Assembly (NCBI RefSeq): GCF_964355755.1 | Contig: NC_092671.1 | Location: forward strand, 15,314,001-15,378,000 | Length of the DNA stretch: 64,000 nucleotides | DNA from: Antedon mediterranea | Taxonomy: Eukaryota; Animalia; Echinodermata | Direction: 5' to 3' | Part shown: piece after piece, positions 1-64,000 of the stretch | Layout of the letters: the number at the start of each line of letters is the position of its first letter | Numbering within the stretch: the first letter of the stretch is position 1 | Made by a program: the position numbers and the translations under genes | The notes under the pieces: generated by a model | The model's input: the letters and a program-made list of their open reading frames with translations, nothing else | Database searches by the model: none | Told to the model about the DNA's origin: nothing

Positions 1-39
1 CAGTGACGAGACATGAGTAAGATAGAATCTACAAGATAT

Positions 40-180
40 TAAATGTATTTTTCTGGTCAAGTTTAACTGGAACCTAAGGAAATTCGGATTAGGCTCTACA
101 TGGACCCACAGCAGCCAGCAGTGCAGAGCCTACCAGATCAGCACACCGGGAGATGATCCCCTACTCTTTTCGAAGTGTAC
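40..180 (-). mobile_element. SINE fragment with Deu/Nin-like central domain
   Basis: Reverse complement reads TCGAAAAGAGTAGGGGATCATCTCCCGGTGTGC, resembling the GAGTAGGGG...CCCGGTG block in the SINE copies at 20183 and 25208. Confidence 0.5.
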
Positions 181-3100
181 CAATAAGATGTGTTTTTCTT
201 TTACAATTGAAAATATAGATTTTGTAGTATTTTTACTCTATTTTGAGAATGGCATTGAATTTAGTTCTTACATTTGATTCAGTGTAACATTAACACTTGG
301 ACTAAATGAGGGAAAATAAAAGGGTGCATGACTGACAAAGGGGATCATAGTTGTCGGATTGGTTAATTTTGGGCAGTTGTATATTATGCAAATGTTACAT
401 GGATTTGACAGACTTTAAACTTTGATTTGACGTTCATCATCTACAGCACACTCAACCAATGTATTTTTTGTGAAGCAGATATTTGTTTATTATATAGTCA
501 ACAGTTGACTGTAATAATAACATTCCGATTTGATCCCTATCAAACAGCTCGAAACCACAAACACTCAACTACAGTAAACACAGTAGAATAAAGGGGGGAA
601 TTTATAGTTCATTTTGTAATGTATTTTATCAGGATCAAACAAAATAAAAACCATTTATTACAATATCAAAAATTCAATAGAAGTAGCATCGCTATTTGTA
701 TAGGGTAATTTGTACAAAGCATCCATTGTCTTCTTTGATGATACTAGACAATTGTAATGCCATACCAGCTGAGAGACAACCAGTATTTCCTCAGTTAATT
801 TTAGCCATTGTATTATCCTCTTTGTCATTCTAATTAGTAGTACTTTCCATGTTGTTATTATTCAATGAGGACATGAATTTGAAATAAATACTAGATATAA
901 AGTTGTATTATTATATTCGCTGAAACTCTCTCTCTTATAAATTTGACTATAATTATACTGTAGGAACCAATGGTTATAACGGGATAGGAATTTTATTTTT
1001 TAACACTGCATGGGTATAAATATCGGTCAGTAATAATCCACAAACAATACGTTAGTTTAAATGTACCTCTTAAATTGCATTCTACCCAATTCTTGAATGA
1101 AATAGATATATTAACTGCTGGTTTTTAGAAATTAAATGATTTATAATGACAGGTTTTAAATGTTCATAAAATAATCCTGACCTGAAAGACCCAATTACTG
1201 AAGCATGACTTGCATTTAACTAGTTCAGAAATAGTTTGCTTTTTAACTAACAAACCAATGAGCCTTATTCATACCGGACTCATTTCCAACATAGCTATTT
1301 ACGTTAAACAGACATAACCTGTAAAGCATCCACTGTATACACTATCAAACTACAGTCGACTCCGTCTAAGTCAAATTTTTAGTCCTAATTCTTTCCTATA
1401 CATAACTGTAATTTTTATTTGTAAGTCAACCTCTTTTTGCGGTCTGAATACACACATTTTTTAGTGATTTATATCGAAGTCACAAATCACGAGGCAACAA
1501 CACGCTAAAAACGCTGATGAAACGTCTGTAATTTAATAAAAAAAAAACAGAGAGGTGATAATGTGGGACCATATCGGTTCTCTCAAGCAGGTTGTATAGC
1601 ATAGGCGGCATCCTATAACTCGCTTAAGTATACATCTGTGAGTTGTTTTAGAGTTGAGAACCTAATTGGCGTTTTGTGGGTACACATTTTGTGCTAGACA
1701 TTTGGCAATAAACAAGGGATATGGATTTCGAATAAGAACCGAAATGTATTTATTATTGTTACGGCCTAAACCATAAAAACAATAGTTTGTCATTGCCGAT
1801 AAAGGAGGCTTAGCATTTATTAGGCCTAGCTAGCTAACTAAGCAAACTCAATTCAAGAAGGCTCATCGTGTGGGCCACGATCGCGACAGGGTCTACTATT
1901 GTAGGCCTACAGTAGCCGTAGCGTTTAGGCCTAAGATTTTTTTACAAATCTGTAAGTCGATAATTTAAATAAAAAGTTTGAACAAAAGAGTTTATGATAA
2001 TCTTAGGTAAATTTTTATTAAACGTATATAGGCCTAGGCCTACTTGCTTGGCGAATCCACACCTTTTAAATCATTTAACAAGTTCGTAATCGGATCGTAG
2101 TACTGTACAATAAAACCAAAAAACATCGTCGTCAACCTTGTGCGATGTACGATCTGTGGTTCTTTTCTGCAGATCAACATTGGTAGAGTCCATTAATTAT
2201 GAGGGTTAAAAAATGTGATAACTATTAAAAACTTGTCTCAACCACTGTGTAATCAAAGCGTTTATTTAATTAAAACTTGAATCCCCAAAAAATTGATAAT
2301 CGCGTATTCCGGATATCACGTGATTGATTCATGGTTGGTTGCACGCTTCGTTTTTACACGTCCGGCGGAGGTGTTCAAATATGTTCGCCACTTTGGCGAA
2401 TAAGACAATATTTTTTCACCATTTCGATTCACAATTGCCGTTTGGCTCACAAAAAAAAAGCCGACCTTTATTTTCGTCAGTTTAGGGTCGGTCGGGTGTG
2501 GTCAACACAATAATTTTTTTTTTTTGCCCTAATTGTCACACACAGAATGCTGGTCTTGTGCTACGGTGAATATTCACTAGGTTGTTAAGTGGTCTGGCTC
2601 GTTGTATCGTCATTTTTTTCTTGCAAGACCCTTTCAGATAGGAAACTATACAGGCATGGTATATTGGGACCTACTGTAGCTCATCTAAAACTAATATAGT
2701 GTATAGACATTTTTTTTAAATACTAACCACCACCACGTTTTACTAATAAAGAGGTAGTGATGAAAAAACTATAGCAATCTCAAATTTTGAGAAAATTTTC
2801 TAGCGAGCTAGGGCTAACATTTCTGACACCTTGGACCCATACCCGTACTATTTTCTTTAACAATGACTTTTCAGAGATTGATCAACTTGAATAGAGAGAA
2901 CAATTTTGTGTACATGGTAATACTTACTATTTAGCGGAATCTGATAGCTGATATTCTCTTCGTCTGTCATAGCATTCTTGAATTCCTGAATCATTCCATA
3001 TACTAGATATGTATTCAATATAAGGGGATTCAAAGGTCCGTACCGTTTCTGGATCTTTTTGCCTAACAAAATTTGATTTCTCCTAAAAGGAAACAAAAAA

Positions 3101-5097
3101 AAAGATGTTGCAAATTTAACACAGAGCACAAATTGTGGGTCACATGTTGCTTTAAACGATCATGTGATAGTATTTTCATTTTTTTTTGTACGAAAAAAAA
3201 AAGCCACAGCAAAAATCCAATAGCTCTGCCAATTTCTTGCTTGACTGATTGATTGGCATACAAACAATAACATTCAAAATGGCGTGCAGTTGAAAGTAAC
3301 ATTTTTAAATAGCAATATGTGTACTAAAGAGACCAAAATAGCACTTAAAATAGTTTTAATTAATCATAATTGTACGATTTTAACTACTGTAATTAATGGG
3401 AACAACTACTATAAGACATGTAATTGTTGGAAAAAATGATTAGCCTTCAATTGCATGGCGATTTTTCATATTGCTAATCTGCTTTTGTACACTAGGCTAG
3501 CCTAGCTAGACTTTGCTTAGGAATATGTTGTTCGGACAAATAAATGCTTTTTATTTTTCGATGGTGGAGCTGTATTTAACTCTGCTTCTGCCTTGTTTTA
3601 CACTCGCCAGTCTTTCAACTCATGGAAAATTCTCCACCATCCAACTCATAATTTGTATACTAGTTTTGACATCCTTTTATTTCATTCAATAAAGTTACTT
3701 TGTCCGCATGATACTAAAGCAAATACTGTACAGTGCAACAAAGTATAGAAATTAAATTATGAAAATTGATATAAATGGAAAGAAAATGAAGTAGTCTTGT
3801 CTATTATTATAGTACACTTGCCTAAAAGAACAGTACAATAATATAAGAAGAAATATAATAAAAAGTTGATATTTTAGAATTCAAAACAAAGAATTTTTAG
3901 CTTTTCTGGTATTCAATGTATGTGGAAACACCCTTTTTTACAATAGGTGATTTAACCATGAAATCACCTATTCAATTAATAAGTCAAAAAAATAGCCACA
4001 ATTCAATGTCAACACGCAATGCACATTCAACAAAACAAGTGATGTAGAACAGACTTGTGCTGTACAGTAGTTTTGTAGATTAATAAAGCTAGCCTACTGT
4101 ACACAAAATGGGTTGTCCCAGTCTACAGTACAATCTGCTCACTGCCTACACAAACTGTAGGTTCTTAATTAAATATGTACAGTAGTATACAGTAATTCAC
4201 CTAGCCCATTTTTATTTCAATTGAGTATTTTCAATTGAAATGGACGTTATTTAATTGCAATATCGATAAACAGTAAATTATCAAATACTACCGCAATTAC
4301 ATCATTGTGATACATTCTATTACGATGTAAAGATATTGAAGAGGGGGAAGGTGTGATGGCTTAAGAATATCTTTGTTCCACTAATAAAAACAAAAAGCAT
4401 AGTACATAATGTATGAGTTCATAGTGTGATTATGACTCAATATTAATTACTAATAATAATATGTGTAGATCATGGTTACTAACTTACTGTATTGAAAAGG
4501 TATAATAAAATATAAAATTCAATGTTAAACATAGAATATCGAAGTCAAGTGACTAATTATTTACAACAGCTGCAAAGAATGTGTTGCATGGTACGACTGA
4601 ACTAAAAGAATTACAAAGTTGATAGTACAGTTTATTAAATAGTAAATAGATCCTAAACACATAATTTATTGTTACATACTGTAGCGATAGTCAGTATAGC
4701 CTGAAATAAACTATGGGATATTATGTTTAAAAAACTAAATTGTTAAGCATACTGTATTAATAATTTCTTGGTAAATATGAAAAGTTTATTTAATATTAAA
4801 TGTTTGCACATAGGAATCATATGCCCATTTTTATCTGCTAAACATGATATAACAGTTAACACAGGCACAGTGGTGTGTGACTTCAAACTGTCATTAGATT
4901 GGCCAGTGGTGGCTAGTTTCTTGAGATGTCCTGGTTTTTTTTATATCCATGGGTTAACCTCATACGAACTTCATCGCCTAAATAAATGGGTTACTAGGCC
5001 AAAGGTGGTTTGTTTTGGTGTTTACATGCAACTTTATGTCCATCCACCCCTTTCTGTAAATAAATAGTTGTCTAAAACTCTCATGATATTGACTTAC

Positions 5098-8000
5098 CTC
5101 ATTTGTATTGTCTATGTAAGGAATTCTGAGTCGTTCCATTGCCCTAATCAGGGCATGTATGGCTGTGAAAATATTCTGATATACCAAGTGAATAAAATCT
5201 TTCCTATCATCTTCATTGTATCCTTTTCCATGGATAATTCTCATCTGTTTAATGAATGTACTTTTACCACTTTCACCAGTACCTGTAAGGAAGCAAAACA
5301 TCATTTAAACATACCACAATTAATGATTTACCAGATATGACCAAACACAATAATATTAATATCCCCGGTCATCAAACACAAATAGAAACGTACTCCCATA
5401 ATGCTAGTAATCAGCGCAAAGTTGTGTCTTGATCTTACCAGGTCAGTGGCGGATCTAGGGATGAATAGGGTGGCTAGCCACCCCCCTTAATTCTAAAAAA
5501 AAATTAAAAAAAGATGCAACCTACCCGCGATTGACCGTCGCTAGACGTGGATTAATCTTTTAATTAAGAAGAGTAGGCCTAGCTAGGCCCTACCAGAGCT
5601 AGAGTTAGCATTAATAGTTGTGTAAATAGGCCTAGACCTACACAGTGAAAGAGCTAAGATTTCAATTACTGTTATGAATTCAAGAGTTTAAAAAGAAAAC
5701 ACGATTTAAAATCTTCGGAAAATACCCACAACTGAGTTATTTTCAAAACACATGCACTCCTAAAACTACCAGCGTCACGTTGTCAAGCTCGCTCCCCTCG
5801 TGTGAATGCTGACGTCATCACTCTCCAAAAATATACCATTTTCCATTGCAGTTAATTTCCGTTTGTGCAAGCGTTAGCGTGGTATATTTACACCACTGAG
5901 TGGAGTGTTTAATATCGGGAACTTTTTTCTTGCGCATGAAGGTTTTTTGTATAATATTATTATGGTATGCAGTATAAACGATAAAAATAAACGAGAAACA
6001 TGGTGTTCTTTTATTATTTTATAGACATAAAATAAACATGAAATGTCTTGTATGTACACGGGACGGCCGAAAAAAGTTGTAGCTGTAGGGTATATATCTC
6101 TGAGGTTAACAGACCACCAAAACACGGTACACAACACATGCACTATCGAGGCATTTTCGGAGTACCGCATTAACAAATGTTCATTTTGTTTAAAGGTTTT
6201 TCGATCAAAGTTTATTATTAGTTTGTCGAAAAAGATCCGTACAGTATTTAGGAAAGATTTATTTAAATTTACATTATGTAATATTTGTTATTAAGCGTGA
6301 TGGAAACAGTTTCTCTAGCCTATTAAACAGTGTGTAAGCATCTATTTTTTCAAAAATTTTCGATTCTGTAAATATTTCTTCAAAACAACCAATGCATCAT
6401 AATTGTGTCTTTTTAAAAAACCTCAAAATTGCTGAATAGGTTGCATGATCAAATGATGAAAGCTGTAGCAACTAATAAATAATAAAAAACTTTAAACTTG
6501 TATTATAATATAAAGGGTCTGTCAAGCCTGCTCTAGTTCAGGTTCACATCATATTGTGCTTATAGCATTAACGGATAGACGCATATGGAGTAAAAGGATT
6601 GGTGCAAGCCAGGTTAAAAGAAAATGACATTGAGACACGATTTTTTAATTTTTCCGAACCGGAAAAGACACTTAATTGAGCATGTTCAGCTAATGTCATG
6701 CCGAGTACAAGAAGGCAAAATGGTGGAATGTATCAGACACTTTCGACCATTTGTCTTGGTCCTTAGTAGGCAAGATGTACATGTACTAGCCCGTCCTCTG
6801 GATCGGATGCCAAGTTGTCAGATAATGATCCAAATACTGTAAGTCGCTTCAATTAACCTACCGTATTTTCCGGAGTATAGGTCGACCCCCAACTTTGGCC
6901 TAGAATATCGTTGATTTTGGTATGACCTGAATATAAGTCGACGCCCAAAATTGGCTAATAACACAACTTACTTTAAAGTTCAAAGAGGGCTAGAAATGTA
7001 TGAAATGTGGTTATTTGTTTATATTATTAAAGTGTAGGCCTAATCAATATCGGACGGACGTAATGACGACGACTTCGCCGCCGTCTTCACCAGCCTATAA
7101 TAAATGACAGCGATGTAGCGTTACTTGCCATCAGCGATGTTTTTCGCGTCATTCGAATAAATTAAAACGAGTTTTCCGTTAGGAGGCTTATTAATTGTAC
7201 AGGCGAGTAGTTGTAAATCGCGTTATCTGTAAATGTACACGCGCCCGACTAAGGAGAATTTATTTTATGAATAGACATGCGCAGTAATTGTAATTACGAA
7301 CAAACAAACAAACTGCGCATGTGTATAGATGAAAATATCGCACAATAACAAACATGCTGCATGGACATTCCGACGTCTGTGGTGTGTGTTATGATGTTTT
7401 CGCGAGAGTGAATAAGAAGCATAAAGAAAACTATTTATTCTTAATTATCTTAAAAGCGTAATATTAACATCAAAATGAGTCATTGTGATATATTAATATT
7501 TTATTGACCAGTACTTGTTGGAGTTGTATTATTTTGTACAATGTAGGTATTAAATTGAAAACTTCTGTGAGTGATTGATGATAGGCCACTGACCTTGCTG
7601 GGTCTTGACAGCTGACGGCTTTTGAACATATTTTTTCGGCCTGATTTTTTTCAAAAATCGCATGGTCGGAGTATAAGTTGACCCCCCGATTTTGCAATTA
7701 AAATTTTCCCACAAAGTCTCGACCTACACTCCGGAAAATACGGTATATATTATCAGTTTCTGACTCCCGTAAAGTGGGACCACCTCTTCTTTTATCGTGT
7801 TTGTATCCTTCAATAATGACTATGAAAAGTCATGATTAAATTACCAAAAAAAAAAAACCTTTACAGGAAGATTGTCTTTCAGCACAGTATATTTTATTGG
7901 TGAGCCCAGTGAAATGAAATGTATTTCAAAATGTAGGATCCGTCACTGAGACAAAATATGTTTGAAACAGTACGAATGCGATAGCAATCGTGTTAAATAA

Positions 8001-11000
8001 TAAAATAATAATGTACAATAAGGAAGAGATTACTTTCAATCATTGAATTGAAATATATTACAGTAATCTTACCATATTTAGCATCAATTCAAGTACATTT
8101 ACTGTGTAAAATTATTTCTTTTTCACTTTCTGCTAATACAAGAATTCTTAGGTTAGCTGTGAACATACAGTACTGTATTATTTCATGTTTTTTCCTTATT
8201 GTGGTTTTACTGTAGAATGCTAGGATATTAAGTACACTATTTTTCTTTCTATTTTTTTCAATATAACAGTACCACTCCAGGGTTCTCACCATGCTGGTCA
8301 GCGCCCGTCGGCCCTGTCCGGCATTCATAATTGCTATCATTACGTTGTCTAGCCTAGGTAAGCAATGCTTGTAATGCCAAACCGTGACCACTTAAACTTA
8401 ACTAAGAGGTCAACCTACTGAATATTGCTGTATTATGGCTCTAGCGAGGGCATGCTCAAGTAAATCGCACCTTGGTTTTCAAAAAAATTTAAGCAACGAA
8501 GTCTACATGAAATAAATTCAAACTTAATATATTCTATGTTTCATAAGTATAGTATAGTATAGTATACATATTACGGCTAGGCCTACAGTATGTGCAAAAG
8601 AAAATTGGCCTAAACAACTCTCACATGTCAGACTTTATTTGTTATCATCAAAATATCACTGACCGCCAGAATTTGGATCAAGGAAACATGTGGGCATCCA
8701 TTGGATTGGAAAGATGATGTGTGCAGCTAGACTATCGTGTTTCATCTACCATGTGACCAAAAATCTTGTACTGTGTAATAGAAATCTACGGCAATCTAAT
8801 ATGCGGAACAGAACATATACTGCTGCTATATTTTTCGGCTACTAGACGTTTGATAACTACAGTATATTTAGAAGTTGACCTAGGCCTACAGTAGTTGAGG
8901 TTCACCAGTTGTTTGGCACATTGTACTTTTAATTCATCAGAACAGATTTCTTATCTATATTTTCCACCGGCTGGGCTCGCACTGGCCTATCGCCAAGTCG
9001 CCATGGGCGAAAACGTTTCTAGATTGGCGAAAAATAAAACGGCTACTTTAGCCATTTTGGCGATGACATATGATAAAATAGATAATTAAATAATCATTTT
9101 GGCGAAAGCATAAAGTCCAACTAAAAGGTCCATTTGTCGATCTCCAAGCATTTATTTTGTTCGTTATCACGTTGTTTACTTCAAGCTCCATTTTTCGTCA
9201 ACTTGTTTCGTTGTACCAGGCGTCTCTTTGTTATTTCAAAAAGATGGAGATAGCAGAGGTAGACTGCACAGAGAGACAGACGTTACACGACACATGGATG
9301 ATGAAGTCTACCCAAACTATCACGTGTTGTGCGCTGCACAAACGATAGACTACTACGTAGCCGACGGTCGGCTAATTACCGGGATTGTCTATTTTTCGAT
9401 AGGGGTGTACTTTTCAGATTAAAAAGAAACATTATAGTATCTTCGATGAATGACGTCTTAATCTTATCGAAATCAAAAATGTATGCGTTATGCATTTTAG
9501 AGTCTTCCAATTTAATGTAGTTTCATATTTTACCCTTAATAAACTTCCCTCGTGCGTCAGTGTAAACAAAACAACATGCGGGAAATGGTAGAGTCTAAAC
9601 ACACACGTGCATCTGAGCGGGACCGGCCGCCGGCTTCTGTGTTGTTGTGTAAATAAATAATAATCGGGATAAATTTCTCGCCCTGACAGAAACGCTTCGG
9701 CGCAGCAGCCTTGAGGGATGGAAAGACGTGTACTCTGTGTGCTTTGGCCTATATTATCTTACGTTTAACAACGATACGAGTGTTCGTTTGCTAGGAATTT
9801 TCCTCAATATTTTTAGCATACGATATACCGTTGCGTTGTTGTACATAATTTTGTAGGCCTAGGCTAGGCCGGCGGTTCTGCACTTTCGCACCTCTTGAGC
9901 ATACCCAATTTAAAAACATTAACCCGCTGCGCGGCGGTGATTCTGAGTGATTCTAGGACACGATTTTCGCCTGGTACGCCATGAAAGCCGTCACGCGCAA
10001 ACATGACCAGCCAGCCAAGTGTAAAAACAAAAGTAACATAGCGTTCAGGGGAGTTCAGAAAACTGTAAAATGTTTCTTATTAAATTGATAACTGTATGAA
10101 TGCTGTATGATTAAAAACAATTTGAACAATTGTTTTGATCATGTAAAAAAAATACAAAAAAAATATTTTTTTTAATCATACAGTGATTTAGGCATGGTTC
10201 TTTATCTCAATGCCTTACAAAAATGTTCAGGGAACAGTGTATAGACCAGTTGACATAGATAAATTGACTAAAATGTTTTTACCACTATATTTCAAAAAGT
10301 TTAAATTTTGGCTATAAACCGATTTGGCTAAATAAAAAAATTTGACTTTAGCCATTTTGGCTATAGATAAACTGATTTGACTAAAAAAAATATTTTGACT
10401 TTCGCCAAATGGCTAAACAAAATGAAATGTTAGTGCTACCCCAGACCGGGTATAGTATGTAAATTGTAACACCGTAAAAAAGAAATCTTTAAAAATAAGA
10501 ATTTAAAATAAAATTAGTCTTTAAAAATATCATTGGGTAATCCTTTATTTATTAATGAACTTATAGGAGTGCATAACCCATTTGAAAGTTACAGGTCATT
10601 TGAATGAAGTTTGAGAAAAGCAACCCCTGGGATTGGCGATACACCCCCCGGGGGTTGGTCGCACACCAGCACTTCTAAAATGCTGGTGAGAAACCTGTAT
10701 CAAATTTTGCCATTTAAAATGTTGATATCTAGAAAATCATTTTGTGCAATAATATTTGTGAAATACATCATCACACAATGTAATACAATAATATTGTGTG
10801 CATGGCAATTGGCAGAATATCCATTATTTATATACACATTTTTAAAGAAAGCGAGATCAGTAAAAAACAAAATCATTTTTATAATGCTACCACCAATAAA
10901 TACCATAATTTTAACAGCTTAGTAAAGATTGAATGAGCCTTTACATTGTATGATAATTGCTGTAGTAAAGTATGCAACAGCCTGGATGATATGAAAACAT

Positions 11001-13336
11001 ACACTGAAGCATAACAGAACATACTCGCATTATTAGCGAGCTTTCGATTTGTCTCAAACCGACGACTAAATTATGTCATGTTTATTCACTGTGTACATGC
11101 AGGGATATTCGGACGCATTTCCTCGCTCCTGACCTACTGTAGACTCTAGGTCCCGGCAACGACTGACGACACATCGATTGACCTGACCTAGGTAGGTCGT
11201 CGCTAATTGAAATGAAAGCTCCCTGTTATTATACCACATCAATTATATTGGCAATTAATAATTTAAGGTATACAGTAAATGGGGATTTTTTTTTATAGAT
11301 TATTTACAGTGTAGTTGAGGAATATCACTGTGAAAACACCAATCTTACCAAATTTTAAAATTATATTTGCTGAATGAAATTTACGAAAAAGAAACTACTG
11401 TACCTAAAAACATCAAAGTAAAAAAACCGTAACTGTAAGTAAAATTTGACTTTAAAAAATACAAAATTTGGACACTCTTCTCCTCATGACTAAAGCATTG
11501 TTGAATGTTTTTCATTCTTCTTTCCTGAATTTGGCATGCGTCATAGAAGAAATTCCAATACCATTTTCACAACTTGCAACTACTGTACAGTAGGTTCACA
11601 TACTGTAGTAGTGTGATGGAAATTTTGTAGAAATATTAAAAGAAAAAAAGCCCTTTTCCCCACAAGATGTTAGTGAGTGAGCGTATTAGCCCTGGTATTT
11701 TAATGTGAAAGAATTTTAATCAAATAACCAACTATACAACAATCCGCAAACCAAAGATTTAGGTTTGCGGATGTGTACACGTAGTTTTAAAAACCAATCA
11801 AAATATTGTTATTAAGTTGCAACTGTGAAAATGTGTCTACTACTACTACTATAGCCTACACAATGCAAACAATGCTTTGTATTGTAGTCTTGGTATAAAA
11901 CTGTGTGGTAGTGCCTGCCTAAGAAAATTCTGCTTAAAATATAAATTTGTTTTTGACAGAAAGAAATTTGTTGACTATTTGTAAAAAAGGCGATTGAAGT
12001 TTTTAAATTTATTGAAAGCACCAAAGAAATAAATCTGATTAAACAGCAATTTGGTCAAATGCAACTCAGAAAATTACCAAACATCGGTCAATGTATCAAG
12101 AAAACAATAATGCATCTTGGCTTAAGACCAATCTGATGGATTTCGGCTTCTTTTTACTACACTACAAGTATGAAATGTATAATTAATTTATAACATAAAA
12201 TATTTATAAAGGAGCAAAGTAAATACAATAAATCATTAATTAAATGACAGAGTAATTGTAATTTAAAACCGTATAAAATTTATGATTGTCTGGAATCAAA
12301 CCGGGGGATTCCCCGTTTCTTTACTATTGATAGAGAATGAGTAGTAATTGTATTGGTAACATCCTTCAATTAGGAGGGACATTTGTTTAATTATATTATT
12401 TGGGGAATTGGATTCAAATATTAATCAGGGCTATTACCCATAATATACCACAGGATTGTATCAAGTTGCAGCCCTAGAATTTAATCTCTGTAATCGCTAA
12501 CCATTTAACACATTTTTTTTTTTCAAAAGGGGGCAAGAATACGGCTTACGCACTAAAATTGCTGAAAGTACAAAGCTTGAATTATTTGAGCTGGACGCCT
12601 AAATGAAACCTAATTAGGTTAAAGTTAATAGTTACGATCTGAATAAAATTATTTGATAACCGATTAGGCCTACAAATTTAAAATATGTCTAAATAGGTTC
12701 CATGGATCTTACGTAATCACCTACTTTACAGAAAATGAGTATGAATGATATACTGTGAAATGCTCAATCACCACTATTAACTCAAGAGGAATTTGCATAT
12801 TTAAGCCACCTGGATAGTACTGTACACCTGTGCATAGCCTAGGTTTGTTTGATGAGGTGTGAACCCAAAAGCAAGGTCCTGTCAAAATTATTGAACATTT
12901 TTTGTAGGATTCAAACTTGAAAATTACTGTTCTAAATAATAGATACACTCGTTCATATTTACGAGAACAATTTTATGAATATAACTGAAACATTTTTTTT
13001 TCGTAAATATGATGTATTTAGGCCTAGTAAGGCTGCCACATCATACCACCGTAGACCGTCGCTTATGTGCAGCAGCAGCAGCTCTCCGTGTCGTTTGTTG
13101 GTTTGCCAACAGACCGAATACACCAACCAGATCAAAATAGGTACACACCCCTCGGATTTCCCACGATATTTACATTGAAAAAAGCAGTTTTCAGTGGTCT
13201 TATGCAACATACACCTACCTAGTAATAGCAACTTGAGCTCCCTTCGTGAATCCCTTTTATCTTTTCGAAGTTGCTTTTCGATTTCTTGATTTATACGTTT
13301 TGCCTCCTTCGCCTCTTCGCTCATACAGCACGCCAT
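5098..13336 (-). CDS. GNAQ: G protein alpha-q subunit, coding exons 1-2 (13336-13219, 5282-5098); gene continues beyond the left edge
   Basis: [40 protein letters not shown] joins in phase 1 to [18 protein letters not shown] (P-loop GTGESGKS). N-terminal CC palmitoylation pair is typical of Gq. GT-AG boundaries; intron 1 is ~7.9 kb. Confidence 0.95.
6861..7743. mobile_element. Tc1/mariner-pogo (Tc2-like) non-autonomous element, 883 bp
   Basis: TIR CCGTATTTTCCGGAGT(A/G)TAGGTCGA at both ends, flanked by TA; subterminal ATAAGT(C/T)GAC repeats. Confidence 0.85.
8971..10444. mobile_element. hAT-like non-autonomous element with 5-bp TSD, 1474 bp
   Basis: Ends CTGGGCTCGCACT and AGTGCTACCCCAG form an imperfect TIR. 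ACCGG is duplicated at 8966-8970 and 10445-10449. Subterminal TTTGGC(G/T)A repeats at both ends. Confidence 0.7.
11035..11224. mobile_element. Small degenerate MITE
   Basis: AGCGAGCTTTCGATTT...CGACGAC at the left end is an imperfect inverted match to GTCGTCG...AAATGAAAGCTCCCT at the right end. Confidence 0.45.
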
Positions 13337-16300
13337 CTTGGTAAGAAAATTATTCTCAGCGTACTGAGTGCCGAAGTTTGGCGAAGCGTATGCACCAAAC
13401 CAAGTACACTCTCTCCCCTGAATTTCCGGACCCTTGTACCTAAGGTAATGTTTGATAATATCGTTCAGACTCAGACCCTGCTAACCGTCCTATCACCCAA
13501 ATTTTTCACCCCAAACCACCCTCGGAATACAGCAAAAGTAGGTTTCCTGTGAGCCAGTGTGCTAAGACACAAAGTGATATTGTACACCGCCTGACGATTT
13601 ATAGTACTGCACATGCGTATACAAATTAATGCGATATGATTGGTTACCAATCATCAATGTACTGCTTTAGTACTGAGCGACCAGAACATAATTCTTTTTC
13701 GTTAGACACCACAGAGTAAAGCGTAGCTTTTATCTTTATATTCATGGAATGCAACATTTTATTTTTTTGAATAGAAAAACTATGCCACAATATTAATTCA
13801 TTAATCTACTAAGCTAAGGTTGGCATTATGTTATGTAACTTAGTTCGCCTCCCAAAATTACACATGCGTAGAAGGTGCCATCGGACAAATTATTGAAAAC
13901 GGTCAATAAATGTTTGAAACTGGGCGTGTCTGGGAAAGGTCCTTGTCAAAGTCTCCCCGCTGGAATTCTGGGAAAATAAATTTTTGTTTGCTTCATTATT
14001 ATTATATGTGCTTTTATAATTTATATATTTTTTCAATGTGATATTATAAATGACTATATTTTTAAATAACGTTTTAAAATTTGATAATAAAGAAGAATGT
14101 CGCGATATTAGATAGTACAACAGAGGGTAGATCTACCTGGAACAGCAATTTCTACGTCATTATGGGATGTAAAGCCCATGATTCTTGATATGAACGACGC
14201 CCTCTCGATCTTCTATATTTATAGGTTATTCAGTGAATATAATATCCCAGTCCTTATCATTGGATAAAGTCCATACATATGTTACAAACAAAATAGCGCA
14301 GAATATTATATATAATATTTATTATTAGATAATGTAATGTTATTATTTCTAATTTATATTTCTTATTTATGTTGAAGTAATTACTAAATGGTTGAATCCA
14401 CACTGCGCCCTGGTAGTAATACTAATTATAGTAAATATACTTATGGGCCAAAAAAACGAACGAAATAAAATACCCTTTGTTAGTAAATAATAGGCATACA
14501 AAGAAAAAAAAATCTTGTACTCCCCGAAAAGAAAAAAAAACAATGCTTTTTTTATAACCATACCTCCACCGGGCGCCGTATAAATAATAAAATATCATTC
14601 TATGGCAATAATTACCGTTTATTCGAATAAATGTTCCGCTTTTAATAAAGCCTCCATAGAACATCGTTTGGAGAAACTGCCTCTCAAATAATCCCCGGGG
14701 CCATAGTATTTTCTCCTCAAATAAACGCTCCGGGAGAATTTATACATGTTACAATTTATACCAAAAATATCACCCCTTCCATCGAATAAATAAATACGAC
14801 TTGCTAAATAAAGTCAAACCATTATTGTTAATTATTATTATGAACTTTAAGAGAAATAAATGTTACTTTGATAGATTGATTGATTGATTGAGTTCCATCA
14901 TTTATCAAAGACTCATACCTGGTATGATATTAATTATTATAAGTTTTAACGCAACTTTTCGAGATGGCACTCGTTACCGTACGTTTTTACTAACTTTAAA
15001 TTAATAATAAATAAAGAATAAATTAAATTAGTATTAAAATAATATTTTTATTCCAATAGAATTGGTATCGCCGTTTTCACACGAAAGTAAGTATTATAAA
15101 TGTGATGATAAAAATGAAAATTATATTATGTGAAACAAGTTTCAAGAAGTGAAATAAATTATTGCTAGTAACAGCAGCAGCCCATAACAAAACAAAACAT
15201 AATATATTGTGAAATACCACACAAAAATAAAATTATGTTGATGGTGATTATTGACAATTGTTACATCATAAAGCTGATAAAGCTTAAATTAACAAAAAAA
15301 TATAAATGTTATATCTTCGTTTGCCACGACGCGCGCTGCATATATGCAGAGCTATCATAACAACAACAGATAAGAGTCAAATTGAAAGTTCCAACTAAAA
15401 CCTGAAGAACTAGAGGGCGGCAAACTGATTATTTTATTACACACGGTGTATTCATAGTATTCGCCAGAAACCTTTACAAGAAACTACATTCTTTGAGATA
15501 CTGTTTACGGGATATTTAAAATAGTGAATTACTGTAATTATGTTTGTACAGTATAACATTGTTAAATTCAATGAAAACAATAACAATTAATAAAACAGTG
15601 AATAAAATATAGTATGTCAGAAAAATGGATAACTTTTAGATTTATATTTTAAGCCATTTATTAAAATATATTTTACAAAATTCATACTCTTTAAAGTTAT
15701 CTTTTTTGTTATAAAATAAAAACAATGTAATACTAATATTATATAACAGGCTTTATTTATTATTCTCATCAATCGTGTCTAAATGAAATCTTATCAATAA
15801 TCAAATTTTCAAGAATTTTTCAGTAGAAATGGATATTTAAAGAAGAAATATTTCTTACAAAAAACGCTTCTCGCTTATTGACGTAATAGTTTTAAAGGTA
15901 TATTGTCCCTCTGAAAAATATTTTTTATTTCAAATTTGTTTTTGAGTGTGTCATTTTATTGTCACATAATAGTTATTTTACCTGAAAAAATGTAATTTAA
16001 TGCAAAAAATACTTAAATTGTCTGGCAATGTTTTTTTGGGTTATAATTAAACGTTTCTTGTCTCTTTTTATACGTGAATAAATAATTTTGTTACAGAAGT
16101 GAATAACTTTGATATGAAACACAGATTCAATTTCTGTCACTTTAGTTTATTTTATTGCTAAGGTCAAGTCTGGGGGTTACTTTATCACACCTAGATACTT
16201 CCATGTGTGAAGTATCCTATTACAAACAAAAACTTTAATGGACTGTTTTGATAATAATTCAATGATTATCTGACAACGAATTACAGTTTATATATCAGTT

Positions 16301-17069
16301 CAATCTGTTGATTCACGTCAACCAATCAAAGGGCAAGAATCCAAAATCATTTAACCGTTAGCCCTCATAGACTCTTTTTTTGGGTCCAGCAGCTGGCACC
16401 TATATTTTATAGTCGAGAATCCTTTTTAGCAAAAACGTCAGTGTCTAGTACTATAACTGCTGCTTGCTTTCAGCTTATAAATGAGTCATCTCTTGTGATG
16501 TAGCAGGCTAGAGCAGCAGCGTGAAAACAAAATAGATATTTATAGAATCTTATCCACACCATAGATGGTAGTATAGTTTAAAGAAAATACAACAAAAAAT
16601 AGAGGGGCTATAAAAAAACATTTTCCATAAGCATTTATTGTAAACTGGCAACCAGTAAGAATTAGAGTGTTATTACCAGATATTTATTATATTAACACAC
16701 TTAATTGTTAAATCAGCCGTTCAATAAATAGTAAAAACTTTTCAATCTTCCCAACTAGCCATCCACTGGCATCATTCTACACCTACTGTAACAGGCGCTA
16801 TACCAGATGTTTAAAGTGTGGCAAATGCCTTTAGTCAATCAAAAGAGGCCAAGAAGAGAGTATAAAAAATGTATGCACTATAAGAATGGATTTCCTCCTT
16901 TGCATTCAAAACAATTGGGAGAAATTGCACTTTTAGTAGTTGGAAGGAAAATCACTGAAAACATTGGGACACTTCTGGAGACTTGGATATAGAATGTACT
17001 ACTGTGCTACTTGCCAGCAACAAGACTATTGTATTAATAAAGGGCAGCTATACTGTGTTGTTTTAATTA

Positions 17070-20000
17070 TCAACGATTAATTCTATCCAAAAGGTTTAGG
17101 AATCTTAAGACCATAGTGTGTTCTTCACTGTTTCTAATAATGCTGCCTTTCTGGTCATCTTTCACAAGCGAGTGTTTTTGTGTTATTTCACTTGAAGTCA
17201 AATTGTTATCAAAGATTAAATCCTGCATATAACTTAACTCATTGTGGTGTTCAGACAAAGTAAGTCTGTCCCAAACATAGTACGGTATCTGAAAAACAAA
17301 AGCAGTTAAAATAAATATAGAATTGTAAAATAATAATATATCCAGAAACTACATTGGCAATTAAGATTTAACATCAAACTTTATGTGACAAAAAAATGTG
17401 ATGTGCCCATATATGGACATGATGTCATATAACTATCATATATTTCCATATCACTACTATATTTGGGCACATCACACTTTTTTTGTCAAATGAGTTTGAA
17501 AGTGTAGACAAAGCTTTGTTGGCAATGAGTCATATCTTGGTGTTACTGTCATATGACACAAAAAAACTTGGAAGCAACCACCATTCCTATACAACAAATC
17601 TACACAAGATATCCACTTTTCTCTGAGAAAATAATGAATACTGTATTCTTGGCAATACCACTTGGGTGCTGACAGGAGCATTGAGGAGTCAAAAATTAAA
17701 TCCTAGTCAGTGGCGTAACGGCTTTAAGCACTCACTGCCTAAACCCAGGGGCCCCAGAGCTTATGGGGGCCCCTGAGCAGTACCCAGAGGAAAATTAGAA
17801 TATGTCGCAAAAAGGCTAATAATGCCCAAGGCCTCCAGCATTGGAGGGCCACTTGGAGTTCCTAAACCAGGGGCCTTAGGCATCTGCGTTACGCCACTGA
17901 TCCTAGTATAAACACTACTTATACCTGTTTCTACTTACTTGTATATACTTGTAACCCATTACCTCAAGATGGCGCTTTTTAGCAGCAACGAGTCCAGACG
18001 TATGATGAGAGTTAAGACAGAACTGAGACTTTGACAGAAAATCAATTGCAATTCTGAAACAAAAAGATATAACTAGAGTATATATAAATTATAATTTTTT
18101 TTAATTATTATTTTAAGTAGTAAATTTTATTAGTTTATATGTATGTTTATGTCAATTTATATATCATTTATCTATTTTTTATTTATTTATTTTTTTAGTT
18201 ATAATTGTTTCTGGGGTCTTTCTCAAGACAAGAAACTTGATTTTTTCTAGAGAAGACCCCAAATGATGGTTCATTACCATGTTCATTTAAATACACACCT
18301 ATGTTATACTGTACAATAATATACCATTAGTGAATAAATAAATGTTTTTTAACTTGAAATCGAAATAACTGAAAAAAATGACAATGCTGTGGGTATCAGT
18401 GGCTGGATTTCAATAATGCAAAATAAAGTATACATATGCTGTACTTGCACTGATGAAGGGCTAGTATTCAATTCAATTCAATCTATTCTGGATTTTACAA
18501 TATAAACAATAACACATACATCACACATGCTAGACCTGGGGGACAACAGCGAACTAAACCGCTTTCGCTACGCAAATTTTTCTGGCTGTTTTGATAATTT
18601 TTTGCTAATTTTATTTTTATCTCCATTGAGATCCAGCCCTGTGGCCGTATTCACCAATCACACCTAAGTGAGATATTTCCCTTAAATCCTAAGAATTTCC
18701 CTTAAATCAAGAAATATTAAGGGTTTTCTTCATTTACTTGTTTTTGTTTTGACTGCCATTTTCTTTTTATTGATCATCGTCCACACACTTTTCTCTCCAT
18801 CCTCCCCGTCCCCCAACCCCTTACTCGTTTTTTAAATATGCAAATTAGAGAGGAAAGTGATTGGACCATAGGGGAATTAAATCCTCTGTGATTGGACAAT
18901 GGGGAAACTCATGAATATTTATGATTATTTTTACCCTGAAGTTTTACCCTTAAATTAAGTGTTTTCCTTAGGTAAGTGAATTCCTTAACTCATTTGTGAA
19001 TACCCCTTAAGTGTTTCCCTTTGTTAAGGGAATTCTTAAATTTTAAGGGTAAGTATTTCCCTTAGCCTAAGTGAGATTGGTGAATACGGCCACTGATACC
19101 CACAAAATTGTAATTTTTTACAGTAATTTTATATGTATCATTTATCTATTTTTTAGAACAGTTTAAAAAAAAATATTACTGTTTCTGTATGTGTGTACTT
19201 ACCTCTGAGCACCTTGTGGTACCTGCTTAGTTTGTGTTCCCCACTGCATGAGATCTGATAACATTGTACTAATCACTTGACCAGACCTGTTTAACACGCT
19301 CCCATAGTCGGCACATGGTAAAGGCTTTCCACCGCGATCAAGGACACACTCAAAATCTAAGTAATTAAAACAAACACAATTAACTTTACCATTAATCATT
19401 GGAGAAAAATATTCAATAGCATAATGCACTTGCGGGGTAAATATATAAATATGTATTATTAATAGTCCCCATTTCTCCATCTTATATTAAAAACAAAGCA
19501 TGTGAATTTCTCCTCTCCCACTCTCAAAGGACAAAGTTCATGTAACTTATTTGTAAAGCTTGTTCCCACTAGGAACACAACGTAAGTGATTTGACCGCTT
19601 GTCATTGGTCAATTTGCTTGCATTGTGTCCAGTGGTGGCGCCACGATCTTCCCGACGCAGGGAATACATTCCCCGACGAGGGGGCTATGCGAGCGAAGCG
19701 AGCATCACTAGGCTGGGGGCCAGGGGGCAGCTAATAGAGCTGTTAGGTCCCGGAAAATGCACTTATTGTATTTCGAAATATGACCAGCTTTATGGTTGAG
19801 CTAAGAAAATGTTTAAAACTAGAACTGCAGGTCTTCAAAAATTGCATTTTATACTTTGGAAACATCAGGTCTGTGGTGGTGGTGGTCTGTTTTGCCTTTA
19901 ATTGGGGGGTGGGGCGGAGGCTCCTCGACGAGGGGGCTAAATACTTAAGAGAGTACTGACTATGAGGAAGGATGGTATGTTGATAATAATTCCTCCAGTG

Positions 20001-22972
20001 TAACACTTACCAATGTCATAAAAATAAGGTGAGAGAACAAATGACCGGAAGTATTGAGGGCCTCCTAGAATTTGACTGAGGCAACTCTGCAGAGACTTCA
20101 AAACAGCTGGTAGATAAGACTTTCCTGAAATGAAACAAATAACTAATGAATCTCGAAACTATCTAATAATTATCCACTTACCTGGATAAGGACTATAAAC
20201 ACTAGGTCCAGTGTACACATCTAGCTCATGTGCACATGTTCATGTGAACCTACAGTACATCTTTCAAGATGAGTATGGGGATACCCCGGTGCACTAGTAC
20301 ACACACAGCCACTGATCATAGCTGGGCCATCTGGCAGACCAGTCTTTGACTGAAGAGGTTACCCAGTATAAATAAATAAATTTAAATTAAAAAAAATTCA
20401 ATAAATAGAATTTCTCTCTTGCACAACAACACGCCAGAATGTTTCTAAAATGCAGACATGACATGGGACTAGAGTAAAAGTACTGCATATTTCATTGATA
20501 CTCACTTGTTTTGAGGATTTCTAGACAGTAGTCTTCATGGAACCATGGAATTTGTAGGTGATTACATTCTATAACTACAGCTCTGTTTAAATGCATCAGA
20601 CGTTGACAATACATCCTGCTCCTTGGGCTTGCTGATTATTTTGATAAAATAACATTTATAAAATAATTCTAATAATAGCATTAGTTAAAACAGTTTCAGA
20701 TGTCAAGTACAAATAACAAGTATACTTATAATAAAAGATTTAATTATAAATTAAAAGCTATGTACTGTTCTCCTTTAAAAACATCAAGTATTTATCTCAT
20801 CAACTCTGCTACCAAACAAACACAGTACAAGGCCTGTATTAAGGGGACACTTAAAATGTTCCCTTGGTTCTAAAGTAATTAGTTAGCAGATAATAATATA
20901 AAGTGATTCTCACCATACACTTCTTCTTCAAGCTTGATAAGAAATTGCAGGTTAAAAAGTTTGTGTAAAAGTTTCTCAGGAAACTCCTCTACTAAAGACA
21001 ACAAGAATGCCATGTCCAAAATCATTACAGATGGCAGATGATCCAAAAATGGCATGAATCTTCTTAGACAGATGTGAAAGAAATCTGGTGTATTCTGTGG
21101 CCTGTAATTCAAGATGCAATATGGAGAAAGAAGCGAAAGAACTTGTCTTGGGGTCACTCTTGACATGTTTTGAGATGTGATGTCAGCAATAGCTTCCAGA
21201 AGTGGAATTTGAAGGAATCGAGTCCTGGTCACATTTCTTGCACATTCTACCGCCAAATTTGGAGTCAGCTTATGTAGACAATTTGTATACTGTGACATGA
21301 TAGTTGATATCAAGGCACTGTTTGTTTCTCCTTCTAACATATGATTGATCATGTTATTCAAATAAACAACACTTTTAACATCAATTATCTTCTCTACTGC
21401 TTGCATGTTTAATTTTTGTAAGAGGCTGTTAAGACCAATTCTTTCATTGGATTCTTTATCAAGTTTTTTACTGATACGACTAAGAGATAAAAACAACTGA
21501 CTTATAGAGGCCACACTATATTGTGGAAGCATTCTTTCTAATTTGTCAATAATCTTTGGCTCAAGATTTGAAATTGGTAGCAAAGAAAGAAGATAGGTTA
21601 TTCCAAGAAAACGTATTGGCGAGAAAGCTTTTTTGTAAAAGTCAAGAACTTTTGTTTCTAAAAATTCAAAAAATGAATTATTATGAGGAAGGTGCGTACT
21701 GTGAAAGAATTCAACAATTTTTAGTAGATTTTTATATTGAAAATTGCTTGAACTTTGATAAGATCTAGCTATTTCAGTGGTAAGATGGCAAGGAACTCGA
21801 AAGCCCATCACTCGTAGAGCACTGCAGAGATCTCCAAGTTGATTGTGTGGTATTTCAGAGATAACCTGGTCTGCCAACGCTTCAAGAGTGAATTTCAATT
21901 CAGGCGAAGCGTTCTGTGCTAGTACAGACATGACTCTTACAAGGTTTGAAGGATTGTTCAAAGTAGGAAGAAAGTTTTGAATACATTTGGTAATGTCAGT
22001 TCTTAATTGAAGACCATCTTCATGTCCTTCTAAACTGTGATAAATACTTGTAAGTTCCCATATGGATAAGGACTTGATATGTGGTTCTAGCAATGATATA
22101 CATTTCTGTATTAACAATCTTGGATTATCTTTCCTAATTGCAATACCTTGCAGAATTTTCCGCAAATCGTTTGTAGTAACAGTATCTTTATTTTCTTCTA
22201 ACATCTTTAAAAGGAGTTTATAAATCTGCTGACGAAATCCATATGATGTCAATGTAACAGTGGCGCGGAATAATGTGGATACATCACGGACATCCATTGA
22301 TTCTTTTTCAATGAATTTGTGGAAACAATCTGTAACATTACCGAGCAACACACTACTCAAATTAAGGGCATCTTCTGAGCATGCTGCAAATTTTGCAAGT
22401 TCATTAACATTAAACGAACTCAGTCGTCTGTGCACCTCAGTTATCATCTCAGCAACAAGAGAATTTGAATGATGCAGTACAAATTTCAACAATCCATAGA
22501 GTGTATTCACAAGGGTATTATTATCCATATCCCATACTTTATTTTCGGCCAAAATGCAGAGACTATGAAATTCTGGGTGGAATCTTATGTAGTTCCTTAT
22601 TTCAATCACTGCGTTAGAATCATCAACACTCTTCTGTTGCTTCACCAAATTTATCATTGCAGCTCCAATGTGGGCCGTTGTCAACAATGATCGTTTACTT
22701 TTTAAAAGTTCAAATAAAGAATCAACATCATTCTTTAATTCTATCTCTCTCAAGAGAACGGCTTCATTAGTTGTCAATGGTCTTTGAAGAGTCTCTGATA
22801 AGTCTGGTCTTCTGCTGCTGCTGGATTTCTTGCACGAAACATGGTAAGAATTTCTTTGAATATATTTGCAGTTTCTCTGGGTTTTCAATGATGCATATAA
22901 AGTTGACCATTTATTACTGTAAACACAATCTTTTATCATTTGACTACATCTTCGACCTAAAAGTGAAACCAT
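17070..22972 (-). CDS. FASTKD1: FAST kinase domain-containing protein 1-like, paralogue A (~928 aa); exons 22972-20914, 20631-20506, 20124-20011, 19356-19203, 18053-17939, 17288-17070
   Basis: All junctions are GT-AG and phase-compatible. Motifs LNRAVVIEC..QIPWFH, LGGPQY..VLSPYFYDIDFECVLD and QGAQRIAIDFL..G..AKKRHLEVMGYKYIQIPYYVW match the FAST_1/FAST_2/RAP region of FASTKD1. Basic, Ser-rich N-terminus resembles a mitochondrial presequence. Confidence 0.9.
17363..17517. mobile_element. Palindromic MITE family; other copies at ~48590-48710, ~54395-54556 and ~59470-59617
   Basis: Shared arms TGTCTACACTATCAAACT...TGTGATGTGCCCA and TGGGCACATCAC...AGTTTGATAGTGTAGACA occur in four copies in the window. 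Confidence 0.8.
17708..17899. mobile_element. hAT-type MITE, 192 bp
   Basis: TIR CAGTGGCGTAACG / CGTTACGCCACTG; perfect 8-bp TSD ATCCTAGT (17700-17707 and 17900-17907). Confidence 0.9.
18642..19092. mobile_element. PIF/Harbinger-type MITE nested in an older palindromic element (~18362-19130)
   Basis: TIR TGGCCGTATTCACCAATC, CTG target duplication, internal CCCTTAA repeats. Confidence 0.8.
20183..20380 (+). mobile_element. 5'-truncated Deu/Nin-domain SINE
   Basis: GGATAAGGACTATAAAC..GGTCC...GAGTATGGGGATACCCCGGTG...GACTGAAGAGGTTACCCAGTATAAATAAAT, closely similar to the body of the copy at 25208. Confidence 0.75.
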
Positions 22973-23598
22973 CTTGGAAGTCCTCTCAGTCTCAATACTC
23001 AACCTATGAAAATGAAAGAAAATAATAAAGTAAGCAAGTTTGTAATTCTAGTACTCCATTTCAAATACAGCCCCTGTCCCCAAATTTGCTGGTCTCCCTA
23101 TATAGGTTTATCGCAAATACCTTGATTTCACGAGAAACGTCATTGCACAATGCATGATGATCACTCACACAATTTGCGATAAACCTTATTGTCTACTAAC
23201 TACTACTAGCTAGGTAGGGCCTGCCTACACTACACTATACCTCCTAGGTTAGTACTAGGCCTAGTAGTTCTACAGTACTACTACTAGGCCCTCTAGTACT
23301 AGCTAGAGTGAGAGTAGGCCTTGGCCTAAACTAAAGCCTAAGCCTACTGTACTAACTACTATGCCTCGCCTAGGCTAGGTATGGCCAGCTATATAGCCTA
23401 CTTTACTGTACTTACTAGGCTAGGCCTAGGCCTACTAACTAAAAGGCCTAGCCTAGGCCTAGGCCTAGCTAGCTAGCTAGGCTAGGCCTAGGCCTAACTA
23501 GGCCTAGCCTAGGCCTAGTACTAGTTTGAAACTATTTCAAATACTAATACTGTCTGTGCTCAGCTAACATATTAGGATGGTGATTATATTATGCTCAC

Positions 23599-23682
23599 CT
23601 GTGTTTATTTCCCTTACAATTATGTACAAATCTATAGTTTTGGGGCTCATTTTGTCACCTTCTTCTCTCTGTTTCGTGCATC
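23599..23682 (-). other. Probable first (5' UTR) exon of FASTKD1-A, abutting the transposon left end
   Basis: Strong donor ACAG|GTGAGC at 23599/23598; matching acceptor TAG|G at 23004/23003 just upstream of the ATG at 22972. The 5' boundary is unknown. Confidence 0.6.
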
Positions 23683-23820
23683 CGGTCAGTCTAATTACCG
23701 AAAACAACCGAAAACAACCGAAAACAACCGAAAACAACCATAAACAACTGAAAACAACCATAAACAACCGAAAACAAACCGAAAACAAAATAACAATATC
23801 TAAATACCGAAAACAAATTT
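23683..23820 (+). repeat. Left TIR built of 10-bp AACCGAAAAC units
   Basis: Direct reading; inverted counterpart at 41538-41695. Confidence 0.95.
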
Positions 23821-24519
23821 GATGCAGCTACTATATTGACCTCGCACGCCAAACAAATTTCTACAGTATATTTTTTAAATGTCGCCCTCTATTGATAGGT
23901 GTTTCTAAAGCCAACAAGACCGCGCGCGCAAAGCCAAGGAGATAGAGACCATACGAAATGGAAGTGTGCACAAAATTTAACTCAATATCGTACAAACTCA
24001 ATGATAACACCGTGCATTTACTTACAGAATCTACAATATGTTAGATATTTAATATATATGTTACATGAATCTTACGGAGACAAGGAATTGTCTGTAGTCG
24101 TAAGACCCTTTGAAAAATAAAACATTATCATAGAAAAAAACATGAAATAAGGTTTTAAAGATACAAGTTGGAAAGTTAAAGTATTCCTACATATAATATA
24201 AAAGAAACTACATAATAGTAGCCTAACACTAACACGCACCACGCATAATATATAAGCATTTTAATATATAAGCATTTTTAAATACTGTAATTCGATATAA
24301 TCACTTCTAAAATATTTTTTAGTATTTTATAACAATTTTAACAACTAGGGATGGTTCTCGAATACATAGTATAATTTCAGCGATTTCAAATGTACTTACC
24401 GCATGACAATAATACACCACTTCTACGACGTTTATTTGTGTATATTGTGTTTATATGTAAAACAGTTTGTGAAAAACACCTCTATTCGGTGCAAATCGTA
24501 AATTAGCAGGTCTGAAAAT

Positions 24520-24702
24520 AATACTAAAAAGTGGTCAAAAATTGGGACCGTAGTCCGGATTGCCTCCAAATGTAATGGAGTGGTCCTTGGCCACATATTT
24601 CTTGCAATAACTTTTTTGAGTAATTCTGCTAACAAACAGACAGACAATCAAATAAACAGACACACGCGATCGATTAGAGATACCTCCTTGGCGGAGGTAA
24701 AT
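24520..24702. mobile_element. Helitron2/Helentron-associated non-autonomous element end
   Basis: (ACAG/ACAA)n microsatellite followed by the terminal hairpin ACCTCCTTGGCGGAGGT; family assignment is from memory. Confidence 0.45.
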
Positions 24703-25207
24703 AATAAATAACTTTTAAACCAATCAATTAATTGTGATAGAAGTATTGTGGTATTTGACTGACTTTGACAAATCAAGAAAGACGCCAATAAAAAAATCCC
24801 TTTTATGTAATGCTGAAGTAATTTTATTTCTATCTACCCAATTAATAAAGAAAAGCCAGTAATGCCAAATTCATTCTGCATACGACTGATCAGGATGTCG
24901 TGATCTATCGTATCAAAAGGATAAAAAAAAAACTGCCAAAACTAGCATAATATATCACCCTTTATCATGTTTCATCAACATAATATATCACTTTTAACGC
25001 GATAGAGCAGTTTCCGTACTATGAGATTTATTATATTATTTATACCGACTGATATGTTTCATAAAGTAGACAGGAAATGGTTAGATACTGAATAATCTTA
25101 CCTAACGTATGAAGGTTAGAAACTGGGCGAAAATCTGAGTTTAATGTTGATTTGGTCGGGAACCTAAACCAATAATTTCGCAAATCAACATTAGTAGACA
25201 TTCGTAG

Positions 25208-25580
25208 GGAGTGAGTGGCCGAGCGGTTACGACAGTGGAACAGTAATTACGGTCTTACTGAAAAACAACTTTTAGTTGAGTTAAGTATCCGTGATTAAAT
25301 AAAGCTTATTATTATTATTATTATTATAGCCATAACATCGGCAGGGGTTCGAGGCTCACTCACTCCGTGGTTCTGGTGGTTAGAACGAGTCTTCTCGGAT
25401 AAGGACTATAAACCGTAGGTCCAGTGTACACATCTCGCTCGTGTGCACTTTAAAGAACCTAGTACGAGACGAGTAGGGGGTTACCCCGGTGTATTAGTAC
25501 ATTACAGCCACTGATCACCAACTGGGTCCTCTGGGAGACCAGTCTTTGACTGAAGAGGTTACCCAGTATAAATATAAATT
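25208..25580 (+). mobile_element. Full-length tRNA-derived Deu/Nin-domain SINE, interrupted by a LINE-like 3' tail (~25250-25326)
   Basis: A box TGGCCGAGCGG, B box GGTTCGAGGC, GGAGTGAG/CTCACTCC stem, Deu-like core and AT-rich tail. The insert ends in AATAAA plus (ATT)n. Confidence 0.8.
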
Positions 25581-25967
25581 CAATCGATTCTGTGTTTTAA
25601 AACTTTTATTTTTATTTAAAATGTATTAGGATAAAAATGGGCAAAACGGATATATTGCTACATTTAAAAATGGAGGTCAAATACACAGTACAAATATTTT
25701 GTATATAGCCCGATTTAAACAAATGACAGGAGAAAAACATAATATCTATTTGGGTATTTATTTCTAACTATACGTTGATTTGTTTACAAACTTTTACGAT
25801 TGCATGTTCATTAAATTCGTCATAACCATGCCAGGTTACTTTCCAGAGGTGAATGACGATATAATATTTTTACATTAAATGCATTGGCGATATTGTTGTT
25901 ACCTTTATTTTATGTACATCAAGGATTATGTGTTGCGCTGTATTATACATTTTTTTTTACTTTGATG

Positions 25968-25969
<2 letters not shown>

Positions 25970-26035
<66 letters not shown>
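25970..26035. repeat. (TA)n microsatellite
   Basis: Direct reading. Confidence 0.97.
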
Positions 26036-26036
<1 letters not shown>

Positions 26037-26119
26037 TGAGGACTAGTTGTGTTCCAACCGTACCACGCCGAGAATGTTAAATTGTCGTTATCCAATCGAG
26101 TTAAAGAACAATACCATGA

Positions 26120-26300
26120 AATGGTCTAATGGTTAGGGCAACTGCATATCAAGCAGACGGTCCGAGTTCGAGTCTCGGTTGGGTCGACTTTTTCTCATTC
26201 TCACAGATTTCCTCATCTTTATCATTTCAAAAATTAATTAAATAATTTTCAGTGTATCACCGGGCGGTTTGGAATTTATTTCTATGCCTGTTGTGTTTTT
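26120..26300 (+). mobile_element. tRNA-headed repeat (second SINE-like family); decayed copies at ~59915-60030 and ~60170-60245
   Basis: TGGTCTAATGGTTAGG..CTGCATATC..GTTCGAGTC followed by the shared body TTTTTCTCATTCTCA. Confidence 0.65.
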
Positions 26301-26589
26301 ATATTTATACAATTGTATTGCGAAGCACTGTGTAAATTATATATAAATAAATACTGTCAAATTACAGTGCTCATCGGAACATGATCTCATAAACGCGTCA
26401 TTGGCGAAAGTTCCGTATTTTTTAGTTGTATGAAAAAATGTCTCTGGCGGGATTCGAACCTGTATATACGTTTCATACAAAAATTGTAATTAATCACGGC
26501 AAACAATTCTACGTAGTTCCTCGGAAATCTGTCTTAAGGCCATAACTGACAGGCCTATGCAACTCATCGAATTAATTTACTAACTTATT

Positions 26590-26830
26590 TTACAGAATTG
26601 ATGCCGTCAAGAACTTGGCTGGGATGATGCAATACCTCGCACCATCCAATCCGAATATTGGTTAGATGAACTTAGAAGGCATGAAATATGTTACAAACTA
26701 CAACACAAAAAGTATGCGAGAGCGAATTACACCCTTTTTTAGATGCTATAATTAAGGGCCAGCGTTTCTGTAGTTGATGACACTAACTATCGATGAGGCA
26801 GCACCCATAGATAGTAATGAAAATAAGTCA
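26590..26830 (+). mobile_element. Possible BEL/Pao LTR-retrotransposon pol remnant
   Basis: Decayed translation ILQN*CRQELGWDDAIP resembles the Pao motif LQxLC..LGWDxxIP. Confidence 0.4.
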
Positions 26831-26949
26831 GTCTGAGATTTTCAACATGGGAGAACCTCTGGAAAACTATAGCTTGGGTACCAGGTCCTGAAATACAAGG
26901 CTCGACTGAGACAAATATTAAAACTACCAAGGAAGAAGAATGGATCCAT

Positions 26950-27070
26950 CAATATTCTATCTACCCAATTTAAAGAAAAGCCAGTAATGCCAAATTCCTT
27001 CTGCATACGACTGATCAGGATGTCGTGATCTATCGTATCAAAAGGATAAATAACCTGCAAAAACTAGCGT
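26950..27070 (-). mobile_element. CR1/L2-type LINE reverse transcriptase fragment; second copy at ~24828-24948
   Basis: FDTIDHDILISRMQKEFGITG..LNW matches the AFDTxDH RT motif. Confidence 0.7.
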
Positions 27071-28111
27071 TAACAAAATTATTGAACCAGTATGAATATG
27101 ATGTTTCAAAAGAGCACGTCATGAAGACCACAACATTTGAGAAATGTCTATTCCCACAATCAAATGCAATCACACACGTATAAAGCATGCTGTGTATTTC
27201 AGTTTCTTATAGATACGGTATCAGTAACTTGAACTAGTATATTATGGAGATACTCTGTGGAGATCGATAGTTCTATCAACTATGGTTGTTCATTTATTTG
27301 GTGCTCTTTAAGTATAGAATAGATAAAGATAAGCTAAAGCGTATCAAGCTCCAAATGGCGCGTTATACCTTAAAAAAAGCACCTCTGGTTGGTCTCCAAT
27401 TAACTGAGATCCATAACGCTCTTTGTATGAAATACTAAAGATGGAAGTGTAATTGTGAATCCAAATATATTTTCTCCTCTCTCCTTTTAAATGTCTAAAA
27501 TTTTAAGAAACTTAACTCTATAATGATAGATGAATGGAGAATTGAATTACAAAACAAATCGTTTGTATTATTAATAAGCTGTGTTTTCTGTTGATTTTAT
27601 TTAATACAATTTCACTATATTTCTTTATTCATTTTTGTACAGTAATGATCTACCCTATGTCCCTATGTATCGATTAAAATTGGTTGGGGTGTTGCGGAGG
27701 GTAGAGGATATTTTAGGGGTTGTTAGTTGTTTTTTGCCTTTATAATTTTCTGTATGTATATTGTTATATTTTGTATTGTTATTGTGAAGGATGCACGTGA
27801 ATTTATCGGCTACTATTCACTGTTTAAAAACACAGACGATTTATTGTTGACACTTGAGAATTTGTATAAGTTATTCATAAATCTAATTTTTTTACGAAAA
27901 AAGAACCTAATTTCACAACTAATTTTAGTGAATTTTCATATATTTATATTTAATCTCTATCGAACGGTGGGGCAGGGAATAGGCCTAATGGAGGAGGTAG
28001 GAGGGTGGGGATGAGCTATATTATAATGATGTAGGCATATGTATAATACCATTAAAATATACAATAGACACATTATAATGTCAACAACCTTATAATAAAA
28101 CAAATACTAAT

Positions 28112-29145
28112 GGAGAAAAACTCGAAAACAGAGACCCCCACTAAAACGTCTCATTATATTGGGGGTCTCTTTTTTTGAGATTTCCCGAGACCCCCTAATA
28201 TAATCCCTGTTTATTGAGAGTGTTGCAAATACCCACCAACGAGCTTGGTCATAAATTATTAAAACCCAACTTTTATCGCAAAAACCGTGAATTTATGTTT
28301 ATTTATTTATCAATTTATTTTTATTTTTTTAATTCATTTCTTTTTAAAGGTTCGCCCAACACAATATATTTGTCTTCATCCTCCAGTCTGCCTCAAAGTC
28401 TGACCTCATATCATTTTGTTATTGCATTGTACGTTATTATCTTTTATGCTTGTTAATAAAGGTTACGAAACTAGTGTCAGTTTTTGAAATAATCTCCCGC
28501 TTTTTAGCTTCTAACATGCATTTATACATCTTACTTAACTTCTAGGACGTCGACCTTGTATTCCAAAATGACAGTCTCTTCACACGCGTTCAAGAATTCA
28601 TCAATCTTCTTATCGTTGCGGCATGTTCTTTGATATCGGCATATCAGTTACCGTTTATTACTGATACGTCATTCTGTGATTTTGAGACGTTTTAGTGGGG
28701 ACCCCCTATATAACGTAATATTGACCTAATATTGAGACGTTTTAGTGGGGGTCTCTGTTTTCGAGTTTTTCTCGAAAACAGAGACCCCTATATAACGTAA
28801 TATTGACTTAATATTGAAACGTTTTAGTGGAGGTCTCTGTTTTCTAGAAAAACTCGAAAACTGAGACCCCCTATATAACGTAATATTGACTTAATATTAA
28901 GAAGTTTTAATGGGGGTATCTGTTTTCGAGTTTTTCTGGAAAACAGAGACCCCCTATGTAACGTAATATTGACTTAATATTGAGACGTTTTAATGGGGGT
29001 ATCTGTTTTCGAGTTTTTCTGGAAAACAGAGACCCCCTATATAACGTATTATTTAGACGTTTTAGTGGGGGTCTCTGTTTTCCAGATTTTCTCGAAAACA
29101 GAGACCCTGGGTCTCGGGTCTCTGGTCTCTGTTTTTGAGACACCC
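28112..29145. repeat. Foldback-like element: ~82-83-bp tandem units, each with an 18-bp-stem hairpin (28683-29145), and a truncated inverted arm (28112-28200)
   Basis: GGGGTCTCTGTTTTCGAG-TTTTT-CTCGAAAACAGAGACCCC occurs 5 times with variants; the array ends in the TIR-like GAGACACCC. Confidence 0.8.
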
Positions 29146-30587
29146 GTTTCGACCTATCTCTTAGTCTCTGGTCTCTGTGTTCGAAGAACCTTAGTAATTT
29201 TATCAAGATCATACAAAGGAGTTCCTTACATGTTTATTCTTGACGGTAACCTATTTTGCAATATGTCAGTGGAATAACTGGCATTTTATCGGAGTCGGAC
29301 GGTTTTGTCAAAATAGTGTTTGATATGGCGATAGCACCGGTTCCGTGTGCGGTTATTATCAAAGCAGCCTGTTGGTTTCCGATTTCTTAAAGATGGTCCC
29401 AAATATGAGAGCAGCTTTGGCAAAATGTGCATTGCGATTGGTCTAGAACTTTGACGGTGTTAGGCTTCAGAAAATAAGCCAATAAAAAAGACCTTCATGC
29501 AACTATGTAAAAAGCGTGGTTCTGCTGAAGTTTCTTTCCACTATTTAAAGCGATAAAAAAACACATCATACCTTTATTCTTGAATTCTCACTGGAGAAAA
29601 TCCATCTAAATCTTTATTTTTGTACAGTTCAGTTCAGTTGTACAACAGTTCAGTCTATTTTTACTTAACCGTTCGGTTCTGACGAGCACACAGTGGTAAG
29701 TCATTCATAATTATTTACAGTTCATTTTTTAATAGTTAATCATTATTCAGTGTATAAAGAATGCTTTAATTTAAATATCTACAACGGTATTCAAGTTATT
29801 TATTTGTGCGAATCGCAATTTTTCGCGTATAATTTTTACCCAAAAATCATCAAACTAATCATTTTGACTAATAATGATATAAAGAATTGAAAAACAATAA
29901 AGCCTAAGTTAAGCAATTTGATTTGTGTACTTGTTTTTTTTCTTTTTCTCTTTTGTGGCGCAAACACCACTTTTATTCACATTCATATTATCTCATATTA
30001 CATAAAATCGTATTATTTAACTTGTAAATGTCGTTACAGTTCATAAGTAACATTTTTACATATATGAATTCTGTATTACTCCTTTTTTCATTAATTTTCT
30101 TATATTTTGTTATACACTTGACAGGATCATCATTATCATCTATCCCGTTTTAAAATAGTTCACACATTTTCATTTGTTTGTTTTCATTTTACAACCCGGA
30201 TTATACAATATATTTATATACATGATAAAAATAAACAATAATAGCTCAGTACCACCAGTAACCCGTATCACTGTAATTCTTTTTCTGTTAATCGTATCAA
30301 ATTAGAAATTATATTATCATAATCTTATTTCTTAAAGCTACCCATTTTTCTATACTTTTTTCTTTATTGTTATATGTTTCACATTCAATGTTATATAACA
30401 TATTGCTTTTAAATGAATTCCATAAAGATTTACCGACTGGCTTATTTAGTGCAGATAACATTTTTATTCTATAAATAGTAAATGCTGCAAAAGTGTAAAT
30501 ATAATCTGATAAATATAATGTGTACTTGCTAATGATAGGACCTTACAATTGCTTTCAAACCAATTGTTCTTATTTTACTTTCAGAAT

Positions 30588-33500
30588 ATGTACAGACAAA
30601 AAAGGCAGCACAAAAAAACTAGACCTTGTTTAACTTGTTTTGATTGTGACAAGAAAAAAACGGGGAAATACTTTTGTGGTGTTTGTAAGTTTGCGTGCAA
30701 CAATGACAGTATATTTTGTGATTATTGCTTACGCTGGTTCCACATATTGTGCGAAAACTTAACTAAAGCAAACTTGCATAGCTTAGGTAACTCTCCTTTG
30801 CATTTCACTTGTTCCGAATGCTGTAGCCCTAATGGCAGTTTTGATTTTTTGGCCTCATTAGAGCGTATTGATTCAGCTACCAAAAACAATTACAATATAC
30901 TTGACATAGCGCAAAGTGAACGTTTATTTCTACGTAATCATCGCTTTAGTAAACCCCCGTTTACGATATCTCAACAGTATGTCATCGATGCTGTTTCTAC
31001 AAGTATAATGAACAAATGTGGAGGTGGGCGTTTAATCCCTGTATCTGTCGCTGGTGACGGTAGCTGCTTGTTTAATGCCGTAGCTGTTGCTTTGACTGGC
31101 AATGAAAACATTGCTACTGAACTTCGCGTAAGAACATTTGTTGATATGGTAGAAAAAGAAACATTCTACAAGGAACTGCACAAACATTCAAAAATTGCTT
31201 TAACCAGTCCTGATTACAATCTCGCTTGTTCAGATTGTAGTCGTGAAAGCGGTTATTCTTCAGCTTGGCAGATACAGGCGTTGTCTAGTGTTATAGGGCA
31301 AGAAATTATTTCTGTGTATCCTCCTTATAATGGCGTTACTGACAATGCACATCGCATATTGAATAGAAGTTTTTATCCTTGCGAAGAAACAGCTGACAGA
31401 CATCCGATTTTTATTATGTGGACTAGTACACTATTACCTTCTTCAAAGGGTACGTGGATTCCTAACCACTTTGTCCCGTTATTGGACAGTTCTTTAATAG
31501 ATGAGAGAGTGTGTTTACCCGAAATATTGTCATCTTGCTTGTCATCTACTTCGTATGACGACATTGGTCACAAGAAAGTAATCAAAAGGAAAGGTAAATT
31601 AGGCCTACTCTACTAATTTAGACAAATGGTTTCTTATTTATTTGTACAAATTTAAAAAAAATAAAATTTTAGGATAAGAATACACAAAACTTATCCGTAC
31701 GTAGTGTACGCAATAGATTGGTTCATTGTTATTTTTTATTGTAACGAAGTTATCTCAGAGGTGTGTTTATATTATTGACCGAGATAAATCTAAATTTTTA
31801 TAGTTCAAAAAAAGAAAAGGCGACCGAAAATGAAAGAACGAATCGCAACTATAGTACCCATATCATCTGATTCCGTTGACTCAACACCACAGGTTGATCC
31901 TACAGACTTTCCCTCCACTTCTGTTGATACACAACCTTTCCATAAACGGGATATGATTTCCCTATCTCCACTGTCCACGCCCAACAGCGACAACGTACCC
32001 ATGTCGATGACAACGCCCGACTTGAAAACCACAACAGATACGCAACATGCAAGAGGTAGTGTTTTGTTCTGTTATTTTTTTTTTAACAAAGACATGTTTT
32101 ATTTAATAAGTGTAGGCGTCTATAGAAAACTGAGATATCTGATTGTATCTACATCAAATACAATTGTGTGTTTGTACTTATCGATATGAATCTACATTTT
32201 TATAGTGCGAAAAAAGAAAACAAGGCGACCGAAGAAGAAGCAACGAATCGCAACCACAGTAACCATATCATCTGATTCCGTTGACTCAACACTTGATCCT
32301 ACAGACTTTCCCTCCACTTCTGTTGATAGACAACCTTTCCATAAACGTGATATGATTTCCATATCTCCACTCTCCACATCAAACAGCGACAACGGCAAAA
32401 AGACAGACACAAATGCCACGATGGCTAATTTAGAGGGCTATCCAGCTACCTCTTTTTTTAACCAATCTTCCAATATAGATTCTGATCTGATTTCATTATC
32501 ACACCCATTTTCTGACCCCAACAAGAACAGCAATGATCATGCAGACACCAATGAAAAGTTACTACCTAATCATAATGATGTATTGCATATGCCTATAACA
32601 GGAAAGCCTTCCGATAGTGTGATTTTCCAATCCCCAATTTGTAACCCCCACAGCGAAATCATAAAGGAAAAAAGCACCATAAAAACTATGCAACATGAAG
32701 GTAAGTGTTTTGTTCGTTTTGATCTTCGCATTACAAGATCTGTGTTAGAAAACACAAATTTTAGATATATCTAAGTTTTCTAGATCTAAAAAACTCAGAT
32801 ATTTGAGTTTCCTAGAATTATGAAATTTAAATAACAAGATCCGAGTTTCAATCTTCAAATATAAAAATCAAATCACATAATACAGTAAATCGTGTCATTA
32901 TTAATAAGAGGGTAGTGTTTAAAATACACCTATCATTGTAAGTACTGTTATTTGCAATATAGTACTGCGGTCAACCTGCATAAAATGCGCCTAAAATGTA
33001 TAACATGATATAGAACACTGTTCAATGTCTGATTGTTTATCATGTATGTTATTTACCTTTAAAAGGCAAAAGAAAAGCTCCCAGCAATAGCCTGAAAATA
33101 TAGGGGAATACATTTGTAGTTATGTATTGCATTATGGTTTGACAAATATTTTATATATTTTCAAAAAGGAAAACAGCAGAGGCGACACACTGTATTTTTC
33201 AAGATTGAAGATGTCGGTGATAATTCACCAATTATATTTTCTTCGTCCGAGTCTGAAGTTGATCCTACAGACTTTCCCTCCAATTCTGTTGATAGACAAC
33301 CTTTCCATAAACGGGATATGATTTCCATATCTCCACTGTCCACACCCAACAGCGACAACGTACCCATGTCGATGACAACGCCCGACTTGAAAACCACAAA
33401 AGATACGCAACATGCAGGAGGTAGTGTTTTGTTCTGTTTTTTTTTTTGTAAAAAATAAATGTTTTATTCAATAAGTGTAGGTGTCTATAGGAAACTGAGA

Positions 33501-36500
33501 TATCTGATTGTATCTAGATCAAATAACATTGTGTGTTTGTACTTATCGATATGAATCTACATTTTTATAGTACGAAAAAAGAAAACAAGGCGACCGAAGA
33601 AGAAGCAACGAATCGCAACCATAGCAACCATATCGTCTGATTCCGTTGACTCAACACCACAGGTTGATCCTACAGACTTTCCCTCCACTTCTGTTGATAC
33701 ACAACCTTTCCATAAACGGGATATGTTTTCCATATCTCCAATCTCCACACCAAACAGCGACAACGTACCCTTGTCGATGACAACGCCCGACTTGAAAACT
33801 ACAACAGCTACGCAACATGCAGGAGGTAGTGTTTTGTTCTGTTTTTTTTTTTTTTAACAAAGACATGTTTTATTTAATAAGTGTAGGTGTCTATAGAAAA
33901 CTGAGATATCTGATTGTATCTACATCAAATACAATTGTGTGTTTGTACTTATCGATATGAATCTACATTTTTATAGTGCGGAAAAAGAAAACAAGGCGAC
34001 CGAAGAAGAAGCAACGAATCGCAACCACAGTAACCATATCTTCTGATTCCGTTGACTCAACACTTGATCCTTCAGACTTTCTCTCCACTTCTGTTGATAG
34101 ACAACCTTTCCATAAATGTGATGTGATTTCCATATCTCCACTCTCCACATCAAACAGCGACAACGGCAAAAAGACAGACACTAATGCCACGATGGCTAAT
34201 TTTGAGGGCATTCCAGCTACCTCTTTTTTTAACCAATCTTCCAATATAGATTTTGATCATCAATTTTCTGACCCCAACAACGACAGCAGTGATCATGCAG
34301 ACACCAATGAAAAGTTACTACCTAATCGTAATGATGTATTGCATATGCCTATAACAGGAAAGCCTTCTGATAGTGTGATTTTCCAATCCCCAATTTGTAA
34401 CCCCCACAGCGAAATCATAAAGGAAAGAAGCACGTCGATGACAACGCCCGACTTGAAAACCACAAAAACTATGCAACATGAAGGTAAGTGTTTTGTTCGT
34501 TTTGATCTTCGCATTACAAGAATAGATCTGTGTTAGAAAACACAAATTTTAGATATATCTAAGTTTTCTAGATCTAAAAAACTCAGATATTTGAGTTTCC
34601 TATATTTATGAAATTTAAATAACAAGATCCGAGTTTCAAGCTTCAAATATAAAAATCAAATCACATAATACAGTAAGTCGTGTCATTGTTAATAAGAGGG
34701 TAGTGTTTAAAATACACCTATCATTGTAAGTACTCATTGTTATTTGCCAAAAATAGTACTGCGGTCAACCTGCATAAAATGCGGCTAAAATGTATATCAT
34801 GATATAGAACACGATTCAATGTCTGATTGTTTATCATGTATGTTATTTACCTTTAAAAAGCAAAGGAAAAGCTCCCAGCAATAGCCTGAAAATATAGGGG
34901 AATACATGTATAGTTATGCATTGCATTATGGTTTGACAAATATTTTATATATTTTCAAAAAGGAAAACACCAGAGGCGACACACTGTATTTTTCAAGATT
35001 GAAGATGTCGGCGATAATTCACCATTTATATTTTCTTCGTCCGAGTCTGAAGTTGATCCTACAGACTTTCCCTCCACTTCTGTTGATACACAACCTTTCC
35101 ATAAACGGGATATGATTTCCATATCTCCACTGTTCACACCAAATAGCGACAACGTACCCATGTCGATGACAACGCCCGACTTAAAAACCACGAAAGTAAC
35201 GAATCATGCAGGAGGTAGTGTTTTGATCTGTTGTTTTTTTTTTTAACAAAGTAATGTTTTATTCAATAAGTGTAGGTGTCTATAGGAAACTGAGATATCT
35301 GAATGTATCTAGATCATATAACATTGTGTGTTTTTACTTATCGATATGAATCTACATTTTATAGTGCGGAAAAAGAAAACAAGGCGACCGAAGAAGAAGC
35401 AACGAATCGCAACCATATCATCTGATTCCGTTGACTCAACACCACAGGTTGATCCTACAGACGTTCCCTCCACTTCTGTTGATAGACAACCTTTCCATAA
35501 ACGTGATATGATTTCCATATCTCCACGCTCCACACCAAACAGCGACAACAGCAAAAAGACAGACACAAATGCCACGATGGCTAATTTTAAGGGCATTCCA
35601 GCTACCTCTTTTTTTAGCCAATCTTCCGATATAGATTTTGATTTGATTTCATTATCACATCAATTTTCTGACTCCAACAACGACAGCAGTGATCATACAG
35701 ACACCAATGAAAAGTTACTACCTAATCGTAATGATGTATTGCATACGCCTATAACAGGAAGGCCTTCCGGCGATAGTGTGATTTTCCAATCCCCAATTTG
35801 TAACCCCCACAGCGAAATCATAAAGGAAAAAAGCACGTCGATGACAACGCCCGACTCGAAAACCACAAAAACTATGCAACATGAAAGTAAGTGTTTTGTT
35901 CGTTTTGATCTTCGCATTACAAGATCTGTGTTAGAAAACACAAGTTTTAAATATATCTAAGTTTCCTAGATCTAAAAAACTCAGATATTTGAGTTTCTTA
36001 AATTTATGATATTTCAATAACAAGATTCGAGTTTCATTATTCAAATAGAAAACTCAAATCACCAAATACAGTAAATCGTGTCATTATTAATAAGAGGGTA
36101 GTGTTTAAAATACACCTATCATTGTAAGTACTGTTATTTGCAATAGTACTGCGGTCAACCTGCATAAAATGCGGATAAAATGTATCATGATATAGAACAC
36201 GATTCAATGTCTGATTGTTTATCATGTACTGTATGTTATTTACCGTTAAAAAGCAAAAGAAAAGCTCCCAGCAATAGCATGAAAATATAGGGGAATACAT
36301 TTGTAAGTTATGTATTGCTTTATGGTTTGACAAATATTTATATATTTTTAAAAAGGAAAAAAACAGAGGGGACACACTGCATTTGTCAAGATTGAAGACG
36401 TCGGCGATAATTCACCAATTATATTTTCTTCGTCCGAGTCTGAAGTTGCTCTAAGTAATTCCGAAACACGATACAGTCACATAAACAATTCATTTAGTTC

Positions 36501-38817
36501 TGATCTGGAAAAGCAAGGTTCGTTATTTAATTTACACAACCTAATTGAAACACTATATTAATAAAATCTACATTATCTTTGTGTGACACAATATTCGAAA
36601 ACAAAATTCATTATCATTTCCAATATGCAATTAAAATTAAAATAATTCTGTTTATTTTTGTGGGAAATTGTGACGGCTGATATCTTTTATTTTCCAAATA
36701 AAACTATCTTTAGATGTATCGACTACGTTTTAGCGTGTTCTTAAGGTACAATTACATGTTACTAATATACTAATATTCTATTGTGAAAATATTACATATA
36801 AAATAGAAAATGCATGCATCATACATTTGCTCAAAAGTAACTATTGAAATAAAGTTTATAAACAGTGCCCGCAAAAAAGGAAACATGCCTATTACTGTTA
36901 TTAAATATTTTGAAATTTTCAATATGCTTCGTTTTAGGTGACCGAATGTCGTGCAAAAGGTTCACAAAGCGGTTGTTAAACAAAAAATTTGTTCAGGTGT
37001 CTGAACTATACCAAATCCTCATGAAAACATCAGAAAATGCAACATTCCCAGACATTCCGCAGGGTGTTAAAGAAAATATGTTATTTGTTGTCAACAATGA
37101 AGGCAATGTACAACAACGTTTTGGAGGTGGTCGTAGCTTCTTTCCTGATGATTGTGGTGTATGGGACTCGTCAAGTAGTAGTACTCCGAAGACACAGTTC
37201 ACAAGAGTAGCTGGAAGGCTTATCACCATTGTCTTTAAGTGTGATAGATTTTGCATTAAAAAAAACGGTACTTGGGTCCCGCTCGTACCACAACCGACTA
37301 ATATTATAACTTTGCATAGGTGTTATTGTAAATTAAAACGAGACAAAGGGTACAAAAAACGAGTGTCGTGGATAGAAAACGAAAACGAAAAAATGAACAA
37401 CTTCAATAGGCCTAAAGCAGTAGTTGAATACATTGGCAATTTTCCTTTTACCATTTCGTCACATGGTAATGACAGACATACACACACAGAATACGTACGT
37501 ACTCATCCGAAAGTTCTACGTGATGCTGAATGTAGACTTGTCCATTCCAAACCCAGGGATACTTACGCAGATATGGTTTTTTCTAACCCCGAAAGCGCAC
37601 CCAGAGATATGAAACAACTGAGAAATTTGAAATATAACCGATCAAAAAAACTCACCACAGGTAGTAGGTCTAATGTTGCCGATGATATACAAAATTTAAT
37701 AACCGAATTAACAAAACATGAATTTGTAAAAAAAGTCTTTGCTGTACCTAATCAGCCTCCTTGTGTAATTCTGTACACAAACAATCAAATTAATGACTTA
37801 CGAAGGTTTTGTTGTGGCAATATTTCTCAAAGTATACTAGGGATCGATAGGACTTTTAACTTGGGGGCTTGCTATTTAACGGTTACTGTTTTTAAAAACA
37901 CTCTATTGCTTAAAAAAGAAGCAAATGATCATCCCATTTTTGTCGGCCCGATGCTATTACACTGGGATGGTCGGTACAGCACGTATCTTGATTTCTTTAC
38001 ACATTTGCGTTGTCAGCTTGACAGTGACATAAACAATTCCGAAGTTGGTATGAGTTGTAATATGGTCATAGGTTCCGACGAAGAAAAGGCAATTTTGAAA
38101 GCTTTAAACTTTTCTTTCCCCAATTCGCGACACATATTGTGCACAAGGCATATCAAGCAAAATGCATCTCGTTACTTGCTTGAAAAGCAAGGAGCAAATA
38201 ATAAGTACCGACAAATAATACTAAACAAAATCTTTTCGCCGTCCGGATTACTTGGGAGTACAAACATTTCACAATTTGACAAACGTTCACTACAATTGGA
38301 AATAGATTTCCAAAAACAAGTTCCACTATTTGGAAATTATTTTAGAGATAAACTGTGCCCAACCTTAAAAGAAAAGGTTTTCAGACCCAATATTACCGAC
38401 CGAGTGATTCCGGACCGTTGGACAAACAACAACTGCGAAAGCATAAATCACATTCTAAAACTATCCATTAACTGGAAACCACAAAGGCTTCCAGATTTAG
38501 TACAAATTCTACACAAAATTGCGAAATTACAATATGCAGACGCCCGGCGTGCAATTCACGGACAAGGCAATTTTTACGTTATCCCTAGATTAAAGAAATA
38601 TACAGTGCCAAATTCGGTTTGGATAGGGAAATCTGAAGATGAAAAAAACAAATATGTTTTACGATTTTTGAAAATATCACTGAACAAAACAGTTGCAAAA
38701 ACAACAACATCTAAAGACGGGAAATTAATTATTCCTGCAACACCACAATGTGCTAAAAAACCAGGACAAAAAAAAAGAACCAGAGTTGCAAAAACCACAT
38801 CATTCAGTAAGAAATAA
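30588..38817 (+). CDS. PHD finger - OTU-like protease - repeated linker - MULE transposase fusion (~1860 aa); exons 30588-31593, 31804-32055, 32206-32700, 33169-33420, 33571-33825, 33977-34483, 34963-35214, 35365-35886, 36356-36517, 36938-38817
   Basis: Nine GT-AG introns, all phase 1; joined length 5583 nt with no stop. PHD C4HC3: CGVC..CDYC..WFHILC..CSEC. OTU-like motifs GDGSCLFNA and NHFVP. MULE triad GIDRTFN / GSDEEKA..CTRH / TNNNCESIN. Probable non-coding first exon ends at 29695 (G|GTAAGT). Confidence 0.8.
31780..36450 (+). repeat. Tandem exon-plus-intron duplications (offsets ~1.77 kb and ~1.39 kb) forming the linker
   Basis: Repeated RKKKTRRPKKKQR, DPTDFPSTSVD.QPFHKRDMIS and near-identical intron sequences. 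Confidence 0.95.
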
Positions 38818-41537
38818 GAGTTGTATCAAGACTTGAAAGAATTAATGGTGAAGATTTTACTTAGGCTATTTTATATTCACACTTATTTGAAACTCATAAT
38901 CTACAATAATTACACTCTTTTTATAATAATATTGTTTTGTATATGTTTTTAACTTAATATCATTTATATTAAATCAGTATATACTTGTATAATACAAAGA
39001 TTTGAATGTGAAAAAAATAGTACCGTATTTATTCGAATAAATTGAATAAATGCAACCCAACCCCTCTAATTAGGGCGACAATTACACAAACTAATTTTTA
39101 CTCTATTTAACACGTCGTGATGTAATTGTATTGTAGTTTTCATATTGAAGAGGTTCCGAGATATCTATTGAACCATTTTACACCAAAAAAAAAAATAAAA
39201 AGTGCATTAAGCTTATTCAATCGGTTTCCCTAAATTTTGTCGAAGAACCCCATTATCCACGCCATCAATGTGTCAAAAGCTAGTAATTTGATTAAATGTT
39301 CTCAGTTGTGTTTTATGTCGCACATTTAATAATTCCACATCTCGTACGTTTTACTATTACTTTAACAATGAAACGTTTATTATTAAAGGTAGGCCTACCT
39401 TAGTTTCTCGTGTTATTAATTCTGTTTGCACTTATTAAATCTATCTTTTTATATTAATTATTGTTAAAGTTAAGTCGCATTTTAAATATACTTATGTATT
39501 TACTCCAGTATTTGTCACAGTGTTAAATTTTTATTATTTAATAACGCATTTACTAGATAGCATTTACAGATTATTATTGCAATTTTAAATATGTTTATAT
39601 TGGTTTGTACATGGAGGTCCTCCATGGTTTGTATAACACTACTTCCTAAAAACATACGTTCTCTGTCTAACAATTTTTAAAAGCAATGCAATCGTATCCG
39701 ATTTAGATTGACAACTTAGCAGTTGTAAATATTCAGTTTTGCAATTAGCATTAAGTTATAAAATTTCTTTTTTCTTTTAAACTTTTGTTCGATAATTTGT
39801 ATTTTTTCTCCACATAGAATATAAATCACTTTGCCTTCAACAAACATGTGTATTAAGTTTGTTCTTTTTCAAAAAAAAATTCACAAATTGATATTTTATT
39901 GAGTTTCAACCTATACCTAAAAAAACATTAGATTTCAGTATGTTTTGTGTGTTTTTTTTTACAAATTAAATTTAGGTAGATGTTGATAATACATTTGATA
40001 TCTTGAATCAAGTTTGTATACCTCAAAAACATTATATTTAATGCCTTTCCTCTGGTCAAGAGACGAGATAAGCCCTTGACCAATGTTAGGACCAATCAAG
40101 GTGCTTTAAACAGTCCTGGCTTTGTTTGTATCAAACCTGTTAGTGGCGGTAATTATCGCTGTTGGTTTTTATTTTAATAAAATAAAAAATAAAAAAATAA
40201 AAAAGGAATTATGTTACAGATTTTCAGTTGTGTTCTCATGTATTATTTAAAACATGAAAAATGTTATTTATTTACTACACTATGTTATTTAAATTTAGTT
40301 TGTTGTAGTTAAACAAACATGGCTAGATGTTGATAATACATCTGATATCTTGAATCGAGTTTGTACCTCGAAAACAAAATGAAATTTAGTACTAAAAAGA
40401 TGTTACAGACTTGAGTTGTGTTCTCATGTTCTCTCAATATGATTAGGCCTAAGGTTAATAAAGATTTACAAGTTAATGAAACATGTTTGTGTTTTCACTT
40501 CCTGTCATCATTTTTGTCAGACTATTATATATATATATATATTTCAACGGAGAAAAACATTCATTAACTCATTAATCAGGGGAAACAACATTACGTTTAA
40601 TTGTTAAACAACTTAATCAAAATTAAGCTGTCGCTGCAAAAGACTTAAAATGAATCCTCTCTAAAACGCACACTGCTGGAATTAAGAATTTAACTTATTT
40701 AATAAATGTTTATATATTTTTCTTTTTTATTTTAACCTTGATTTTAATTTGTATTACAATACTTGTCTAGTCTAGTGGTGAATTGGGCATTACACCAGAA
40801 GGCTAGCTATACTCTTTCTTTCAAATTGATTTTTTAATGAAACAAGTACTTTGAACAAATTCATGCGTGAGCACATAGGCATCATTTTCTCTCTATTTGC
40901 ATTCAAATAAATTACAGTTATTCGTTTAGTGAACAAATAAATTCAAGAATCAACATTAAAATAACGTCAAATGATATGAGTTATGAGGTTCCATTTTTCA
41001 TGAATTTTACGCGCGAGAGTACCCATTTCCGGCCATCTAGCTAGGGGTGTCATGGGAGTAAATTAGCTTCGTCACAGGCCCCACCATGGTTCCAATACTT
41101 CTTATCATTTTATCAGAACTAAACTTACCCACCCACCCACAATGATCATCTCAGGCATTACAAATTTCTTAGTAGGCCTTCTAGCTGTTATATGGCCACC
41201 GAATAACAAAGTTTAATAAATAATAGACTATTTAATTAATTTTCAGTGGATTATTTGTTGGGTACTTGGGGGTATAGGCCTACTATAAAACAAAAAAACA
41301 CCTCTGACGTATTTAGCTTTGCTTTTTGCTTCTCAGTTTGAAATGAACATGTCATAGGGGAAAACTTTACCTTTGCTCCCCCCCCCCCCACATCTCCCTA
41401 TTTCAAAATCCTGGATCCGCCCCTGATTTTGGTGCCGAATACTCGTCAGATCCTGACAACCAAACCAAGGCTCACGTGTAATAACGCAGTGCTATCTACT
41501 TCAATATATCATTAATATAGAGGGCGACATAACAAAA

Positions 41538-41695
41538 AATTTGTTTTCGGTAATTAGATTTGTTTTAGTTTGTTTTCGGTTTGTTTTCGGTTGTTTAGGG
41601 TTGTTTCCGGTTGTTTTCGGTTGTTTTCGGTTATTTTCGGTTGTTTTCGGTTGTTTTCGGTTGTTTTCGGTTGTTTTCGGTAATTAGACTGACCC
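41538..41695 (-). repeat. Right TIR of the 18-kb element
   Basis: (TTGTTTTCGG)n followed by TAATTAGACTGACCC. Confidence 0.95.
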
Positions 41696-42916
41696 CGTGC
41701 ATCGCGTGCGATTAAAATAAAAAGAACTTTACAAATCGAAACGGTATTGCCAGACAACCATCTAAAAAAAGAAATACAATTTGAAAGCAAATATGATTAA
41801 TTTATTTATTACGATTATTATTTAATGATATAGTCATAAGAAATAAACAGATTATACCTAGTATAACCATGTTTATATAGGCTATACTATATTCTTAATT
41901 ATATTGTTGTTAATAAATAGAATTATAAAATATCCTGGCAAAATGTTCATGGAGGCTGACATATTGGATACCCCATGCCGCTTGCCGACCACGTTCCTTT
42001 TGAAAAGGAAGGAAGGCCAGGTAATAGTGTAATGGGCCTAGGCCTAAATTTGTTGACAAATGATAATAGGCTAAGTTAGTACGGATTTTAGTACATTACT
42101 TTAGTAGGGAATGTAGCCTAGCTAGGCCTAGGTCTAGCTAGGCTAGGCGTTTAATTATCTGTATGATATGAATATGTTTTTAATTTTATGTGTCATGTCA
42201 GACTTTGTTTTTTTTAGTCCTCTAGTAGTAGTTAGTACTACTACTAGGCCTACTACTACTAGGTAACATATAGAAGCTAGCTAAGCTAGACTATGGAATC
42301 CGATGCCTCTACTGGATCCTCTACTACCGTAGCTACTAGTACTAGGCCTAGGCCTATACTTTAGCCCCACTGCACTGGGCAAACAAGACATTTGACAATT
42401 GCATCAAAATATCTAGGCCAATGTTATTAGCCTAGGCCTAGGCCTATGCGCAATTTGTTTGAAATTGCACAAGGATATCCTTGGGCAATTTTTTGAACAC
42501 AAAGTAACACAAAGTCATCAGCTAAACTTGATCTGGTTGCACTAGGCAACTTTAGCTCATCATATAACACCCATCCATGCGGCGGTGAGAGAATCGCATC
42601 TTCCTAATTGTGCCGTCTAATTTATCTTCTCTTCTCTATTATAAAAACATAGGCCTAAATCTTTTTATTTATTTATGAAATTGTATTCTGTTAATTTATT
42701 TCAATAATATTATTATATTACATTTATTTATCAATTTAGGATATAAAGGTTTGCTGGGCGTACCTATCCACAGAGTTTAATTAATTTAATTGTTATATTA
42801 GATAAATTTTGTAGCACAATCCTCTATTAGAAATAATGGTTTATTATTATTTTACAGGAAAAAGGTGATCATGGTCTTACTGTAATTACAGAGTACACTG
42901 GTAAAGCATTAAAAAA

Positions 42917-45900
42917 ATGTTGTTTTGTAACAGGGCACGACCGTTTTGCCCTCCGTGGGGCTTTTTTTCACCAGAATCAACATTGTCACTTTTGAACAAG
43001 AAGAAGAATCTACTGTCTCAGAAATTAGCAAGTCAACTGCAGACTCGAAAGTATTACCAACAAAGATTGAAATCAGCTTTGAATACGTCATCAAGGAGGT
43101 CACTCAACTTTGCAAACAATCAATCAAGACATTTTATTCCTTGGAGAATCTTCTCTTTTTCAGATGCTGTGTCTGTAAAAGATGAAATTATTGCCGGGAA
43201 CACATTTGAAGACATTTTAAATGTTGTAGAGAAAAGAAGATCTTTGATGAACCCAATGCTAATCTCCGAAGCATTTATAAAACTCAGCAAGATAGTAGAA
43301 AACAATGACAACATTAAAGTTGATAATTTGTTTGAAGAAAATAAGAGTTTTGCAGATCTTTGCATTTTAGCAGAAAATCTTGTTTCAGAAACCAGCAATG
43401 ATGAGCTAATAGTTATCTTACACAGTCTGTATATAATATGTAGAGATGAGTGTTTGAGTCTATCAAATGTTGTTCAATCCGAGTGTCATAACCGTTTACA
43501 TTTGTTCAACCATAGTCAGTTGTCTTATGTAGCTAATTGGTTTCATAAGAGAAAACAGATTAAGAATCACACTTTGGGGCAGATTGCTGCAATTTACCAG
43601 AAAGAATTGTACCAGATAAATGATTTGGAAACCTTTGCACGATTGATGGTAGCTGTTATGCCAATATGTAGCCAAGAATTTGGTGAAGAGTCTTTGAAAC
43701 AAGCATTATGCCTCATAGAAACGTCAGATCCTGAGTTGGTTTCTGCTCAAACTGTTAAGCTCATTCTGCAAACACTAGTAGGCATGAAGAATTGCCATAC
43801 AGCGATTTTAAAGCATTGTGTTAACATACTTTTGCCACGGTTGATGAATTTGTCATTAAGTGATCTTGGCTCTATTCACCAGAATTTGTATTTCCTTGGA
43901 TTCAGTCACAAACAAATTAATTCATCTATACGTGCACGGTTTTTGAAAGAGCTTCCAGAAATTAAAGAAATCAAGGATATTATATGCGCAATGCAAGTTT
44001 TAGGACCAAGCCTATCTTCATTTGTTAGACATCGATTGGAACAAAAGCTTCTTGCAAATTCCCAAGATATATCTATAGAGTTCATACAAGGGGTTTGTAA
44101 TGGACTGCGTTTAATGAAGTACAATTTGGAATCGCCCATTATGAGAAAAATTACCAATATGATTATAGAATTCTCATCTGACCTCACAATATATGACCTA
44201 GTACGTGTATGCGAGTGCCTTAAGAATGTTGACATCTCACCCAAAGACAAAATATTTGACATTTTAACAAAAAGACTTTTGGAAATCTTAGAAACTGCCA
44301 TTACACCTGGACGAGTAAAAAATGTAGCATATTGTTTATCCCTCTTGCCGAGTGAGTCTCTAGATATAATGGTTATAGAACGACTAGAAAATATGTGGTC
44401 TTCTTTTCATCCTGGAGATATCCATCAAATTAAAAAAATATTAAATATTTTTTTGGAAAGAACATTTTTAAGTGGTTATGTAAAGAGTAGGTTACAGGCA
44501 TTTGTTTCAAAGGTTCACAGTTACTCTGAAGTGAACATCTGTAATTTTAAAAGCATAGTTTATCTGAACCAGCACCTTGACTATTTAATGAGATCAGGAG
44601 CTGAAAAAGACATTCTAGTGTACGCCATGGATCAGTACAGTAACTGTTTATATGGCTTGAGTCCAAAGATGGCAGTTCAGAGTATCAACAGGGTTGGAAA
44701 ATCGGGATATCTGCAGAAGGATGTCTTGGACAGAGCTGCTGAGGTCATTTCAGATAATCTGGAATGTATTTCGTTGAATCATATTTTAAACCTGTTAATA
44801 CCTTACTGTGTGTTTGACTACTTTCCTGCTTCTGTGCCCAAATTCGTTGACACTTGTGCTGAAATGATTCTACCATTTTTGGAAGTGCTATCATTAAATC
44901 ATCTTCTTCATCTTGCATACTTGCTGAGTTTAAATGGCAGTTTTCCAGAGCCTCTCATTAGAACAATTTTCAGTGTGGAATTTCTACTGAAGTTTGATAG
45001 ACAACAAATCAATTGTAGTAAGTCTTTATATTTAGTGTTAAAAAAAATCATAATGTTCCTAATTATGCTGGTGACTGGTTAACTTTTCCACACAAGGCCT
45101 TCCAACAAAACAGCATCCAACTAAAACAAGCCTTATAGGAAAGAACTGTTTTATGTTTTCCCATCCACACCAGGTGTCATTCTGCTTCAAAAATTAGACA
45201 TCCTGTCTAGTATAACTTGATGAAATGTTTGCCTATGAATTAACAGTGTAATAAATACTGAAAGTGTTTACTGTTATTTTATTTATGTATACTTTAGTTT
45301 CACCTAAGACGAAAGAGATCAACCTACATAGACTGTTTTTGGTGAATAGGTCAGTAGTACTGCAGTGCCCACAATACAACATTCCTTGGTTTCATCATGA
45401 TTATTCTGAAACATTTAGTCATCAAGGTAAGTATAGAAATTTATAAACCACCCACAAACTTTTAAACCACCCACTCCCTTCAAGTCATGTTCACACCGAG
45501 CCAAGTTTGTAAACCACTAACACCCTTTAAACCATGTTCACACCTAGCCAAGTTTGTAAACCACCCACTTTTATTTCTTCATCAATAAAATGTTCGTTTA
45601 CAATGCATTGTACTTGATTAATGTAATATTACAATACAATACAACTGACATTAAATAACTTTCAATACATCTTATATCTCCCCCTTTAAGCCATGTTCAC
45701 ATCTAGCCAAGAGTGTAAACCACCCACACCTAGCCCACCAATCTGAATTCATACCAAGCCAAACTAACTTGATGAAATGTTTCTATTTAAGAACACTTTA
45801 TAACCATTTTACATGAATTTTATCACAAGATCCTGCTTTATAGGTGCTTTTTTTATCTTAATATTATTCTCTGTAATTTTTTTTCAGTTTAGTTAATTAA

Positions 45901-48547
45901 AAATCCCCATATTTTTTAAGTCTGGAATTGATAAAATTCTGTTATTAAAGAAGTTGCCAAAATCAAATGTTGTTTCAGGTAAAAAAGATCGAATGATGCA
46001 TCCAACGATACAGGAGATGAAATATTATCTGACAGAACTTTGCGGAGGCCCATCCTATCTACGGACAAATGTTCTAACACCTTACCATTATTGTATACGT
46101 AAGTAGACATCTTAATTGGGGGCCAAAATTGACTACTTATTGATGAAGAATCTGTATTGGTTTCCCCCATTGCTTGGACTGACGTACAAACGTGCAGGAC
46201 TAGCAATGGAATGACCCATCAACCATGTAAAAAAAAAAAAATCCAAATCAAGTGAAGACATTTAACTTTAAACATTATTCTTTCCAACACGATAAAAAGA
46301 AAAAGAGACGAGGAATAAAAGAAAAAAAGATAAGGAATGAAAGAAAAAAAGATAAGGAATGAAAGAAAAAGAGATGAGGAATGAAAGAAAAAAAGATGAG
46401 GAATGAAAGAAAAAAAGATAAGGAATGAAGGAAAAAAAGATGAGGAATGAAGGAAAAAAGGATGAGGAATGAAAGAAAAAGAGATGAGGAATGAAAGAAA
46501 AAGAGATGAGGAATGAAAGAAAAAAAGATAAGGAATGAAAGAAAAAAAGATAAGGAATGAAAGAAAAAAAGATGAGGAATGAAAGAAAAAAAGATAAGGA
46601 ATGAAGGAAAAAAAGATGAGGAATGAAAGAAAAAAAGATGAGGAATGAAAGAAAAAAAGATGAGGAATGAAAGAAAAAAAGATAAGGAATGAAGGAAAAA
46701 GAGATGAGGAATGAAAGAAAAAAAGATGAGGAATGAAAGAAAAAAAGATGAGGAATGAAAGAAAAAAAGATGAGGAATGAAGGAAAAAAAGATGAGGAAT
46801 GAAAGAAAAAAAGATAAGGAATGAAGGAAAAAAAGATGAGGAATGAAAGAAAAAAAGATGAGGAATGAAAGAAAAAAAGTAGTAAGTAAACTTGAGACAA
46901 GGAATGACATAGAAGAAAAGGGCTTGCCATCCTTGTGTTCAATAAATCATGACATACATCATAAGAAGATGCTACTTACACTTAAACTGTGCTTTAATAC
47001 CTTTGTCACCAGCAACCATCCAACCTTTAATTGGCGAGTTGCTCGCTGTTGGATGCATATAAAAAAAATAATAGTGAACTTTGTACTCTGACTCACAATG
47101 GAAGATGAAATTGATATATTTCACAGAAAGTTGCATTTTAGGCATTAGTTGATACCTTCTTTGTCTAGATTCTGATATCCCAGAACAATGAGCACTATCG
47201 GAACTCAAGAGACTAGTGGGACGGCCCAGAACCACCTGGATAAAAACTAGAGGATGATACAAAAAGAAAAATAAGTCTATGCATGCTGTGGCCAATAATC
47301 GCTCTGATTGGAGAAGACTTGTTAAGTGCGCTATGATGGAAGATGTTTGTGATGATGATGTACTCTAATTAAATTATTGGATGCAACCTGAAGTTATTCA
47401 CAGCTATACATACGTTGTTAAAGCCTGATCTAATTCTTTCTTTCTATTTGCTGAGGAAAATTATTATAAAAAAAAACAAAATCTGCTTTATGATTTATTT
47501 ATTTCTTATTGACATTTCTATATTTAAACTTGTATTGTACAATTACAATATTTCACATTCCAAAATATATTCTTTCAGATTTTGAATGTTTGCTAGATAC
47601 AGATGGTAGAATACTACACAGTGCTGACTATGGCAGTATACTGAATAAAAGCAACAATGTAACGATTGGAACATCCCATTCTCCAAAATGGGGGGTTAGT
47701 GTTAAACAATTGCCACAAGGTGCACAAAGGCAAGTGAAAATTTGTTTAAAAATAATCTCCAGTTGCATGCCTTACACTTTAAACACATAATTGATTTCTT
47801 GTTTTTCTGTTCAGGGTTGCTATTGACTTCTTGTTCCCCAGTCAGTTCTGTTTGAAGTCTCAACATCGTAAAGCTAACTCTACTGTCAAAAAACACAATC
47901 TAGAGTTACTTGGTTATAAAGTTATTCAGGTAAGATACTCCATACAGTCCTCCCTACACACAGAACAGATTGTAGTGTTTATGTATTATTGTTTCTGTAG
48001 TATGTGTGCACGCGACATTTCTGCTGAATGTATTCAAGTTTGGGGATAGGCTGTCCAGATTATAAACGGTTCTGAAATTCTCGTCTTTATTTGGAATATA
48101 TAATAATAAAAGCATGCGAGTTATAGCACACATACATTACACAGATTAAAGGTTGTACAGTAATTGTACAGTGTACTGTTTTATTAATAATAATAATACT
48201 GCTTTTTTGCATTATGAAGAAAAAACATCAAAGTAAAAGAAATGAAAAGTTTGAGTGAGTTTTTAAAGCTCCCTTTTCCCTAAATTGTTTTTTCTGTTAA
48301 TTAATAGATTCCCTTTTATGAGTGGAATTCAAAGGAATTGTTTGAAGTTGAAGATCGATTAAGCTATTTACAGCAACTTCTGTTCTCCGACTGTAAACCT
48401 GTGGTCAAAGATCGCATGGATGCTGAGATACAGCAAGGAGGAGGCGAGGAAGAGGATTTAAGTGTACCACACCAGTCACTATCTACAGATGCTTTAAATG
48501 ATGTTCGAGTGTTGAAAGTTCTTAATAATATTGATAAATGGTCATGA
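42917..48547 (+). CDS. FASTKD1: FASTKD1-like paralogue B (~951 aa); exons 42917-45017, 45298-45426, 45979-46098, 47579-47729, 47815-47929, 48308-48547
   Basis: Same exon number and phases as paralogue A. Motifs VNRSVVLQCPQYNIPWFH, VLTPYHYCIHFECLLD and QGAQRVAIDFL..LELLGYKVIQIPFYEW. One GC-AG intron is needed. Probable 5' exon ends at 42020 (CAG|GTAATA). Confidence 0.9.
46295..46880. repeat. 22-bp purine-rich minisatellite (GATGAGGAATGAAAGAAAAAAA), ~26 copies, intronic
   Basis: Direct reading. Confidence 0.95.
47200..47362 (+). mobile_element. RTE-like LINE 3' remnant
   Basis: GRPRTTW...VANNRSDWRRLV followed by a (GAT)n tail. Confidence 0.5.
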
Positions 48548-49071
48548 GAGATCACTCTGGATTGAACAATAGCCTATTTGACTTATACTCTTTCTACACT
48601 CAAATATGGTAGTGATATGCTTAAATATGACAGTGATATGACATCATCATGTTCATTATGGGCAAACCACATTTGTTGTCACATAGAGTTTGATAGTGTA
48701 GACAGAGCTTGAGAGGCCAATAGAAGCATGGTTTTTAGAAATTGATGTAAAAATATATTATAAGTAGAATGTGTTGGTACAATAATATAATTTATAAAGG
48801 ATGTTCTTATTTCAACACAATTTAAAATTATAACATCATATTGTATGCAATTTAAATAACTTCTAAATGCAATATTGAAATTTATTTTTAAAAAGGTATG
48901 GATTGAAACAATCCATTTTCTATTGTAAAATAAACAATCAAATAATTGGTAAATGTTTGAATTTACTTTATTATGTGATAGATGGATATGAGCTACAGTG
49001 ATGAACTTGTTATGCTAACCATCTTTGTGAACATCAGACTACGACGAATTTCGGTCATTACCTTTGACGTA

Positions 49072-49238
49072 CAGTCAACTCTCCCAATTCCGGACACCTT
49101 ACTTTGAGCTGCCCAAACATGTCAGTTTTTCCAGAAAGTTTGGTGTTTTTAATGGTAAAAATGAATTTGGGATGGATTAGATTGTTTTGACTCAAAGAAT
49201 ATTTGTTGAGTTTTCGTTTTCATTGGGAGAGTGGACTT
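49072..49238. mobile_element. pogo/Tigger-like MITE
   Basis: TA-CAGTCAACTCTCCCAAT ... ATTGGGAGAGTGGACTT-TA. Confidence 0.65.
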
Positions 49239-50019
49239 TATTTTTCTTGGCATCATGCCTGGCAGCCGCCAATGCTGTGTTGTCGACTTCATCATGCGAT
49301 ATCCATGTTTTTAGAAATGTTACTTACTATATGATGGGGTAGTCTGACAGATCTGATCAATTAAAGCATGCTTCCATTTTTGCTGCAGATTTACCAAAAC
49401 CCCTTGAGTACATCCAAGTGTAGCAATATGTAAGTAATAATATCAAAGGTAGTCTTCACATTAACAAATATCCAACAAGCCTTCAATTTATTTTTCTCAA
49501 GTATTTATTTGTTATCAACACTCTTATTATAGAACGGTGTACATTGTGGAATAGCGTTAATTATTGTCCCAGGTGATACTATGGCTAACCACATATTACA
49601 AAGGTGAAAACAAACCAAACTTTATAACACACAGGACTGTTTGGTCTATCAAATTATAGTATTTGCAATACTTATGATGGAAGAGTTTACAAATTGTGAG
49701 TTGTTTGAATAGAGTTGTATGCAAATATCAAAGTGATTTTTTGCAAGCATGGTTCAGAGACATTTGATTCACCAGGAATTTCCGACAATTACAATTCATA
49801 ATAATTAGTTTCACAATCATTGTGAAAAATTTCAATTGTATAAAGAGATTTATTATTGTCTATAATAAGTATTTTATTTATAAGATACAACAGGATATTA
49901 ATTCAAATTCTTTCCATAAATCTATTATCTGCATTTTAAACTGGCATTCTCGTGGAGATTGCAGCTCTAATGAAAACAGCCTTAACACTCTGGTATATTT
50001 CAAACTATTTATACACAAT

Positions 50020-51425
<1,406 letters not shown>

Positions 51426-51654
51426 GGTGAATTTGAAGGTGAATTTGGCACACTTGACCTGAAAAATGCAAATCAAAATGGCGAAGCCGGTTATTCTTCA
51501 CGCATATAAAAATGCAATAAAACAACCTACAATTAAGCTTAAAAAAGAAATATTATCACTTGCAATCAATAAAACTACATATATATAAAAGCTTGCAAAT
51601 ACTATTGAAAGCTGATGGTTGAGAGTTCGCGAATAAATGAAAGGATTATCATAC

Positions 51655-52244
51655 CTACACAGAATCAGACAATTAATGATCGCCGGTTACCGTACTAAGG
51701 AGTATTCGCACACTGCGCATGCCCGCAGCCAAACCGATTTGGAATACATTGAGTAGTGATATTAAAATGTTTGTAATAAACTATCTGCTTATAAATATTT
51801 ATTAAAAAAATAAAATTCTTTTGAAATAAATTATTAAAAATAATATAATACTAGTAAGTATATATAATTGTGTATTGTACTACACATTAGGAAAACATTA
51901 TTGTGCATAACATGGACATGGCTGGTCATCGAATCTAATAATTCTTTCTTTATAAAAATACTACTATTGATTCAATAGAATTATTTCAATTAATAAATGT
52001 AATTTATTAGCAGTGAAATTAGTTAATAGTATTTGAAAAATTTGAACAGAATAATGTGAGAATAATCAATTCTTTTTATCACGTGAAATTTATCGGATTT
52101 TTAGTGACCTGGAAATAATTCCTAGAGAGGCTATTAATATTCATTTTTGTTTTGCATATGTAAATATATGTTAATTAAAGGAAGAACAAAAGTCATTCTG
52201 GTGTTTTTGTCCACTGTGTGTGATGATCGAGATGTAAATTTAGT
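51655..52244. promoter_or_regulatory. Divergent ATP5MC/JAZF1 promoter with an NRF1-like site TGCGCATGCCCG (51714-51725)
   Basis: Head-to-head genes; probable ATP5MC UTR-exon donor AG|GTATGA at 51655; near match to the NRF1 consensus YGCGCAYGCGCR. Confidence 0.55.
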
Positions 52245-55200
52245 ATGGCTTTCTTTTTCGTAAATGTCTGCAGATTTTCAGGATGTAACTTAAACTTTTC
52301 ATCTGTTAATCGCTTAATTGAACACATTGAGGATGCACATATCGGTAAATATTAGAACTGTTTTTATCTCGAGGTAGTGTAGATAGTAGGCCCTACTGAC
52401 TGGCTAGGCCTAACTCTAGGGCTAGGCTAGGCCTAGGCTAAAAAATAAAGGCTCTAGAGGTACGGTCTGGGCGCCAGGCTAGACCTAAAACTACTCTAAA
52501 ACCTAAAACTAGGAGCTGGACTAGGCCTAGCCTAGGTACAGGCCACTGCATAGACCCACTGTTAGTACTTAGTAAGCCTAGGTTATCCTCTAGCTAGGCA
52601 GGTGTTAGTTAGGACTTTATTTAGGTGTGATCTCTAGACTCTAAATCGTAAAAGAAAGTATAAATAAACTTTCTAGGATATTATAACTTATTTACAGTAA
52701 GCTGATGAATGTTTTATTTTTATACTTTTTGTGTAGCACACAGACTCATACAATCAGATAGTGTAGCAGCATATAATTAATTTATAATTTCTCATTTTAG
52801 TTAAATACTGATATATAGTTTATATAGGCCTAGGCCTAGTATGATCAATTATGATACACAGTCACACATTAATATATGTAATATAATAATGTGTTATACC
52901 TATATTTTTTTTAGCCTAAAAACCATTTCCAATCTTTTTTATAATTTAAGAAATATAGGATAACCGATTATTATGACTGATAATGAGATACAAAAAGAGA
53001 AAAATATCAACCTGTACTGTACTATCATTATAGGGTGTGATGCTTATTTCAAGAGTTAATTCTGTGCCTAGGTTTTACAAATTACCCTTCCGGGCTATGT
53101 CATAATAAATTTGGTTTATCTGTACTAAAAACACACGTTATACACAAGTCCTTAAATAATTTAAATAAATTTAACAATAAATATCTTATTAGTTAAAGAT
53201 GTATTGTCCCTTGAAACACAAAAAAATGAAGGTCAAAATATACTAAATTTTAATTGGCCATATCAAAAGTAATATTAAAGTTATTCACTTTAAGTCAAAA
53301 ATTCGAGCCAAAAACAACAATTTTACGTAATTAACAGCTAAATTAATTTAATTACATTTCGTCTGTCTGTTATGCATGATGCTAATTAGGATTGTTTACA
53401 ACTCGTCACGGTTGAGAAGGTGTTTTCACACAGATCACGAGGAAGTTTTATGATTATGCATACAGAGTAGCCAAATTAGCGCATTGTATTATATATGTTT
53501 TGATCGAAAACTTTGACTGGAAGTCAAAGTTATTTTTTTAACCAAAAAACGTCTATTTCAGTTAAATGATTTTTTTTTTCGACAAATTTTTGGTGAAAGT
53601 TAATAACTATTATGATACTTCAAAATGACCCACTTTTTTTCCAAATCTTTTTATTTTTATTTTTTTGGAATTTGACAAAGGGACAATACATCTTTAATAT
53701 TAATGACATATTTGCCAACTGTTGATCTATTATATTATTTATAAGTAATTATTAGTATTTATAGTATTATTTTATATTAAAAATAGTGCTCTTCAAATTT
53801 GTATCTGATAATATTTAATTTTTACTTCATACCTTTTAAAATTAATAGTTGTATATTTAATCATTAAAATAATAAGTAAATTAATTATTATATAAAATGA
53901 GTAAAGTAACTAAAGATTAGGTTACTATAGTATAGATTTGAAATTATATTTTTGACATTTTTAAATAATATTTTTATTTATTGTAAAATATATCATACTG
54001 TAGTATTATATATTTGCATAATTGAATGTGTTTTACTGTTCCCTAGACAAAGACCCTGGATTCCTAGAAAAGCAAGAGCTGCAACAGCCTACTTCACTAG
54101 CACTCAGCTATGTAAAAAGGTTTGACATTTTCCGTATTAATCAATTATTATTACCTGTGAACAAAATTTAACATTTATTGTATGAAGAATGAACATAGAT
54201 ACTCGTTTGAGTATAGGTTAGTGTGATTTACAGTATGCACCTGAATTTCCTACTTTTATTCATAAAGCTTTGTTCCACACATTTCATTTATTTGTTTCTA
54301 TTTTTTTTAAATAATATTCAAATTCAAAAACTGTTATTGTCCAATATTCATAAACAGTAATACAATTGGAAATTTGTTGTTTGATACAATACTAAAGCCT
54401 TGTCTACAATTTCAAACTTTATGTGAAAAAAAAATGTGATGTGCCCATATATGGATATGATGATGTCATAGCACCATCATATTTGTGCATATCACTACCA
54501 TATTTGGGCACATCACATTTTTTGTAACATAAAGTTTGATAGTGTAGACAAGGCGTTAGATATCAAACAAATTTCCAATTTTATAAAAATCACCTCTTTA
54601 GTAAATATTTAGGATTAAAATAAATAATGATTTCAAAATTAGAATTGATAAATGTGAGTATGGGGGCTCAATGGGTTATTTTTTGTCGGTTAATTTTATT
54701 TTTTCAATTATCAATGAAGAAATTATCTTGTCATTTTCCTCAATTTTCAGTACTTTCCCTACAGTTTTTGTAGGCCTGTCCCTGACTATATATTTTCTTT
54801 TCAGATTTGTTACTGAAGCTGCCAAAAATGGCCAGCAGAATTCACCAATTCCATTAATTCAAAGTCGTAAGAAGTTGAAGAATCATTTAAATTCTATGAT
54901 TCATCATGTGTCCACACCAGTGCCAACACCTCGAAGCTCAACTCCAACAGGTACTTAATAGAGGCTGATTAACCAGTCCCATTCACACTTGATACAAATT
55001 AATTATTTGATATTTCAAAGATCTGTAAAACCCTAACTTGGTTCTTGATCTATGCAACAAAATTATAGTTACTAACGCTACGAAAACATGTGATGATTTA
55101 AATTATCCTTTAAATAAATACTATGATAAAATGAGATAAAAAATACTTGCTGAGATCGTGCAATAGTCGTTTTTTGCAATGCAATTTGTACGTATTCCAT

Positions 55201-57523
55201 CAGACTTTTAAATGACGTATTTGTGATTTTATCATTTTTATCTGTATACTATTATGATGTGTTTTATATATAAATATTTTTATACTTTTAACCTAATGTT
55301 TTGTATATTTTTATATTCTATGAAATACACTCAAAATATTTTCCTATTTCAAATTCAAATTCAAATATTCTTTATTCATCCTCTATCATGAAAATATACA
55401 ACAACAATATATGAGAACATAAAAAAGATGAAAAGGAAACACATAAAAACTCAAAAGAGCTTGATTAGTTGTGTCCCCCTAAGTCCCTAACTAGCCTAAA
55501 AAACTAAAACATAAATAATAAAAAAAGCTAAATCCTGCAACAAGTATAATTTTTAAAATTATTTGTAAAATGATAATAAATGTTCTTTAAACAATGATTT
55601 AAATATATATATTGATTTGGTACTTTGTAGTTCGTAATTCAAGTCATTCCACAATTTGGGTCCCACACATGACACAGTAAAACTAGTAGAAGTACGATTA
55701 CGTTTTCTGAGTCTCATTTTGTCTTTAGATCTTGTATTATAATTATGGTAAGAACCATTTTTAATAAAGAGCGATGAAAAACGCACGTCCTGATTAGTAG
55801 TAACATTATACATGAAAAGCCCAATTTGGTACTTATTGATATCAGCAATTTTAAGAAGTTTAAATTTATAGAAACATTCAGTCATTGAATCATTAAACTT
55901 TGACCATGTTATAGCTCGTAATGCCCTTTTCTGGAGTTTAAATAACTCATCTAAATAACTTGGAAATGTGCTACACCATATTATGTTGCAATAATTTAAT
56001 ACTGGTTCAATGAGTGATTTGTATATTGTCCAGAGAGCATAGGTTGGTAAAAAATGTCTTACTTTATATAGTATGCCTACATATCGAGATATTTTCCTAG
56101 CTGTAACATTGATGTGGTTCTTATATGTGAGGACGAAAATAAAGTAAATTTATATTTAATTTTCCACCATTGGATTTCATTTCAGGAAGTGAATTTGATG
56201 AAGAACTTGGGAGCGAATCGGACAGTGACAATTCATGGACCACACAAGATGAATTTAGCTCGGATCTAATTCTACGGATGGCAAGCTCTAGTGGTACAGA
56301 TGATAAACCGTTCGTCTGTCCAGTGCCTGGCTGTAAAAAACGTTACAAAAATGCAAATGGAATCAAGTACCATGCAAGGAATGGCCACAGGAAAGAAATA
56401 AAAGTAATTTGGTATTTTAATTTCACTCTGATCATTGCTTATGGCCGCCACATTTCTAAAGTTTAACAATACATTTGTTTTCCTGAGCTTAGAAACATAG
56501 ATACAATACAATTTAAAACACAATATAAAAACAAGCATATGGTAAAAAGAGTCTCTAAAACAGTTGGTTTTAACTTTGCATTGCCCAATTCTACCAGATC
56601 TATTAAAACTTACAATACTATTTAGTGGCTGGGTCACATCTTTAATTATCCATTCTAATTTATTCAGAGCCATTTTATCTGACACAAAGATTACCTATCC
56701 TTTTAATTTCTACGCCAATTATTTTACTTTTTAATTTATTTTACATATTTGATTGATGTTTTTCTTGTTTAAATTTGAATACCAGGCGATACAACAGAAC
56801 ATCATAACAGATTTAATTCACTTTGGGAAATTAGGAACAGCGTATCTTGTCCAACATTAAATTTCTTAAGCTTCCTAAAAAAAAATAGGCGTTGACTAGC
56901 TTTAGAATAGACACTTTGTTTATGCTTGTTCCAACTAATTATAATTAAAAACATCTTACAGTAACTAAGGGCTATCAATTTTTTTCTTCCCAAAGTGCTA
57001 CAATTTATTATTATGATTAATATAACAAGCATTCTAGCAATATACAATTTAATGATTAAACGGTTTTATTTTGATTTTACAGATAAAGAAAACGTATAAA
57101 TGTAGATGTAGCAAAAGTTACAAAACTGCTCAAGGCCTTCGTCACCACATGATTTCGCATCACCCACCAACAGTGCTTACGCCTTCCCCTTCACCGAAGG
57201 CAGTTCAGCCATTAGAGATACCTCAGCAGAATTCTACACCACTACTAGCAACCACCTTGCCAAACCTAAGCATTCCAACAACGCCGTTGACGCCAACATC
57301 GTCTAAAGGTATCATCCTGACGCAGCTAAATAACGTGTTAGCGACACCAACATCTGCAGGTGTAGTGAAATCGGTTGAGCCTGGCACGCCTGTAACTCCA
57401 GGAACTAGAATCAGTTTAGGCTCACCAACATCTGTTATGACTAAATCTTCCACACCTGGTTTCACCATCATTACCATGCCATCACAGATAACTGGTAACA
57501 CAATAACACCTGGTATCTCATAA
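52245..57523 (+). CDS. JAZF1: Juxtaposed with another zinc finger protein 1 (~325 aa); exons 52245-52344, 54047-54119, 54805-54950, 56186-56403, 57083-57523
   Basis: CRFSGC..LIEHIEDAHID, LEKQELQQPT, RSSTPTGSEFDEE, KPFVCPVPGCKKRYKNANGIKYH and YKCRCSKSYKTAQGLRHH match JAZF1; phases are compatible. Confidence 0.96.
53197..53693. mobile_element. Kolobok-type MITE; a related single end at ~15896
   Basis: TTAA-AGATGTATTGTCCC ... GGGACAATACATCT-TTAA. Confidence 0.85.
55345..56125 (-). mobile_element. 5'-truncated L2/CR1-group LINE in JAZF1 intron 3
   Basis: ORF2 C-terminus HNYNTRSK...GPKLWNDL...FKSLFKEHLL, then a 3' UTR, AATAAA and an (ATTTGA)n tail. Confidence 0.8.
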
Positions 57524-60316
57524 AAAATTTAATTATATTTTGTCCTTTTATTTCAATTTCAAAATAGTTTGCTATTTAATACCACTATTATCATTTTGTT
57601 TATGGAATTTTCATCATGAGTGTTAATTGACATAGTTATTATTAACAGAAAGTATGTTGCACATTCATTTTGTGGAAGTAATGTCATATTTAAAATATTA
57701 ATATAGTATTTTATTTAACCTGTTTGAATGATAAATCAATCATCCTGCTTAAAAATTGTGCAATTTATCATATAAAGTATTAAATATTATAAAGAAACAT
57801 TGCCATGTAACCTGCCCTATTAAACAAGACTTATAGGCTTTTGCAAATGAATTATTCGCATGGACTGAATTCTAAAATTTGGGGTAGTGACAGAAGTTGT
57901 CATTACTTACAAGGCTTATTATTTTTTGTGCCGATAGCAGGCATGCTCAGTGTACTCAATTGCATTAAACTTATTAGTGCTATGTATAAAAAAACAAAGG
58001 GTTTATTAACAAGTGGAGTTATCAAAGCCAATAGCAATTGGCCTGATGAATGTTAGATACTTAAAATCTGCTGAAATCTCACTAAACAATTTACCATTTA
58101 TTGTATATAATTGTATATTAAATATGGTGCATGCGTTGATATTTTTATTCTTTTTTTATAATGAGCATATTATAGTAATTTCAATAGGAATGTTATTTTG
58201 CTTGAACCAAATCTCAGAAAGTTTATTTAGTTTTGTTGCAGTACAGATAACAGACAATGTTTTCACTAACATTATTATGTAAATATAAACTGTGTCCATT
58301 AAAAATAATGTGCAATTATTGGTAGGATAACTGTATGTATAGCAAAATTATATTTTGGATATTTGTATTGTATTGCCTTTTCACACTCAATAGAGGATGT
58401 AAACATGTAAAATCATTATTGTAAGATATATGGTGTTTGTGAAAGTGATTAAGGTATAAGGTATTGTAATGTATGTTTCTCTGTATATATACAGTTGTGA
58501 CCGTGAAAATACAGTTATATTCTACTATTAAATGTAAAGAAAAGTTTTAGGAATTAAAAATAATCTACTCAAAGTGTTTAGCCAACAAGTCGCACAGCAG
58601 CTTTTTTAGGACAAGAAAAAATATAGACATAATGTTTTTGAATCAAAGATCTTAATTCCTGGCTCAACCACATAACATAACTGTCTATATGCTCACCAAA
58701 GAGATATACATTGCAAAATAGTCTTTCTGATCACTCTAGAATATTATTATAGAAACTATTGTCTAGATACTATTGCAAGACAATGTTTATGAATATGTAT
58801 ACAGCATTACATACATTTTTAATGTACATATTTTGTATAGATTACAATTTTGACAAAACAACTTGAGTCATAATTATTTATGAGAAGGTTGTTTCATCAA
58901 GCAAAGCATTGTGGGATCGCCAAGCTTTTTAGTGCAAATAGTATACAATATTAAGTCCATCCATGTTTTTTCTTATGGTTACTTTTTCTATTCCTTTGTT
59001 TTGTGAATTATATTTATTGTACCAGTATCATAGCTTTCTTTGTACTCATGTTTTGTTAATAGAAATTTGAATATTTATTGTGTATAGAGTATTGTATAAT
59101 GAATTACTATAGTAACATTAACATGTACAGCATGTAAAACAAAATAATAATTAAATCTAAAAAATACATATTATATAAACATATTTTGTATTGTTGATGT
59201 AGACTATTGTAAAAATTGTGGAACTGTATGTTTGTGTTCTTCATTGTTATATTGTCCGCTTTCTGTGTCGTGTAACATTGGGTTGATCTCAGGTAAAATC
59301 TCAAGTAATGTATTGTGGTATTGCATGGCTTCAGAGTTTGTGCTATTTACTGTACTGTTTATATTCATTCACTGGTTATACATTTATGCAGGGATCCTAA
59401 ATGGTCTAGACAGCTGGTTAGAATATTTACCCATTATAAACTATCTCTGCTAAATAAATAAGAGACTTACGCTCTGTCTACACTATCAAACTTTTTGTGA
59501 GAACAAAATGTGATGTGCCCATATATGGACATGATGATGTCATATCTCTACCATATTTAAGCATCACAACCATATTTGGGCACATCGTTTTTGTCAAACT
59601 AGTTTGATTAGTGTAGCTTTAAACCATGGAGGAATAATAGTTTTAAAATACTGTATATGGTAATTTCCCCATGTTTTAAAACCATTTCACAAATCAATGG
59701 TGCTATTCATACTGTTGTAGTGTATGTGAATGCTTAGTTTCAGAACTTCATCATGATAAAAAAGAATGTTGTATAAACACAATAATAGTTAAATATTAAT
59801 AAGATCTGTTTATTTCATTACCATTGGATAGACTGTAATTTAACAATTTGTGCAAATAAAATGCTACTTGCCAAAAATAAACAATATGAATTTTCATTTG
59901 TGTCAAAATAAGTAATATAGGACATCTGCATATCGAGGTTCAAATCTCGTTTTGGGTGACTTTTTCTCATTCTCACTTATCTTCTTGGTTAATGAATTAA
60001 ACATTTCAGTACACCACTGGGTAGTTAAGAGTCTTGCTGTGAATGTGTATATGATGAGTGAATATCACTGCTGCACATGCGTACAAGTGAGAACTACTGT
60101 AATGCTGTTCCGCTGTACCATGGAGAGTGTTAAAGAGCTATCCAATTGATTTTGAACAATACAATGGAAGTTCCTGTGGTCTAATGGTTAGGACATCTGC
60201 ATATCAAGATAGTTCCAGCTCGAATCTTTTTCTCATTCTCATAAATTATTTATAGGCTTATGTTTGTACTAATTACATTTATGTCCTTTTTATGAATACA
60301 TATTTGCTTGCTTTGT

Positions 60317-63300
60317 TTAAAGTGCCGCGTTAATGGCTCCCATTAAGTTAACTGGTCTGTTCTTATACTTTTTAGAAATTTCTTGTTCAATCTGAGGACA
60401 AAATATGGAAATAATTATATAAAAGACGGAGGAACAGTATTGTAATACAAACCATTTAATTAATATTAAATTGAACACAAATATTGTTTGAAGGTTTGCA
60501 TGGCGAAATCAAATGTTGATATAAAGTTTGAGGTACACCAGGTACAGTATATATAATTCTGGGAGAAATTCAACAGTTCTTTTCAGAATCATGTATGTTG
60601 TGTACCGCAAACTTTATATCAACAAACACAATTATTAGAAAGCAAAGCATTTACTTTACACTAAAGGTAAAAGTGAGTCCTGTGTTCACTCTGAACATAG
60701 GTGAATGAGCTGAGCTCATTGTACTAGCCTCTGCATTATGTGGTAGGGTGGCCAGTTTCTTTCTGGGTCTTTCTGTATTAGTACAGTAAAGTGTCATCAC
60801 TCAGCTACCCAACTCCATTACTTTACACAAAAATAAATTTGAAAAACGTACTTGTTGTTTTAGTTCTCTTGTTTTGGCCATCAAGATATCTAGTTTAGGT
60901 TCAAGCTTTCTTTGTTCTTCCAGAGAAGCTTGTCTTTTCTCCACTACTGCAACTTTACTTGCAATCATTTTTTCTTCATAAACAAGTTTTTCTTTTAGCG
61001 AGTCTGCAAGTCTATCAACATACCTAAAAATGAAGGGATCTCTTTTTAATGTAAAAATAGCTTGAAAAAAAGTAAAATACAATTATCTATGAAAATGATC
61101 TGTATTAGATGAGAACTTCAGCCTTGTTGATAGATTCATTCATCAGTGGAAACTTACTTTTATTGTCATTTGCATATAAAATATACATAAAAATGATTAG
61201 ATATACAAAAAGAGAAAAGAGATTTTGTCAGTAAACTAACCTTCGAGAGCTTTTAATCATTAAAAAGTGTTGTACAGTGGAATCACGAAGATGACTTAAT
61301 ACATCTTGTACCAAATTTAACATGCACGTAACATCGTGAACTGTTTGCATCTGACATATAGAGGGTGCTCCTTGAAACTGATTGACAGATATAATGTCTA
61401 CGTCACCTCCCATTTCTTTTAATCTTTGTCGTAAGAAAAACTCAAGCTGAAATGAGTCAAGTAATTTAATATAAGCAATTGTAATGATTACACATACATT
61501 AGCCAAATCTATCAATTTTTTGTCTTTTTCTTTTGGAATTTAGTTGGTAATTTGTGACTCAACCAAATTGGTATTATAGAGTTGTCGCTGTAGTAGTTTT
61601 CCACTATTTTGTATACATCTAACTTCTTATACAAGAAGTAACTTAAATATGGTACAGGATGAGAATAATTACTGTAATTAGTGTTTCAGCGGCTTTTGTG
61701 CTTATTGTTTTCATGCTTGGACAGATTTTTGTAATTGTCAAAACGAAAATAATACTTAACTAGATTTAATTCGTCACAATAGAAATACGCATGTAATTGT
61801 ATTGCTATATGATGAAATATGACCTGAAAATTATGAGTACCAAATTTGGTTTAATTATGATACATGCTTGTGAAGATCTAATTTTTGATTGCGAACTATT
61901 TACACCCAAACTAGACACATACAATACAAGATCAAAGGATGTATTAAAATTGGATAAACCCAAAACAGAATATAAAAAAAAAGTTTTTCATATCATGGTG
62001 CTAGTTTATGGAATACTCTAGAAAAACCAATGCAAAATGCCACAAATTTAAATACTTTAAAAAAATTATTGGTGTAATTTATTATTTATTTTTTATTTCT
62101 CTTAGCATAAATGTAATTAAGGTTTCTGTTGATATATTTTTTTCTCTAATTTGTTATTTTTAAAATTTGTTATTTTTAAATGTGTAATGTATTACTGTTA
62201 GTTGATCACAGCCTTGTAGAAGAACACCTTTATGGTGACACAAGCTTTTCCATGTTAAAATAAAGTATTTATTATTATTATTATTATTGCGCACCGTGAA
62301 AAGCTAACCACATCGATTCCTGGTCATACAGAATAGAATCTGAAAAATTGACGTAGCTCTATGTAATTAATCTCAATTGACATACAAAATAATGGTAAAA
62401 AAAGAATAAATAAAGATTCTGAAAAAATCAGTAAGGTTATATGCATGATAATCAATATAACTAAATAAAAGAAATAAAAGTAAAGTATACATCTTTGACA
62501 GCAGGTAACTGAATTTAATACCTTATCTTCAGTCAGATATAATCTGCTACTGTAGTAGCAGACACTTTTACCACCTTCTGAAGGTATAAATTAACTTACT
62601 TCTAGCATGTCATTCACAAATGCATTTCTCGTTTCTAAGTTATCAAGGAGGGTCAGAGCATCAGTACCTCTAGCAACACCATCATCTGCAGTTTTTAAAT
62701 CACACCCTAAAGTAATACCACTAGTATCTTCTCCCCAGTCGATTTTAGCTTCTTCCTAAAAAAAATTTTTTTAAATAATCCAATCCAATGGAGAGGAGTT
62801 GTGGCTTAGTGGTTATGATGCTTGGCTACCAATTCAATGGAGAGGAGTTGTGGCTTAGTGGTTATGATGCTTGGCTACCAATCCAATGGAGAGGAGTTGT
62901 GGCTTAGTGGTTATGATGCTTGGCTACCAATTCAATGGAGAGGAGTTGTGGCTTAGTGGTTATGATGCTTGGCTACCAATCCAATGGAGAGGAGTTGTGG
63001 CTTAGTGGTTATGATGCTTGGCTACCAATTCAATGGAGAGGAGTTGTGGCTTAGTGGTTATGATGTTTGGCTACCAATCCAATGGAGAGGAGTTGTGGCT
63101 TAGTGGTTATGATGTTTGGCTACCAATTCAATGGAGAGGAGTTGTGGCTTAGTGGTTATGATGTTTGGCTACCAATTCAATGGTCCTGGGTTCAGGTACT
63201 ATCACTTCAGGATATTTTCTAATGACAATTTACAACTTCACTCCCAAAGATTGCCACCTTTAAAAAGGATAGTGAATGATTTCGCTTATGGCTATCTTTG

Positions 63301-63837
63301 GCAATTCGCCTAAATATATAAACAAAATAATCTAACATTGTGCCACCAGTGTAGACACAGTTCCAAACCCTGACTTTGCAAACAAGTTTCTCAAATATTA
63401 ATTTATTATCTATCAAATATAGAAAGTATTGAATAGAAAACGTAGATTAGTGTGTGACTTACATCAACACCGACCGGCTCATCAAGCGAGATACCAAAAT
63501 CTATTTCTCCATCACCCCAATCAATCTAAAAAAAAGAGAGATATAAAGGATGGAATGGAATTATTTCTCCATCTTTAAAAATTCATAGTAACTTGTATTT
63601 TTCTTAATTTTCTGGCATTTATTTTTATGTTACATTGTATAACGAATCATCCAAGTTAATTAATATACCTCGTCTTCCTGAATATCTTTTTCTTCATCAG
63701 GCGCTATCAATTTAACCTCTTCTATTGATTTTGGTTCCTCACCTGTCCTCCAGCGATATACTGTAGTGTTACCATGCTGTAGCATGTAACGTAATGTTGG
63801 GCAGATAGGAAACTTATCTACCGCACCACTCTCCTGA
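60317..63837 (-). CDS. CDK5RAP3: CDK5 regulatory subunit-associated protein 3 (C53), last six exons: 63837-63669, 63525-63463, 62755-62600, 61446-61241, 61023-60852, 60391-60317; gene starts beyond the right edge
   Basis: HGNTTVYRWRTGEEP, IDWG (twice), GVARGTDALTLLD..ETRNAF, LEFFLRQRL, RYVDRLA and IEQEISKKYKNRPVNLMG match CDK5RAP3. Confidence 0.95.
61850..62288 (+). mobile_element. Decayed L2/CR1-group LINE 3' end
   Basis: TYNTRSKD..KPKTEYKKK remnant, then AATAAA and an (ATT)n tail. Confidence 0.6.
62781..63199 (+). repeat. Eight tandem 49-bp copies of a tRNA/SINE 5' half, ending in a single B-box-like segment
   Basis: Unit CAAT(C/T)CAATGGAGAGGAGTTGTGGCTTAGTGGTTATGATG(C/T)TTGGCTAC; the last copy runs into GGTCCTGGGTTCAGGTAC. 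Confidence 0.9.
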
Positions 63838-64000
63838 CTAAAATGAAACAGAATTAAAACTTGAATGTATGTCTGGTCTGGTTATCTGGTGAATCCAGTT
63901 TTAGCAAGGCTAACAACAGGACACTAAGCCCGACTTGCCAAGATAGGCTATCGTAATAGACTTTGAATGGAAAGGGTTTTGAATCAAATCAAGGCTATCA

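Follow-up and report, generated by a model that had tools for sequence, protein, structure and literature searches.

Our working model of mechanism for the Mutator-like element (MULE) described below is Muta1 of Aedes aegypti, a Phantom-group element (PMC5499845, PMC5225508). The element analyzed here lies in a 64,000-nucleotide stretch of Antedon mediterranea contig NC_092671.1 (the window; all positions below refer to it). It shares with Muta1 an 8- or 9-bp target site duplication (TSD), an end beginning with GGGTC, terminal inverted repeats (TIRs) of about the length found in Muta1 (~145 bp) that combine a terminal motif with subterminal repeats, and a DDE transposase with conserved W and H residues. 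In contrast, Muta1 is 3.2 kb, encodes a 504-aa FLYWCH transposase without PHD or OTU domains, carries 12-bp repeats with spacers, and has a palindromic 10-bp terminal motif, which the present element lacks. The initial annotation regarded this element as unusually large. That description holds relative to typical animal MULEs, which span 1.4 to 10 kb in arthropods (PMC13359780), but not relative to Rehavkus-3_TC, which reaches 18,501 bp (PMC6446971 Table S1).

We observed the exact 8-bp TSD CGTGCATC at 23675 to 23682 and again at 41696 to 41703, delimiting an element of 18,013 bp (23683 to 41695). For fixed positions, flank composition gives a probability of 2.6e-5 that two 8-mers match exactly, and random pairs drawn from the window give 5.4e-5. 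The left TIR (~23683 to 23820, plus strand; 138 bp) consists of a terminal motif and 9.1 ten-base units, and the right TIR (~41537 to 41695, minus strand; 159 bp) starts with GGG and contains 12.1 ten-base units. The terminal base is C at the left end and G at the right, and the following 56 bases are identical. A subterminal 14-bp motif at 23879 to 23892 (plus strand) has its inverted partner at 41517 to 41530 (minus strand). These observations reproduce the modular TIRs, the perfect TSD, the 18,013-bp spacing, and the mismatched outermost base pair reported in the initial annotation. All alternative ends that we tried (offsets up to 3 bases, TSD of 8 to 12 bp) required a TSD mismatch, and 9- and 10-bp TSD readings were rejected because more changes were required. 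Closer termini belonging to the gene itself, which the initial annotation had raised as evidence against its own reading, were looked for around the gene and none were found, the best other inverted match between the spacers being a 15-bp AT-only word. The TIR motif occurred in the 64-kb window only at the two ends of the element. The subterminal tandem repeats of a Muta1-like type 2 foldback TIR are present (9.1 plus 12.1 units) and its palindromic motif is absent, with no palindrome in the first ten bases of the right end.

The element sits between two head-to-head host genes, near their 5' ends. On the left is a FAST-kinase-domain (FASTKD-like) exon (20879 to 23047, minus strand; PF06743), with a likely start codon 703 bp from the insertion. 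On the right is a divergent FASTKD-like paralogue (42905 to 45082, plus strand; 26% identity), with a likely start codon 1,214 bp from the insertion. This position relative to both genes may alter their expression.

Between its ends, the element is predicted from sequence to contain a gene of ten exons and 1,860 codons, with nine introns that are all GT-AG and phase 1. The predicted protein comprises, in order, a PHD finger, an OTU fold, a low-complexity linker of ~950 aa, and a Mutator-type transposase. The claim of an intact fusion gene was thus confirmed as a model with predicted splicing and 1,860 aa without a stop. All features of the gene are on the plus strand. A motif scan places a putative promoter and 5'-UTR exon at 29430 to 29696, with two CCAAT boxes (29437 and 29479), two initiator-like words (29629 and 29650), and a splice donor after 29696. 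Coding exon 1 (30585 to 31593; ATG at 30588) encodes the PHD and OTU domains, as assigned by Pfam, fold matches, and conservation, and the last exon (36938 to 38817) encodes a beta-rich DNA-binding region and the MULE DDE transposase. CpG was not depleted in exons of the element (0.88 and 0.96) compared to host exons (0.44 and 0.42). The intact frame suggests that the element may be autonomous, although its left terminal base is changed. This change likely lowers the mobility of the present copy, and transposase supply in trans is still possible.

MULE transposases carry a (C/D)xxH motif 15 to 45 aa after the second D and a W before the E (PMC5499845). We located the catalytic positions at D1538 (nucleotide 37846), D1615 (38077), and E1735 (38437), with C1636xxH1639 sitting 21 aa after D1615 and W1729 preceding E1735. 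The DDE triad alone was conserved in 63 to 64 of 69 homologues, and each residue of the full D/D/E, C, H, and W set in 63 to 65 of 69; all are present here. The best fold match of the transposase was the ISCth4 transposase (Z 13.1, rmsd 4.8, 223 aligned), followed by Hermes. The Pfam MULE model scored 27.3 bits against a cut-off of 27.6 (E 5e-6), and several homologues passed the cut-off. The beta-rich domain before the core, where MULEs have a DNA-binding domain of the WRKY-GCM1 type, gave weak fold matches to SSR4 (Z 8.1), GCM (6.4), and NAC (6.1), although it was not folded alone. No Pfam match to a FLYWCH or SWIM finger, which is an optional feature of the Phantom/Muta group (group 20), was found in the predicted protein. 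The element combines an RNase H-like DDE core, the CxxH and W residues, a TSD in the 8- to 11-bp range, and TIRs over 100 bp, and the MULE identity proposed initially is supported by the DDE/CxxH/W residues, the ISCth4 fold match, and the ends.

The PHD finger (aa 30 to 78; PF00628) scored 23.9 against a cut-off of 24. It aligned with Pygo1, retaining the Tyr and Trp cage walls and lacking the Pygo Asp lip residue (PMC2726290). The OTU domain (~aa 146 to 300; PF02338) scored 24.3 bits against 23.3 and contains the catalytic residues D157 (oxyanion), C160, and H294, with the Cys present in 21/21 homologues and the His in 21/22. Many OTU domains have Asp or Asn two residues after the His; the residue at this position here is Val. 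The best fold match was VCPIP1 (Z 14.8, rmsd 3.1, 165 aligned), and the closest folds were all deubiquitinases. A link to Vertnin was considered and dropped, as no paper on it was found and OTU clusters under 0.9 were all that the Atlas returned. These analyses predict that the encoded enzyme likely also reads chromatin and removes ubiquitin. The PHD/OTU-transposase fusion is the norm for this family, which extends to molluscs, a brachiopod, a tunicate, and a crustacean. An OTU region was carried by 41 of the 45 homologues with long N termini, several OTU-bearing homologues are encoded as single ORFs, and Styela clava has three 987-aa proteins in one 90% cluster, indicating multi-locus relatives. 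As judged from these sequences, the family is common in marine invertebrates.

The linker is encoded by eight tandemly duplicated, symmetric phase-1 exons between 31804 and 36517 (31804 to 32055, 32206 to 32700, 33169 to 33420, 33571 to 33825, 33977 to 34483, 34963 to 35214, 35365 to 35886, and 36356 to 36517) and is rich in Ser, Thr, Asp, and Pro with repeated basic motifs. At ~950 aa, it is threefold longer than the linker of any relative among the 34 measured (68 to 320 aa); the lengths in relatives derive from predicted genes, in which linkers may be under-called. When copies of the linker exons were compared, 6/6 indels kept the frame, compared to 0/10 in introns, which argues that the gene was translated while growing. 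The pN/pS of the linker was ~0.65 pooled (range, 0.38 to 2.0), suggesting that selection acts on the frame rather than on the residues. The 4.7 kb of element size owed to exon duplication inside the gene had been overlooked initially.

Repeat, tRNA, and six-frame scans identified nested repeat debris in the 5' spacer (23900 to 29200). This spacer contains a SINE-like dispersed repeat (~25200 to 25583), (TA)33 (25970 to 26035), a tRNA-derived repeat (26050 to 26190), a duplicated reverse transcriptase (RT)-like fragment (24828 to 24946 and 26955 to 27068), other decayed retroelement-like pieces, and a foldback-like repeat (28113 to 29107) formed by an 83-bp unit repeated 5.1 times (28700 to 29107) and an inverted arm (28113 to 28157). 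The tRNA-like head at 26120 to 26180 scored 35.8 bits against a gathering score of 29, and ARAGORN found no tRNA gene. Second copies in the window were found for the dispersed repeats at 25397 to 25583 (81%) and 26050 to 26153 (74%). The RT and LINE labels come from motifs in six-frame translations that we take to be RT-like, and Pfam, PDB, and protein searches returned no match for these pieces. Of the ~6 kb of SINE, LINE, and foldback debris described initially, the SINE-like and foldback debris is present, but the total is ~5.3 kb and the LINE component has the presumed RT-like motifs but no support from these searches. Rfam miRNA matches were under the gathering score and are accounted for by hairpins. 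Regarding the captured host gene fragments that mark non-autonomous Pack-MULEs, the interior pieces that we identified are repeats, and the 14 of 69 spacer frames scanned gave no convincing Pfam match; the element is itself coding. The 3' spacer (38968 to 41510) begins with the first AATAAA at 38968 and is AT-rich, with high-copy repeats near 40062 to 40728. From the stop codon to the right TIR, the only repeat was 15 bp in two copies.

We observed the ends and TSD, the open gene model with its catalytic residues and folds, and the breadth of the family. The explanation we hold to be probable is an 18,013-bp MULE with an unbroken predicted PHD-OTU-linker-DDE gene that is likely transposase competent and likely grew by in-frame exon duplication and by nested repeat insertions, which probably moved with it. 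The strongest alternative, which we consider unlikely, is that a shorter MULE (~10 to 12 kb) inserted and stayed put as a single immobile, possibly homozygous copy, with the SINE, LINE, and foldback debris arriving later and not as cargo. Sequencing runs X1 and X3 represent one sample, possibly the assembly source. The X3 interior depth was 1.1 to 1.4 times the summed flank depth of 102, which also fits a single homozygous locus with two haploid copies. Contig depth is not copy number, and the depth is compatible with a homozygous single locus or with one extra copy or a low-copy family. The later-debris alternative is also favored by the changed left terminal base and by the debris consisting of high-copy host repeats. 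Furthermore, an age test comparing 1 mismatch in ~65 TIR and TSD bases with 4/114 in the debris duplication was not significant (p 0.39, computed with 66 paired bases). However, the debris is fragmentary and 74 to 81% like its nearest window copies, whereas the TSD and outer TIR are nearly pristine. A 517-bp debris contig showed no differences at a depth slightly above diploid (137.6, with gene contigs at 135.7 and 139.4), and over 5.6 kb the coding sequence has no stop or frameshift. In the same sample, contigs also carried a transposase 3' end that has diverged and three left ends of variant sequence. A second sample contained 0.68 of the words of 36300 to 45100, just 39% of which is flank. 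Among the 15 of 25 contig joints listed, none was an empty-site joint. In the 25 to 33% read from each run, contigs of X1, X3, and X6 left most of the transposase exon uncovered (36060 to 38727), which this sampling may by itself explain. That the debris travels as cargo is plausible, and the element probably, though not provably, carries it when moving.

By analogy with Muta1, the beta-rich domain may bind the 10-bp TIR units, the DDE core would cut both ends so that the flanks are left as hairpins, and the TSD would arise from strand transfer with an 8-bp stagger. The PHD finger is predicted to bind methylated H3K4 and to bias insertion to promoters; the present copy lies between two host genes in head-to-head orientation. 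For the OTU domain, the predicted activity is removal of ubiquitin, with chromatin, repair factors, or the transposase as the substrate. The non-coding spacers and 5'-UTR intron may have tolerated repeat insertions, and unequal exchange or slippage in gap repair may have duplicated the linker exons. A broader and doubtful proposal, which we offer tentatively, is that a single chain acting as reader, eraser, and transposase is encoded by a MULE clade widespread among invertebrates. Its PHD finger would direct insertion to promoters with methylated H3K4, much as RAG is steered by the finger of RAG2, and its OTU domain would strip ubiquitin from target chromatin or repair factors. The 18-kb member would then move whole, with ~8 kb of foreign repeats as well as a tether of 950 residues that grew one exon at a time.

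The OTU domain may alternatively process its own long precursor: as a protease, it would cut within the disordered linker and release the transposase, instead of acting as a chromatin deubiquitinase. Such processing has been proposed for OTU-fused Medicago MULEs (PMC1702500), and a long flexible linker would permit cutting. We find this improbable, since the closest OTU folds are all deubiquitinases and linker length and sequence vary freely among relatives. Domestication of the gene by the host, with the TIRs as relics, would account for the many introns, conserved chromatin domains, and maintained frame, but is very unlikely given the perfect TSD, near-perfect TIRs, absence of CpG depletion, the sister ends seen within this sample, and relatives present at multiple loci, among them the three Styela clava proteins. 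Finally, a chance bracketing of the gene by two unrelated TIR remnants, despite the large distance and the variant TIR ends elsewhere, is scarcely credible with matching 8-bp flanks (p about 5e-5), no closer termini, and a TIR motif unique to these ends in the window.

Because element size and domain types each have precedent, the surprise is moderate, and the main interest is the putative function of the OTU and PHD domains. Unrelated transposons repeatedly carry ubiquitin-family proteases, whose role has been guessed at since 2006 to 2010 (PMC1702500, PMC2836005); our literature search found no test of it. The locus offers an intact element whose ends are defined and whose TSD is perfect, with PHD and OTU residues conserved, and it could serve as substrate in a yeast assay of the Muta1 type. 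It also represents a transposon gene that appears to have grown through symmetric exon duplication with the frame kept. Movement of the whole element, if true, would extend the cargo range of animal MULEs, and under the single-chain proposal, if true, the element would be a natural promoter-seeking transposon with large cargo.

OTU- and PHD-bearing MULEs and a ~18.5-kb relative, Rehavkus-3_TC, are already catalogued. MuDR-6_HM of Hydra (MULE group 14, Dupeyron et al. 2019, PMC6446971) is likewise an animal MULE with one ORF and an OTU domain, but by its description, on which this comparison is based, it is 5,227 bp with no TIR and no PHD listed. Rehavkus elements, known from insects and an annelid, are MULE related and share a PHD finger carried by the transposase, TIRs (26 to 412 bp), and the one ~18.5-kb member, but have a 9-bp TSD, compared to 8 bp at the present single insertion, and a minisatellite before the 3' TIR, with no OTU listed (PMC6446971). 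The OTU-fused Medicago MULEs and PHD-fused Ciona and C. elegans MULEs join the same domain types, but there the OTU and PHD domains are C-terminal and in separate elements (PMC1702500), whereas here both are N-terminal in one chain. Ginger1 transposons and Helitrons that encode OTU or Ulp1 also bear ubiquitin-family proteases, for which a part in transposition or repair has been proposed, but belong to other transposase superfamilies (PMC2836005). Particular to the present element is the linker with its eight duplicated symmetric exons.

The element is real, oversized, and intact-looking, and it belongs to a widespread family of PHD-OTU MULEs. Confirming the initial annotation of an 18-kb transposon with modular TIRs and a perfect 8-bp TSD, exact copies of the 8-mer CGTGCATC (23675-23682 and 41696-41703; chance match p ~3-5e-5) flank 18,013 bp. 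The TIRs, inverted relative to each other, span ~138 bp on the left and ~159 bp on the right. As originally noted, the outermost base is mismatched (C on the left, G on the right); the following 56 bases are identical, and the remainder consists of arrays of a 10-bp unit (9.1 copies left, 12.1 right). A 14-bp inverted motif lies just inside the TIR at both ends. Within the 64-kb window, the TIR motif was not detected elsewhere, and the gene has no closer termini on either side. The element qualifies as a MULE.

We assembled a ten-exon gene model (30588-38817) from splice-site motifs. All nine predicted introns are GT-AG and phase 1. A domain search placed a PHD finger and an OTU domain in exon 1 and a MULE domain in the last exon, with OTU scoring above its cutoff and PHD and MULE falling 0.1 and 0.3 bits below theirs. 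The earlier claim of an intact transposase gene held in this predicted model, which is open over 1,860 codons without a stop and retains the catalytic residues: in an alignment with 69 homologues, the family-conserved D1538, D1615, E1735, C1636xxH1639, and W1729 are all present, and this copy deviates in 1 of 51 strongly conserved columns (L to V). ISCth4 (Z 13.1) was the best match to the fold predicted for the transposase (pLDDT 88), followed by Hermes, P element, and RAG-like enzymes.

For the PHD-OTU region, the best matches of the predicted fold (pLDDT 85) were VCPIP1, OTUD3, Cezanne, TRABID, and A20 (Z 13 to 15). Among homologues, the OTU catalytic Cys was kept in 21/21 and the His in 21/22, a retention that argues for selection on catalysis in the family. 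The OTU domain most likely acts as a deubiquitinase, with self-processing by this domain as the main rival. The PHD finger could be aligned with Pygo1. The methyl-lysine pocket of Pygo has Tyr and Trp walls and an Asp lip (PMC2726290); counted along this alignment, the element shares both walls but lacks the lip, so that H3K4me binding is a prediction.

A tandem duplication within the gene accounts for ~4.7 kb of the element. Each of the eight duplicated exons has a length divisible by three, and together they encode a Ser/Thr/Asp/Pro-rich linker in which basic motifs recur. The copies diverge by 4 to 8% (~19% for the partial last copy). The OTU-to-transposase distance is 953 aa here; where it was measurable among homologues (34 of 55), it was 68 to 320 aa (median, 137), these being gene predictions that may be short. 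Net indels between linker-exon copies were multiples of three in 6/6 cases versus 0/10 for intron indels (Fisher p ~1e-4; events tallied by hand, excluding partial exon 9 and counting the aligner's 10+5 gap as one 15-base gap). Together with a pooled linker pN/pS of ~0.65 (range, 0.38 to 2.0), these in-frame indels indicate that the frame was held while residues drifted, as would be expected of a translated, disordered tether. The exon-duplicated linker is the distinctive trait of the element.

A library search returned 2,044 proteins at E <= 1e-10. Of the 45 homologues in which 200 or more residues precede the transposase, 41 matched the PHD-OTU exon; the PHD-OTU-transposase fusion is the family norm. 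Relatives, named for 8 of the 20 clusters examined, came from Batillaria, Pinctada, Haliotis, Lingula, Styela, Tubulanus, Oratosquilla, and Cherax; those of Batillaria, Pinctada, Lingula, Styela, and Oratosquilla are among the ones with a long OTU-bearing N terminus. In two ~1,475-aa relatives (P0003 and P0005; clusters of 181 and 63 members), the DNA-binding region is repeated several times in tandem and the catalytic core seems to have decayed; these relatives are possibly a domesticated derivative. Four other long proteins (P0007, P0008, P0009, and P0010) have a similar OTU domain without a match to the element transposase, which suggests that the OTU module is common to another element type.

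Non-coding, repeat-bearing sequence covers 5.3 kb on the 5' side of the inferred promoter, and another 2.5 kb 3' of the first polyadenylation word. The interior had been described as holding ~6 kb of SINE, LINE, and foldback debris. Repeats are present, with an upstream stretch of 5.3 kb: the 5' spacer contains a tRNA-like head (structured-RNA profile match) and a foldback array of an 83-bp unit (tandem-repeat detection), and dispersed repeats in the spacers have additional copies elsewhere in the window. The LINE label fared less well, as the fragments that we take to be RT-like from their motifs found no support in Pfam, PDB, or protein searches. One such 114- to 119-bp fragment occurs twice (24828-24946 and 26955-27068; 4 mismatches and 2 gaps), with 2 kb of other repeats between the copies, an arrangement that may reflect a duplication or template switch within the element. 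A high-copy repeat at 24500-24700 resembles Helitron-associated interspersed elements and has at its end a tetranucleotide microsatellite together with a GC-rich hairpin. Frameshifted peptide pieces at 26600-26900 (+) resemble a BEL/Pao retrotransposon polyprotein, and a decayed piece at 28330-28690 (-), overlapped by an X3 contig of depth 715, resembles the C-terminal end of L1/Tx1 ORF2.

Parts of 36300-45100 were present in nine sequencing runs, four of them from one sample, perhaps the assembly source. A second sample (X5) contained 0.68 of the words of this stretch; given that 39% of the stretch is flank, roughly half of the element words, if not more, occur in X5. Contigs were compared for runs X1, X3, and X6 (25 to 33 in 100 of each run examined). 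In X3, the left flank had two alleles (depths 42 and ~60; total, 102), and interior contigs had depths of 114 to 140, reaching 200 at overlapping internal repeats. A 517-bp debris contig with zero differences had a depth of 137.6, alongside gene contigs at 135.7 and 139.4. Contig depth is not equivalent to copy number, and these values fit a homozygous locus or one additional copy bearing the same debris. Three variant left ends and one diverged transposase 3' end reveal relatives of the element in the same sample; in X6, which carries a different organism label, a contig aligned to a 74-base portion of the right TIR, showing 7 differences from it. A divergence test of whether the debris is older than the insertion gave no significant difference (p 0.39). 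That the debris travels as cargo is plausible but unproven. Element exons (CpG ratios, 0.88 and 0.96) lack the depletion of host exons (0.44 and 0.42), which suggests a short residence.

Two divergent FASTKD-like paralogues border the element, their likely start codons lying 703 and 1,214 bp from the insertion. Such placement is expected of a promoter-seeking element; this one site is weak evidence, because MULEs without a PHD finger also favor genes. The paralogues (20879-23047 [-] and 42905-45082 [+]) are head to head with 26% identity, each has an unusually long ~2.1-kb exon, and their likely starts would be ~1.9 kb apart without the insertion. The window also contains the first exon of a G-protein alpha gene (12959-13480 [-]), a C2H2 zinc-finger exon (57056-57523 [+]), a fragment resembling a LINE 3' end (55559-56149 [-]), minisatellites at 46296-46879 (22 bp x 26.5) and 62780-63183 (49 bp x 8.2), and four copies of a MITE-like dispersed palindromic repeat family (17346-17517, 48601-48656, 54370-54581, and 59458-59564).

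In Muta1, the subterminal repeats are bound by transposase and increase excision, cleavage yields hairpins on the flanks, TSDs are 8 or 9 bp, and terminal-motif changes reduce activity (PMC5499845, PMC5225508). By analogy, the TIR repeats of our element may be bound by transposase and boost excision, cleavage would leave flank hairpins, and insertion would create the 8-bp TSD; the altered left terminal base likely handicaps this copy. We found no N-terminal PHD-OTU MULE clade in the literature searched, although Repbase and FASTA supplements lay outside this search and may include one. A 2026 arthropod survey gives MULE sizes of 1.4 to 10 kb, and a term search of its main text found no mention of OTU or PHD (PMC13359780). 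MULEs with C-terminal OTU and PHD fusions were described by Babu et al. 2006 (PMC1702500), and OTU and Ulp1 within Ginger1, Helitron, and Mutator elements by Bao et al. 2010 (PMC2836005). Dupeyron et al. 2019 (PMC6446971) cataloged the OTU-bearing MULE MuDR-6_HM and the PHD-bearing Rehavkus; our element departs from Rehavkus in two of its features, and Rehavkus-3_TC is 18,501 bp long.

Follow-up and report, generated by a model that had tools for sequence, protein, structure and literature searches.

At this locus of the feather star Antedon mediterranea, two divergent genes are separated by a transposable element, which raises the questions of whether the element split a promoter that the two genes shared and whether a PHD finger in its own transposase brought it there. 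Within the window (the whole 64,000-nucleotide stretch of DNA analysed here), we favor the explanation, at a probability of roughly 0.72, that the 18-kb Mutator-like element (MULE) is a recent, segregating cut-and-paste insertion, probably located at the 5' end of gene A, which would lose its promoter while gene B would keep it. The observed parts of this explanation are the element ends, the 8-bp duplication, the empty allele, the intact reading frames, and a CpG motif on the gene B side. The insertion between the two genes is real but mostly ordinary, and constitutes a single case in which both the element and its location belong to known kinds.

An 18-kb Mutator-like element between two FASTKD1-like genes

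Gene A (minus strand, coding exons at 17073-22972; 928 aa) has its ATG in exon 2 at 22972, and its exon-2 frame is 100% identical to RefSeq XP_071942667.1, with exons placed by tblastn. Gene B (plus strand, coding exons at 42917-48544; 951 aa) is identical to RefSeq XP_071942664-6. Both encode the FAST_1, FAST_2, and RAP domains that characterize the FASTK family; the tentative FASTKD1 label follows the RefSeq names, and in the Atlas clusters of gene A FASTKD1-like proteins rank on top at 0.98, with FASTKD3-like and FASTKD4-like proteins at 0.97. The two proteins share 30% identity. Their orthologues in Anneissia (64% and 59% identical to A and B, respectively) have consecutive accessions and both carry a scaffold length of 624,199 bp, and this pairing indicates that the gene pair is older than the insertion. 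Splicing was seen in run X5 at 20914 in gene A and across the intron at 45018-45297 in gene B (45017 joined to 45298), and solely for these two splices was this run taken as RNA-like.

The element occupies 23683-41695 (18,013 bp) and is flanked by an 8-bp target-site duplication, CGTGCATC, at 23675-23682 and 41696-41703 (plus strand); a 9-bp duplication was rejected because it would need one mismatched base. Its terminal inverted repeats are of the array type, with a left repeat of ~138 bp (23683-23820, plus strand) that consists of a 14-base tip followed by ~9 copies of a 10-mer, and a right repeat of ~158 bp (41538-41695, minus strand) with ~12 copies of the 10-mer. The tips pair at 56 of the 57 terminal bases, the exception being the outermost left base, which differs from the right end, and a 16-base end motif was found at both element ends only. 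Each end region contains 16 CpGs. A metagenome scan with a 21-base end motif yielded a single match, to an unrelated coding contig and attributable to chance. With a DDE transposase carrying CxxH, an 8-bp duplication, and long inverted ends, the element belongs to the Mutator/MULE superfamily, for which duplications of 8-11 bp are described (PMC6446971).

An empty allele points to a recent, segregating insertion

Public contigs also contain the site without the element. A single 4,063-nt contig of run X1 covers both flanks, its positions 1-174 corresponding to 23509-23682 and its positions 167-3931 to 41696-45460, with 0 differences from the window across 174 + 3,765 bases and with the duplication present once. 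Since this empty allele matches letter for letter and holds one copy of the duplication, the insertion is probably polymorphic. It is probably also recent, given the 56/57 match of the tips, the 1,860 stop-free codons described below, and the X1 contigs from the element interior, which are 99-100% alike to the window (depth = 37-107, compared with 8-10 in the flanks, where depth is not to be equated with copy number). The polymorphism and the open frame are indirect signs of active cut-and-paste transposition. The initial annotation had predicted that the first-exon donors would lie ~400 bp apart without the element; the measured distance is 401 bp, and the public contigs supply an actual empty allele. 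The reference assembly would thus hold a minority or private allele here, and the normal spacing of the gene pair would be 401 bp, not 18 kb.

Further contigs favor the empty allele from one side each. A contig of run X3 departs from the window at 41696 with 200 letters remaining, and a contig of the related organism B departs at 23682 with 3,947 letters remaining, as against 3,889 in X1, and gave no right-flank placement at 90% likeness. Run X5 has no cover across 41682-41917 and is uninformative on either allele. The element-flank junction is bridged by no listed contig in the five runs, so the window is the sole record of the inserted allele. That record might reflect a non-heritable state, such as a somatic jump captured in the assembly or a mis-join, or else the empty contigs might be products of precise excision of an older insertion; indeed, the empty contig alone accounts for the X1 and X3 depth over 41682-41807, and excision of Muta1 is reported to be precise in ~90% of events when the element is flanked by its duplication (PMC5225508). 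We consider these readings very improbable, as a mis-join would not yield an exact 8-base target duplication beside matching ends, and the departure of the organism-B contig at 23682 fits an ancestrally empty site. Moreover, contigs tend to lose short low-depth links into repeats.

The insertion left nearly the whole spacer with gene B

On the gene A side, a predicted non-coding exon 1 (23599-23682, minus strand) extends to at least 23679, into the target duplication, and precedes a predicted GT-AG intron 1 (23004-23598, minus strand) that is rich in TAGGCC at ~23200-23520. On the gene B side, the remainder of the spacer and the predicted exon 1 (41704-42020, plus strand), with RNA-like cover from 41918, end at donor 42020 and are followed by a predicted intron 1 (42021-42858, plus strand) that is rich in TAGGCC at ~42030-42460 and shows unspliced read-through in run X5. 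Of the shared spacer, gene A retains 84 bp with 1 CpG and gene B 325 bp with 10 CpGs, and the left end of the element lies 84 bp from donor 23599, in agreement with the ~85 bp given previously. The CpG-rich 15-mer CGTGCATCGCGTGCG (41696-41710, plus strand) is uncut in the inserted allele. Contrary to the earlier proposal that removal of the element restores this core, it is already whole, and what it regains in the empty allele is only its nearness to gene A. The split is therefore lopsided: of the proposed disruption of a promoter between two FASTKD1 paralogues, the head-to-head pair and the recent insertion at their 5' ends stand, but the symmetric split does not.

The two donors differ in their backing. 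Donor 23599 scored highest among the 204 minus-strand GT sites in 23050-25900 by a rough weight matrix and is consistent with the 83 letters left without a placement in an RNA-like contig, although the joint 23003-23599 derives from the point where the alignment stops, and 798 of 1,221 minus-strand GT sites give an identical stop. Donor 42020 ranked 2 of 50 by the same kind of rough matrix, and the single RNA-like run crosses it unspliced. The RNA-like contig of gene A provides indirect evidence that its 5' end falls in the target duplication itself. Two divergent start sites within ~1 kb constitute a bidirectional promoter; the RNA-like contigs extend to 23679 and 41918, which lie ~220 bp from each other in the empty allele, but contig ends do not reveal where transcription starts. 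As for coding potential, exon 1 of gene A was rejected as a source of additional N-terminal sequence: the ATG at 23681 is in frame and stops after 8 codons, and the ATG at 23650 is out of frame.

These data could instead mean that there was no compact two-way promoter, with gene A starting past the insertion point and/or gene B further to the right, each from its own promoter; the element would then lie in the 5' UTR of gene A, and gene B would use donor 42584 or begin near 42700. The contig of gene A stops no more than 4 bases from the insertion point, and a contig typically ends before the true start is reached. Likewise, the main RNA-like contig of gene B starts at 42708, 151 bases ahead of the acceptor, and donor 42584 outscores donor 42020. 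Alternative first exons are also indicated by the same gene B protein appearing under two RefSeq accessions and by the three N-termini of the Anneissia orthologue of gene A. However, TAGGCC tracts start right behind both proposed donors, an arrangement that seems to recur downstream of what look like the first exons of the ATP synthase c and JAZF1-like genes, and the unspliced pieces are shallow (3.6-4.6, compared with 13.3) and could represent DNA or pre-mRNA. On balance, we regard separate promoters as unlikely.

Under the preferred reading of a cut-and-paste insertion at the 5' end of gene A, the transposase would bind the 10-mer arrays at the element ends, cut the target with an 8-bp stagger, and insert the element at an active start site with its open chromatin, in the manner of maize Mu. 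Insertions of Mu and P are reported to be most concentrated within 50 bp of a start site (PMC7337890). On the inserted chromosome, gene B would be barely altered and gene A might be knocked down or be transcribed from the CpG-rich left end, and the empty chromosome would compensate for the loss of A. In maize, strong expression loss was reported for none of 4 Mu insertions in promoters and for 5 of 20 in 5' UTRs (PMC7337890), and transcripts begin inside Mu in 20 of 33 Mu alleles (bioRxiv 10.1101/2023.06.05.543741).

The element encodes a predicted PHD-OTU-MULE transposase

The first coding exon of the element gene (30588-31593, plus strand) encodes a PHD finger and an OTU-like protease. The finger spans aa 30-78 of the predicted protein (Pfam PHD, 23.9 bits; cut-off = 24), and the protease contains Cys160 and His294 (Pfam OTU, 24.3 bits; cut-off = 23.3). 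The structure model of the first-exon protein (pLDDT = 80) has OTU deubiquitinases as its top fold matches. Between 31804 and 36517 (plus strand) follow eight predicted and duplicated phase-1 linker exons (31804-32055, 32206-32700, 33169-33420, 33571-33825, 33977-34483, 34963-35214, 35365-35886, and 36356-36517), with AG/GT throughout, lengths divisible by three, and an open frame. The exon copies are 92-99% alike, and their introns equally so; according to the splice model, the eight exons would contribute 900 aa rich in S, T, D, and P. The last exon (36938-38817, plus strand) is an open frame for the MULE DDE transposase, with a domain score slightly below the Pfam cut-off (27.3 bits, E = 5e-6; cut-off = 27.6) and the motifs D (GIDRTF), D (GSDEE), CxxH (CTRH), and E (NNCES); 4,243 relatives were found.

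Joined in the splice model, the ten GT-AG exons form a single PHD-OTU-linker-MULE frame of 1,860 aa without a stop, which is collinear with the unspliced 969-aa protein P0005 across 984 columns. All three domains are fused in 13 of the 39 relatives that have a front part of at least 250 aa, whereas 24 of 37 long OTU-bearing relatives lack a PHD in the available sequence, some of which may be incomplete. The PHD-OTU part could in principle be a separate cargo gene and not part of the transposase, as its exon, left unspliced, reaches a stop at 31616; the continuous frame and the fused relatives argue otherwise and make this less likely. Hence the PHD-bearing transposase proposed by the initial annotation holds as a splice model, in which the transposase can have a PHD in the same chain.

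A PHD finger as a possible guide to promoters

It has been proposed that the preference of Mu-type and P elements for start sites involves tethering to an unknown partner (PMC7337890). A PHD finger that reads methylated H3K4 could tether the feather-star element to active promoters, with the OTU domain perhaps removing ubiquitin at the landing site, and would add to the preferred explanation of a recent insertion at the 5' end of gene A. The single open frame and the fused relatives speak for this idea, and the closest solved fingers are the H3K4me readers Pps and Pygopus. At the positions of the five cage residues of Pygo1 (Y341, V350, D352, A356, and W366; PMC2726290), the element finger aligns with Y, C, N, S, and W, and thus appears to have kept the larger share of the residues that form a Pygopus-type pocket for H3K4me, although the acidic D352 is replaced by N. 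All 13 aligned rows have the cage W, and 10 of the 13 have an aromatic residue where Pygo1 has Y, the rows having been chosen for their PHD.

The location of the element adds little, since the figure of ~2% of the non-element window lying within 100 bp of the five inferred start regions is no test in a window flagged for gene proximity, and one insertion (n = 1) cannot show enrichment. In addition, maize Mu follows H3K4me3 and start sites (PMC2774946), the available part of a MULE survey lists a PHD for Rehavkus only (PMC6446971), and most long OTU-bearing relatives show none in the available sequence. The PHD finger may aid landing, but a single insertion is explicable without it, and we consider tethering by the finger doubtful. 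About as doubtful, if marginally more so, is the wider proposal of a widespread invertebrate MULE lineage with a promoter-homing kit, in which a Pygopus-like PHD reads H3K4me and a seemingly active OTU domain clears ubiquitin, and whose CpG-rich end here, after landing on a start site, drives gene A. If true, this would be the first DNA transposon with a start-site tether encoded in its own transposase, and the feather-star locus would be a young segregating case with a natural pair of inserted and empty alleles. The tethering idea becomes testable here, in an animal MULE that is intact, probably moved recently, is predicted to bear its own PHD, and sits at a 5' end for which an empty allele is also available.

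Comparison with known systems

One close likeness is MuDR-6_HM (MULE group 14), compared by description only, which is likewise an animal MULE with one ORF and an 'Ovarian Tumour Gene' domain but is listed in the available text as having neither TIRs nor a zinc finger (PMC6446971). The feather-star element differs in its array-type ends and 8-bp duplication, and also in its front PHD and predicted spliced linker of 900 aa. Rehavkus also carries a PHD in the chain of a MULE-type transposase (by the splice model in our case), but is described with 9-bp duplications, a 3' minisatellite, and, in the same available text, no OTU (PMC6446971). No Rehavkus-type minisatellite precedes the right end here, where only the end 10-mers and a 15-bp doublet were found. 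In Ciona and C. elegans, PHD-bearing MULE transposases are reported to have the finger in the same chain at the C-terminus (PMC1702500), unlike the front position in the feather star.

The type-2 foldback MULEs Muta1-14 of Aedes aegypti similarly have 8-9-bp duplications and ends of ~145 bp with a short tip and tandem 9-15-bp subterminal repeats, while Muta1 is 3.2 kb long with a 504-aa transposase, and the available text does not mention 'PHD' (PMC5225508). Maize Mu and Drosophila P likewise insert at the 5' ends of ordinary genes, with possible outward reading (PMC7337890, PMC2774946, bioRxiv 10.1101/2023.06.05.543741); their preference rests on tens of thousands of insertions, compared with the one insertion here, where a candidate reader lies in the transposase.

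Other sequences nested in the element

Contigs of run X5 on the left arm of the element (depth = 10-18) may be DNA or stem from other copies, so no expression of the element is claimed. Contig depth and blastn identified a high-copy host repeat nested at 25210-25583, with a related copy at 20184-20385. Within 23000-43000, Rfam reported nothing beyond a tRNA-like stretch at 26120-26180 (plus strand; RF00005, 35.8 bits), which is probably the head of a nested SINE. The element interior also contains an 83-bp palindromic tandem array at 28700-29107.

Insertion site and empty allele

The 18,013-bp Mutator-like element (MULE) between genes A (minus strand) and B (plus strand) has its termini at 23683 and 41695, with 56 of 57 terminal bases identical (sole mismatch at the first base), and is bordered left and right by the 8-bp target duplication CGTGCATC. 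Inverted 10-mer arrays were located at both ends by repeat search (left, 23697-23788; right, 41560-41681), an end type described in PMC5225508, and each end contains 16 CpGs per ~277 bp. A second short inverted match, TGTCGCCCTCTAT (23883-23895 and ~41520-41532), lies ~200 bp inward of the ends, past these arrays. Since transposition declines once cargo exceeds about 6 kb (PMC6431247), the 18-kb element counts as large. Tandem 83-bp palindromic units with one outlying arm (28113-29107; arm, 28113-28157) stand upstream of its gene.

We compared the window with contigs from five of the ten public sequencing runs with partial coverage of 41700-45100. One contig of run X1 (4,063 nt, depth 8.27) places letters 1-174 on 23509-23682 and letters 167-3931 on 41696-45460, with 0 differences; the eight letters common to both placements are the target duplication, which is therefore single-copy in the empty allele. 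From the same sample, an X3 contig departs from the window at 41696 with 200 further letters. A 7,021-nt contig of a related organism departs at 23682, with 3,947 letters remaining versus 3,889 in X1; at 90% likeness it was not placed to the right of the element. Among the contigs listed, run X7 gave no piece at the junction, and none from the five runs spanned the inserted junction. Because contigs drop variants and the best-matching run may derive from the window's own source, a heterozygous animal and a separate empty animal are indistinguishable; in either case, the insertion site is polymorphic. Inside the element, X1 contigs are 99-100% alike to the window at 4 to 13 times flank depth, which suggests a small young family.

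The gene pair and its divided spacer

The long frames of gene A (20879-23047, minus) and gene B (42905-45082, plus) both bear a FAST_1 domain (Pfam), are 26% identical over 631 residues, and match at 100% Antedon mediterranea RefSeq proteins named FASTKD1-like, whose accessions run consecutively (XP_071942664-7). The FASTKD1 name itself rests on this RefSeq naming and on the top Atlas cluster for gene A (FASTKD1-like, 0.98; FASTKD3- and 4-like clusters score 0.97). Anneissia japonica has a separate orthologue of each gene (64% and 59% identity; A versus B, 30%), likewise with consecutive accessions and equal scaffold length, from which we infer that the adjacency of the pair predates the Antedon/Anneissia split. 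In a gene B intron, ~26 copies of a purine-only-like 22-mer occupy 46296-46879, and the short RefSeq isoform of gene B (790 aa) terminates after the exon immediately preceding this array.

On the empty allele, the predicted exon-1 donors (A, 23599; B, 42020) are 401 bp apart, as close as the initial annotation had stated. Its further claim that removing the element restores a CpG-containing core failed: the 15-mer is already whole in the inserted window (41696-41710), its first eight bases having been supplied anew there by the duplication. Gene A retains 84 bp of the spacer with 1 CpG, and gene B 325 bp with 10.

The RNA-like run X5 shows splicing at 20914 and 45017-45298. Its 1,394-nt contig, not among the contigs listed on the right flank, covers 21691-23001 and leaves 83 letters unplaced; 23001 is the leftmost placement for the joint 23003-23599, and the 83 letters then extend to 23679, within the duplication. 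This stop is compatible with 798 of 1,221 GT sites, so it does not single out donor 23599, which ranks best among 204 candidates in the stretch scored with a rough weight matrix. The gene A transcript thus probably extends to the insertion point, which would put the element either at the gene's start or within its 5' UTR. Gene B appears in X5 as unspliced pieces only (41918-42238, 42306-42615 and 42708-45017), leaving its predicted donor unconfirmed.

A predicted PHD-OTU-MULE protein

Within the element, 5.3 kb separates the frame that carries PHD and OTU from the MULE frame, and a duplicated-unit block lies in this gap. Ten predicted exons, each in phase 1 and bordered by AG/GT, combine into 1,860 stop-free codons; the first and last alone give 961 aa, aligning end to end with P0005, an unspliced single-frame relative of 969 aa (30%, 984 columns). 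Among the best 150 of 4,243 relatives, 39 have a front extension of at least 250 aa before the transposase, with an OTU domain in 37 and PHD + OTU in 13 of these; the remaining 111 fall short of this length, and many are probably incomplete. Named relatives among the matches listed include mantis shrimp and brachiopod proteins. The front-exon fold model (pLDDT 80) matches OTU deubiquitinases, and the predicted OTU residues Cys160 and His294 are invariant in 13/13 aligned rows (the window protein and 12 of the 13 PHD-bearing relatives). The open join, the collinearity with P0005, the PHD + OTU relatives and the OTU fold make the previously proposed PHD-bearing transposase well supported as a model from predicted splicing.

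The block at 31804-36517 comprises eight symmetric exons from tandem duplication within the transposase gene, all in frame, which would separate OTU from MULE by 900 low-complexity residues; the frame would be preserved whichever of these exons were skipped. Exon and intron copies are similar to about the same degree (92-99%), pointing to a recent expansion. Two other proteins, P0006 and P0008, carry an OTU-like domain of the element's kind behind a different, non-MULE transposase-like region. PMC6446971 lists MuDR-6_HM with OTU and Rehavkus with PHD, each sharing one domain with the element, and PMC1702500 describes fusions with OTU from Medicago and places the PHD of Ciona and C. elegans proteins at the C-terminus. 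Our literature search, covering sources other than subscription journals, Repbase and supplements, found no paper on the locus or on PHD-OTU-MULE targeting among the matches listed.

Proposed targeting and predicted effects

The closest solved fingers are Pps and Pygopus (E 0.0007-0.003). Aligned with the Pygo1 cage (residues from PMC2726290), the predicted finger keeps Y and W and has V to C, A to S and D to N; the W is conserved in 13/13 aligned relative rows. These residues would allow H3K4me binding; a single insertion could not in itself establish a landing preference.

The element was probably inserted by cut-and-paste where chromatin was open around the 5' end of an active gene, resembling maize Mu and fly P elements, whose insertions have their peak no more than 50 bp from start sites (PMC7337890) and track H3K4me3 (PMC2774946). 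Mu insertion effects are frequently mild (PMC7337890), and transcripts frequently start in Mu ends (bioRxiv 10.1101/2023.06.05.543741). Being CpG-rich, the ends could serve as a substitute promoter or else draw methylation; gene A would be affected, gene B little. The initial annotation is confirmed in part in its observation and supported in part in its interpretation. Element and site are both of known kinds, and the proven empty allele together with the intact predicted fused protein makes the locus somewhat more useful.

Other features of the window

A second apparent head-to-head pair (50020-57523) comprises ATP synthase subunit c, whose first exon falls near 51460 on the minus strand, and, on the plus strand from ~52200, a zinc-finger gene that we take to be JAZF1-like; within this pair, TGCGCATGC at 51714 is presumably an NRF1-type site. 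In four genes, tracts rich in TAGGCC/CTAG follow shortly after the start of the apparent first intron (23200-23520, 42030-42460, 51100-51240 and 52380-52600), with weaker clusters at 1500-2500, 5500-6000 and 8500-10000, and may mark promoter-proximal DNA in this genome. Coding exons 1 and 2 of a G-protein alpha subunit, presumably of Gq type, were identified on the minus strand (13340-13220 and 5283-5097; Pfam G-alpha). A 196-codon minus-strand frame (55559-56149), with no real Pfam match, resembles a LINE reverse-transcriptase gene in its terminal part. A 49-bp unit is repeated eight times in tandem at 62780-63183 and putatively corresponds to a tRNA-derived repeat cut down to its 5' half, and a palindromic miniature repeat has four copies outside the element (17346-17517, 48601-48656, 54370-54581 and 59458-59564).

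Follow-up and report, generated by a model that had tools for sequence, protein, structure and literature searches.

The locus examined here, in a window of 64,000 nucleotides from Antedon mediterranea, raises the question of why a Mutator-like transposase should be encoded together with a PHD finger and an OTU-like protease, and whether the three belong to one gene of one mobile element. The best explanation overall, to which we give a probability of roughly 0.6, is a mobile Mutator-like element (MULE) whose protein would use the PHD finger as a tether and the OTU domain for ubiquitin removal. Our confidence in this full mechanism is lower than that in either of its foundations, the mobility of the MULE and the fusion of its domains in one protein.

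The element and its immediate surroundings comprise the following features.

23683..41695, forward strand: whole Mutator-like element, 18,013 bp, defined by terminal inverted repeats (TIRs), a target site duplication (TSD) and an empty site
23675..23682, forward strand: left copy of the 8-bp TSD, CGTGCATC, fitting the empty-site joint
41696..41703, forward strand: right copy of the 8-bp TSD, matching the left copy
23683..23820, forward strand: left TIR, foldback type, a short unique tip followed by an array of a 10-bp unit
41537..41695, reverse strand: right TIR, nine exact 10-bp units
20879..23047, reverse strand: large exon of a host gene outside the element, pointing leftward away from it, with a FAST-kinase domain (Pfam FAST_1, E=4.3e-11)
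42905..45082, forward strand: large exon of a second host gene outside the element, pointing rightward away from it, with a FAST-kinase domain (Pfam FAST_1, E=6.4e-10)

The left array holds seven exact copies of the 10-bp unit, with weaker similarity extending to about 23897. Left and right TIRs, with cores of about 138 and 159 bp, are identical at 154 of 162 aligned bases, and the terminal base of the right TIR is unpaired with the left end. A 9-bp TSD was rejected, as the 9-mers at the two ends differ. Public DNA contigs from two of three sequencing runs (X2 and X5, one sample) contain an empty site, in which 23674 is joined to 41696, 18,021 bp are skipped and eight letters fit both sides; these contigs lack the whole 18 kb and confirm the ends of the element. 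In run X1, the left end is attached to a different flank. Contig depth over the element body is about 3-5 times that of the empty-site contig, which hints at a few near-identical copies, depth not being equivalent to copy number. The TIR tip had no exact match among metagenome contigs. Long TIRs, a DDE core with CxxH after the second Asp, and an 8-bp TSD, at the short end of the 8-11 bp (mostly 9) recorded across MULE groups (Table 1, PMC6446971), are all Mutator traits, and the locus is almost certainly an intact, insertion-polymorphic 18-kb DNA transposon, that is, a mobile MULE. The arms are mostly nested host repeats. The insertion lies between two head-to-head host genes, a single site from which promoter-proximal targeting may be surmised. 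Ends, target duplication and mobility had all escaped the preliminary description of this DNA.

That description had instead proposed a hidden single gene for a PHD-OTU-MULE protein of about 1860 aa, and the proposal stands: the predicted exon chain (30588-38817) joins ten exons into 5583 nt, or 1860 aa plus stop, without an internal stop, the nine introns all have GT-AG borders and lie in phase 1, and the same domain order is found as a single protein in 15 relatives.

30588-31593, 31804-32055, 32206-32700, 33169-33420 and 33571-33825, forward strand: exons 1-5, predicted from sequence
33977-34483, 34963-35214, 35365-35886, 36356-36517 and 36938-38817, forward strand: exons 6-10, predicted from sequence
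30588..31593, forward strand: coding exon 1, aa 1-335, with PHD finger, helical connector and OTU domain (Pfam, structure model)
31804..36517, forward strand: coding exons 2-9, aa 336-1234, linker (from sequence)
36938..38817, forward strand: coding exon 10, aa 1235-1860, with a probable WRKY/GCM1-type DNA-binding domain, the MULE DDE core and the stop (Pfam, models)
29628..29695, forward strand: possible non-coding 5' exon, a candidate with donor GTAAGT at 29696 and an acceptor at 30584 just upstream of the ATG
39036..39050, forward strand: candidate poly(A) signals, two AATAAA words in the sequence (39036, 39045)

The predicted protein thus reads PHD, OTU, a repeat linker of ~935 aa and MULE transposase. 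Open reading frames described as 355 and 650 aa measure 365 and 651 aa from stop to stop, close to the lengths first given. The introns have a GC content of 25-29%, versus 38-45% in exons 1-9, and every one of them hits an in-frame stop 8-45 codons past its donor. Between paralogous exon and intron copies, indels are multiples of three in 6/6 exonic cases versus 0/10 intronic ones (Fisher p=1.2e-4). Weak acceptors (AAAAAG) precede exons 4, 7 and 9, each being the first AG past a branch-point-like word; alternative acceptors 8-35 nt deeper in exon 4 were rejected since the frame would shift. Contigs from run X1, presumed to be RNA, cross introns with no splice joint and are uninformative on expression or splicing. 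Eight rows of indels appear in public contigs, none in coding exons; since some may represent cross-mapping between repeats, they were left out of the independent evidence. We strongly infer, from sequence, splicing into one mRNA, and the predicted junctions very probably yield one fused PHD-OTU-MULE protein. A bacterial promoter scan returned chance-level counts, its model being irrelevant to a eukaryotic host.

Two products might be made instead, the transposase on its own and a helper protein with PHD and OTU, through early polyadenylation and an internal promoter, with the fused form minor or absent. Within exon 10, an in-frame Met at 36946 precedes the conserved start of the transposase, and AATAAA words occur in introns 1, 4 and 9; that Met and the words in intron 9 make separate products possible, and the weak acceptors of exons 4, 7 and 9 also fit. 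Such words, however, are frequent in AT-rich introns, in relatives a single protein contains the domains, the frame is held through all eight linker exons and the phases match at the last junction. We consider this arrangement quite improbable.

The linker exons are rich in Ser, Thr, Asp and Pro, carry five basic NLS-like patches and are all symmetric (phase 1-1). They are tandem duplicates of exon-intron units in the order A-B-C-A-B-C-B-C', the copies showing no amino-acid constraint (pN/pS 0.29-1.84, five pairs, few changes). Among relatives, linker length ranges from 51 to about 950 aa, the present linker reaching about eight times the median. What counts in this flexible tether is the reading frame, and neither length nor sequence; the linker offers a clean case of a transposase gaining a ~900-aa linker via symmetric phase-1 exon duplication, with selection on frame only.

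The domains that flank this tether were located as follows.

30675-30821, forward strand: PHD finger, aa 30-78 (Pfam E=3.8e-5, just above cut-off)
30960-31484, forward strand: OTU domain, aa ~125-299, with D157, C160 and H294 (Pfam E=4.4e-5, just above cut-off)
about 36961-37623, forward strand: probable WRKY/GCM1-type domain (structure model)

All C4-H-C3 zinc ligands of the PHD finger are present (C30, C33, C44, C47, H52, C55, C75, C78). Y28 and W50 are candidate cage aromatics, at positions which we take to be those of the methyl-lysine cage of H3K4me-reading PHD fingers; among relatives, the aromatic residue is kept in 14/16 and a Trp placed two positions ahead of the Zn-binding His in 15/16. 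The best PDB matches of the finger are Pps and Pygopus, whose PHD fingers read H3K4me, and the modelled domain may likewise read H3K4me2/3.

The structure model of the PHD-OTU unit is confident (pLDDT 86, pTM 0.85). A check of the OTU fold by structure prediction came out in favour of the original assignment, with Z 14.6 to OTUD3 (rmsd 3.2 over 132 aa, VIA) and 14.4 to VCPIP1; the top Foldseek rows are VCPIP1, Cezanne, A20 and OTUD3, and a profile match to OTUD1 has E=1.6e-8. The catalytic loop D/N-G-x-C is present, C160 is kept in 29/29 covering rows and H294 in 33/33 (71/72 and 86/88 in a wider set). This domain is a predicted deubiquitinase, with a genuine OTU fold in the model and intact catalytic residues.

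In exon 10, the Pfam MULE match has E=4.9e-6 and 27.3 bits versus a cut-off of 27.6, and the same model is found in 55/57 family members at E<=1. The OTU Cys and His, the MULE D-D-E triad (D1538, D1615, E1735) and the CxxH pair (C1636/H1639) are all present, as had been claimed. The triad is kept in 54/56, 55/55 and 56/56 cases, and D, E and CxxH residues in 54-56 of 56 alignment rows. The best match of the transposase model is the ISCth4 transposase (E 1.2e-7; Z 13.2), of IS256/Mutator affiliation; this protein (PDB 6xg8/6xgx) differs in being bacterial, in sharing 11-15% identity and in having, over the range that was matched, neither a PHD nor an OTU nor a GCM1-like domain. Residues 7-228 of the model match SSR4, GCM, NAC and WOPR folds with middling scores (Z 6.1-7.3), and a weak CG-1 match occurs in 3/57 members. 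We strongly infer DDE catalysis like that of other MULEs, and the probable GCM1-like domain would bind the 10-bp repeats of the element ends.

With the transposase alone as query, 35 relatives having at least 200 aa upstream of the transposase were retrieved, and 32 of them contain an OTU domain. Of the remaining three, two have a Ulp1 match instead, in one case above the Pfam cut-off and in the other slightly under it, a swap that points to ubiquitin or SUMO removal as the selected job. Judged from these predicted proteins, OTU-transposase fusion is the family norm. A PHD finger was seen in 15 of 81 OTU-bearing proteins, most gene calls starting too near the OTU to show one; one relative (P0060) has a PHD without an OTU, and 5/86 are without an OTU, from which it follows that the modules may be dispensable. 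In a midpoint-rooted FastTree phylogeny, the PHD-bearing proteins, among the matches listed, sit on several branches. A MULE group catalogued with one member appears to be widespread, with proteins of this kind in molluscs, crustaceans, amphioxus and tunicates.

In the mechanism that we favour, cut-and-paste transposition would be the work of the spliced 1860-aa protein, which would likely be held at active chromatin by its PHD finger; its OTU domain would likely remove ubiquitin either from the complex that carries out transposition or from proteins close by. Our first guess for the substrate would be the transposase itself, shielded from ubiquitin-driven removal; histones or repair proteins that are ubiquitinated at the insertion site come second. 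A bolder version, doubtful at present, is that of a large, scarcely described invertebrate MULE clade whose rigid PHD-OTU reader-eraser steers insertion to H3K4me3 promoters, strips ubiquitin and is the active ancestor of the dead OTU of vertebrate vertnin; if it were true, the reason for deubiquitinases on transposases could for the first time be tested directly, with this intact polymorphic copy and its defined ends.

The PHD and OTU domains could also serve chiefly to counter host silencing of the element DNA (for example, by removing ubiquitin from H2A) rather than the cut-and-paste step. Plant VANDAL MULEs encode anti-silencing proteins (PMC6446971), the element is without the CpG depletion of the flanking host exons (CpG o/e 0.86-1.05 versus 0.42-0.43) and a tethered DNA-binding domain could carry the OTU to the element ends. 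However, the closest OTU folds are those of polyubiquitin-chain editors (OTUD3, VCPIP1, A20, Cezanne), specificity not being fixed by fold. The high CpG content can also be explained by young age, or by methylation that is found mainly on gene bodies, as in many invertebrates. We give this role little credence.

Neither do we put much weight on the OTU being a polyprotein-processing protease that cuts PHD-OTU off the transposase inside the linker, a long low-complexity stretch that would be open to protease. Self-processing has been suggested in the case of Medicago MULE transposases that bear an OTU (PMC1702500), and viral OTU/papain-like enzymes can process polyproteins (PMC9741609). Against such cleavage, a Ulp1-like domain occupies the same place in two relatives, the same OTU type is found C-terminal on a different DDE transposase and linkers can be as short as 51 aa or as long as about 950 aa. 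Domestication as a vertnin-like host gene, or the chance proximity of a transposon to a host gene for PHD and OTU, has next to no chance of being right, despite a host-like nine-intron structure and one relative auto-named 'Vertnin', because both parts lie within one inverted-repeat pair and TSD and the empty allele is without the whole 18 kb, which refutes it.

Comparison with known systems limits what is new. The preliminary description had left the novelty of the architecture to a search, and high novelty is not supported: MuDR-6_HM of Hydra (MULE group 14) is listed (Table 1, PMC6446971) with a single ORF in which the motif 'Ovarian Tumour Gene' is noted, and the OTU-MULE fusion is already catalogued and not categorically new. 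By eye, the MuDR-6_HM DDE shares DRTFNLG, FFTHLR, LCxRHIKQN and TNNNxESxNHILK with this protein, and it was the one DRTFN match in the part of the PMC13359780 supplement text that was searched. The core is nearer, motif by motif and by eye, to MuDR-6_HM than to MuDR-1_Cgigas or Rehavkus, a comparison that makes the element a candidate member of the MuDR-6_HM clade. MuDR-6_HM is listed as a 5,227-bp, single-member group without TIR, TSD or zinc finger (PMC6446971), whereas the present element measures 18,013 bp, has TIRs of the foldback type, a TSD of 8 bp and nine introns in its gene, and encodes a PHD finger at the N-terminus and a linker of ~935 aa made of repeats. Rehavkus, a MULE outgroup, resembles the present element in its PHD finger, its long TIRs and its internal minisatellites (PMC6446971), but has a 9-bp TSD, no OTU listed and two reference DDE rows unlike this core by eye; membership was rejected on TSD and core.

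OTU, Ulp1, PHD or VTD cargo is documented on Ginger1, Helitron/Helentron and other Mutator proteins, and transposition has been suggested to involve the removal of ubiquitin or SUMO (PMC2836005, PMC9741609, PMC1702500). Several unrelated transposon groups carry ubiquitin or SUMO proteases. Ginger1 and the Medicago MULEs have C-terminal cargo, whereas the PHD-OTU unit here is N-terminal, and the transposases or helicases of all these groups differ from the present one. The VTD domains borne by Helitrons are proven deubiquitinases (PMC9741609). The same paper, of 2022, described transposon OTU domains as untested for activity, and no later activity test was found in the literature searched. Nor was a description of a PHD-OTU-MULE protein found in that literature, subscription journals and bioRxiv supplements excepted. 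What is new here is the combination of defined ends, a PHD finger, a polymorphic intact copy and a long duplicated linker. Defined ends, a TSD, intact catalytic residues and signs of recent movement are all wanting in the catalogued Hydra element and present in this copy, so that transposition assays using mutants of the OTU and PHD domains can now be designed.

Vertnin (VRTN) is described as an inactive OTU-like protein (PMC10318531), and the vertebrate family combines its inactive OTU with Vertnin_mid and HTH domains. It differs from the present OTU, in which the catalytic Cys and His are kept. Beyond the automatic name of one relative, the likeness consists of a vertnin cluster at rank 19 in Atlas, with a score of 0.79, a weak lead.

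The gene placed at 30588 to 38817 in the preliminary description, a single unit joining a PHD finger, an OTU-like protease and a Mutator transposase, is real, and its support exceeds what could then be known. The model was rebuilt exactly: ten exons, 5583 nt and 1860 aa in an open frame with 0 internal stops, divided by nine introns that, as stated there, are all phase-1 and GT-AG, the splice junctions being predictions. The introns have a higher AT content than the exons and are closed in frame. Pfam matched all three proposed domains, the PHD at aa 30-78, the OTU at aa 156-280 and the Mutator-like (MULE) transposase.

A complete transposon, overlooked previously, encloses this gene. Inverted repeats of a 10-bp unit begin at 23683 and finish at 41695 (154/162 aligned bases identical), with 7 and 9 exact units at the two ends and 0 elsewhere in the window, and an 8-bp duplication flanks them. 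Two of three public sequencing runs (X2 and X5, from one sample; X1 is from a different one) contain an empty site, a contig joint from 23674 to 41696 with 8 ambiguous letters, while in X1 the left end of the element is joined to another flank. The element is therefore an 18,013-bp, insertion-polymorphic mobile element; the empty site also rules out a host gene. Its CpG observed/expected ratio is 0.86-1.05, versus 0.42-0.43 in the large exons of the flanking genes.

Nested high-copy host repeats make up much of the arms and show as depth peaks in public contigs. Such repeats lie at about 29937-30507, 24892-26883 and 39500-40163, reach more than 100 times the depth of the element body and, in one case, fall in a putative 5' UTR intron. 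The terminal repeat bins (23683-23900, 41500-41695) are likewise far deeper than the body, and several contig joints bypass 23821-23868, which suggests many non-autonomous derivatives (MITEs) with common ends. Upstream of the gene (28113-29107) is an 83-bp tandem array that has palindromes inside it, together with an inverted partial copy at 28113-28175.

Features surrounding the element, in window coordinates
12959-13480, minus strand: initial coding exon of a gene for a G-protein alpha subunit (G-alpha match in Pfam, weak)
20879-23047, minus strand: large exon of a FAST-kinase-domain (FASTKD-like) paralog (Pfam)
42905-45082, plus strand: large exon of a second FASTKD-like paralog (Pfam)
46296-46879: 22-bp purine-rich minisatellite
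55559-56149: ORF with 0 Pfam matches, which we take to resemble a LINE-type retroelement tail
57056-57523: C2H2-finger exon
62780-63183: 49-bp tandem array

The element sits between the two head-to-head FAST-kinase-domain genes, whose large exons are about 0.7 and 1.2 kb away; in the empty allele about 1.9 kb separates these exons. By dividing the upstream region common to the two paralogs, the 18-kb insertion could affect both. Dense AGGCCT/CTAG low-complexity tracts surround it (23050-23682 and 41704-42860; another occurs at about 52001-53000), where AGGCCT occurs 17 and 7 times per kb, compared with <1 across most of the window. Since the second insertion flank, from X1, likewise has CTAGGCCTAG, the element may favour such tracts.

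The OTU-MULE fusion is family-wide. A search with the transposase exon (exon 10) returned 101 proteins of like length and 3 longer, from hosts including Haliotis, Pinctada, Mytilus, Crassostrea, Mercenaria, Batillaria, Oratosquilla, Cherax, Chionoecetes, Branchiostoma and Styela; two entries attributed to bacterial MAGs probably reflect contamination. Among 106 proteins examined, the transposase was matched in 102 and preceded by at least 200 aa in 36, of which 33 carry the same OTU type (32/35 excluding P0001, a relative that came from a search with the PHD-OTU exon). Ulp1 is matched by two of the three proteins that lack the OTU, in one case above and in the other just under the Pfam cut-off. 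A wider set, OTU-biased because the search profile included that domain, has the OTU in 81/86 and the PHD-OTU-MULE order in 15. In this set 16 proteins have 100 aa or more ahead of the OTU, and a PHD occurs in 13 of them, three of the 13 having contributed to the PHD profile. Individual relatives vary: P0023 and P0033 bear a Ulp1-like domain in the OTU position, and P0060 has a PHD without an OTU. The same OTU type also sits on the C-terminal side of a different DDE transposase, with a repetitive tail after it, in four proteins from Mytilus and other sources (P0002, P0003, P0004, P0005), and is thus common to separate transposon groups.

On novelty, which the preliminary description left to a search, no paper describing the PHD-OTU-MULE order was found in the literature searched, and the OTU fusion is already known and catalogued. 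MuDR-6_HM of Hydra constitutes group 14, with one ORF annotated 'Ovarian Tumour Gene', and is listed without TIR, TSD or zinc finger (PMC6446971); compared by eye, its DDE sequence (PMC13359780 supplement) has the clade motifs of the Antedon mediterranea protein and resembles it more than MuDR-1_Cgigas or Rehavkus does. The additions are the PHD, the element ends, mobility, clade breadth and the intron-built linker. Published sources report OTU, Ulp1 and PHD cargo in Ginger1 and Mutator elements (PMC2836005), such cargo in Medicago, Ciona and C. elegans MULEs (PMC1702500) and in Helitrons, with VTD activity demonstrated and transposon OTUs termed untested (PMC9741609). They term vertnin an inactive OTU (PMC10318531) and point out its transposase-like HTH (PMC3024977); the Antedon protein is linked to it weakly.

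The OTU fold, named earlier as a check, was recovered: the confident PHD-OTU model (pLDDT 86, pTM 0.85) matches OTU deubiquitinases, resembling OTUD3, VCPIP1, OTUD5, Cezanne and A20 (Z 13-14.6). The active sites of the protein are conserved, and in the OTU the catalytic C160 and H294 are invariant in aligned relatives (29/29 and 33/33). Nearest to the PHD among PDB structures are Pps and Pygopus, which are H3K4me readers, and the cage Trp is conserved in 15/16 relatives. Three additional Cys N-terminal to the PHD (C14, C17, C20; 30627-30647), modelled with low confidence, are possibly an additional metal site. The transposase model (pLDDT 89) has ISCth4 as its top structural match, and middling matches of its N-terminal part to GCM, NAC, WOPR and SSR4 (Z 6.1-7.3) suggest a WRKY/GCM1-type DNA-binding domain there.

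We infer that a single spliced mRNA gives one fused protein, the rival being two separate products from the element. The C-terminal part would bind the 10-bp end repeats, then cut and paste the element, while the N-terminal PHD-OTU unit, riding on a flexible tether, likely docks at H3K4-methylated chromatin and strips ubiquitin from adjacent proteins or the transposase complex. Promoter targeting is compatible with the single site observed, an insertion between two divergent genes. An anti-silencing role is an alternative reading of the unit. Self-processing of the protein by the OTU is another, but a Ulp1-like domain stands in for the OTU in some relatives, as in Ginger1, an exchange that favours ubiquitin/SUMO removal over self-cleavage.

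The linker between OTU and transposase (exons 2-9) arose by tandem duplication of exon-intron units, copies of which are about 84-95% identical and serve as an internal control for the frame. The 6 distinct indels that separate exon copies all have lengths divisible by three, against 0/10 between intron copies (Fisher p=1.2e-4), and pN/pS between exon copies, 0.29-1.84 over five pairs, shows no depletion of amino-acid changes; selection therefore preserves the frame of the linker, not its sequence. Since all eight exons are phase 1-1, loss of any one by skipping leaves the fusion intact. Linkers of relatives span 51-486 aa (median 114, n=79) against about 950 aa here by the same measure, and are similarly rich in Ser/Asp/Glu/Pro/Thr. 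The linker repeats (31804-36517) also contain five NLS-like basic patches, as well as motifs of hydrophobic residues followed by Ser/Asp (three regex hits), which we presume to resemble SUMO-interacting motifs.
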